DNA of 33,169 nt, taken from Minisyncoccota bacterium (lineage in GTDB: Bacteria > Patescibacteriota > Microgenomatia > Levybacterales > UBA12049). The translations under genes and the position numbers were made by a program. Below the pieces are notes generated by a model. The model was not told where the DNA came from. It saw nothing but the letters and a program-made list of their open reading frames with translations, and ran no database searches. The DNA lies in the NCBI GenBank assembly GCA_025449795.1, contig JANWIQ010000059.1, positions 1 to 33,169 of the forward strand, in the 5' to 3' direction. Below, piece by piece: positions 1 through 33,169 of the stretch (within the stretch, counting starts at the first letter, position 1; every line of letters starts with the position of its first letter).

Positions 1-912
1 TGGACCAAAATCTGGCTACCCCTGCAGCTTATTAAAGACAAGCCAGATATTTTTGTAGGACTCAATCAATCCTTGCCACTAAAGCTTCCTTTGCAGACAT
101 ATAAAAGTATTGTTATTATTCATGATCTATTATTTGAAGAATATCCTAAAATGTATCCAGGATCATACAGAAAGTTACATGCAGAAAGCAAAGCAGCAGC
201 ACGGTACGCAGATACAATCATTGTCCCGTCAAAAGCCACGAAAAAAGATATAGAAAAGTTTTATGGTATTTCTGAGAAGAAGATAATAGTTATTCCAGAA
301 GGGGTAAGAGCCTTCGATTACACTCAGGGGAAAAAAGGAACTGGATCCCGGATCAAGGGGATGACGGCTTCGCCTTATTTCTTATTTGTCGGAGCGTTGA
401 AGCCGCAGAAAAACATTCCGATGTTACTGAAGGCATTCAGTAACATATCCAATAGCAAATATCCAATAGCAAATCTCCAATTGCTGATTGTGGGGGGAGA
501 TGTGTGGAAGGATAAGGAAATTGATAAAACATTGAAAAAGTTTCCTGAGAAAGTACAAAAGAGGATTATGTTTCTCGGCAATGTGGATGAGATAACACTT
601 GCCAATTTATACAAAAACGCTCTTGCATTTGTGTCTCCAAGCCTTTCTGAGGGCTTTGGACTGACTTTTTTGGAAGCAATGAGTTTTGGCGTACCTGTAA
701 TAGGACCGAAAGCTGGAGCCGTACCTGAAGTGGTAGGAAGGGCAGGAATACTAGTCGACCCAAAAAATACCAAGGAAATTGCTCAGGCCATGGAAAACAT
801 GTTGGATGAAAAGGTTCGCCAAAGCTTATCTACTAAAGCAATTGTGCAGGCACAAAATTTTACCTGGATGAAGTTTGCACGCGATTTTCTGGGCGTAATA
901 AAACAGGGTTAA
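1..912 (+). CDS. Glycosyltransferase, GT4 (GT-B fold) family; 5' end cut by window edge
   Basis: Frame 1 is open from nt 1 (WTKIWLPLQLIKDKPDIFVG...), so the listed TTG at 73 is probably internal. The C-terminal half carries the typical GT4 signature SPSLSEGFGLTFLEAMSFGVPVIG. TAA stop at 910-912. Confidence 0.8.
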   Translation, partial: WTKIWLPLQLIKDKPDIFVGLNQSLPLKLPLQTYKSIVIIHDLLFEEYPKMYPGSYRKLHAESKAAARYADTIIVPSKATKKDIEKFYGISEKKIIVIPEGVRAFDYTQGKKGTGSRIKGMTASPYFLFVGALKPQKNIPMLLKAFSNISNSKYPIANLQLLIVGGDVWKDKEIDKTLKKFPEKVQKRIMFLGNVDEITLANLYKNALAFVSPSLSEGFGLTFLEAMSFGVPVIGPKAGAVPEVVGRAGILVDPKNTKEIAQAMENMLDEKVRQSLSTKAIVQAQNFTWMKFARDFLGVIKQG

Positions 913-1007
913 ATTTTTTGATTGTATAATATACTAACTTATTATACAGTGAAGAGGGGGTTGATCCTTTCCAGCAGAGTACTTCAGGTATATAATTCAT
1001 GGTAAAA

Positions 1008-1035
1008 GTCTATGAAAAAGTCTATGAAAAAGTCA
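1008..1035 (+). repeat. 12-bp tandem duplication spanning the start codon of the second GT4 gene
   Basis: GTCTATGAAAAA occurs twice (1008-1019 and 1020-1031) plus a partial GTCA. It gives MKKS MKKS and two in-frame ATGs (1012 and 1024). Confidence 0.9.
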
Positions 1036-2163
1036 AAATTAGCTATTATTCGTGGTAAATTTCTCAACGCATACGAAATGCAGATTTTTGCGCCTTTGGT
1101 AAAGAAATACGATATAACTGCATTTGGATCGCTAACTTCCTACCACGACAATTTTTCCTTCCCTGTTGTGAAACTTCCCAGTCCTATGGACGTACCGGAA
1201 TTTCCTTTCAAAATGCCTGTACTGAATAGGGTTTTTACCGATGCACATTACCTGGTAGGATTAGAAGAAAATTTACGGGGGTTTGACATAGTCCACAGTG
1301 CACAGGATTTTTACCATTATACCCAGCAAGCATTGGACGCAAAGAAAAAAGGATATGTAAATAAAGTAGTTGCAACAATTCTAGAAAATATTCCTTTTAA
1401 TAATGAAAGTATTGCAGGCAGGAGAGAATATAAAGCACGATTTCGAAAAGAAATAGATCATGTCATTGCCCTTACCGAAAAGAGTAAGGCAATGCTTTTG
1501 GTTGAGGGTATGGATGAGAAAAAAATTACCGTGGTAAGCCATGGGATAAATACAAAAATATTTACCCCGCAAAAAGATTTTCTTATTCAGCAAGCAAAAA
1601 AGAAAAAACATTTTAGGATTCTCTTTTCCGGAAGGCTGGAAGTATACAAAGGAGTTTTTGACATACTATATGCGGCAAAGTTACTTTTTACAGATACAGC
1701 ATTACAAGACTACAAATTAGAATTTATTTTTGTAGGAAACGGTAGCCAAAAAGATGCTATGTGGCAAATGGAAAAACAGTTGGGAATTACCGAGTTGGTT
1801 TTACATACGTCAGTTCCTTATGAAAAAATGCCGGATGAATATAGAAGAGCAGATATTTTTATAGCCCCCAGTAAGCCTGATACGTTTTGGCAAGAGCAAT
1901 ATTCTACGGCGCTTCTTGAGGCACAAGCAGCAGGGCTTCCTATTGTTACCACGTATACCGGTGGTATACCCGAAAATATTGGGGATGGGGGTATTGTAGT
2001 AGGGCCGGGGGACTTTTATGCTATATATCAGGCAATTAAAAATTACATACTCTACCCGAATCTTCGTGTAGCATATGCCAAAAAGGCACGCGAGCGGGCA
2101 GAAAAAGTACATGACACAGAAATTATTGCCGGTAAATTAGACGCAGTCTACAAAAGCTTATGA
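1012..2163 (+). CDS. Glycosyltransferase, GT4 (GT-B fold) family
   Basis: 383-aa ORF. It has the GT4-type C-terminal motif EQYSTALLEAQAAGLPIVTTYTGGIPE. Its TGA stop overlaps the next ATG (ATGA at 2160-2163), implying translational coupling. A second in-frame ATG lies at 1024 inside a 12-bp tandem duplication. Confidence 0.8.
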   Translation: MKKSMKKSKLAIIRGKFLNAYEMQIFAPLVKKYDITAFGSLTSYHDNFSFPVVKLPSPMDVPEFPFKMPVLNRVFTDAHYLVGLEENLRGFDIVHSAQDFYHYTQQALDAKKKGYVNKVVATILENIPFNNESIAGRREYKARFRKEIDHVIALTEKSKAMLLVEGMDEKKITVVSHGINTKIFTPQKDFLIQQAKKKKHFRILFSGRLEVYKGVFDILYAAKLLFTDTALQDYKLEFIFVGNGSQKDAMWQMEKQLGITELVLHTSVPYEKMPDEYRRADIFIAPSKPDTFWQEQYSTALLEAQAAGLPIVTTYTGGIPENIGDGGIVVGPGDFYAIYQAIKNYILYPNLRVAYAKKARERAEKVHDTEIIAGKLDAVYKSL

Positions 2164-4415
2164 CAAAGTTTCTTCAAAAATTTTGGCCAATTTTATTCTT
2201 TGCAGTTATTTGTTGTTTACTCTTTTATAAAGTATTTTTTTTTGGACAGGTTTTTTATGAAGGGGATAATTTTCATTTAAACATTCCGGCAAAATATTTT
2301 CTGGTCCAACAACTTTCAAGTGGTATTTTTCCTTTATGGAACCCATATGTATTTTTGGGAATTCCTTATTTTGCTGATTTAAATGTAGGAGTATTGCATC
2401 CGCTCAATTTTTTGTATTTTATTTTTGCAGTACCGCGGGCACTCACTATTATTGGGGTATTGGATTTTTTCTTTATGGCAACATTCCAGTACATTTTTCT
2501 TCGAGCTTTAAAAACATCCCAACTCGCTGCATTTCTTGGAGGGGTTATTTTTGCTTTTGGGGGAACAATAGCTAATCTCTATGGAAACATGACATATCTT
2601 AATATCGTAGTTTATATTCCTCTTATTTTTTATTTTGCATATGTATTCGTACAAAAGAGAAACTTGAAATATTTACTCTTACTTATCTTTATGCAAACAG
2701 TGCAGTTTCTTTCGGGACATCCACAAACGACCTATTACACAATGTTTTTCATATCCTTGTATCTATTTTTCTTTAGCCGGTTATCCTTTAAAAAAAGAAT
2801 TGGTATTACCGCAAGTTTTTTATTGGGACCATTGTTGCTTAGTAGTGTACAACTTTTCTCTTTTGTAGAATATGTTTTGCATGCGAATAGACCTGTAGGA
2901 AATGTTGACTACGCAAGTTGGGGGAATTTTACTATTCCAGGATTTATAACCTTTTTCCTTCCGCTTGTATTCGGCAATCATGTTGATGGAAATTGGTGGG
3001 GGCCACAGTGGATTGCAAGCGGCTACATAAGTACGTCAGGACTTATCCTCGCAACAATTGGATTGTGGAAAGCAAAATTTTCCTTCAAAACATATGCGGT
3101 TGTAGGACTACTTCTTTCCCTTCTTCTTGCCATGGGAAATATAACTCCATTATTCTATATATTTTATTATATGGTGCCCGGATGGAAGTTTTTCCGTGCG
3201 CCTAGCGGACTGCTTGTGTATTACACATTTTTTGTATCCATCCTTGCTGCATATGGACTGGAGTACATAAAGGGAATGACTATTCAATTGAGAAAAAAAG
3301 GAATTATGATAAGCATGATGTTATTTATTTTATCGCTAATAACAACAATTGTCTTGTATTTTTCATATTATTACAAGTTACTTTGGCAGAGTATTATTCA
3401 GACACTTGTTGCAAGGGGACACATTCATCTTCTTTCGCATCTTCTCTTATATGATACCTATAAAATTCAATCTATTTTTATTACCGGGTGGTGGAATATG
3501 CTTTTATTACTGATAACACTGCTACTAACAGTCTTTACTTTTGTGTGTATCACAAGAAAGACAACGGTACTTATTTTTCTTGTAATTTTGACTACGGTAA
3601 GCCTTTTACTTATTGATAGTAAAATTTTTACTACAACCTCTCTAAATCTTTATGAAAGTAATTTACCGCTTCCTTCATTTTTATCTGCTTTACACGGCCA
3701 ATATCGTATGCTCTCTATGCAGATTGATTTACATCAACATAGAGAACACTTGGCAGGGAGCGATTATTTTTTACGAGAAGCGCAAGGGAATCTGGGTATG
3801 TATAAAGATGATAATAATGTAGAACGAGGTTTGTATCAGGCAAGGGGATACTCAGCACTTATTCCGGATTCCTATGCAAACTTCCTCCATAGTTATAACA
3901 ATATTGATGTTACCGGTGTTGATGTTACCCACATGACTCAACAGCAGCTTAACCAAACAAGCGTTAAGTACATACTTTCCCATGAGCCATTGCAAAATAG
4001 TATGTATAACGGTATGAAACTTCAACAAGTCGCAGGTGTACCGGGGAAATATTATGCCTACGAAAATACTCAAGCTTTACCACGAATGTACTTATTGGAA
4101 GATCCGTACGGTAATGAAATAGTAAATTTTTCATCAGGGACAACTAATCTTTCGGCAAAGGTAACTACAGCAAAACTATCCCACATTGTTGTATCGGATT
4201 GGTATTATCCAGGATGGAAAGCATATGTAAACGGAAAAGAAGTGCCAATACAGCCCTACCTTACTACATTCCAGGAGATTTATTTGCCAAAAGGGAAGTC
4301 TTCTGTGGAATTTATCTATGATCCATTATTAGTGAAAATAGGACTTGCTATATCAATAATTTCATTTATACTTTGGGCAACAGGTTTTATCTTTTACAGA
4401 AAAATAAGGATATAA
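2160..4415 (+). CDS. YfhO-like polytopic membrane protein (putative membrane glycosyltransferase)
   Basis: 751 aa with many N-terminal TM helices and a large extracytoplasmic C-terminal part. The C-terminal part ends in DWYYPGWKAYVNGKEVPIQP...VEFIYDP plus a final TM helix, a layout typical of the YfhO family. Confidence 0.65.
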   Translation: MTKFLQKFWPILFFAVICCLLFYKVFFFGQVFYEGDNFHLNIPAKYFLVQQLSSGIFPLWNPYVFLGIPYFADLNVGVLHPLNFLYFIFAVPRALTIIGVLDFFFMATFQYIFLRALKTSQLAAFLGGVIFAFGGTIANLYGNMTYLNIVVYIPLIFYFAYVFVQKRNLKYLLLLIFMQTVQFLSGHPQTTYYTMFFISLYLFFFSRLSFKKRIGITASFLLGPLLLSSVQLFSFVEYVLHANRPVGNVDYASWGNFTIPGFITFFLPLVFGNHVDGNWWGPQWIASGYISTSGLILATIGLWKAKFSFKTYAVVGLLLSLLLAMGNITPLFYIFYYMVPGWKFFRAPSGLLVYYTFFVSILAAYGLEYIKGMTIQLRKKGIMISMMLFILSLITTIVLYFSYYYKLLWQSIIQTLVARGHIHLLSHLLLYDTYKIQSIFITGWWNMLLLLITLLLTVFTFVCITRKTTVLIFLVILTTVSLLLIDSKIFTTTSLNLYESNLPLPSFLSALHGQYRMLSMQIDLHQHREHLAGSDYFLREAQGNLGMYKDDNNVERGLYQARGYSALIPDSYANFLHSYNNIDVTGVDVTHMTQQQLNQTSVKYILSHEPLQNSMYNGMKLQQVAGVPGKYYAYENTQALPRMYLLEDPYGNEIVNFSSGTTNLSAKVTTAKLSHIVVSDWYYPGWKAYVNGKEVPIQPYLTTFQEIYLPKGKSSVEFIYDPLLVKIGLAISIISFILWATGFIFYRKIRI

Positions 4416-4503
4416 CCTCATCACAGTCTTCTCACCACAAGGGCACTACCTTCGCAGAAGGGTCGCCTAAAAGGAGAAGAAGAGTAAGGAGACATGATAA
4501 TAG

Positions 4504-5277
4504 ATGAAAATAGTTGCAGTAATTCTTCATTACAAAGATAAAGAAGCGACGAAAGCGTGCATTGCAAGTTTGAAAAAATACGAACCTAAGGTCCACGTGA
4601 TAGTCATTGATAATGACAAAAATAATGTTGGTTTTGCTGCGGGAGTAAATAAGGGAATAAAAAGGGCATTACAAGAAAAAGCAGATGCTGTTTTGCTTTT
4701 AAATAATGACACGATAATCACAGAGCAATTTATTCCTGCACTAGAAAAACAACTGTTGAAAGACAAAAAAATAGGCATTATTGGTCCTGCAATATCTTTT
4801 GAAAAAAATGAAAAGAAAATTTATGATATTGGCGGTTTTGTAAGTCCATTAACAGGTAAGACATACCATGAAGAAGTTGCAAATACGAAAGAATATATGT
4901 TACGTGTTGTGCCATATATTACCGGCGCTGCCATGCTTATAAAAAATGAAGTATTTGAAAAAATAGGATATTTTGATGAGCATTTTTTTCTTTATTATGA
5001 GGATGTGGACTTTTGCCTACGTGCAAAAAAGGCGGGATTTGCAACAGCAGTAGTACCTCATGTGAGTATTTACCATGCGCTTAGTAAAACTGCCGGTAAA
5101 CTTACTGCTGTCGCTGTTTTTAACCAGACAAAAAGTGCAATAATATTTGGAAAAAAGTATTTTTCATCTTTTCCAAAGAATATCCTACATATAGGATTTT
5201 TGATTTTCCAAAGTCTGCTTTTTGTTTATAAAGACCCCAGACTGGGGAAAGCAATAATCTCTGCGTACCTTACTTAG
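4504..5277 (+). CDS. Glycosyltransferase family 2 (rhamnosyltransferase-like)
   Basis: 257 aa. Contains VIVIDNDKNNVGFAAGVNKG, LLLNNDT and the YYEDVDFCLRAKKAGF motif typical of GT2 GT-A enzymes. An AAGGAG sequence lies upstream. Confidence 0.8.
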   Translation: MKIVAVILHYKDKEATKACIASLKKYEPKVHVIVIDNDKNNVGFAAGVNKGIKRALQEKADAVLLLNNDTIITEQFIPALEKQLLKDKKIGIIGPAISFEKNEKKIYDIGGFVSPLTGKTYHEEVANTKEYMLRVVPYITGAAMLIKNEVFEKIGYFDEHFFLYYEDVDFCLRAKKAGFATAVVPHVSIYHALSKTAGKLTAVAVFNQTKSAIIFGKKYFSSFPKNILHIGFLIFQSLLFVYKDPRLGKAIISAYLT

Positions 5278-6440
5278 GGAGAGAGTTGTTTTACTTTTAG
5301 GAGAAATAAAACAATGAGGGCTATATTAAGGAGAGAAAAACAAATAGATAGAAATACCTGCTTTTTTCCAGAAAGAAATTGTTTATAAAATTGCGCAAGA
5401 CCGAAAGATAAGAATGGTAAAAGAGAGATAAATATTCTTGCTGAGTAACTAGCACCTTCCCACCAAATATTCCATGAAGCGATAAAGTACACTTCTATCA
5501 AAATTATTACAGCCATTGGAATGCCGATTAAAAAATGTTTTTTAACAAAAAAATATAACCCTATTGCAGCTAGTAATGTTATCGGTGTCCACAGAAAGAA
5601 GCCGTCATACCAATTAAACAGAACCCCAATTATATTAGGCTGAAAAAAGTTAAAAACAAATGTATATGTGAATGGACTTTTTAAGGGATTACCCCATAAA
5701 ATTGCCCATAAATAAGATTGGGGAAAAAGACAAAGTAGGAGGCCTGCTATCACCACAAGAAAATTGCGTATATAAGAGGACTTTCTTTGTAATAGCGTTG
5801 CAAGAGGAAGCAAAAAGAAGATAATGTCCTGTGTATGGCTAAGCGTTGCCATACCTATGGATATGCCAAGTAGGATTGTATTTTGCAATGAATATGCAGA
5901 TAACCACGCGTATAAGGCAAGGCTTGTAAAGAAAAATGAACTACTGTGTGAATTAAGGACGTCAAGAGCACCGTAAAAGAAAAGGTTAGTAGAAAAAAAT
6001 ATTGTGAGAATAACAAGAAATGAGAGTTGCTTGGAAAAGAATTTGTGCAGTGATAGAAAAAGGAAAAACAATCCTGCGAATACCATTGTAATACTCCATA
6101 TTCCCACAGGTATTTGTACTAGTGCATTGTAAGGATTAGCATTTCCAATTAAAGAAAATAATAAATAACTTACCAAATAGGGAAGGCTCCATGTCAGTGC
6201 AGGACCTATGGGAAGAGGATCTTGTAAAAAATGGGTTGGGGTATAGATAAAAGGTAATCCATATACATGGAAAGTTTTGGAAAAATTAAAGGTATGTTCT
6301 ATAAGAAAAGTGGGTAAGTAGCTGTAGTAATATCTGCCATCCCCATAAACAGCTGTCTTCACAAGGTAAAAGTGTGCAAGAAAAACTGCTATTGCAAAGA
6401 AAAATGAAATAAAAAATATGCGTCTTTGGATACTGTTCAT
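5274..6440 (-). CDS. Polytopic membrane protein, possible GT-C-type glycosyltransferase
   Basis: 388 aa and almost entirely hydrophobic helices. It sits inside the glycosylation cluster. Its stop overlaps the convergent GT2 stop (5274-5277). The family is not recognisable by eye. Confidence 0.45.
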   Translation of the reverse strand: MNSIQRRIFFISFFFAIAVFLAHFYLVKTAVYGDGRYYYSYLPTFLIEHTFNFSKTFHVYGLPFIYTPTHFLQDPLPIGPALTWSLPYLVSYLLFSLIGNANPYNALVQIPVGIWSITMVFAGLFFLFLSLHKFFSKQLSFLVILTIFFSTNLFFYGALDVLNSHSSSFFFTSLALYAWLSAYSLQNTILLGISIGMATLSHTQDIIFFLLPLATLLQRKSSYIRNFLVVIAGLLLCLFPQSYLWAILWGNPLKSPFTYTFVFNFFQPNIIGVLFNWYDGFFLWTPITLLAAIGLYFFVKKHFLIGIPMAVIILIEVYFIASWNIWWEGASYSARIFISLLPFLSFGLAQFYKQFLSGKKQVFLSICFSLLNIALIVLFLLKVKQLSP

Positions 6441-6482
6441 GCCTCAATTATCTTACTATGCTAGAATATAATAGTAAAGGAT

Positions 6483-7232
6483 ATGGGTATTTCGGCAGTT
6501 GTCCTCACAAAAAATTCTGAGAAGACAGTAGATGTTACTCTGGCCAGTCTTATCTGGTGCGATGAAATCGTTGTTATTGACGATAATTCAACAGACAATA
6601 CGCGAGCTGTTGCAAAAAAATATACTTCCAGAATTTTTATCCACACATTATCCGAAGATTTTTCTTCACAAAGAAATTATGGGTTAGAAAAAGCGAGACA
6701 AGACTGGATACTTTTTGTGGATAGTGACGAGGTAGTAGACGAGGCTTTACGAGAGGAAATTATTCTGAGAATAAAAAGTTTGTCTCAGGTCAACGGATAT
6801 TATATAAAAAGGGAAGACGCCATGTGGGGAAGGAAATTGTCATACGGGGAGACAAAAAATATGTGGCTTTTACGGCTTGCTAAAAAGGGAAGCGGGGTAT
6901 GGCAGGGAAAAGTGCACGAAGAATGGAAGATAATAGGAGAAAAAGGGAGACTTAGAAATCCCCTTTCGCACTTCCCTCACCCGAATGTGCATGATTTTCT
7001 TACTAGCATAAATAAATATTCCACCATCCGTGCAAAAGAACTTTATGAGAAAAAAGTAGGTGTATCCTGGATAGATGTTATTTTGTATCCAAAGGCAAAG
7101 TTTTTTCTCAATTATATTCTCAGACAGGGATATAAAGACGGCATTCCAGGATTTCTTGTAGCTATTTTAATGAGCTTTCATTCATTTCTCGTGAGAGGGA
7201 AATTATGGCAACTACAAAATTCTCACAAATAA
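6483..7232 (+). CDS. Glycosyltransferase family 2
   Basis: 249 aa. N-terminal GISAVVLTKNSEKTV...VVIDDNSTDNT and the FVDSDE (DxD) motif. AAGGA lies just upstream of the ATG. Confidence 0.8.
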   Translation: MGISAVVLTKNSEKTVDVTLASLIWCDEIVVIDDNSTDNTRAVAKKYTSRIFIHTLSEDFSSQRNYGLEKARQDWILFVDSDEVVDEALREEIILRIKSLSQVNGYYIKREDAMWGRKLSYGETKNMWLLRLAKKGSGVWQGKVHEEWKIIGEKGRLRNPLSHFPHPNVHDFLTSINKYSTIRAKELYEKKVGVSWIDVILYPKAKFFLNYILRQGYKDGIPGFLVAILMSFHSFLVRGKLWQLQNSHK

Positions 7233-8641
7233 CATATTTAATTTTCACCGCCATACTTACTACATTATTCTGCTTGGCTATCGGACTTAATCTTTCACCA
7301 CTTCTTCGTGGCCCTGCGCCATATCCACCGGAGTGGCAATGGGTATATCAATTTACCAATACTTTGCAAAGAGTGTGGGCGCCAGGGATAGTTGGGGTAT
7401 TAGGGATAGTAGGGTTATTGTATTTTGAAAAAAAACAACGAAAAGGATTTATATTCTTTGCTATTGTCTTTTTACTACTCTTACAGGTAAGTATATTGTA
7501 TTTCAGCAGGTCAGGTATAGCGGTAGTACTTGAAAGAATTATTAATCCCGGGATAACAGGATATTTTACTACTGCACTTTCTGTGCACAGCGTGGGAAAT
7601 TTTTTAGGAAGTTTCCAACAACAAGTAAGCCACTTTCCCATGCGGGCTGCTGACCATCCGCCTTTCGCGGTCCTTTTCTTTTCTTTAATTCTTTTAGCTA
7701 GCCAACAACTGTCATTTTTATTCCCTTTTGTGGAAGGGATTACTATTCACCATAGCGATATAGCACATATCTGGAGTAGTTTACTTGCCTTTCAAAAGTT
7801 GGCGGCACTTTTAAGTACAATACTTATTCCCTTCTTAAGTACACTTGTCATAGTGCCGTTGTATTACTTTACCAGAGTTTACTATGACCAAAAGACGGCA
7901 ATTCGTGCTGCCATGCTCTATAGTGTATTTCCGGCAATATCTCTTTTCCTGCCTGTAAATGATGTATTTTTAGGGATATTTGGGATGTTAGGTTTTTTGG
8001 AGGTATTGTTGGGTCTTCGACAAGCTCAGACAAAAAAAGCGTTTCTTTTCTATTTTTTTGCAGGAATATCTGTTGCCGTTGGCGCTTTTTTTAGTGCCTC
8101 CCTTCTAGCGGTGGTGGGAATGGTAGGGTTATTTTTTCTTTTATCGCCTCTTCCATCAAAGGAAAAGATTTTAGGGGGATTAGGGATTTTAGGGGGATTA
8201 GGGATATTACCAATACTTTTATTTATTTTTTATCACTTTAACACGATTAGTGTATTTATTGAAATTACGAAACTCCAGGCGAAGAGAAGTTATTTGCCAT
8301 GGGTATTTTATGACATATATGATTTCTTTATCTTTTCAGGAATCCCGGTACTTACTGCTTCCATACTGATTTTGTGGAAATTTCTTTCTCTTGCCAAAAA
8401 TAAAATCCACAATGATGTATTGATAATAAGTTTTTTCTTTATCCTTTTTCTTTTAGATATATGCGGTTTTTCCAGAGCCGAGACAGGAAGGATATGGATG
8501 CCATATATGCCTATATTAGCTATTATTGTAGCTGGGGTTTTAACAAAAAAAGGAATCACAACAAAAACTTTTGTGATAATCTTGGTACTGCAATTATTAC
8601 AGTTGTTAATAATGCAGGAATTTTGGGTTACACTTTGGTGA
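7205..8641 (+). CDS. Polytopic membrane protein, possible GT-C-type glycosyltransferase
   Basis: 478 aa with many TM helices. It overlaps the upstream GT2 gene by 28 nt. Its TGA stop (8639-8641) lies 1 nt before the next ATG. It contains an in-frame 18-bp tandem duplication (ILGGLG x2). Confidence 0.5.
   Translation: MATTKFSQITYLIFTAILTTLFCLAIGLNLSPLLRGPAPYPPEWQWVYQFTNTLQRVWAPGIVGVLGIVGLLYFEKKQRKGFIFFAIVFLLLLQVSILYFSRSGIAVVLERIINPGITGYFTTALSVHSVGNFLGSFQQQVSHFPMRAADHPPFAVLFFSLILLASQQLSFLFPFVEGITIHHSDIAHIWSSLLAFQKLAALLSTILIPFLSTLVIVPLYYFTRVYYDQKTAIRAAMLYSVFPAISLFLPVNDVFLGIFGMLGFLEVLLGLRQAQTKKAFLFYFFAGISVAVGAFFSASLLAVVGMVGLFFLLSPLPSKEKILGGLGILGGLGILPILLFIFYHFNTISVFIEITKLQAKRSYLPWVFYDIYDFFIFSGIPVLTASILILWKFLSLAKNKIHNDVLIISFFFILFLLDICGFSRAETGRIWMPYMPILAIIVAGVLTKKGITTKTFVIILVLQLLQLLIMQEFWVTLW
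8168..8203 (+). repeat. Perfect 18-bp tandem duplication inside a membrane-protein CDS
   Basis: ATTTTAGGGGGATTAGGG occurs twice (8168-8185 and 8186-8203), encoding ILGGLG ILGGLG in frame. Confidence 0.9.
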
Positions 8642-8642
8642 T

Positions 8643-10391
8643 ATGAAAAATTTGTATTTTGGTTTAATTGCTTTTGTTTTATTTGCTTTTGCAAGTATAT
8701 ATATTACTTTTCCTTTAATTTTCCACATGACAAATTATGTCACAGGGGAATTGGTTGTGTCATGGATTATGAATTGGAATATTCATGCAATTATGCATGG
8801 AGTGTGGGCGCAGCCAGGTGCCTGGCAGGCATTTTTTGATGCAAATATTTTTTACCCTTACCACAATACACTTGCATATTCCGATTTACTTTTATCATCA
8901 AGTATCTTTGCATTACCACTTTTTATATTTGTCCATGAGCCGGAATTGCCTTCCAATATTACTTTTATTTCTAGCCTTATTTTGTTGGGATTTTTTACTT
9001 ATATTCTTGTTTTTTATCTCACAAAAAATTTCTTTGCCTCTCTTCTTTCAGGATTGCTTATTATTTTTTCACCAGTAACGCTGGATAAGCGTTTTCACTT
9101 ACAAATCCTTGCTATAGAATGGGTACCACTTGCCTTACTATTTTTTCTACACTTTTTAAAAACCAAAAGATATAAATTTCTTATCTTGAGTTTGTTTTTC
9201 TTTGTTGTTCAAACTTATAACAGTTTCATGGCAGGATATTTTCTTGTTTTTTCCTATACCGGAGTAGGGTTATCCTATCTCGTGTCTAATGGGAAGAAAA
9301 TAGTTTCCCTTGTTACAAAAAAAACGATCCTATTCTCTCTTTTAGCTTTTGTTTTGATTTTTCCAATTATTGTTCCTTACTATCAAGTATCCCATGAATT
9401 TTCCTTTGTTCGGGATATTCGGGAAACTATTCATCTGGCCCTGCAACCTGAAGATTTACTGGTGACCAATGAAACAAGCAGATTAAAGCCAATACTATGG
9501 TTTTTTGACGCAAAACAATATCCCTCGTCTGCTGAAGTGAAGCCCGGGTTTTTAGGATTGATTTTTACAATACTTGCTCTTGTAAGTTTTACCTACATCT
9601 TCTTAAAGCAAAAATCAAAAAAAAGATTCTCGACAAGCCAGAATGACGTTACTCTCTTGGCATTTGTGGGTGTCGCATTATGGGGACTGGTATTAAGTTT
9701 GGGTCCGGCACTTCATATAGGTCGTCTTACTATTCACCATCCATTTTTAATCCCTTTACCATATGCTATAGCGTATTATGTCCTTCCCGGATTTCAGGGA
9801 ATACGGGATAGCTCACGTTTTGAAATGCTTTTTGTCATAAGTATTGCTATCGTAATAGGGATTGTCATTGATCAATTGCTTAAGAAAAGAAAACTTTACA
9901 TAAAAACTCTCGTTTGGACCGTACTATTAATCGCAGTTATGGGAGAGTTTGTGGGACCAATTAACTATGGAAGTGCTTATACTTTTGAAAACTTTCCACA
10001 AGTATATACGTGGATAGCAAAAAATACTCCTACAACTGCCGTGATTTTGGAAGAGCCAGTATACAACTGGGACAATAATCCTTTTGGTGACAATAGGGAA
10101 GTGTTGCGTGAATATTTTTCCACACTCCATTTTAGGAAGTTGATTAGTGGTGGAAGCGGATTCTCCCCTCCTCCATGGCAACAATTTGCCAAAAGCCAAT
10201 TCGCTAATTTTCCATCTCCTGCAAGCGTATTACAAGTAAAGAAGTACGGAGCAAATTATCTTATTGTGCACAAAGGTGAGTTTGATATTCTAAAAAAGAA
10301 TGGAGACTATGTATTATCTATGCTCTCCCAAAATTCCCATCTTCGATTTATAATAAAAGAAGGAGACGATTATGTATATGAAGTTAAATAG
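8643..10391 (+). CDS. Polytopic membrane protein with C-terminal soluble domain, possible GT-C-type glycosyltransferase
   Basis: 582 aa with an N-terminal multi-TM region and a roughly 170-aa hydrophilic C-terminus. It is tightly packed with its neighbours. Confidence 0.5.
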   Translation: MKNLYFGLIAFVLFAFASIYITFPLIFHMTNYVTGELVVSWIMNWNIHAIMHGVWAQPGAWQAFFDANIFYPYHNTLAYSDLLLSSSIFALPLFIFVHEPELPSNITFISSLILLGFFTYILVFYLTKNFFASLLSGLLIIFSPVTLDKRFHLQILAIEWVPLALLFFLHFLKTKRYKFLILSLFFFVVQTYNSFMAGYFLVFSYTGVGLSYLVSNGKKIVSLVTKKTILFSLLAFVLIFPIIVPYYQVSHEFSFVRDIRETIHLALQPEDLLVTNETSRLKPILWFFDAKQYPSSAEVKPGFLGLIFTILALVSFTYIFLKQKSKKRFSTSQNDVTLLAFVGVALWGLVLSLGPALHIGRLTIHHPFLIPLPYAIAYYVLPGFQGIRDSSRFEMLFVISIAIVIGIVIDQLLKKRKLYIKTLVWTVLLIAVMGEFVGPINYGSAYTFENFPQVYTWIAKNTPTTAVILEEPVYNWDNNPFGDNREVLREYFSTLHFRKLISGGSGFSPPPWQQFAKSQFANFPSPASVLQVKKYGANYLIVHKGEFDILKKNGDYVLSMLSQNSHLRFIIKEGDDYVYEVK

Positions 10392-10491
10392 GCAACAAGT
10401 TTTCCTTACCGGATTTGTTTTATGGGTTTTAGTTGTATTTATTTTGTATATCCAGTTTTTACTTTGTAGAGGACATATATGTTTACGCTAG
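10372..10491 (+). CDS. Possible 39-aa single-TM small ORF, or the displaced N-terminus of the next gene
   Basis: AGGAG (10361-10365) lies 6 nt before ATG 10372. The ORF encodes MYMKLNRQQVFLTGFVLWVLVVFILYIQFLLCRGHICLR. It ends 13 nt after the ATG of the next gene, in another frame. It is not in the ORF track because it is under 60 aa. Confidence 0.25.
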   Translation: MYMKLNRQQVFLTGFVLWVLVVFILYIQFLLCRGHICLR

Positions 10492-12077
10492 GATTACTTA
10501 TTGGCATTTACGCATACAGTATTTTTCTTCTGGGATTATTGCACCTCTTGTATGTACCAGTGGTGTGGATTTTTACTTTTGGCTTTATTGGTGGGAGTAT
10601 CTATTGCTACCGAAAGAAATTAGAAGAAATTAGTAAGATAAAAAGGGTGAGAGAAAGAAAAATAGGTACGCCCTCTTTTCTTCTGTTATGTATTCTTATT
10701 GTCCAGGCAGGAGTAAATTTGATTGGTGTTTTAGGTCCAGAGCTGGGTTTTGACGCATTATGGTACCACCTTACTTTACCTAAGATTTATCTCATGGGGC
10801 ATGCAGTGTCTTATATCCCAGGAGGCCTTTTTCTGTATTCCACTATGCCAAAACTTTTAGAGCTGCTTTATATAGGCGGGTTGTCCTTTGGGTCTGCGAT
10901 ATTTCCAAAATTAATTCATTTTGGTTTTGGATTATTGACACTTGTTGTACTGTACCAAATAGCAAGAAGATTTTTGTCTCGACCTATGTCTTTTTTGGTT
11001 CTGGTAATTTTCTATGCAAATTTGGTAGTGGGATGGGAATCTATAAGCGCATACATTGACCTTGGTAGGACATTTTTTGAGTTGCTTTCTTTTTCTGCTC
11101 TGCTTTCATGGATAGAAACCAAAGATAAAAAGTTTTTTTATTATAGCGCGCTTTTTATAGGATTTGCTATTACAACCAAGCTTCTTGCTGTTGGTTCGTT
11201 GCTTTTATTTCTTATCCTTATATACATGGTATTACGAAGAAAAAATATACCTTTGTTGCGGCCTTTTCTGTCATATATGATGATTACTCTTCTTATTCCA
11301 CTTCCCTGGTTAGTTCTTTCTTTTATTAATACAGGTAATCCCGTCTATCCATTTTTTTCTTCAACCTATCCAATTTCCTTGCCCTGGCAGCTTATTAACC
11401 CACGCTATTTTGTGACTAGTTTTTGGAATTTATTTCTTTATTCACCGGATCCAATTAACCCAATCTATCTTATGGTATTGCCCATTTTTTTTGTATACAT
11501 GGGGAAGTGGTCATATGAATTGCGTCTTATTTTTTTCTATAGCATAGGTGGATTCGTGTTGTGGTACATTACTCCACAAACAGGCGGAGGACGTTTTATT
11601 ATTCCCTATTTGCCTCTTTTATCACTTATGAGTGTGTTAGCGATCTTATCACTTGGAAAAAAAAGAATAAAACAGTTTCTTGTTATTGTTGCGATTGTAC
11701 TGGCACTAGTTTCCATTGGATATAGGGGCATTGCAAATGCAAAGTTTGTTCCGGTTATTCTGGGAAAAGAGACAGAAAGTCATTTCTTGGCAAAACACCT
11801 CAATTTCTCTTTTGGGGATTTTGCCGATACAGATGGGTATTTTGCAACACATATAAAGTCTACAGATACTGTTTTACTCTACGGATTCCATAATGAATAT
11901 TACGTAGATTTTCCTTTTATCGATGCGACTTTTGTAAAAAAAGGCGATGAATTTAGCTATATTGCTGCGCAAAATACTGCACTTCCAGCACGTTTTCGGA
12001 ATTGGAATTTGGTGTATATCAACCCAATTACCCATGTAAGCCTGTATAGTATTGGAGGGATTCCATGGACATATTAA
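10479..12077 (+). CDS. ArnT/PMT-like (GT-C fold, GT39/GT83-like) membrane glycosyltransferase
   Basis: 532 aa and polytopic. An early loop motif LGPELGFDALWYHL is followed by many TM helices and a C-terminal soluble tail, as in PMT_2/ArnT-like proteins. GAGG lies 6 nt upstream of the ATG. Confidence 0.55.
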   Translation: MFTLGLLIGIYAYSIFLLGLLHLLYVPVVWIFTFGFIGGSIYCYRKKLEEISKIKRVRERKIGTPSFLLLCILIVQAGVNLIGVLGPELGFDALWYHLTLPKIYLMGHAVSYIPGGLFLYSTMPKLLELLYIGGLSFGSAIFPKLIHFGFGLLTLVVLYQIARRFLSRPMSFLVLVIFYANLVVGWESISAYIDLGRTFFELLSFSALLSWIETKDKKFFYYSALFIGFAITTKLLAVGSLLLFLILIYMVLRRKNIPLLRPFLSYMMITLLIPLPWLVLSFINTGNPVYPFFSSTYPISLPWQLINPRYFVTSFWNLFLYSPDPINPIYLMVLPIFFVYMGKWSYELRLIFFYSIGGFVLWYITPQTGGGRFIIPYLPLLSLMSVLAILSLGKKRIKQFLVIVAIVLALVSIGYRGIANAKFVPVILGKETESHFLAKHLNFSFGDFADTDGYFATHIKSTDTVLLYGFHNEYYVDFPFIDATFVKKGDEFSYIAAQNTALPARFRNWNLVYINPITHVSLYSIGGIPWTY

Positions 12078-13258
12078 CAGGGCTTTTTATTAGTGTTTTT
12101 CTTGTCTTTTTACCTCTTGGCCAGTTGATGCGAATTCCTTTTCAAGGGTTTACTATCGTAGGACTGGATGCTGTTGTTTGTTTGACAGCAATTGTGTGGA
12201 TAATAAAAACATTTAAAAAGTGGGAAAAGCCGAAATTACTTTTTCTTCCAGTAAGTATCTTTTTAGCTGCAGGCATTTTTTCTTTGCTTGCCAATGTTAT
12301 GTGGTTGAGTGGAAATGAGCTCTTTATTTCATGGTTATACCTTGTAAGGTTGGCTTCATTCATGGCTTTTTTATGGATTGCAAAAGAAATCTCAAAAAGG
12401 TCGCCAGCACTCATGCAAAAACTCTTACTGGTTGGTGGGGGAATTGTAATGGTGTTGGGACTACTGCAATATATATTTTTTCCATCGTTACAACCTTACT
12501 TATATCTTGGATGGGATAACCATTTTTACCGGGTATTTTCAACTTTTTTAGACCCCAATTTTGTGGGAGCATTTTTGGTATTGTATTTCTTTTACCTTGC
12601 ATTCCTTTTATTGCAAAATTATCAACACCAACAAAAGAGATGGCTTTTTGGAATGATTTCCTTCCTTAGTTTACTTGCGGTTTTCCTAACATACTCACGA
12701 AGCGCTTATCTTATGTTGGGAGTCGGCATTGTTATTTCTCTCTGGAGTTTAGGACAAAAAAAACTCATTCTTGGTGCAGTTGGAATACTCGCTGTTATTA
12801 TTTTGTTATTTGGGGTATTCCACCGTTATGGTGAAGGAAATAATTTACTCCGGACGGTATCTATTGAGTCTCGCTTAGGAAGCATGACCACTGCGCTTAC
12901 CATTTTTACTAAAGAGCCAGTATTTGGTACCGGATTTGACAGTTACCGATACGCCCAAAGGAGATATGGATTTTTAGGAGGTAATATTTGGGAAGCTACT
13001 CATGCAGGCGCAGGGACAAGTAATAGCTTTTTATTCGTACTTGCGACGACTGGCATAGTAGGATTTGGTGCATATTTTTTCTTGCTGTATAGTCTTTTCC
13101 AACAAGCGAAAGTTATATCAAAGAAAAATAAACTGTGGGGAGTATTGCTATGCGTGTCTCTTTTCTCCCTATGTGTTGATGCACTTTTTGAAAATACTCT
13201 TTTTTATCCGAGCATTATGTTGTGGATATTTACTTTGATAGGAATTGCCTCACCCTAG
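12065..13258 (+). CDS. O-antigen ligase/polymerase-like (Wzy_C domain) membrane protein
   Basis: 397 aa and polytopic. The central motif FLTYSRSAYLMLGVG and a periplasmic loop with THAGAGTSNSFLFVLATTGIVG are typical of the O-antigen ligase family. It overlaps the upstream gene by 13 nt. Confidence 0.7.
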   Translation: MDILTGLFISVFLVFLPLGQLMRIPFQGFTIVGLDAVVCLTAIVWIIKTFKKWEKPKLLFLPVSIFLAAGIFSLLANVMWLSGNELFISWLYLVRLASFMAFLWIAKEISKRSPALMQKLLLVGGGIVMVLGLLQYIFFPSLQPYLYLGWDNHFYRVFSTFLDPNFVGAFLVLYFFYLAFLLLQNYQHQQKRWLFGMISFLSLLAVFLTYSRSAYLMLGVGIVISLWSLGQKKLILGAVGILAVIILLFGVFHRYGEGNNLLRTVSIESRLGSMTTALTIFTKEPVFGTGFDSYRYAQRRYGFLGGNIWEATHAGAGTSNSFLFVLATTGIVGFGAYFFLLYSLFQQAKVISKKNKLWGVLLCVSLFSLCVDALFENTLFYPSIMLWIFTLIGIASP

Positions 13259-13261
13259 CCC

Positions 13262-13276
13262 TCTCCTAAGAGGAGA
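13262..13276. terminator. Short hairpin between the convergent O-antigen-ligase-like and Ig-like genes
   Basis: TCTCCT-aag-AGGAGA lies in the 41-bp convergent gap. It has a weak stem and no clear T-tract. Confidence 0.25.
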
Positions 13277-13299
13277 AGGAAACCAAGGAAAACTTATTC

Positions 13300-14040
13300 C
13301 TACTGGTTGAAGTTGATGTTGAAGTCTTTTTGCGTTTGGTTACCCGCACTGTCCTGTGCAACGACGCTAATATGGTTGCTTCCGTTTTGCAGATGAAGCG
13401 TGTAGGAGTAATTGCCGCTCCCATCTACTATGGCCCAAAAACCATTGACAGTAATTCGTATATCTCCATTATCTGTTTTCCCTTTTACTGTTACCTCCTG
13501 TTGACTACTTCCTGAGAACGTTTGTCCGTCATTTGGGCTGTCCACGGTAAGGCTTGGCGCTTTATTGGTATAGGAAATAGTAAGCGCATTGGAAAAATCA
13601 CTTTCCTTATTACTCAATTTCGCTTTTGCAGAAATTGTGTTACTGCCACTATTGAGCGTGACATTATTAAAATGAAAGGATCCATCATCTTTGGTGTCTA
13701 CAATATCTGTGAGGTTATTGTTGACAAATAGTTCAACTTTTTCTTTGGGGGAAGCGCTGCCGCTTATCGTAATTTGTGCGCTATTGGTTGCGGTGAAGGA
13801 TTGGGTAAGGACTGGTGGAAAAACAAGTTGTTGGTTTTGTGCCTTTTGGGCTGCAATTTGTTGGTCTTTACCCTGGGCAAGAAAAAGACTGAAGTTGATA
13901 AGTGCCGGAATACCGAATTTCACAAGCAAAAAGAGAATAATAATTATTCCTGCAAGAGATAAGTATAAATTCTTTTTGGTTTTTTTCTCTAATGTCCTAT
14001 TTAGACGTGATTTAACCATATATTTATAAAGTTTATGCAC
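13300..14040 (-). CDS. Membrane-anchored surface protein with two Ig-like (bacterial Ig fold) repeats
   Basis: 246 aa with a basic N-terminus and one TM helix (LYLSLAGIIIILFLLVKFGIPALI). Two related beta-rich S/T/N/G-rich modules follow (…VELFVNN…DGSFHFNNVTLNSGSNTISAKA and …ITVNGFWAIVDGSGNYSYTLHLQNGSNHISVVAQDSAGN). Confidence 0.45.
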   Translation of the reverse strand: MHKLYKYMVKSRLNRTLEKKTKKNLYLSLAGIIIILFLLVKFGIPALINFSLFLAQGKDQQIAAQKAQNQQLVFPPVLTQSFTATNSAQITISGSASPKEKVELFVNNNLTDIVDTKDDGSFHFNNVTLNSGSNTISAKAKLSNKESDFSNALTISYTNKAPSLTVDSPNDGQTFSGSSQQEVTVKGKTDNGDIRITVNGFWAIVDGSGNYSYTLHLQNGSNHISVVAQDSAGNQTQKDFNINFNQ

Positions 14041-14093
14041 AGGTACAATACTGCACTTGTCTGCGGCAAATTCTTTTCCTTACTTCTGGGAAG

Positions 14094-14115
14094 CAAGGCA
14101 TAGAATTGTGCCTTG
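14094..14115 (-). terminator. Hairpin abutting the tRNA 3' end (terminator or processing signal candidate)
   Basis: On the minus strand CAAGGCA-caattcta-TGCCTTG (7-bp stem) starts immediately after the discriminator base. There is no clear U-tract. Confidence 0.3.
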
Positions 14116-14187
14116 AGCCGTCTGCTGGATTTGAACCTGCGACCTGCGGTTTACGATACCGCTGCTCTACCACTGAGCTAAGACGGC
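14116..14187 (-). tRNA. tRNA-Thr (anticodon CGU); no encoded CCA
   Basis: The reverse complement folds as a cloverleaf: GCCGTCT TA GCTC AGTGGTA GAGC A GCGGT ATCGTAA ACCGC AGGTC GCAGG TTCAAAT CCAGC AGACGGC T. The acceptor stem (7 bp), D stem (4 bp) and anticodon stem (5 bp) are all perfect. The T stem has one A-A mismatch. The anticodon loop is AU-CGU-AA. Confidence 0.85.
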
Positions 14188-14195
14188 GCAAGCAA

Positions 14196-14224
14196 ATTAT
14201 ATACTATAATTGCTTCAATTTCAC
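14196..14224 (-). promoter_or_regulatory. Candidate sigma70-type promoter for tRNA-Thr
   Basis: On the minus strand: GTGAAA (-35, 14219-14224), a 17-nt spacer, then a perfect TATAAT (14196-14201). The TATAAT ends 8 nt upstream of tRNA position 1. Confidence 0.4.
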
Positions 14225-14238
14225 TCAGTTGACTTACG

Positions 14239-14328
14239 CGGGGTCCTGCCAACCGCAACTTTTTCCCTTCGGTACACTCAGGGCAAGCCAGTGCTTGCGA
14301 CCCTTTTTATCCTGAGCAAAGTCGAAGG
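14239..14328. repeat. GC-rich structured repeat (copy X1 of the CGGGGTCCTGCC family)
   Basis: It shares the 12-mer CGGGGTCCTGCC (14239-14250), CCTTCGG and CTTGCG-C-CC blocks with 17808-17905. Internally it has a GCAAGC-cagt-GCTTGC hairpin (14283-14298). That hairpin is flanked by imperfect inverted arms CCTTCG..CTCAGG and CCTGAG..CGAAGG. Confidence 0.6.
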
Positions 14329-14384
14329 AGAAAAAACTCGCGTTTGTCACCCTTTCATATAGCTTAAATCGTAAATCCTAATTT

Positions 14385-14699
14385 TTAATTCTCTTTTCTT
14401 CCCCATGCATCCATCTTATCAAAAATTTCCTTCAAGGTAATGCCCTTTTTTGTAAGGCTATATTCTACACGCAAAGGTACCTCAGTAAATATCTTTTTCA
14501 TTACTATTCCCTCCTTTTCTAATTCCTGCAAACGCAGTGAAAGTGTCTTTGGGCTAATACCTTCAAGTGTACGTTGTAATTCGCCAAAACGCATTGTACC
14601 GGAGCAGAGCGTATGGAGAATAAGGATTGTCCACTTACTGCCAATAATCTTAATTGTTTTTACCACGCCACAGTTAGGTCCAAGTTTTTCCATAGACAT
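14385..14699 (-). CDS. HxlR-family winged-helix transcriptional regulator
   Basis: 104 aa. CGVVKTIKIIGSKWTILILHTLCSGTMRFGELQRTLEGISPKTLSLRLQELEKEGIV...RVEYSLTKKG is the canonical HxlR pattern. Confidence 0.85.
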   Translation of the reverse strand: MSMEKLGPNCGVVKTIKIIGSKWTILILHTLCSGTMRFGELQRTLEGISPKTLSLRLQELEKEGIVMKKIFTEVPLRVEYSLTKKGITLKEIFDKMDAWGRKEN

Positions 14700-14750
14700 T
14701 AGTATAGCATACTACTATACTTTTTGTAACTACTTTACAAAATGAAGTAG
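14700..14750. promoter_or_regulatory. Divergent hxlR/LUD control region with two short palindromes (operator candidates)
   Basis: TAGTAT-agc-ATACTA lies at 14700-14714 and CTACTT-tacaaaatg-AAGTAG at 14730-14750. Both are in the 72-bp gap between the divergently transcribed genes. Confidence 0.3.
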
Positions 14751-14771
14751 GTATGGTATCTTGTATGTACT

Positions 14772-15395
14772 ATGGATACATTTAGTACAGTTGCTACGGA
14801 AACATCACTGCAAAAAGTAATAGAATCCCTTCAAAACAATGGCATGACAGCGGAAATTGTAGAAACCAAAGAGGATGCGAAGAAAAGAGTTCTTGCGATG
14901 GTTCCCCAAGGAGCAGAAGTGATGACAATGTCGTCTATCACCTTGCAAGAGATTGGTATTGTCGATGCAATAAATACTTCTTCGGATTATGATTCAGTAC
15001 GTAACAAACTCACGAAAATGGATCGGAAGACACAAAGCAGAGAAATGCAAAAGCTTGGCGCAGCTCCAGAATGGGCTGTAGGAAGCGTTCATGCAGTTAC
15101 AGAGGATGGTAAAATATTTATCGCATCAAATACTGGAAGTCAACTGCCAGCCTATGTGTATGGGTCAGGTCATGTGATTTGGGTGGTAGGAGGACAAAAG
15201 ATAGTCAAAGATGAAGAGGAAGCAAAAAGAAGAATCTATGAATATATTTTGCCAAAAGAGTCGGTTAGGTTGCGAAAGCAATATAATCTGCCAGATACAG
15301 TACATTCTAATGTGAGTAAGTTACTTATGGTGCATAAGGAAATTACTCCAGATAGAATTCATATTATCTTCGTGAAAGAACCACTCGGATTTTAA
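14772..15395 (+). CDS. LUD (lactate-utilisation B/C-like, DUF162) domain protein
   Basis: 207 aa. The core WAVGSVHAVTEDGKIFIASNTGSQLPAYVYGSGHVIWVVGGQKIV matches the LUD-domain pattern. It is divergent from hxlR. Confidence 0.6.
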   Translation: MDTFSTVATETSLQKVIESLQNNGMTAEIVETKEDAKKRVLAMVPQGAEVMTMSSITLQEIGIVDAINTSSDYDSVRNKLTKMDRKTQSREMQKLGAAPEWAVGSVHAVTEDGKIFIASNTGSQLPAYVYGSGHVIWVVGGQKIVKDEEEAKRRIYEYILPKESVRLRKQYNLPDTVHSNVSKLLMVHKEITPDRIHIIFVKEPLGF

Positions 15396-15460
15396 ATTAA
15401 AGCCACCTGCCTTTTAAGAAAAATTAAAGAATTTAGTTAGGGGGTAAAAGCTTAGGTTTG

Positions 15461-15469
15461 TGTTATAAT
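15461..15469 (+). promoter_or_regulatory. Extended -10 promoter candidate for dus
   Basis: TGTTATAAT (TGnTATAAT form) ends 14 nt upstream of the ATG at 15484. Confidence 0.35.
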
Positions 15470-15483
15470 TAAGTCCTATAAGT

Positions 15484-16545
15484 ATGAATATTTGGCAACA
15501 GTTACCGAAACCACTTTTTGTCTTGGCTCCAATGGAGGACGTGACAGACACAGTTTTTCGGCAAATAATTCTAGCTACAGGCAGGCCTAGCCTTTTCTTT
15601 ACTGAATTTACCAATGTGGATGGGTTAAATTCTGCAGGGTTTGACCAAGTAGCAAAACGGTTGAAGTTTTTGAAAAAAGAGAAACCAATTATTGCGCAAA
15701 TTTGGGGAATGAAGCCTGAGAATTTTTACAAAACTGCACAAAAATTAGTGGAAATGGGTTTTGATGGCATTGACCTGAATATGGGGTGTCCACAGCATGA
15801 TGTCACGAGCCATGGTGCATGTTCTGCGCTTATCAAAAACCACACACTTGCTACGGAAATTATCCGAGCGACTCAAGAAGGAGCAGGAGATTTACCGGTT
15901 AGTGTAAAGACACGTATTGGCTTTGGTACCATCCAAACAGAAGAATGGTTGGGATTTTTACTAACACATAATTTGGCAGCACTTACTGTACATGGCAGGA
16001 CAGTAAAGGAAATGTCCAAAGTTCCCGCTCATTGGGATGAAATAGGGAAAGCTGTAGTGCTAAGAGATGAGATGTTCAAAACTTATTCTTCGAGTGAGGA
16101 GCAAGGCGACGAATCGAGAAGTTTAAAAGATAGTAGTTCTCGACAAGCTCGAACAATAAAAAATAAAACATTAATTGTTGGCAATGGAGATGTTATGTCT
16201 CTGCAAGAAGCAGAAGAAAAGGTAAAAGAGTATGGACTTGATGGTATTATGGTCGGAAGAGGTATTTTTCATAATCCTTGGCTTTTTAATGGCAAGGTTA
16301 ATCCCGAAGCACAATCACTAACAGAACGTTTGGAATTACTCAAAAACCATGTTGAGCTGTATATAAAAACATGGGGAAGTAGTAAGCCATATCCACCGCT
16401 CAAGAAATACTTTAAAATTTATCTTTCTGGATTTGATGGTGCTTCGGAAGTCCGTACAAAATTCATGGAGACCAATACGCCTAGTGAGGCAATTGCGCTG
16501 GTAAATTCCTTTCTAAAAACATACACTCCGCAGGTGCAAAGCTAA
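15484..16545 (+). CDS. dus: tRNA-dihydrouridine synthase (Dus family) carrying an internal insertion of roughly 30 aa
   Basis: 353 aa. Contains LAPMEDVTDTVFRQII, GIDLNMGCP, LTVHGRT and IVGNGDV motifs of the Dus TIM barrel. Extra low-complexity residues lie between HWDEIGKAV and TLIVGNGDV. Confidence 0.85.
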   Translation: MNIWQQLPKPLFVLAPMEDVTDTVFRQIILATGRPSLFFTEFTNVDGLNSAGFDQVAKRLKFLKKEKPIIAQIWGMKPENFYKTAQKLVEMGFDGIDLNMGCPQHDVTSHGACSALIKNHTLATEIIRATQEGAGDLPVSVKTRIGFGTIQTEEWLGFLLTHNLAALTVHGRTVKEMSKVPAHWDEIGKAVVLRDEMFKTYSSSEEQGDESRSLKDSSSRQARTIKNKTLIVGNGDVMSLQEAEEKVKEYGLDGIMVGRGIFHNPWLFNGKVNPEAQSLTERLELLKNHVELYIKTWGSSKPYPPLKKYFKIYLSGFDGASEVRTKFMETNTPSEAIALVNSFLKTYTPQVQS

Positions 16546-16562
16546 TCCACCCTTGGGGTGGA
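16546..16562. terminator. GC-rich hairpin between convergent dus and hydrolase genes
   Basis: TCCACCC-ttg-GGGTGGA starts 1 nt after the dus TAA stop. There is no strong T-tract on either strand. Confidence 0.35.
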
Positions 16563-16585
16563 AACCTAACTTTGATATAGTTACG

Positions 16586-17172
16586 CTAAAAGTTCTTTAG
16601 AAATTCAATAAGAGGTTTTCTATACATAGTTAATGCAATAGTGATACTTAGAGTATGAACCGGATATGGTATGGTAATACTTCGTACACCAGGTATGCTC
16701 ATCGTAGAGAGAGGGACAACGCCATCAAAAATGCTTGAGTGGGTAGTAAGCATTTTAGCTTTATCTGATAGGCTAAATGAGGACAATAACTTTTCGCATG
16801 CAAGCACAGAATCTCTAAATGTAGGATAGCCAAAAGTAGCAAGAAAAAGAAGTGGGAAGACTCTCTTACCTTTTAGCAGTCTAGAGGAGATAGTGATAAT
16901 CTTATAGATTTTGTCTTTCCTGAGCACATAGGCATTTAGAATAAGACTCCCACCAGCACTGGTTCCCAAAAGAGAAACTTTCTTTCCATTTTTTGTTAAA
17001 GAATCAATATTTTAATAAGACCTGTAAGTTTGGTTGGAAATTGTTCTTTCTTTTCTTGCCATGGTGCAGTATGCAAATGGACTGTAATGCCTTCTTTTTC
17101 CCAGAGGCGAGCCATGTAGGTAATATTGTTATGATAGTCTCCTAAGCCTGGAACGAAGATAACTGTATACAT
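16586..17172 (-). pseudogene. Alpha/beta-hydrolase (serine esterase-like) gene with a 1-nt frameshift
   Basis: The N-terminal frame runs from ATG 17172 (MYTVIFVPGLGDYHNNITYMARLWEKEGITVHLH...TKLTGLIK) and stops at 16996-16998. The reading continues in another frame as NIDSLTKNGKKVSLLGTSAGGSL (nucleophile elbow G-x-S-x-G) down to 16586. The two frames join if one base is added to the T4 run at 17010-17013. Confidence 0.7.
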
Positions 17173-17237
17173 AAGAGATATTATATCTTATTATCTACTG
17201 TGTAATTGCCCACCAAAGAAATCTTGCCTTAACTCCA

Positions 17238-17251
17238 GTGCTACGTAGCAC
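17238..17251. repeat. Perfect 14-bp palindrome GTGCTACGTAGCAC
   Basis: Read directly from the sequence. It is centred on TACGTA, in the gap between the atpC stop and the hydrolase start. Confidence 0.9.
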
Positions 17252-17264
17252 TATACTTTTGCTT

Positions 17265-17292
17265 AAGTATCATACTACGTAGTATGATACTT
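17265..17292. repeat. Perfect 28-bp palindrome AAGTATCATACTACGTAGTATGATACTT
   Basis: Read directly from the sequence. It is also centred on TACGTA. A third TACGTA lies at 17301-17306. Confidence 0.9.
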
Positions 17293-17392
17293 GGCATTAT
17301 TACGTATAACATATATACCCGAGGTGTCCTATCTATTCCACCTCCGAGGTGAAAAATTGAAGGAATATACGTGATTGAACAGAGCGGGAGCT

Positions 17393-17797
17393 TTAGTGCT
17401 TGATGCGTTGGGAGAGGCGTAACTCGAGGACGCTTCTTCGAATTTCGTCTTGCAGCATGTCCAAGTCTTGTTGGGATGTCTTGTCCTTCATTGCCTTTTC
17501 TGCCCTTTTGATTGCTTCTTCTGCTTCATGAGCTGAAGCTTCTCTGGCATGGAGTGCAAAGTCTGCAAGAATCGTGACAGATTTTTCCGTCACTTCTATA
17601 AAGCCGCCATCTATTGCCAGGGTTTCTTCTTTACCATTATGTTTTATCACAACAATACCTGGTGCTACCTGGGTAACAAGTGGTACGTGTTGGGGGAGAA
17701 TTGCTCATTCTCCGGTAGTTGTGGGAACAACAACTTCATCAGCTTCCTGGTCTATGAGGGTTTCTTCTGGAGTAATAATTTGGATATGAAGTGACAT
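17393..17797 (-). CDS. atpC: F1 ATP synthase epsilon subunit, interrupted by an in-frame TGA at codon 31
   Basis: ATG 17795-17797 gives MSLHIQIITPEETLIDQEADEVVVPTTTGE, then TGA (17705-17707), then the same frame gives AILPQHVPLVTQVAPGIVVIKHNGKEE... through to 17393. The joined 134-residue sequence matches the epsilon pattern (GE-x-[AG]-I-L-P-x-H-x-P-L). The ORF track only reports the 85-aa tail from GTG 17650. Confidence 0.8.
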
Positions 17798-17807
17798 ACA
17801 TGTTTTT

Positions 17808-17905
17808 CGGGGTCCTGCCGTCTCGTTCATCCCGCAGATGCTCCGTTCTGCGCCTTCGGCTAAAGAACGTGCGCGTCAGCAGGAGCCCTTCACTTGCGTC
17901 GCCCC
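17808..17905. repeat. GC-rich structured repeat (copy X2) inserted between atpD and atpC
   Basis: Starts with CGGGGTCCTGCC (17808-17819) and contains CCTTCGG and CTTGCGTCGCCCC blocks shared with 14239-14328. The outer arms GGGTCCTGCCGTC and GTCAGCAGGAGCCC are imperfectly complementary, and the inner pair CGTTCT/AGAACG is complementary. Confidence 0.6.
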
Positions 17906-17915
17906 TTATATATTT

Positions 17916-19367
<1,452 letters not shown>

Positions 19368-19544
19368 TCAGTCTGCTGTCCGCTTTTTCAAACATGACGT
19401 TCGGAAGCAGCCTCACTATATGTAATTTGCTTACCGTTTTTCTTTTTGTTACTGAGTAAGTCTTTGTACAAGCAAATTCCAAATCAGTTTGAAAAAGACT
19501 TTCATCAGACTGTTCTCTCCATGAAAGTTTCATCTTATATGTAT

Positions 19545-20402
19545 TTATTCGTTAGTCAGTGCTATGCTTGCACTACTAATATCCAGAATCTCTTTCGTAA
19601 TCTTCTCTTGTCTTGCCTTATTATATAAGAGCTGCAATTCAGATACAATATCCTTTGCATTATTGGTTGCATTTTGCATAGCAATCATTTGGGCGGCATT
19701 ATAGGAGGCATAACTTTCTAAAAATTGTTGGAAAAGGACCATTTCAATGTATCTCTTGAGAATTCCCGGTAACAGGTCTGCTTTGGACGGTTCGTATAAT
19801 GTGTCTGAGCTAAGCTTTTTCACTTCTTCGGTCTGTATTACCGGAAGTAAATCAATGGTGACAGCGGTTTGGGAAAACACGGTGCCAAAATGCGTTGCAA
19901 CAATTTTTACCATATCTACATTTTCTTCCAAATATTGCTGCGTAATAATTTCAATGAGAGGAAGTACGTTTTGGAATAAGGGAAGCGTATTGCCAAAAGG
20001 GAATGAGGCAAGTAAATTTTTTCCTGCTGCGGCAAGGGGGCCTTGCAGCTTTTTTCCAACACTGATAAAAACGGCATTTGTATTTCTCACTTTTATGTAT
20101 TCCCGAATAAGATTGGTTACCATACCTCCACATAACCCTTTGTCTGGGCCAATAAAAACATACAAGGTTTTGCCAGATGTTTTTCTCTGCTGCATGTATG
20201 GATGTAATTCACTCGCTGTTGCATGATGTGGCGTGAGGTTAAATGTAACTTCGCTGAGCTTTTCCACAAATGGCCTGCTCGCGATCACGGCACTTTGTGC
20301 ACGTTTTAGCTTGCTTGCAGCAATCATTTGCATGGCACGGGTTGTTTTGGAAATGTTTTGTGCCGTCTTAATTCTTCGACGTAATGCTAGTGTATCTGCC
20401 AT
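19545..20402 (-). CDS. atpG: F1 ATP synthase gamma subunit
   Basis: 285 aa. N-terminal LRRRIKTAQNISKTTRAMQMIAASKLKRAQ and C-terminal ELQLLYNKARQEKITKEILDI are hallmark gamma termini. Confidence 0.95.
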   Translation of the reverse strand: MADTLALRRRIKTAQNISKTTRAMQMIAASKLKRAQSAVIASRPFVEKLSEVTFNLTPHHATASELHPYMQQRKTSGKTLYVFIGPDKGLCGGMVTNLIREYIKVRNTNAVFISVGKKLQGPLAAAGKNLLASFPFGNTLPLFQNVLPLIEIITQQYLEENVDMVKIVATHFGTVFSQTAVTIDLLPVIQTEEVKKLSSDTLYEPSKADLLPGILKRYIEMVLFQQFLESYASYNAAQMIAMQNATNNAKDIVSELQLLYNKARQEKITKEILDISSASIALTNE

Positions 20403-20511
20403 AAAACTTTTCTTTCAGAAAAGAAATCTCAAATCCCAAGTTTCAAGTAACAAGTAATTTGGAATTTGATATTTGTAATTTATTTGTATTTTGGGAATTG
20501 TGATTTGGAAT

Positions 20512-22047
20512 TTAGCTGAAAGACTTTTTAAATTGTTCTGTAACTTTTTTCAGCTGGGTAGTTACTTCATCAGTTACCTTTTTTCCTGTGGAGAGCGCTT
20601 CGATAAGTTTTTTGTCGTGTGTCTGCACATATTCGTGATATTCCTTTTCAAATCTTGTGACATCTTCTACTTTCACATCATCCATGAAACCATTGGTAAC
20701 TGCCCATATAGAGAGAATTTCCAACGCCTCGGAGAGTGGAGAATATTGTGGTTGCTTAAATACTTCATTGACTCGTTTTCCTCTTTCCAGTTGGGAAAGT
20801 GTTGCTGCATCCAATTCACTGCCAAATTGTGCAAATACTTGTAACTCACGAAATTGCGCATGGGCAAGCTTTACGCCGCCTGCAACAGATTTCATAGCAC
20901 CTGTCTGTGCTGCTCCTCCAACACGGGATACAGAAAGTCCTACGTCTACAGCCGGGCGAATACCGGAATTAAATAAATCACTCTTTAAGAAAATCTGTCC
21001 ATCAGTAATAGAAATAACATTGGTTGGAATGTATGCAGAAATATCATCTGCCTGGGTTTCGATAACAGGAAGTGCAGTAATAGACCCGCCACCCAATTTG
21101 TCGCTTAACCGAACTGCTCGCTCAAGAAGCCTGCTGTGGGCATAAAATACATCTCCGGGATATGCCTCGCGGCCTGCAGGCCTTTTAAGGACAAGACAAA
21201 TTTGTCTCCATGCCCATGCATGTTTGGTAAGGTCATCATAGACAATAAGCACGTCCTCACCTTTTTCCATAAAATACTCCGCAACGGCAACACCCGCATA
21301 GGGAGCCAGGTATTGGAGAGATACCGGGTCAGACGCATTTGCTGCGACCACAATGGTGTAGTCAAGTGCTCCAGTCTCTTTAAGTTTTTCTACAACTTGG
21401 GCAACGGTAGAATTTTTCTGTCCTATGGCAACATAAATACAGACAACACGCTTTGGGGCATCTTTACTTTTTTTCGCTTTGTCGTTGCCTTCTTCCTGGT
21501 TAATAATGGTATCAATGGCAATTGCTGTTTTGCCCAGGCCGCGGTCTCCAATAATAAGTTCTCGCTGTCCTCGTCCAATTGGAATAATAGCGTCAATCAC
21601 TTTAATGCCGGTCTTGAGTGCAGTATCAACAGGTTGGCGGTCTATTACACCTGCTGCAATTCTTTCAAGAAGCATGGGCGTACCTTTTTTAATAGTAGGG
21701 CCACCGTCTAAAGGAAGTCCAATTGGGTTAACTACTCTTCCAAGCAGGTCTTCCGAAGCATTAATTTGTAAAATATTACCAGTTGTCTTTACTGTATCTC
21801 CTTCTTTGAGGGCTGCAGATTTTCCTAAAAGTACAATAGAAACGGAATCTTCATCCAGGTTGAGGATCATGCCGCGGGTGCCATCTGCAAAAACAACCTC
21901 TTCTCCCATGACTGCTTTGGAAAGTCCCGACGCGACAATAATACTGTCACCTACTGTTTCGACATAACCAATATTTTGCACTTTTGCTCCGCCCTCAATG
22001 TGCATAAGTTTATTCTCAATCTTTTTAATAATATCGTCACTATTCAT
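20512..22047 (-). CDS. atpA: F1 ATP synthase alpha subunit
   Basis: 511 aa. Contains the P-loop GDRGLGKTAIA, VYVAIGQK, and the AYPGDVFYAHSRLLERA motif. Confidence 0.97.
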   Translation of the reverse strand: MNSDDIIKKIENKLMHIEGGAKVQNIGYVETVGDSIIVASGLSKAVMGEEVVFADGTRGMILNLDEDSVSIVLLGKSAALKEGDTVKTTGNILQINASEDLLGRVVNPIGLPLDGGPTIKKGTPMLLERIAAGVIDRQPVDTALKTGIKVIDAIIPIGRGQRELIIGDRGLGKTAIAIDTIINQEEGNDKAKKSKDAPKRVVCIYVAIGQKNSTVAQVVEKLKETGALDYTIVVAANASDPVSLQYLAPYAGVAVAEYFMEKGEDVLIVYDDLTKHAWAWRQICLVLKRPAGREAYPGDVFYAHSRLLERAVRLSDKLGGGSITALPVIETQADDISAYIPTNVISITDGQIFLKSDLFNSGIRPAVDVGLSVSRVGGAAQTGAMKSVAGGVKLAHAQFRELQVFAQFGSELDAATLSQLERGKRVNEVFKQPQYSPLSEALEILSIWAVTNGFMDDVKVEDVTRFEKEYHEYVQTHDKKLIEALSTGKKVTDEVTTQLKKVTEQFKKSFS

Positions 22048-22132
22048 AAATTAGTATGAAGGGATGAGTATAAAGTATAAAGGAATTTTTTGGTTTCCCT
22101 TAACTTAATACTAACTTCTTTATACTTGTTTT

Positions 22133-22495
22133 CTATTCTGAGTATTGTTGGTCTACTTCATCCAAAACAGTTTCCAGTTGGTCTCTTAAATTCATTTCAT
22201 ATACCATATCATTATCAACAAGTGTGACACCAAGCAAGAGTGATGGATCTTCGGTAAAGACGATTTCTTTTTTGGGAAATAGTTTCTCAAGATCTTTCTT
22301 ACTCGTATTATATACAGAAGTTTTCGGCATGGCAACAAAAAGCTTTTTTTGTTGTTCCATAAGCTTGAGAGCACGTAGGTATGCTTTTATGTCCTTTCTG
22401 TCAAGACGATTTGTAATTTCATCCACGCGTTGAGGATTTAATTTTTCTTTTTGATAACTTGCCAAAACAAGTTGTTGTAATAATCTTTTTGTCAT
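22133..22495 (-). CDS. atpH: Short ATP synthase delta (OSCP-like) subunit
   Basis: 120 aa, positioned between atpF and atpA. The C-terminal DPSLLLGVTLVDNDMVYEMNLRDQLE resembles the delta C-terminal pattern. The N-terminal domain is much shorter than usual. Confidence 0.6.
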   Translation of the reverse strand: MTKRLLQQLVLASYQKEKLNPQRVDEITNRLDRKDIKAYLRALKLMEQQKKLFVAMPKTSVYNTSKKDLEKLFPKKEIVFTEDPSLLLGVTLVDNDMVYEMNLRDQLETVLDEVDQQYSE

Positions 22496-22557
22496 ATGAT
22501 TTACTAGCTAGAATCTATTATTTAGAATTTACTATAATAACTAATAAATTCTTTATT

Positions 22558-23058
22558 CTAAATTCTTATTTGTTTTGTTGCCTTCTCTATTACTTCCTTT
22601 TGTTCTTTTTCACTAAAGAATCCTTTGAGCGATTTTTCAAGAACACGGACAGAGAGTCGGGTAACTTGGGAGGCGAGTTGTTGTTCTATCGAATGTGTTT
22701 GCTCTTCAATTTTCTTTTGTGCTTCGATAAGCATTTTTTCTACTCTGGTTTTCGTAGATTCCTCAGCATCTTGCAAAAGTATTTCTGCTTGCTTTTTTGC
22801 ATCTGCAATAATATTTTGTGCTTGCAGCTGAGCTTTTTTGAGAACCTCTTTTTCTCGTTCTTCAGTAGCTTCTAAAAGTTTTTTTGTTTCTTCAGCATTT
22901 TTTAGGCTTTCGGCAATGGTTTTTTTTCTATTTTCAAGAAGCTTTAGAATAGGTCCAAAAGCAAATCGTTTCAGAATATAGAGCACAATAAGGAAATTCA
23001 CCAGTTGTGCAATAAGTAAATACCCATTAATTCCAAAATTGTTTATTAAATCTTGCAT
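22558..23058 (-). CDS. atpF: Fo ATP synthase b subunit
   Basis: 166 aa with a single N-terminal TM helix (GYLLIAQLVNFLIVLYILKRFAFGPI) followed by a long charged helix. It occupies the canonical position after atpE. Confidence 0.85.
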   Translation of the reverse strand: MQDLINNFGINGYLLIAQLVNFLIVLYILKRFAFGPILKLLENRKKTIAESLKNAEETKKLLEATEEREKEVLKKAQLQAQNIIADAKKQAEILLQDAEESTKTRVEKMLIEAQKKIEEQTHSIEQQLASQVTRLSVRVLEKSLKGFFSEKEQKEVIEKATKQIRI

Positions 23059-23091
23059 AAATTCTTATGTATTACTTATTAGCGAGTTAAA

Positions 23092-23142
23092 GCGTTAACG
23101 AGTTGTGTCGGAAAATAATCCCTAACACGTTAACTCGTTAAC
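23092..23142. repeat. Inverted repeat / CGTTAAC motif cluster in the atpE-atpF spacer
   Basis: GTTAACGAGTT (23094-23104) and AACTCGTTAAC (23132-23142) are perfect 11-bp inverted repeats with a 27-nt spacer. CGTTAAC occurs three times (23093, 23128, 23136) and CGTTAAT once (23144). Confidence 0.8.
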
Positions 23143-23162
23143 CCGTTAATAAACAATCTCAA

Positions 23163-23375
<213 letters not shown>

Positions 23376-23462
23376 TTAGTATTCACCCCCCTTCGCCATC
23401 CGTAGCTTTAGCGTAGGATGGTTCTTCAGCATTAATTGTTTAATACTATCCATATATTATAA

Positions 23463-24209
23463 TCAATGGGTTTCGGAAGGGCTAGCCTCATCACTGTGAT
23501 GGGCTGTCATAAGAATACTCATAAAGCCCATAGTCAAAATTGCGAAAACCAATGCCTGGACTAGTGCCACAATTATCTCAAGCGCCATAAATGGCAATGG
23601 GAGAAGGAAAGCAAAAATTCCTGAGATAGTTGAAAGTACGACCTCTCCCGCAAATATATTACCAAAAAGTCGAAAAGAAAGCGAGATGATATTAGTAAAT
23701 ACAGATAGAAGTTCTAGGATACCCACAAAAAGAAAAATAGGATTCCATGAAAGATACCGAGCAATGTGGCCTTTTACCCCAACAGCACGTATTGCCAACA
23801 CTTGGGTTGCAACGGTAGCGACAAGTGCGAGCGCAAGGGTAGTATTAATATCGCTAGTCGCACTTCGCAGAAGCGGGATAGCATCTTCGCCTTTATGAAT
23901 AAAAATAGTGCCGAATCCAGGGAAAAGAGCAGTAATATTGGCTACCAGGATAATAGTAAAAAATCCCATAAACCATGGAAAGATTTTTTTTGCATTGTGT
24001 CCGGAAATTGACTCAGTAAGAGAATATAGTCCATCAATGACGTATTCTACTGCGTTTTGAAACATACCAGGAGTCTTCGTGAGGTTTTTGCTGAGTATGA
24101 TGACACCGCTGACAATAAGTACATCCACAATAGTGGTATGCAAAAGCGTGTTGGTAAAAGGGAGTGGGCCAACCTGAAAAAGAATTTCTGGTGCTAATGG
24201 CGCTGCCAT
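23463..24209 (-). CDS. atpB: Fo ATP synthase a subunit
   Basis: 248 aa and polytopic. Contains the signature LSFRLFGNIFAGE with the essential Arg. Confidence 0.95.
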   Translation of the reverse strand: MAAPLAPEILFQVGPLPFTNTLLHTTIVDVLIVSGVIILSKNLTKTPGMFQNAVEYVIDGLYSLTESISGHNAKKIFPWFMGFFTIILVANITALFPGFGTIFIHKGEDAIPLLRSATSDINTTLALALVATVATQVLAIRAVGVKGHIARYLSWNPIFLFVGILELLSVFTNIISLSFRLFGNIFAGEVVLSTISGIFAFLLPLPFMALEIIVALVQALVFAILTMGFMSILMTAHHSDEASPSETH

Positions 24210-24255
24210 AAAGGAATTTTATCAGTAATAGCTTGAATGCACAATATATAGAATT

Positions 24256-24687
24256 TTAGTGGAAGGTTCGTCGTGAAGTTCTTTTTTGGGCAGATTTTTC
24301 CATTCGCGGTGCATACTTTTCTGCATGAAGGAGTGCAGCAGCTGGTCCTTTTGTAAGATCGATAAGAGCTAATCGATCTGCGCGTTGTTGTGTAAGGTGC
24401 AGGATTTTAGTTTCTGCGTCGCCATTTTTTTCTCTCGTATTCACTCCTGCAAAGATATAGATATCCCATGCTGGGGTATATCCGGGGTGTAGTTCCACGA
24501 GGGCATGCCTTATATGCCTTCTTTGTTGCCGAAAAACATCTTGATAGAGCCCTTCCAAAGCGGCACCATCTGTAGTGATATAGTTTATCGATCCATCTCC
24601 CAATGGAGGAGATGGGGTTTCTCCAGGATGCATGGTACTCTTTTTACGGTAGTACATTTGTTTTAAAATTGTGTAAGAGTTTGTCAT
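24256..24687 (-). CDS. Hypothetical soluble protein, 143 aa, family not recognised
   Basis: ATG at 24685-24687. It has no TM helices and is basic at both termini. It ends 46 nt upstream of the atpB start, in the position where atpI is often found, and is divergent from the DnaE-like gene. Confidence 0.5.
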   Translation of the reverse strand: MTNSYTILKQMYYRKKSTMHPGETPSPPLGDGSINYITTDGAALEGLYQDVFRQQRRHIRHALVELHPGYTPAWDIYIFAGVNTREKNGDAETKILHLTQQRADRLALIDLTKGPAAALLHAEKYAPRMEKSAQKRTSRRTFH

Positions 24688-24723
24688 GTTCTTTCGATTC
24701 TTATATTGTTATTACCTATTATT

Positions 24724-24739
24724 CTGTCTCTCCTTACAG
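24724..24739. promoter_or_regulatory. CTGT-N8-ACAG palindrome (SOS-box-like) in the divergent promoter region
   Basis: TCTGTctctccttACAGA lies 22 nt upstream of ATG 24762. It has the form of the gammaproteobacterial LexA box, but the spacer is not AT-rich. Confidence 0.25.
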
Positions 24740-24761
24740 ACGCTGGGTATCGTTTGGTATC

Positions 24762-27431
24762 ATGTCCTCAGAGCGTGTTATCGCTGATTTCCAACCGCTT
24801 AATATTTCTTCATCTTACTCATTTTTAACCGACGAACCCGCAGTCTCTTCGCCAGGAAAACTTGCATCTGTTCTTTCCCAATATGGGTATATGCATTTTC
24901 CTCTTTCGGATACCACATTACTTTCCGAGGGAAGAGTTTTTCAATCTTCTGAAAAACATCAGCTTCGTCCTATTCCGGGACTAAGATTTTCCATGGATGT
25001 TTATTTTGGTCCTCCACAGGAAGGATTTATTTTGCCAAGAAATGATGAGGGCCTCCGCAGATTACATGGTGTATCTTCCCGTAAAAATATCAAAGGAGAA
25101 GGGATAACACCTGATGATATCCATAAAAATAAAGAAGATTGGTATACTTTTTTTACAGGGCCTATCTCTCCCTATGAGGTGTCAACACTGCTTTTGCTAG
25201 AAAATGTGTTTCGGGCAGTCAAGGATCCTCAGGAAATAGTCGCAGCACATCCTGCATTTGCTGGTTTTCTCCACGACAGCAAGAAAATTGTTGTTGCCCC
25301 AGAAGTGAGGATTGCTTTGCCGGAGGATACATGGAAATTGGCATGGCTTGCAAAAGCGAGTGGAAAAAGTCTTCCGTACGAGCTGGCTACGTATGCATTG
25401 AAAACTCCTGATGAAATGCGTCTTTTGTACGCTCATTATAAAGATGCACTTGGACTTTCCGCAGAAATTGCAAAAAACATTACTATCGTTAAACCATTAC
25501 CTCCTGATATACAGCCAGAAACGGTAAAACCAGGGTGGACGCCTGAAGCATATTTACGCTTGCTTGCCCATAATCTTGCTGGCCTTCCTGAAAATGCACA
25601 TCTCAGTGAACGGATTAAAGAGGAAGTAACAGAAATAACCGAAGCGAGATATGCAGGACTTGTATCAGCCATATTTTTAGTGAAGGAAGTCATCGAATTC
25701 TGCAAGTCTGCCAAGATCCCTATCAAAACAACAGGAAGTGCAAACAACAGTGTGCTGCTTTCGCTTTTGGGAGTTACCCAAGTCGAGCCAGATGAAGCAA
25801 ATGATTGTGATTTTTCTCGATTTCTCAATAGTGAACGCGTTGAAAAGCCGGATATTGATATGGAAGTCGGATACAAAGACAGAGAAGCTATCCTTGCTTT
25901 TTTGAAAAGAAAATATGGAGCGCACGCTGCAGAGATAATTATTCCCCACTTCATGAAAGACAAAACGGTCGAGCAATATATACGAAGAAAGCATATTCCT
26001 GCGATACCCAACGAAAGGATAGTACAGCTTGTTGCTGAAGAGATTCCTTTTAAGCTACAGCCTCACGGATCCAAGGTTGTGCTTCTTGGAAATGCCCCAT
26101 TTCGAAAACTCGGTGAAGAAGGGAAGTTAGTTGCTGATATTGACAGAATAGACGCGGAAAAGATTTTTGATTATACGGCTTTAGACTTTTTGCCACGTCA
26201 AGGGCCACAGCGATTACACCTAGCACAAGAATTTGCAAGAAAAAGACGTACATCCATTGTTGATACTCCTAATAACTCCGCTGTCATGAGACGAATATTT
26301 TCAGGAGATACTATGGGTATCCCTGATGTAGAAAGTCCTCATATGCAACAAACTCTGCAAAAATTTCATCTGGTAATCACGCAGCCGACCCGCGAAACAC
26401 TTGCAGATGCAATAGCAATATCGAAAGTCCGAAAAGGTGTGCGGGATAGATACCTTTCGTATAGGTATAGGGGTAAGGAATTATTGAGCACCGACGTGAT
26501 GCATGATTTAGGATTAAGAAGTCCGGTCATTTATCACCAGGAAGATTTGGCAATTGTCGCACGTGCTGCAGGCTTTTCACTGTCACAAGAAGAAGCAGTA
26601 AGAAAAATGTTGAGTGATAGGGATGTAACGGCGGGTGAGAAAGAAGAAATTATCCAAAAAATCATTGTAGGACTAGGGGAACATGGTTATAGCAAAAGAG
26701 TACAACAAGAACTTCGGATGCAAATGGAAAGCTATGTAGGATATGTATTGGTGCGTGGGCATGCACTGTCACTTGCTCATGGAGCCGAACAGGTTGCCAG
26801 GCATGCGGTATATGACCCGGTGGGTTTTTCTGCTGCAATACTCACCACGGTTGCAGAGTACTGGAATAGAAGCGATTATACTTTCCAGGGATACGTAAAT
26901 GATGTGCTTCGCCATAAAGTACAAATGGATTTTTCTTCAACAAGAAATAACATCCCCGAAACTCCTGAGATATGGCAAAATAAAATTGCAGTAAGTACTT
27001 CTATGCTTCGGGCAGGATTTGGGGGAAAATTGCCTGATGATTTTGCCCAACGCTACGCACTTTGGGTAGATACGCTAAAAGAGTGGAAAAAAGGAGCATA
27101 TGCAACTGCGGACTTAGTACATCTGGAGTGGGAGCTTTTTCATGCTTCTTTTACCCATAATCCTATTCTGCGTTTCGATAGTAACGTACGCTTTGATCCT
27201 GGACGCGACAAACAGGAAATAATAGTGCAGCCAATCGCAGCTCGTGAATTGTCAGAATCCGAAGTCTATCTCTTAACGCTAGATAGTGAAACAGTTTTCC
27301 GCGCTTCAATGCCGACCAGTAAAGGGAAAGGAGAAGATTTTTCTTATCCGTTTCTTAAAGTCCGGGTGCAAAGAAGCAATGGAGGATCAGGGGGTTGGGA
27401 AATAAAAGAAATACTTAGTGCGCATGCTTAA
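24762..27431 (+). CDS. Divergent C-family DNA polymerase (DnaE paralog; DnaE2/ImuC-like) with degenerate PHP domain
   Basis: 889 aa from ATG 24762. It aligns by eye with the neighbouring DnaE at these points: FQPLNISSSYSFLTD vs FVHLHNHSEYSLLDG; TTGSANNSVLLSLLGVTQVEPD vs GRGSAAGSVVSYCLRITDIDP; FLNSERVEKPDIDMEV..KRKYG vs FLNPLRPSAPDIDLDF..TEKYG; ALDFLPRQG vs KMDFLGLRN; GIPDVESPHM vs GIFQLESPGM; GYVLVRGHALSLAHGA vs GYGFNKAHAACYATIA. Confidence 0.85.
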   Translation: MSSERVIADFQPLNISSSYSFLTDEPAVSSPGKLASVLSQYGYMHFPLSDTTLLSEGRVFQSSEKHQLRPIPGLRFSMDVYFGPPQEGFILPRNDEGLRRLHGVSSRKNIKGEGITPDDIHKNKEDWYTFFTGPISPYEVSTLLLLENVFRAVKDPQEIVAAHPAFAGFLHDSKKIVVAPEVRIALPEDTWKLAWLAKASGKSLPYELATYALKTPDEMRLLYAHYKDALGLSAEIAKNITIVKPLPPDIQPETVKPGWTPEAYLRLLAHNLAGLPENAHLSERIKEEVTEITEARYAGLVSAIFLVKEVIEFCKSAKIPIKTTGSANNSVLLSLLGVTQVEPDEANDCDFSRFLNSERVEKPDIDMEVGYKDREAILAFLKRKYGAHAAEIIIPHFMKDKTVEQYIRRKHIPAIPNERIVQLVAEEIPFKLQPHGSKVVLLGNAPFRKLGEEGKLVADIDRIDAEKIFDYTALDFLPRQGPQRLHLAQEFARKRRTSIVDTPNNSAVMRRIFSGDTMGIPDVESPHMQQTLQKFHLVITQPTRETLADAIAISKVRKGVRDRYLSYRYRGKELLSTDVMHDLGLRSPVIYHQEDLAIVARAAGFSLSQEEAVRKMLSDRDVTAGEKEEIIQKIIVGLGEHGYSKRVQQELRMQMESYVGYVLVRGHALSLAHGAEQVARHAVYDPVGFSAAILTTVAEYWNRSDYTFQGYVNDVLRHKVQMDFSSTRNNIPETPEIWQNKIAVSTSMLRAGFGGKLPDDFAQRYALWVDTLKEWKKGAYATADLVHLEWELFHASFTHNPILRFDSNVRFDPGRDKQEIIVQPIAARELSESEVYLLTLDSETVFRASMPTSKGKGEDFSYPFLKVRVQRSNGGSGGWEIKEILSAHA

Positions 27432-28135
27432 TTTCCTTCTTTACGGGATGGGAGAACTACTAAATGCCATTGTGGTTTTTTTACCGTGCCAGCGAGAAGA
27501 CGCTTGCCTGTTGTTTTTAAGAGTTCTTTTAGTTCGGGACGCCGTACTGTTGTGGAGCGTATTACTTCTACGCGCGCGTTCACTTCGTCATCCTCTTTTA
27601 ACCGAAGCGTTGTGCGGACCGACCGACGGAATGCATCTTCCAAAATATGCCGTGCTTCTGGATGGCCATCAATATTTACTCGTAACAGTAGGGTATCATC
27701 ATGAGTTACCGCAGCAAAATTTTCATTTCCTAAGGATGCGTGCAATTTGTCTGCATCAAATTGATAGACAGGAAATATATTTAACACAGCTTTTTCTTCT
27801 CCAATAAATTCAAATCCACGAAAGTCTGTTCTTCCTGCGGCAAGAGCTTTTAAGTCATCTCCCAGCAACTCCTTTTGTGCCTGAAGTTGTTTGACTTCTC
27901 GGTCCAGATGTGCCACTCTTCTTCCTCTTTCTACAAGCAACGTAAGAAGATTTCTATGGTGAGACATGAGGATATCCGGCAAAACCCCTTTGTCGGTGCG
28001 TAGATTAACATCTGGTATAGGAGTTCCCCACGAATCAAATCGTGCACTTTCCAATTGCGTACTGGTAATAGCATCTCCTTTTTCTTGCGGAAATTGCTGC
28101 AAGACGGTATTTTCCTGAGTTCCTTGTTGTTCCAC
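27428..28135 (-). CDS. Hypothetical protein, 235 aa, family not recognised
   Basis: The ORF starts with GTG at 28133-28135, so the start is uncertain; the next Met is about 56 codons in. It has a coiled-coil-like stretch HLDREVKQLQAQKELLGDDLKALAAG. It lies 63 nt downstream of the dnaE stop on the same strand. Its stop overlaps the stop of the DnaE-like gene (27428-27431). Confidence 0.5.
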   Translation of the reverse strand: MEQQGTQENTVLQQFPQEKGDAITSTQLESARFDSWGTPIPDVNLRTDKGVLPDILMSHHRNLLTLLVERGRRVAHLDREVKQLQAQKELLGDDLKALAAGRTDFRGFEFIGEEKAVLNIFPVYQFDADKLHASLGNENFAAVTHDDTLLLRVNIDGHPEARHILEDAFRRSVRTTLRLKEDDEVNARVEVIRSTTVRRPELKELLKTTGKRLLAGTVKKPQWHLVVLPSRKEGN

Positions 28136-28198
28136 TGCACTCTTTTAGTACACAAAATTGATAGAGCGAAAAGAATTGGGAAAGAGAAAGAAAAGAAA

Positions 28199-31100
28199 TT
28201 ATACTGCTATGGGTTTTTTAATAGCGTTGACAATAATCACCGGCTTATCATTTTTCTGATCCAGCTTTCCTTCAAATACCAATACCGTGTCGGTGAGGAG
28301 AATATCGCGATATAATTCATATACTTTTGGGAAAATAATGCACTCTATCGCAAGACCTTTCTCGTCACTGATAGAAAGGAATGCCATTTCTGCTTGCGTT
28401 TTCTTGGTAAAAATACGTTTTACATTTTCTACTATGCCACCTACTGTCACCTGTACCCCGTCATTTTGTCCTTCTAAAAGTTCAAATTCGTGACTGATCA
28501 TTGTCTTAATTTGTTGAAGATTTTCTGCTTGCGGATGGGCGGTAAGGTAAAATCCTAAAAATTCTTTTTCGAATGCAAGCTTTTCTCCAAGTGAAAAATC
28601 CTCAATCTCTAGCTCGGAAATAGTTGAAGAACCCTTTTTTACTTCGGTGTCCTCATCAAATAATGATTCTTGGCCTTCTTGTTTTTGCTTTTTTTGCTTG
28701 GTAATGCGTTCGGTTGTTTCGGAAAGAGATGCGAGAAGCAATGCGCGATTGCCAAATGCATCCATTGCGCCTGCCTTGATAAGGCTTTCCAGTGTTTTTT
28801 TATTTACCGCACCCAATTCCACCCGCTCACAAAAATTATTAAAAGAAGTAAATGGTCCTTGTGCTCTCGCCTCAAGAATAGTACGTATTGCGGCTTCCCC
28901 AACATTTTTAATTGCAGAGAGGCCAAAACGAATCTTAATATCCTCTTCAATGGAAAAATCTGCATCTGAAGTATTAATATCAGGAAGCAGCACGGGGATA
29001 GCAAGCCTTTTGCATTCTGCAACCGCCTGTGCAATTTTTTCTGATTTTGCAGGACCTGTTGTGCCTCGAGATTCTGCAGTAAAAAGTGCGGTCATAAATT
29101 CAACAGGATAGTGCGCTTTTAAATAGGCCGTCCGGTAGGCAATCGTTGCATAACAGGCGGCATGGGCTTTATTAAATCCATATCCAGCAAAAGGTGCAAT
29201 AAGCTCAAAGATTTCTTCAGCCCTCTTTTGTGAAAGACCTCCTTTTACCGCGCCTTCAAGGAATTTTTCCTTTTGTTTCTTCATTTCCGAGGGAATTTTC
29301 TTTCCCATTGCTTTACGGAATTTATCAGCATCCAACCAGGAATAGCCGGCAAGCGCAATGGTAGTAAGGAGTACGTCGTCCTGATAGGTGAGAATGCCAT
29401 AGGAATTTGCGAGGATTTCTTCCAGGCGAGGATCGGGAAAATCGATAAGCTCTGGATTATGTTTTCTTGCAATGAAAGATGGGATATTTTGCATAGGTCC
29501 GGGGCGGTAGAGAGCCACCATTGCCATAAGATCAAAAATCGTATTTGGTTTTAGCTCTTTAATATATCGGCGCATGCCAGGGGATTCAAGTTGGAAAATG
29601 CCCGTTGTTTCTGCTGAGGAGAGAAGGGTATATGTTGCTTGATCATCTACTGGTAGTTTGGAAATATCTATGGTAATGCCTTTATGTAATTTGATAAACC
29701 GTAGTGCTTCTTCGATAATAGTAAGATTGCGAAGCCCCAAAAAGTCCATTTTTAAAAGGCCAACGCCATCTTCGCCTACCGTATACATGTCGTATTGCGT
29801 AACAACTTTTTCGCCGCCATTTGGTTCTCTTTGGATAGGGACATACTCGGTAAGTGGTTTATCTGCAATCACGACACCTGCAGCATGTACGGAGGCATGT
29901 CTGACAACGCCTTCAATTTTTTTAGAAAGGTCGATAAGCTTTTTTGTTTCCGGCTCCTGCAAATATGCCCTCTTGAGGTCTGGACTTTGGTCCATTGCGC
30001 TGTCGAGTGTCATCGCATGTCCTTGCCACCCCAATGGAATCATTTTCGAAATTCTATCTGGGCCAGCATAGGGCATACCCAGTGCGCGTCCAACGTCCCT
30101 TACGCTTCCTTTTGCTTCCATAGTACCAAAGGTAATAATCTGTGCTACCTTGTCGTCACCATATTTTTCCGTTACGTATTGAATAACTTCCTCACGTCTA
30201 ATATCTGCAAAATCTAAGTCTATATCTGGTGCCGAAGGTCGAAGTGGATTTAAAAATCGTTCAAAAGGTAACTTAAAGAAAAATGGGTCAATATCAGTAA
30301 TGCGAAGACAGTAGCTTACTACTGAGCCTGCTGCAGATCCTCGTCCCGGTCCAACGCTTATCATGTGGTCTTTTGCCCAATTTACAAAGTCCGCAACCGT
30401 AAGAAAATAGGTGGAGTATCCTTTGGAGGTAATCGTAGAAAGCTCATATTGTATCCGTCCGGTAATTTCGGGGGTTATTTTCCCATATCGTTTTTTGGCT
30501 CCTTCCCACACAAGCTCTTCCAAATATGCATCTTCACTTTTTCCATCTGGTGTAGCAAATTTTGGCATTACCCATTTGCCAAGAGTAATTTCTACATTGC
30601 ACCGATCGGCAATCGCGACACTATTTTGTAATACCTCAGGCATTTGTGGAAAAGCGGCTTGCATTTCCTCTGCTGATTTTAGGTAAAAATCCGGAGAATC
30701 TATCATACTTAATTTTCTTCCCTTGTCGTCGATGGTTGTTTGGGTCTGAATGCAAAGAAGGATTTCTTGTGCCTGTGCGTCATCTTTATGTGAGTAATGG
30801 TTGTCGTTGGTTGCAACCATGGGAATTCCAAGTTTTTTAGAGAGTGCAATAAGGCGTGGATTTAAAACTTCTTGCGGTGGGACATGGTCGTGTTTTTGCA
30901 ACTCCAAGTAGAAATGGTCAGGACCAAAAATCTCTGCAAGTTTTTTGGCACGTTTTTCTGCTTCTATTTGTTGGTTATTCAAAAGTGGTTCGGATACAAA
31001 GCCATTCACACATGCGGAAAGACAAATAAGTCCATCGTGATACTCCTCCAGGAGCGCAAGGTCGGTACGGGGTTTGTAATAATAGCCCTCCAAATGTGCC

Positions 31101-31414
31101 TTTGAGACAATCTTCATGAGATTTTTGTATCCGATATTGTTTTCTGCAAGAAGAATGAGGTGGTTATATCCTTTTTCATCTTTTACCAATCTGCTGCCGG
31201 CAGTAATATAAATTTCACATCCAATAATGGGTTTTATTCCTGCCTCTTTGCATGCTTTGTAAAAGTAAATAACTCCATACATTGAGCCATGGTCGGTAAT
31301 GCTTAATGCTTTTTGGCCTACATCCTGGGCCCGTTTTATCATCTGTTTTATTTTGGAAAGGCCATCAAGAAGGGAATATTCTGAGTGGTTGTGTAAATGG
31401 ACAAAATCTGGCAT
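28199..31414 (-). CDS. dnaE: DNA polymerase III alpha subunit (canonical replicative DnaE)
   Basis: 1071 aa. It has intact PHP ligands (FVHLHNHSEYSLLDG, ITDHGSMYG), the catalytic PDIDLDF and MDFLGLRNL motifs, a clamp-binding-like QESLF, and a C-terminal OB-fold region. Confidence 0.97.
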   Translation of the reverse strand: MPDFVHLHNHSEYSLLDGLSKIKQMIKRAQDVGQKALSITDHGSMYGVIYFYKACKEAGIKPIIGCEIYITAGSRLVKDEKGYNHLILLAENNIGYKNLMKIVSKAHLEGYYYKPRTDLALLEEYHDGLICLSACVNGFVSEPLLNNQQIEAEKRAKKLAEIFGPDHFYLELQKHDHVPPQEVLNPRLIALSKKLGIPMVATNDNHYSHKDDAQAQEILLCIQTQTTIDDKGRKLSMIDSPDFYLKSAEEMQAAFPQMPEVLQNSVAIADRCNVEITLGKWVMPKFATPDGKSEDAYLEELVWEGAKKRYGKITPEITGRIQYELSTITSKGYSTYFLTVADFVNWAKDHMISVGPGRGSAAGSVVSYCLRITDIDPFFFKLPFERFLNPLRPSAPDIDLDFADIRREEVIQYVTEKYGDDKVAQIITFGTMEAKGSVRDVGRALGMPYAGPDRISKMIPLGWQGHAMTLDSAMDQSPDLKRAYLQEPETKKLIDLSKKIEGVVRHASVHAAGVVIADKPLTEYVPIQREPNGGEKVVTQYDMYTVGEDGVGLLKMDFLGLRNLTIIEEALRFIKLHKGITIDISKLPVDDQATYTLLSSAETTGIFQLESPGMRRYIKELKPNTIFDLMAMVALYRPGPMQNIPSFIARKHNPELIDFPDPRLEEILANSYGILTYQDDVLLTTIALAGYSWLDADKFRKAMGKKIPSEMKKQKEKFLEGAVKGGLSQKRAEEIFELIAPFAGYGFNKAHAACYATIAYRTAYLKAHYPVEFMTALFTAESRGTTGPAKSEKIAQAVAECKRLAIPVLLPDINTSDADFSIEEDIKIRFGLSAIKNVGEAAIRTILEARAQGPFTSFNNFCERVELGAVNKKTLESLIKAGAMDAFGNRALLLASLSETTERITKQKKQKQEGQESLFDEDTEVKKGSSTISELEIEDFSLGEKLAFEKEFLGFYLTAHPQAENLQQIKTMISHEFELLEGQNDGVQVTVGGIVENVKRIFTKKTQAEMAFLSISDEKGLAIECIIFPKVYELYRDILLTDTVLVFEGKLDQKNDKPVIIVNAIKKPIAV

Positions 31415-31490
31415 AAAAATTGTTATATTGTTAAATTGTTATATTGTTTTCTCGGCAATTTAGCAATACAGCAATTTAATAGCTCTGAAT

Positions 31491-31518
31491 GGAGATTCTG
31501 AAACAAGTTCAGAATGAC
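31491..31518 (-). repeat. GTCAT-hairpin repeat unit (U3) in the gatB-dnaE spacer
   Basis: The minus strand reads GTCAT TCTGAA cttgt TTCAGA ATCTCC. It lies 8 nt downstream of the gatB stop. Confidence 0.7.
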
Positions 31519-31525
31519 ACTAAAG

Positions 31526-32962
31526 TTATTTTAGCAGATCTTCTAACATTTGTCGTACGGTACCTGCTTTTGCTTTTCCCGCTACTTTCTTCATTACCTG
31601 TCCAACCAAAAACATGAGGGCATTTGTCTTGCCTGCTTTGTAATCCAGGACGGATTTTTCATTTTCCGAAAGTACTTCCTGTGCTATTTTTTCAAGGTCT
31701 ACAGAACTCATGGTATCTTCAACCTGTGTTGATTTAATTTGTTTAATTAATTCCGCAGGCAACATTTTCTCTATGTCAATTTTTTTATTGATAATCGTAT
31801 TTGCAATTTTTGTGGGGTCAATTGTCATCCCCGACTTGATCGGGGATCCATTATCCTGGATTCCCGCCTGCGCGGGAATGACAGTAGAACTTACTCGTAC
31901 TGCTTCCTCAAAATAGTCCGCTAATTCTTTTGTTCGTGTAAGAAGTTCTGCATTGTATAAAGAAAGATCATATTCTTTTATGAATCGGGATTTCTTTTCA
32001 TCCGGTAATTCCGGAAGCGTAGCCCTTAGTTCTGCAATAAATTTCTCATTCCACACAAAAGGTGGAATATCCGGTTCCGGAAAATAGCGGTAATCTGCTG
32101 CTTCTTCTTTGCTTCTCTGGGAAATGGTCATATGCTTGTCTTCATCCCATCCGCGGGTTTCCTGAGCAGGGATCTTTCCGCTTTCAAGGATTTCAGCTTG
32201 TCTTTTTACTTCATACTCAATTGCCTTTTCTACAAAAGAGAATGAGTTGATGTTTTTCACTTCCACTTTGTAGTTCGGTAGTTGGTCATTGGATATTGAA
32301 TATTTGATATTGGTAGTATTCGAACGAAGTGAGATATTCGGTTCTAAGCGCATTTCACCTTTTTCCATATCCGCGTTCGACACACCAAGATAACGGACAA
32401 TTTGCTGGAGCTTTTGGAGATATTCCTTTACTTCTTCAGCGCTCTCAAAATCAGGTTCTGTCACAATTTCTACCAGTGGTACGCCTGATCTATTAAAATC
32501 AATAAGGCTGACATGCTCACCATTTACAGTCTCATGCATGAGTTTCCCCGTATCCTCTTCCATATGCGCCCTGCGAATTCTAATTGTTTTTTCGTATTCA
32601 GTTTTTAATTTTTCATTTTTAACTTTTAATTTGAGCGATCCGTCGATCGCGAAGGGTTGGTCAAACTGGCTTATCTGATAGCCTTTTGCCAGGTCAGGAT
32701 AAAAATAATTTTTCCGATCAAATTTAGAGATAAGGGGAATAGTGCAGTTGAGCGCAAGGCCTATTTTTATACACGATTCAATAGCTTTTTTATTTGGGAC
32801 GGGAAGTGCACCGGGTAATCCAAGGCATACAGGGCAAGTATGGGTATTCGGCTTTTCACCAAACCAATTATTTGCACACCCGCAAAACATCTTGCTTTTT
32901 GTATTGAGCTCAACGTGTACTTCAAGACCAATTACTGGTGTATAGCTAGTGTTTGTTTTCAT
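31526..32962 (-). CDS. gatB: Asp/Glu-tRNA(Asn/Gln) amidotransferase subunit B, with an in-frame 20-codon repeat insertion
   Basis: 478 aa. N-terminal YTPVIGLEVHVELNTKSKMFCGC...CPVCLGLPGALP, plus RIRRAHMEEDTGK and a C-terminal YqeY-like tail (ALMFLVGQVMKK). The extra segment is VIPAQAGIQDNGSPIKSGMT. Confidence 0.95.
   Translation of the reverse strand: MKTNTSYTPVIGLEVHVELNTKSKMFCGCANNWFGEKPNTHTCPVCLGLPGALPVPNKKAIESCIKIGLALNCTIPLISKFDRKNYFYPDLAKGYQISQFDQPFAIDGSLKLKVKNEKLKTEYEKTIRIRRAHMEEDTGKLMHETVNGEHVSLIDFNRSGVPLVEIVTEPDFESAEEVKEYLQKLQQIVRYLGVSNADMEKGEMRLEPNISLRSNTTNIKYSISNDQLPNYKVEVKNINSFSFVEKAIEYEVKRQAEILESGKIPAQETRGWDEDKHMTISQRSKEEAADYRYFPEPDIPPFVWNEKFIAELRATLPELPDEKKSRFIKEYDLSLYNAELLTRTKELADYFEEAVRVSSTVIPAQAGIQDNGSPIKSGMTIDPTKIANTIINKKIDIEKMLPAELIKQIKSTQVEDTMSSVDLEKIAQEVLSENEKSVLDYKAGKTNALMFLVGQVMKKVAGKAKAGTVRQMLEDLLK
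31824..31882. repeat. Composite of two inverted GTCAT-hairpin units (U1 + U2) inside gatB
   Basis: U1 (31824-31850) is GTCAT CCCCGA cttga TCGGGG ATCCA. U2 is the reverse complement of 31857-31882 and reads GTCAT TCCCGC gcag GCGGGA ATCCA. The two are separated by 6 nt and bounded by GTCAT...ATGAC. Confidence 0.85.
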
Positions 32963-33054
32963 ATTTTAATTTTAAATTTTTAATTCTTAATTTTTAATCA
33001 ATTTTTAAATTCAAATTTTAATCATGTAGATTTGATTTCAAATTTTAAATTTCA

Positions 33055-33169
33055 AATTGTAAATTAGGCTTCTCCTTCCAAAATTCTGTTTCTTGTTCAT
33101 ATTGATAGGCCATGGCAAGAATTGTCTCTTCGCCAAATTGCGGGCCAATAATCTGCATGCCTATAGGAA
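33055..33169 (-). CDS. gatA: Glu-tRNA(Gln) amidotransferase subunit A, C-terminal end only (continues beyond the window)
   Basis: The minus-strand frame reads ...PIGMQIIGPQFGEETILAMAYQYEQETEFWKEKPNLQFEI with a TAA stop at 33055-33057. The PIG-x-Q-x-IG-x-x-F-x-E pattern is the typical GatA C-terminus. It is upstream of and co-directional with gatB. Confidence 0.7.

Follow-up and report, generated by a model that had tools for sequence, protein, structure and literature searches.

A second, stripped-down C-family polymerase gene adjoins the normal dnaE in this candidate-phyla-radiation bacterium. Its 889-residue product, referred to here as pol889, belongs to a very rare, deeply branching and apparently undescribed branch of the bacterial replicase family. 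It is moderately probable that pol889 is a functional accessory polymerase of a rare, short C-family clade, working without proofreading and independently of the clamp in repair or translesion synthesis. Surveys published in 2014 and 2026 describe the bacterial C-family as PolC and DnaE1-3 and recognize PHP-Pol3-(HhH)2 as its near-universal core (PMC3919608, PMC12926913); the (HhH)2 element was found to be nearly universal in the family in the 2014 survey (PMC3919608). This classification would be widened by a monophyletic group in which catalytic core and OB fold remain while the second HhH, clamp motif and PHP chemistry are gone.

The window, i.e. the whole stretch of 33,169 nucleotides that was analyzed, carries three ORFs between the atp operon and dnaE, and their coordinates, strands and lengths are as an earlier sequence-only reading had claimed. 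The first, orf143 (24256-24687, minus strand, 143 aa), lies 46 nt upstream of atpB on the same strand. The polymerase gene (24762-27431, plus strand) encodes a short DnaE-like protein and is nested in a longer ORF that opens at 24603. The third, orf235 (27428-28135, minus strand, 235 aa, GTG start), lies on the strand of dnaE, 63 nt downstream of that gene, and is convergent with pol889. Both the 74-nt divergent region between orf143 and pol889 (24688-24761) and the overlap of the convergent stop codons of pol889 and orf235, which have TTAA in common (27428-27431), were confirmed in the sequence. The block is bordered on one side by atpB (23463-24209, minus strand), with which the atp operon begins, and on the other by the canonical dnaE (28199-31414, minus strand, 1071 aa). 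The neighboring dnaE was correctly called canonical, as it reaches 1337 bits with the NCBIfam equivalog NF005298 (cut-off 1260), matches the Pfam PHP, palm, fingers, HHH_6 and OB models, and has a QESLF clamp motif and nine of nine PHP ligands. The order gatB-dnaE-atpB-atpE is kept in more than 20 related genomes (Levybacteria-like Patescibacteria), in which the gap between dnaE and atpB is usually shorter than 100 nt, and the closest relatives hold unrelated cargo of 0.7-1.4 kb between these two genes. The block is a lineage-specific insertion of 3.99 kb into conserved gatB-dnaE-atpB synteny, and the dnaE-atpB gap in which it sits is a variable site.

All three ORFs look coding. A codon-usage log-odds score trained on the other genes of the window gives each ORF a positive value in its annotated frame and in no other (0.11, 0.205 and 0.209, compared with 0.16-0.36 for host genes), the value of 0.11 for orf143 being the weakest coding call among them. 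The three ORFs also follow the GC1>GC2>GC3 pattern of the host genes, and their GC content and codon usage are host-like. Two observations support the ATG at 24762 as the real start codon of pol889: it aligns with the N-termini of relatives (MxxER...), and a -10-like hexamer, TATCGT (24748-24753), ends 8 nt before it. Seven of the 12 family loci have such a hexamer ending 6-8 nt ahead of the start codon, compared with a background of 0.31 per offset. This placement suggests that the pol889 transcript is leaderless or nearly so, and the gene probably has its own promoter.

By its sequence and predicted fold, pol889 is a genuine C-family polymerase in which the three catalytic aspartates, the GS motif and the overall PHP-palm-thumb-fingers arrangement are present. 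The claim that the paralog is a real but highly divergent member of this family is thus borne out by Pfam matches to palm (PF07733, 1e-23, aa 278-430) and fingers (PF17657, 5e-6, aa 504-633), by a confident AF2 model (pLDDT 90.4, pTM 0.90), and by Foldseek matches of that model to Pol III alpha of Taq, M. tuberculosis and E. coli (2HPI, 7PU7 and 2HNH; E 1e-33 to 1e-29, TMq 0.64-0.71). No Pfam match to the PHP, HHH_6 or OB models was obtained for pol889. From the N-terminus, the protein consists of a degenerate PHP-like domain (24762-25361, plus strand, about aa 1-200), palm, reduced thumb and fingers, a remnant beta-binding domain and a C-terminal OB fold (27210-27419, plus strand, aa 817-886), with the Pfam palm and fingers core at 25593-26660 on the plus strand. 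The OB fold is formed by beta strands in the AF2 model, and in Foldseek the region locally matches SSB, IF1 and the OB domain of LysRS. The catalytic residues are D364 and D366 in PDIDME (25851-25859, plus strand) and D475 in LDFL (26184-26186, plus strand), and the GS motif is G325/S326. These five positions are invariant in 50 aligned sequences, comprising 20 of 20 family members and 30 of 30 DnaEs. Of the wider set of polymerase-site residues (G, S, D, D, D, R, K, Y, H), pol889 shares all with nearly all of the other 19 members, and the aspartate triad, GS motif, Lys and His are found in all 20. PDIDxE and LDFL are also kept in a BLASTP alignment of pol889 with the neighboring dnaE.

Other features of a replicase have been lost. 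Column-by-column comparison with canonical DnaEs shows that pol889 keeps none of the nine canonical PHP metal ligands (HHDHEHCDH is replaced by N S T - R E G E R), and built-in proofreading is therefore not expected. Across the family no member keeps all nine ligands, and 15 of 20 still match the Pfam PHP model. Two deletions are family-wide: about 40 aa of the thumb (canonical DnaE residues 463-502) and 73 aa that contain the second HhH and the QESLF clamp motif (residues 865-937). The HHH_6 domain of Pfam is matched by 0 of 20 members; a degenerate first HhH may survive. The alignment gap and the lack of a recognizable motif suggest that pol889 would act independently of the clamp, and it may instead use a non-canonical clamp motif or an adaptor protein. 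Only 3 residues follow the last strand of the OB fold, so that a tau-binding C-terminal domain is absent.

An exhaustive phmmer search defined the family (P0123-P0142). It returned 19 full-length relatives, each matched in a single stretch (P0123-P0141, E 9e-81 to 1e-26), while ordinary DnaEs were matched only over the core at E 1e-25 or worse. Members are 800-900 aa long and share about 28% identity with one another and about 21% with other DnaEs. Shared motifs are GS[GA]NNS, ESPHM, FVEGHA and, before the terminal OB fold, FTHNP, which read GSANNS, ESPHMQ, (V)RGHA and FTHNP in pol889. In a neighbor-joining tree that has long branches and only four labelled DnaE2 sequences, the clade receives 100/100 bootstrap support and is separate from the sampled DnaE1 and DnaE2; given this type of tree and sampling, the clade may be a very derived offshoot of DnaE2 or DnaE1. 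None of its members reaches the curated NCBIfam thresholds for DnaE1, DnaE2 or PolC. The family is extremely rare and sporadic (about 20 clusters among 1.8 billion representatives), and where the source is known it traces only to Patescibacteria. Even the housekeeping genes on contigs that carry the family are singletons, and the true spread of the family is therefore probably under-sampled.

Among known polymerases, DnaE2 (ImuC; subgroups DnaE2A/B/X) offers the closest functional comparison. Like pol889, it is an accessory copy beside a canonical DnaE (PMC12926913; PMC3919608), with an inactivated PHP site, an intact polymerase site, a retained OB fold and no tau-binding C-terminal domain. 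The NCBIfam model for error-prone DNA polymerase (NF004225) is marginally the best-scoring for pol889, yet the score of 126 bits is far from the cut-off of 939, and by this score and the tree the paralog lies outside ordinary DnaE2 as sampled. Unlike DnaE2, pol889 is missing the region of the second HhH and the clamp motif, its family is shorter (800-900 aa versus about 1000-1100 aa), and no ImuA, ImuB, PolY or ImuB-C gene lies nearby in 12 loci. DnaE1 and pol889 share the fold and domain order through the fingers, the catalytic triad, the GS motif and an LxxExxLGxxxxxHP-like motif before the OB fold; they differ in the dead PHP site, the missing segments of thumb (about 40 aa) and HhH/QxSLF (73 aa), the missing C-terminal domain and an identity of about 21%. 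The best DnaE1 model gives pol889 113 bits, short of the equivalog score of 1260. An assignment to PolC, which has a DnaQ-type exonuclease within its PHP domain and an N-terminal OB fold, is not indicated, as pol889 has no exonuclease domain and its OB fold is C-terminal, and PolC models match only 5-6 of the 20 members, weakly. Short DnaE-like polymerases of phages (PHROG 405; BFVD models of 860-960 aa) are similar in size and in missing C-terminal modules, and their structures are comparably similar (TMq 0.57-0.74), but their identity to pol889 is 12-16%, matches in phage genomes never reach at least 80% coverage of pol889, and the genomic contexts of the pol889 family are cellular.

If pol889 is such an accessory enzyme, its properties would follow from what is kept and what is lost. 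It retains every residue needed for nucleotidyl transfer and would be expected to catalyze it. From the losses of PHP chemistry, second HhH, clamp motif and tau-binding domain, we infer that it would act outside the replisome, as a distributive and error-tolerant enzyme. Likely tasks would be gap filling, lesion bypass or damage-induced mutagenesis, making pol889 functionally closest to DnaE2 without being DnaE2, and it would be expressed from its own promoter through an almost leaderless mRNA. Candidate-phyla-radiation bacteria have a small repair repertoire, in which pol889 may be an enzyme of damage tolerance or mutagenesis. The family would also provide a natural minimal C-family polymerase, which could reveal what a replicase needs outside the replisome.

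The flanking ORFs are fast-evolving orphans rather than known helper proteins. Among 5.8e9 proteins orf143 matched only itself, with no match in the PDB, and the protein search with orf235 likewise returned only itself. Neither has a Pfam, NCBIfam or PADLOC match even at E<=1, and the only PHROGs match is at chance level (orf143, E 0.34). The sequence-only reading had found neither a recognized family nor a Walker A motif in the two ORFs and had set them apart from ImuA and ImuB, and this stands: no RecA-like or P-loop match was found in Pfam or NCBIfam at E<=1, neither translation shows a Walker A motif, and no Y-family match was obtained (ImuB has an IMS domain and about 400-500 aa, compared with 143 and 235 aa here). 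The coiled coil ascribed to orf235 comes down to a long predicted helix (residues 52-99), followed by an alpha/beta region, in a poor single-sequence AF2 model (pLDDT 45). At the 12 family loci (the window and 11 others) there is no neighboring ImuA, ImuB, PolY/iPolY, ImuB-C or Y-family gene; imuA, imuB or Y-family genes may lie elsewhere in this genome. Neighbors at the other loci are unrelated or annotated (PIN/RHH, MazG, acetyltransferase, DEAD helicase, membrane proteins) and none resembles orf143. Several relatives have mobile or defense genes in their contexts, which could point to another role.

The notion of a conserved three-gene cassette did not survive this comparison. Neither flanking ORF is ImuA or ImuB, nor is either tied consistently to the polymerase family, so the trio forms a neighborhood and not a cassette. 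A multi-gene module, in which the polymerase would work with fast-evolving small partners (orf235-like and/or orf143-like) as a non-canonical analogue of ImuA-ImuB-DnaE2, is nevertheless conceivable, if unlikely. A distant homolog of orf235 is found 1.9 kb from the family polymerase at locus L083 (7374-8132, minus strand; 27% identity over 106 aa, Smith-Waterman z about 7, a score reached by 0 of 500 shuffles), but its position and orientation differ from those in the window, and the association is an uncontrolled one, as homologs were sought only in the vicinity of the polymerases. Four of the 12 loci (the window, L084, L086 and L092) have an ORF of 175-235 aa that is convergent with the polymerase gene and overlaps the stop codon of that gene. 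The ORFs of L086 and L092 are clearly homologous (Smith-Waterman 180, z 36) and weakly linked to an ORF near the L089 polymerase (z 6.7), although hhalign gives less than 1% probability between the orf235 group, the L086/L092 group and the L084 ORF. The polymerases themselves are only about 28% identical, so small partners may well escape detection. Against such a module stand also the absence of any match for orf143 and the unrelated or annotated neighbors elsewhere. A broader proposal would join these elements: the short clade as a fifth major bacterial C-family group, clamp-independent, without proofreading and expressed from leaderless mRNA, which together with fast-evolving tail-to-tail small partners (orf235-like, L086/L092-like) would form a mutagenic or translesion system of ultra-small-genome bacteria unrelated to ImuA/ImuB or the Y-family. 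This combination is improbable as a whole.

It is similarly improbable that the block derives from a mobile element or defense island, as cargo or as a remnant, with a polymerase that replicates the element or makes defense DNA rather than serving host repair. The variable insertion spot within otherwise conserved synteny and the sporadic, extremely rare occurrence of the family would fit such an origin. Relatives lie beside a serine-integrase fragment (L087), an RHH-PIN toxin-antitoxin pair (L081) and AbiEii (L086), and L083 has two Cro/C1-type HTH proteins, a PD-(D/E)XK gene and an HD-like gene. However, no integrase, flanking repeats or tRNA were found at the block in the window, and PADLOC gave no match for any of the three proteins at E<=1. 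Family-specific motifs identified no member in IMG/VR, in phage genomes nothing beyond the common core is matched (23-28% identity), cellular structures are at least as close as those of BFVD, and the composition of the block is that of its host. The sequence-only reading had further suggested a decaying dnaE duplicate with two orphan genes, here taken as a tandem copy of the adjacent dnaE between two spurious ORFs. Its location next to dnaE, the loss of PHP ligands, HhH region and clamp motif, and the lack of homologs for the flanking ORFs could be read in this way, but such decay is very improbable and was rejected as largely refuted. The reading frame of 889 codons is uninterrupted, no catalytic residue varies within the monophyletic family of 20 members, the predicted fold is confident and each of the three ORFs has a frame-specific codon signal. 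Identity to the neighboring dnaE is 29% over the palm, no closer than to any other DnaE, and the two proteins fall into separate clades.

The block lies between atpB (23463-24209, minus strand) and the canonical dnaE (28199-31414, minus strand), which encodes an ordinary Pol III alpha. Its layout in the sequence-only reading, three ORFs with a divergent gap on one side and overlapping stop codons on the other, was borne out by the ORF listing and the sequence. Orf143 (24256-24687, minus strand; 143 aa) is followed by pol889, a short DnaE-like polymerase (24762-27431, plus strand; 889 aa, within a longer ORF opening at 24603), and by orf235 (27428-28135, minus strand; 235 aa, GTG start). Orf143 and pol889 diverge across 74 nt, and a TTAA at 27428-27431 is common to the convergent stop codons of pol889 and orf235. 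When a codon-usage log-odds score was trained on the window's other genes, orf143, pol889 and orf235 were positive in the annotated frame only (0.11, 0.205 and 0.209, respectively). The block ORFs show the host pattern of GC1>GC2>GC3, and the GC content of the block (0.41-0.44) is the same as that of the atp genes and dnaE. Scans for repeats, tRNAs and Rfam RNAs found none that mark the block or its flanks and, together with promoter/terminator scans, showed no mobile-element boundaries or RNA genes within it.

Several lines of evidence support the proposal that pol889 is a divergent C-family polymerase. Pfam models for the palm (PF07733, 1e-23) and fingers (PF17657, 5e-6) matched pol889 and those for PHP, HHH_6 and OB did not, while the window dnaE matched all five and passed the DnaE1 equivalog cut-off. 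The two proteins are 29% identical across the palm by BLASTP, with PDIDxE and LDFL kept. With 50 aligned sequences as input, AF2 gave a confident model of pol889 (pLDDT 90.4, pTM 0.90), in which the final 70 residues match OB folds. The model superposes on the Pol III alpha structures of Taq, M. tuberculosis and E. coli at TMq 0.64-0.71 and E 1e-33 to 1e-29. In the column table the polymerase-site residues G, S, D, D, D, R, K, Y and H are conserved. Of the PHP ligands HHDHEHCDH, which every ordinary DnaE1 in the alignment keeps intact, pol889 has 0/9, and no relative of pol889 keeps the full set of nine. Relative to canonical DnaE, residues 463-502 (thumb) and 865-937 are deleted family-wide, the latter segment comprising the second HhH and the QESLF clamp motif (canonical DnaE numbering). 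Since pol889 ends directly after the OB fold, it has no tau-binding domain. The best-supported reading is that pol889 would be an accessory, catalytically competent C-family polymerase without proofreading and with no recognisable clamp motif. Its activity, clamp independence and role in repair or translesion synthesis are predictions from residue conservation and domain loss.

A word-indexed search with pol889 returned only itself and ordinary DnaEs at 23-34% identity, and the singleton status that this suggested was overturned by an exhaustive phmmer search of 1.84 billion representatives. This search recovered 19 full-length relatives of 800-900 aa (E 9e-81 to 1e-26), each aligned with pol889 as a single stretch across the whole protein; ordinary DnaEs rank after them with core-only matches. 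Palm and fingers are found in 20/20 members of the resulting family, a PHP domain is detectable in 15/20 and HHH_6 in 0/20, and the family alignment has its own motifs (GS[GA]NNS, ESPHM, FVEGHA and FTHNP). Identity is 28% inside the family compared with 21% to other DnaEs, and none of the 20 members reaches the curated cut-offs for DnaE1, DnaE2 or PolC. In a neighbour-joining tree the family and one further sequence, P0142, are monophyletic (100/100 bootstraps) and sit on a long branch away from the window dnaE, DnaE1 and four sequences labelled as DnaE2. That pol889 might be a decaying dnaE duplicate, as had been considered, is thus highly improbable given its 19 full-length relatives, the catalytic residues invariant across the family and a clade separate from the window dnaE. 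Functionally, DnaE2 (ImuC) would be the closest system to pol889; the protein scores below the DnaE2 cut-off and branches apart from the four labelled sequences, in agreement with its suggested placement outside ordinary DnaE2. Surveys divide C-family polymerases into four groups and call PHP-Pol3-(HhH)2 nearly universal (PMC3919608, PMC12926913); the short DnaE-like group is absent from the text of both. Only two bearers of the family are placed taxonomically, the window and a Woesebacteria genome. Searches of JGI metagenome contigs and of the viral contigs of IMG/VR with pol889 alone, a 10-member alignment and the family-specific motifs gave no members, phage genomes matched the common core only, and BFVD structures were not closer to the pol889 model than cellular structures. 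Even the housekeeping proteins on family-bearing contigs are singletons, which indicates that the organisms are under-sampled.

An AtpB scan of species-representative genomes places the window among Patescibacteria, with the Levybacteria-like Microgenomates. Synteny of gatB-dnaE-atpB-atpE is kept in >20 Levybacteria-like genomes (tblastn), and in about half of these the end of dnaE lies <100 nt from atpB. In the closest relatives the dnaE-atpB gap holds 0.7-1.4 kb of unrelated cargo, namely a HAD hydrolase (L001, L002), an opposite-strand ORF of 228 aa (L003) or a membrane protein (L004). The block is unlike any of this cargo. The 3.99 kb that separate dnaE from atpB in the window thus represent a lineage-specific insertion into a variable site, which would have brought in pol889 along with two orphan genes. 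The junction is a gene-gain hot spot across Levybacteria-like genomes (L001-L004, L007, L041, L043, L062, L069), and its content differs between relatives (HAD hydrolase, membrane protein, orphan ORFs); in others dnaE and atpB are directly adjacent. The canonical dnaE of L003 (4711-9222) encodes 1503 aa and carries an insertion of ~430 aa in the fingers motif GFNKAHA (bounds GFNK|C...HN|SHAAC), which resembles an intein whose middle part is homing-endonuclease-like; no such insertion is present in the window dnaE. Records including L001, L004, L008 and L011 are titled 'uncultured Gammaproteobacteria bacterium' despite clearly Patescibacteria-like atp and dnaE genes, and are probably mislabelled bins.

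The two small ORFs matched only themselves among 5.8 billion proteins in the word-indexed search and gave no significant Pfam, NCBIfam, PADLOC, PHROG, PDB or phage match; PDB sequence searches with the ORFs and their profiles were likewise empty, and the single-sequence model of orf235 was too poor for a structure search. Neither ORF matched an ImuA or ImuB domain, as anticipated, and Y-family, ImuA and ImuB domains are also missing from the 11 further loci encoding family polymerases (ten with DNA; 12 loci including the window). Neighbours in these loci include an RHH-PIN pair (L081), a serine-integrase fragment (L087), MazG (L091), a DEAD-box helicase (L092), an acetyltransferase (L088) and, in L083, two Cro/C1-type HTH paralogs with HD-like and PD-(D/E)XK genes. 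In L086, the Woesebacteria genome, the neighbour is AbiEii and the atp operon lies at a distance of 6 kb. The L083 paralogs (9187-9906, minus strand; 12772-13590, plus strand; BLASTP 5e-8) bracket the polymerase gene and have a C-terminal HTH and an N-terminal domain without family; the HD-like and orf235-like genes share a divergent operon, with the PD-(D/E)XK gene downstream.

Only two small links emerged when neighbours were compared by BLASTP, HMM searches, hhalign and Smith-Waterman with shuffling. Orf235 has a distant but significant similarity to L083:7374-8132 (minus strand; 27% identity over 106 aa, z ~7, 0/500 shuffles). L086 (12651-13199, minus strand) and L092 (10543-11070, minus strand), from one subclade, encode homologous ~180-aa proteins (33% identity, z 36) convergently, overlapping the polymerase stop codon; these have no Pfam, PHROG or PDB match and are weakly similar to an ORF in L089. 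Because neighbours differ among loci and the homology links are so few, the trio is not a demonstrable cassette, and a conserved three-gene locus is not supported: orf143 has no relatives and the 11 other loci have different neighbours. A polymerase module with rapidly evolving partner proteins would fit the orf235 homolog at L083 and the 175-235-aa convergent ORF overlapping the polymerase stop in 4/12 loci (window, L084, L086, L092), but hhalign profile comparison found no relation among the convergent-ORF groups, and we regard this explanation as unlikely. Slightly less probable again is that the block represents mobile-element or defence cargo, since it shows no element boundaries and the family-specific motifs found no members in IMG/VR.

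Upstream of the polymerase start codon, a -10-like hexamer ends 6-8 nt away in 7/12 family loci, against a background of 0.31 matches per offset. Variants among loci including L081-L087 are TATACT, TATAGT, TAAAGT and TACAGT, with TATCGT in the window (24748-24753). This position suggests that the transcripts may be leaderless or near-leaderless. A palindrome search found no shared operator upstream of the 12 polymerase genes.

Elsewhere in the window, positions 73-13258 hold a large cell-surface glycosylation cluster with several GT1, GT2 and GT4 glycosyltransferases, a YfhO-like protein, a PMT_2-like protein, an O-antigen-ligase-like membrane protein and three family-less long ORFs. The next protein after the cluster has glucodextranase-B and Ig-like domains. 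In the atp operon, a 120-aa ORF (22133-22495, minus strand) stands in the place of the delta subunit. It is unmatched by the OSCP model and matches SpoVG below threshold only, so this ATP synthase subunit may be shortened or very divergent.

Follow-up and report, generated by a model that had tools for sequence, protein, structure and literature searches.

A reduced C-family DNA polymerase homolog, with a PHP domain lacking metal ligands, beside the canonical dnaE of a Minisyncoccota contig

Surveys of C-family DNA polymerases (Timinskas 2014, PMC3919608, and Timinskas 2026) recognize four groups, built on a near-universal core of PHP, Pol3 and (HhH)2. Both surveys were based on complete genomes, and the later one makes no mention of Patescibacteria. 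The tandem (HhH)2 domain, which follows the fingers, has been described as "nearly universally present" in the C-family. Three catalytic aspartates (D401, D403 and D555 in E. coli) are absolutely conserved across the family, and a further residue, D405, has been called "absolutely conserved" in DnaE1-3 (PMC3919608).

I consider here a C-family gene in a contig of a Minisyncoccota bacterium. The whole stretch of DNA analyzed, 33,169 nt in length, will be called the 33-kb window. It contains one DnaE1-type gene besides the gene in question, whose product I will refer to as the reduced polymerase, and no PolC. The reduced polymerase consists of a PHP fold free of metal ligands, a palm that has kept the aspartate triad and the GS motif, a thumb without its helix-loop-helix tip, fingers, a helical remnant and an OB fold, with no tau-binding C-terminal domain (CTD).

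The gene and the site it occupies

The features of the locus, numbered from the first letter of the window, are these:

24213..28211, no strand: insert of about 4.0 kb relative to the closest relative (blastn against L002), holding ORF143, the polymerase gene and ORF235
24256..24687, minus strand: ORF143, an orphan divergent from the polymerase gene, coding-like (codon score 0.106)
24681..24709, plus strand: sigma-70-like promoter match, TTGTCA-17-TATTGT, 53 nt upstream of the ATG at 24762 (motif match)
24762..27431, plus strand: C-family polymerase gene, 889 aa, stop codon included (ORF, Pfam, family alignment, AF2)
27428..28135, minus strand: ORF235, an orphan in convergent orientation to the polymerase gene, whose stop it overlaps by 4 nt, coding-like (codon score 0.189)
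28199..31414, minus strand: canonical dnaE, the comparator, 1071 aa, with HHH_6 and OB fold present (Pfam, NCBIfam, ligand table)

Translation of the frame from the ATG at 24762 to the TAA at 27431 gives a DnaE homolog. The coordinates and frame given in the initial annotation are correct, PDIDMEV (P363-V369) falling at 25848-25868 and D475 at 26184-26186. The start at 24762 is favored because other family members open with M..ER at the same point of the family alignment and because the in-frame extension upstream, 24603-24761, has the codon usage of non-coding DNA (score -0.06). At this composition 889 stop-free codons have a probability of about 9e-26, and the remaining five frames carry 24-66 stops. 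The codon-usage score of the gene is 0.152, as compared to a host range of 0.06-0.27, and its in-frame bias is as strong as that of housekeeping genes. The promoter match is weak evidence, since the region does not hold more matches of this kind than chance would give. In public sequencing runs the sequence appears in two soil metagenomes, as fragments of 260 nt and 175 nt, at 100% identity and low depth; the two fragments yielded neither population variants nor RNA evidence.

The contents of the gap between dnaE and atpB differ from genome to genome. In the closest relative (L002) blastn finds the site empty, with 79 nt standing between the two genes where the insert sits here, and in other close relatives the gap holds unrelated ORFs (L090), a HAD hydrolase (L003) or a 53-aa ORF (L091). 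The L090 ORFs, of 578 aa and 145 aa, were considered as decayed orthologs and rejected, as they show no similarity. I also rejected the idea that the gene arose by recent inverted duplication of the neighboring dnaE: the two proteins are about 21-29% identical, and the closest relative, with a DnaE 90% identical to that of the window, has the empty site. Nor could the insert be read as a mobile element, there being no flanking direct or inverted repeats, tRNA or integrase. I take the polymerase gene to be accessory cargo, probably acquired by horizontal transfer, at the dnaE-atpB gap, which is a variable hotspot.

The two orphans that accompany it have no PHROG or PADLOC match and no Pfam or NCBIfam match at E <= 0.01, and the single-sequence AF2 model of ORF235 is unusable (pLDDT 44.6). 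At seven loci of the family described below, the neighbors include PIN, AbiEii, PD-(D/E)XK nuclease, Zn_ribbon_recom and XRE-type HTH proteins. No neighbor is conserved across the seven, and counterparts of ORF143 or ORF235 are limited to one weak match (27%, 106 aa).

Domains of the reduced polymerase

The following features lie within the polymerase gene:

24762..25376, plus strand: degenerate PHP-like domain, aa ~1-205, with 0/9 metal ligands (ligand table)
25734..25739, plus strand: GS motif G325-S326, TGSANNS as against GRGSAAGS of DnaE, invariant in 20/20 members and in canonical DnaEs
25848..25868, plus strand: PDIDMEV with D364 and D366 (E. coli D401 and D403), the D405 equivalent being Glu (alignments)
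26184..26186, plus strand: third catalytic aspartate D475 (E. coli D555) in ALDFL, the K553 equivalent being A473 (alignments)
26202..26996, plus strand: fingers, aa ~481-745, with R614-K615 (E. coli R709/R710), G666-H667 (H760 equivalent) and YHQE replacing YQEQ
26997..27197, plus strand: short helical remnant replacing the (HhH)2, clamp-binding motif and linker of DnaE (MAFFT gap list)
27198..27428, plus strand: C-terminal OB-like fold, aa ~813-889, at which the protein terminates without a CTD (AF2 strands 817-885)

The nine ligand positions of the PHP domain were taken from Table 1 of Barros 2013 (PMC3666897) and located by MAFFT alignment with canonical DnaEs. The DnaE of the window has all nine (H8, H10, D17, H42, E67, H85, C135, D204 and H206), and the reduced polymerase none (N14, S16, T23, a gap beside D50/T51, R75, E87, G, E181 and R183). 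An active PHP proofreader is marked by the nine-residue motif HHDHEH[C/H]DH (PMC12926913, PMC3666897), against which the reduced polymerase reads N, S, T, gap, R, E, G, E, R. This count bears out the initial annotation, according to which all PHP metal ligands had been lost and the site should be dead. The list of substitutions offered there leads to the right conclusion, which extends to ligand positions 5-9, but two of its changes (H to P and E to S) lie at positions that are not ligands. Among the other 19 members of the family, 7 keep HxH and about 12 keep Glu at position 5. The Pfam PHP model (PF02811) matches 15 of the 20 members, and this copy only at E 0.24. The fold itself is kept, the AF2 model finding the PHP chimera 4gx8 by Foldseek (E 3e-8), with pLDDT above 90 across most of residues 10-130.

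In the catalytic core, D364, D366 and D475 match D401, D403 and D555 of E. coli by BLASTP, by an HMMER profile against PDB 2HNH, by MAFFT and by hhalign, and all three are present in 20/20 family members, in accord with the claim made at the outset that the catalytic triad is retained. The fingers, initially called recognizable, score 26.5 bits with Pfam DNA_pol3_finger (PF17657; gathering score 22), and PF07733 (DNA_pol3_alpha) also exceeds its gathering score, at 84.6 bits. Homology to DnaE by hhalign (probability 100, E 5e-84) spans the protein from the PHP into the OB domain. The immediate surroundings of the active site, as judged by the equivalents of R362, D405 and N757/K758, are unlike those of every DnaE group. 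Thr stands for R362; D405 is replaced by Glu here and is variable in the family (T, D, S, A, L, R and others); and N757-K758 have become V-R in this copy and V-E in most members.

The most extensive losses are found in the thumb and beyond the fingers. The thumb is reduced by a deletion at the site described for PolC and Thermotogae DnaE3 (PMC3919608). A second deletion removes the equivalents of DnaE residues 866-935 (70 aa by MAFFT gaps), the segment that in the canonical DnaE holds the clamp motif QESLF (aa 915-919, nt 28658-28672). The lack of a clamp-binding motif had been noted by eye; a search for Q..[LMIV][FLWY] over the reduced polymerase found no match, and the entire (HhH)2/clamp-binding segment is absent as well. 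HHH_6 (PF14579) matches 0/20 family members and nothing in the C-terminal region of this copy at E <= 10, and the first hairpin motif of (HhH)2 is unrecognizable in the alignment with DnaE. Strings of the form QLxLF occur just before FTHNP in some members; I rejected them as clamp motifs, because they align with the EKEFLG helix of DnaE and are absent from this copy. The internal clamp motif of DnaE1 (Q..LF) and its tau-binding CTD are thus both missing, and the protein stops at the OB fold. That fold had been described as a short OB-like tail, and residues ~813-889 indeed form a beta-barrel in the AF2 model and align to the OB domain of DnaE, FTHNP against LTAHP; the Foldseek matches of the tail to OB-fold proteins are weak and individually non-significant (E 0.1-0.4).

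As a whole the AF2 model is confident (pLDDT 87.8, pTM 0.86). Foldseek pairs it with the Pol III alpha subunits of Taq, E. coli and M. tuberculosis (E-values between 1e-29 and 1e-33, TM 0.64-0.72), the match to 2HPI/3E0D having E 1e-33. The protein falls far short of the NCBIfam cutoffs for DnaE, the best DnaE model scoring 113 bits where 1260 are demanded, and TIGR00594 108 where 434 are demanded.

A sparsely sampled family

An exhaustive HMMER search brought out 19 relatives, all full-length at 800-900 aa, with E-values from 1e-81 to 1e-26; generic DnaEs came to no more than about 100 bits, and along a portion of the protein only. At least one member comes from a Woesebacteria MAG. The closest homolog found by a word-indexed search, a scan of GTDB genomes, a scan of JGI metagenomes and the exhaustive HMMER search is 29% identical, and no ortholog exceeds about 30% identity, even though at least 20 relatives have a DnaE 77-90% identical to that of the window. 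A profile search of a set of 5.8 billion proteins returned only generic DnaEs, its candidate step having missed the family. Amongst viral contigs, a family sub-alignment matched only generic phage DnaEs (24-28% identity), and family-specific patterns matched nothing in the IMG/VR contigs.

Identity within the family averages 28%, as compared to 48% among the DnaE1s examined. Fourteen columns are invariant over the 20 members, including the three aspartates, G-S...S and the H760 equivalent, and at 11 of the 14 the family has the same residue as the canonical DnaEs used for comparison, which are themselves invariant there. Besides the three aspartates and the GS motif, 8 further invariant positions are identical or similar to core residues of canonical DnaE. 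Judged by their sequences, these proteins represent a separate, fast-evolving and sparsely sampled C-family lineage in CPR (Microgenomates-type) bacteria. No description of this rare family was found in the literature.

Function and place among C-family polymerases

The intact ORF, host-like codon usage, confident AF2 model and invariant core are in keeping with the initial reading of the protein as a potentially active, proofreading-free, specialized polymerase and no pseudogene. I put a probability of roughly 0.55 on a functional but stripped-down, stand-alone C-family polymerase, a non-proofreading and clamp-independent accessory whose activity and role I infer. Such an enzyme would hold the primer-template by way of its palm, fingers and OB fold and would add dNTPs by two-metal catalysis at D364, D366 and D475, editing by the PHP domain being predicted to be impossible. 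It would dock neither on the beta clamp through the canonical motif nor on tau, and I therefore propose that it works outside the replisome. Its role may be that of a distributive, low-fidelity, short-patch enzyme, engaged in repair, gap-filling or damage tolerance, with chromosome replication presumably left to the adjacent canonical DnaE.

One must consider that the family is or was active but that the copy at hand, recently acquired as cargo, is decaying, catalytically impaired while its frame is still open. This copy keeps 51 of the 69 columns conserved in at least 80% of the family (74%), the lowest of the 20 (others 76-97%), and its losses include the K553 equivalent (K473A), two of the three YQEQ positions (now YHQE) and every remaining PHP ligand. 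With such retention, A473 and YHQE it could be under relaxed selection, and it sits in a hotspot of fast turnover. Nonetheless, three other members (P0252-P0254) retain only 76-78%, so this copy is no clear outlier; moreover, its 889 codons are interrupted by neither stop nor frameshift, their in-frame bias matches that of housekeeping genes, 14/14 family-invariant residues are in place (as the construction of the invariant set dictates) and the AF2 model is confident. I regard decay as unlikely, but well worth keeping in mind. A more radical form of disablement, that the gene is a pseudogene or a chance ORF, has nothing to recommend it apart from strong divergence and weak Pfam signals for PHP and OB, and is effectively refuted by the open frame, the codon bias, the conserved family and the confident fold.

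The family as a whole might instead have been turned to another use, its conserved Pol-beta-like nucleotidyltransferase center serving some task that is not templated DNA synthesis, or the protein acting mainly as a DNA-binding scaffold, perhaps in mobile or defense islands along with ORF143 and ORF235. The altered surroundings of the active site, the loss of the duplex-binding (HhH)2 domain and the thumb tip, the rapid evolution of the family and the nature of its neighbors at other loci are what one would expect on that account. It fits poorly with the parts for templated synthesis that have been kept (fingers, the equivalents of H760 and R709/R710, OB fold), with the failure of any neighbor, the two orphans included, to recur across the seven loci, with the lack of PADLOC matches and of family patterns in IMG/VR viral contigs, and with insert flanks devoid of terminal repeats and integrase; I consider repurposing rather improbable. 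A divergent mutasome polymerase of the DnaE2 (ImuC) type, recruited by a partner that bears the clamp motif, seems to me very improbable. It is true that the best NCBIfam match of 20/20 members is "error-prone DNA polymerase" (NF004225, best E-value among members 3.6e-82), that the family shares with four DnaE2 examples a Glu at the K758 position, and that degenerate PHP, missing CTD and co-occurrence with DnaE1 are all as in DnaE2. A neighbor-joining tree also places the family as sister to (outside) those four in 98/100 bootstraps, but both groups are on long branches, attraction between them is likely, and the outgroup is poor and probably no true PolC. With NF004225 the protein scores 126 bits where 939 are demanded; the family is no closer to the DnaE2 examples (21.2% identity) than to DnaE1 (20.8%); DnaE2 has kept (HhH)2 and D405; and neither the 33-kb window nor the surroundings of other members include imuA, imuB, RecA, Y-family or LexA genes.

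If the stand-alone polymerase is catalytically active, then DnaE-type DNA synthesis would be possible without a duplex- or clamp-binding module and without any proofreader, and organisms of minimal repair capacity would possess a mobile and fast-evolving polymerase of low fidelity, acting in repair or as a mutator. The family, as a minimal DnaE of natural origin, could serve to probe the part played by the (HhH)2 and thumb-tip modules in C-family function and to test the proposal of Barros 2013 that stability is the sole reason for keeping the PHP fold (PMC3666897). It could also show how bacteria with reduced genomes come by accessory or error-prone synthesis. The finding also points to proteins that now bear the label "PHP domain-containing protein" or "DNA polymerase III alpha subunit" and ought to be left out of any tally of replicases. 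I would suggest, tentatively and with more doubt than conviction, that the family is a fifth, hitherto undescribed C-family lineage, largely or wholly confined to CPR bacteria and distinguished by a metal-free PHP, a short-thumb Pol3 core and an OB fold in the absence of (HhH)2, clamp motif and CTD.

How does it stand with respect to the known groups? The hallmarks of PolC are lacking: there is no match to PF00929 (the DnaQ exonuclease, which PolC carries within its PHP domain), and the OB fold is C-terminal, where PolC has an N-terminal one. DnaE3 for its part obligately accompanies PolC, and the 33-kb window holds none. With the DnaE3 of Thermotogae the family has in common a PHP domain that is shrunken and inactive, and with both that DnaE3 and PolC a thumb without the helix-loop-helix corresponding to Taq 513-552 (PMC3919608). 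Those enzymes, however, keep (HhH)2 and are essential replicases, DnaE3 being paired with PolC, and the Thermotogae DnaE3 is without the OB fold that the reduced family retains (PMC3919608).

DnaE1, as represented by E. coli 2HNH, Taq 2HPI/3E0D and the dnaE of the window, resembles the reduced polymerase in fold (the TM values given above), in the three aspartates, GS, the H760 equivalent, fingers and C-terminal OB, and the E. coli enzyme has likewise kept the PHP fold without metals and has Arg at ligand position 9. The differences are that E. coli preserves 4/9 PHP ligands and the DnaE of the window the full set, as compared to none, and that the reduced polymerase, about 21% identical, has no thumb tip, (HhH)2, clamp-motif segment or CTD.

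DnaE2/ImuC, too, is an accessory that accompanies a DnaE1; its PHP metal site is degenerate, and it lacks both a CTD and a canonical clamp motif. ORFs scanned in the 33-kb window and at seven family loci include none with imuA/imuB or PolY-RecA Pfam domains, although such genes may lie at a distance in the genome. Proteins of the reduced family differ from DnaE2 in that they are without (HhH)2, do not conserve the D405 equivalent and are 800-900 aa in length rather than roughly 1000-1100 aa, and they are carried by small AT-rich CPR genomes, whereas DnaE2 is found in large GC-rich ones.

The second polymerase gene and its site

The second DnaE-type polymerase (the paralog, or window copy) lies in a single long open frame of the plus strand, 24603-27431. 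Since its homologs begin with M..ER at the position of ATG 24762, and the 159 nt upstream of that codon have non-coding statistics, I take the gene to be 24762-27431, the same bounds as in the initial annotation. The openness of the frame is not a matter of chance, since 889 open codons have a probability of about 9e-26 and the other frames hold 24-66 stops.

Genes around the paralog
23463-24209, atpB, first gene of the F-type ATP synthase operon, on the opposite flank from dnaE
24256-24687, minus strand, orphan ORF143, divergent from the paralog gene
24762-27431, plus strand, paralog gene, 889 aa
27428-28135, minus strand, orphan ORF235, convergent, overlapping the paralog stop by 4 nt
28199-31414, minus strand, canonical dnaE, 1071 aa, with gatB next after it

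Close relatives of the canonical DnaE are labelled Patescibacteria, Levybacteria and similar, which makes the organism a Microgenomates-type member of the candidate phyla radiation (CPR). ORF143, the paralog gene and ORF235 are host-like in codon usage and GC3; the two orphans, despite such coding statistics, have no homologs or domain matches, apart from a single weak match of ORF235 (27% over 106 aa) to an unannotated ORF (7377-8132) of locus L006, two genes upstream of the relative of the paralog encoded there.

The closest related genome, GCA_964648325.1 (locus L002), has only 79 nt between dnaE and atpB, replaced in the window by about 4.0 kb. Because the content of this site differs among five related genomes, I regard it as a cargo hotspot. 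At the window insert, no flanking repeats, tRNA, integrase or other recognizable integration machinery were found.

The dnaE-atpB site in related genomes (identity of DnaE to that of the window)
Window, 24213-28211: ORF143, paralog gene, ORF235
L002 (90%), 13204-13282: 79-nt gap
L003 (84%), 13275-14045: HAD hydrolase
L090 (85%), 10216-12466: unrelated ORFs of 145 and 578 aa
L091 (80%), 10277-10438: 53-aa ORF

Several other features were seen in passing. The gene atpC (F1 epsilon subunit; 17396-17797, minus strand), 85% identical to its L002 ortholog, has an in-frame TGA at codon 31 (17705-17707) in place of Leu; sequencing error, nonsense mutation and readthrough are the candidate explanations. 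It is separated from atpD by a GC-rich spacer of 118 nt (17798-17915) with no match in Rfam; the two genes abut in L002. The same L002 locus carries a tandem duplication of gatC-gatA (5159-8632) upstream of gatB. A large envelope-glycosylation cluster (window 73-13258) encodes GT4 and GT2 glycosyltransferases, YfhO-like, PMT_2-like and Wzy_C O-antigen-ligase-like proteins, and several unannotated ORFs of about 390-580 aa.

Catalytic centre retained, metal site and modules lost

The initial annotation held that the paralog keeps the catalytic aspartate triad, and four methods give the same alignment: BLASTP, a HMMER profile against 2HNH, MAFFT and hhalign (probability 100, E 5e-84). PDIDMEV (25848-25868) aligns with PDIDLDF of DnaE and ALDFL with KMDFLGL, so that D364, D366 and D475 (the last at 26184-26186) match E. 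coli D401, D403 and D555. The fingers, described as recognizable, pass the Pfam threshold.

The PHP metal site was compared by MAFFT, aligning the paralog and its family with nine canonical DnaE/DnaE2 sequences and taking the nine ligands from Barros 2013 (Table 1, PMC3666897). The canonical DnaE of the window retains all nine and the paralog none. The claimed N-terminal alignment and ligand loss thus hold; two of the substitutions first listed concern residues that are not ligands, which leaves the conclusion unchanged.

Residues at the nine PHP ligand positions, in order (first three lines from PMC3666897)
Consensus: H, H, D/H, H, E, H, C/H, D/N, H
Taq: H11, H13, D20, H47, E72, H95, C145, D212, H214
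E. coli: R10, H12, D19, F44, D69, H83, G134, D201, R203
Window DnaE: H8, H10, D17, H42, E67, H85, C135, D204, H206
Paralog: N14, S16, T23, gap, R75, E87, G, E181, R183

The domain is degenerate throughout the family, the window copy being the most extreme. Among the 19 other members, HxH is retained in seven and the Glu of position 5 in about 12; none retains positions 4, 6, 7 (Cys) or 9 (His), the last being mostly Arg, as in E. coli.

Modelled by AF2 on the family alignment, the paralog gives a confident structure (pLDDT 87.8, pTM 0.86) that superposes by Foldseek on Pol III alpha of Taq, E. coli and M. tuberculosis (E 1e-29 to 1e-33, TM 0.64-0.72). Two segments of the window's DnaE are deleted: residues 455-493, the thumb tip, and residues 866-935, comprising the second HhH, the QESLF clamp motif (aa 915-919) and a linker. 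The first HhH hairpin is not recognizable, and a short helical remnant runs directly into the OB fold, after which the protein ends, without the tau-binding C-terminal domain (CTD). The tail (about 813-889), initially called OB-like, is indeed a beta-barrel in the model and aligns with the OB domain of DnaE; its Foldseek matches to OB-fold proteins are weak and individually non-significant. A search of the whole protein for Q..[LMIV][FLWY] found nothing, in agreement with the earlier failure to see a clamp-binding motif, and the segment that bears it is itself deleted. In family members P0242 (aa 774) and P0246 (aa 794), QLELF or QLALF just before FTHNP resembles a clamp-binding pentapeptide, but aligns with the EKEFLG helix of DnaE; the window copy has LEWELF there, without Gln. 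The canonical DnaE of the window also stops right after its OB fold, without a CTD, and lacks the inteins found in some orthologs (P0133 and P0136, about 1500 aa).

A divergent family

A word-indexed search of 5.8 billion proteins returned only generic DnaEs (at most 98 bits). With HMMER, run exhaustively over 1.84 billion cluster representatives, 19 relatives of 800-900 aa emerged that match the paralog end to end (22-29% identity, E 1e-81 to 1e-26), clearly apart from the partial matches of about 100 bits to ordinary DnaEs. All form singleton clusters, as do housekeeping genes encoded on their contigs, so the hosts are poorly sampled. Only two are named, one, from a Candidatus Woesebacteria MAG, as 'PHP domain-containing protein' and the other as 'DNA polymerase III alpha subunit'. 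Family-specific peptide patterns had no match in IMG/VR.

In the alignment, the conserved positions cluster at the polymerase centre. Fourteen columns are invariant in the 20 sequences (E288, G325, S326, S330, P363, D364, D366, Y385, H435, D475, K615, G666, H667 and Y706 of the paralog), 11 of them identical to residues invariant in the canonical DnaEs compared, despite a mean identity of 28.5%, versus 48% among the DnaE1s. Pfam recognizes the Pol3 core and fingers in all 20 and PHP in 15, but neither HHH_6 nor the OB domain in any. None of the 20 was shown to pass a cutoff of NCBIfam.

Gene contexts vary. Two family loci adjoin rpsF-ssb-rpsR-ychF (L004, 100-2184; L008, 3039-5096), and the Woesebacteria member lies 6 kb from an atp operon (L007, 19091-22694). 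With the window, this makes two loci by the ATP synthase operon and two by rpsF-ssb-rpsR-ychF, which could reflect recurrent placement or old synteny. Neighbours include genes for PIN, AbiEii, a PD-(D/E)XK nuclease, a recombinase zinc-ribbon protein and XRE-type HTH proteins, with no partner conserved across the loci. The ORFs scanned across the window include no imuA, imuB, RecA, Y-family polymerase or LexA.

Interpretation and relation to described polymerases

The evidence excludes a pseudogene, and it equally excludes recent duplication of the neighbouring dnaE. With the corrections made here, it supports the original proposal of a potentially active, proofreading-free, specialised polymerase. 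A serious rival is that the window copy is under relaxed selection, because no other of the 20 is as divergent: of 69 columns conserved in the family it retains 51, and it has Ala at the K553 equivalent and YHQE for YQEQ. The simplest interpretation is a C-family polymerase with an accessory, stand-alone role. The protein keeps the triad, the GS motif, the equivalents of H760 and R709/R710, the fingers and the OB fold, but has neither the PHP metal site nor the (HhH)2/clamp module, and is missing the thumb tip as well as the CTD. Such an enzyme would be exonuclease-deficient, independent of clamp and tau, and distributive, and may serve in short-patch or damage-tolerant synthesis.

In a neighbor-joining tree the family is monophyletic (100/100 bootstraps), with four DnaE2 examples as its sister group (98/100); both lie on long branches, and the 'PolC' outgroup is probably a DnaQ-fused DnaE1. 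I have not filed it under DnaE2 because of those branches, that outgroup, and an identity to DnaE2 (21.2%) equal to that with DnaE1 (20.8%). Timinskas et al. (2014, PMC3919608; 2026, PMC12926913) recognize four groups, DnaE1, DnaE2, DnaE3 and PolC; the 2014 survey, which leaves a few 'DnaEX' proteins unassigned, describes PHP and (HhH)2 as nearly universal. A full-text search for CPR/Patescibacteria with DnaE or C-family yielded nothing relevant, and the family appears undescribed as far as the literature searched reaches. The thumb helix-loop-helix (Taq 513-552) matching the paralog's thumb-tip deletion is also absent from PolC and Thermotogae DnaE3 (PMC3919608). The surroundings of the active site also set the family apart from all described DnaE groups: in place of R362, every member but one has Ser, Thr, Val, Ala or Leu; the equivalent of D405, 'absolutely conserved' in DnaE1-3 (PMC3919608), is variable; and N757-K758 are replaced by V-E, or V-R in the window copy.
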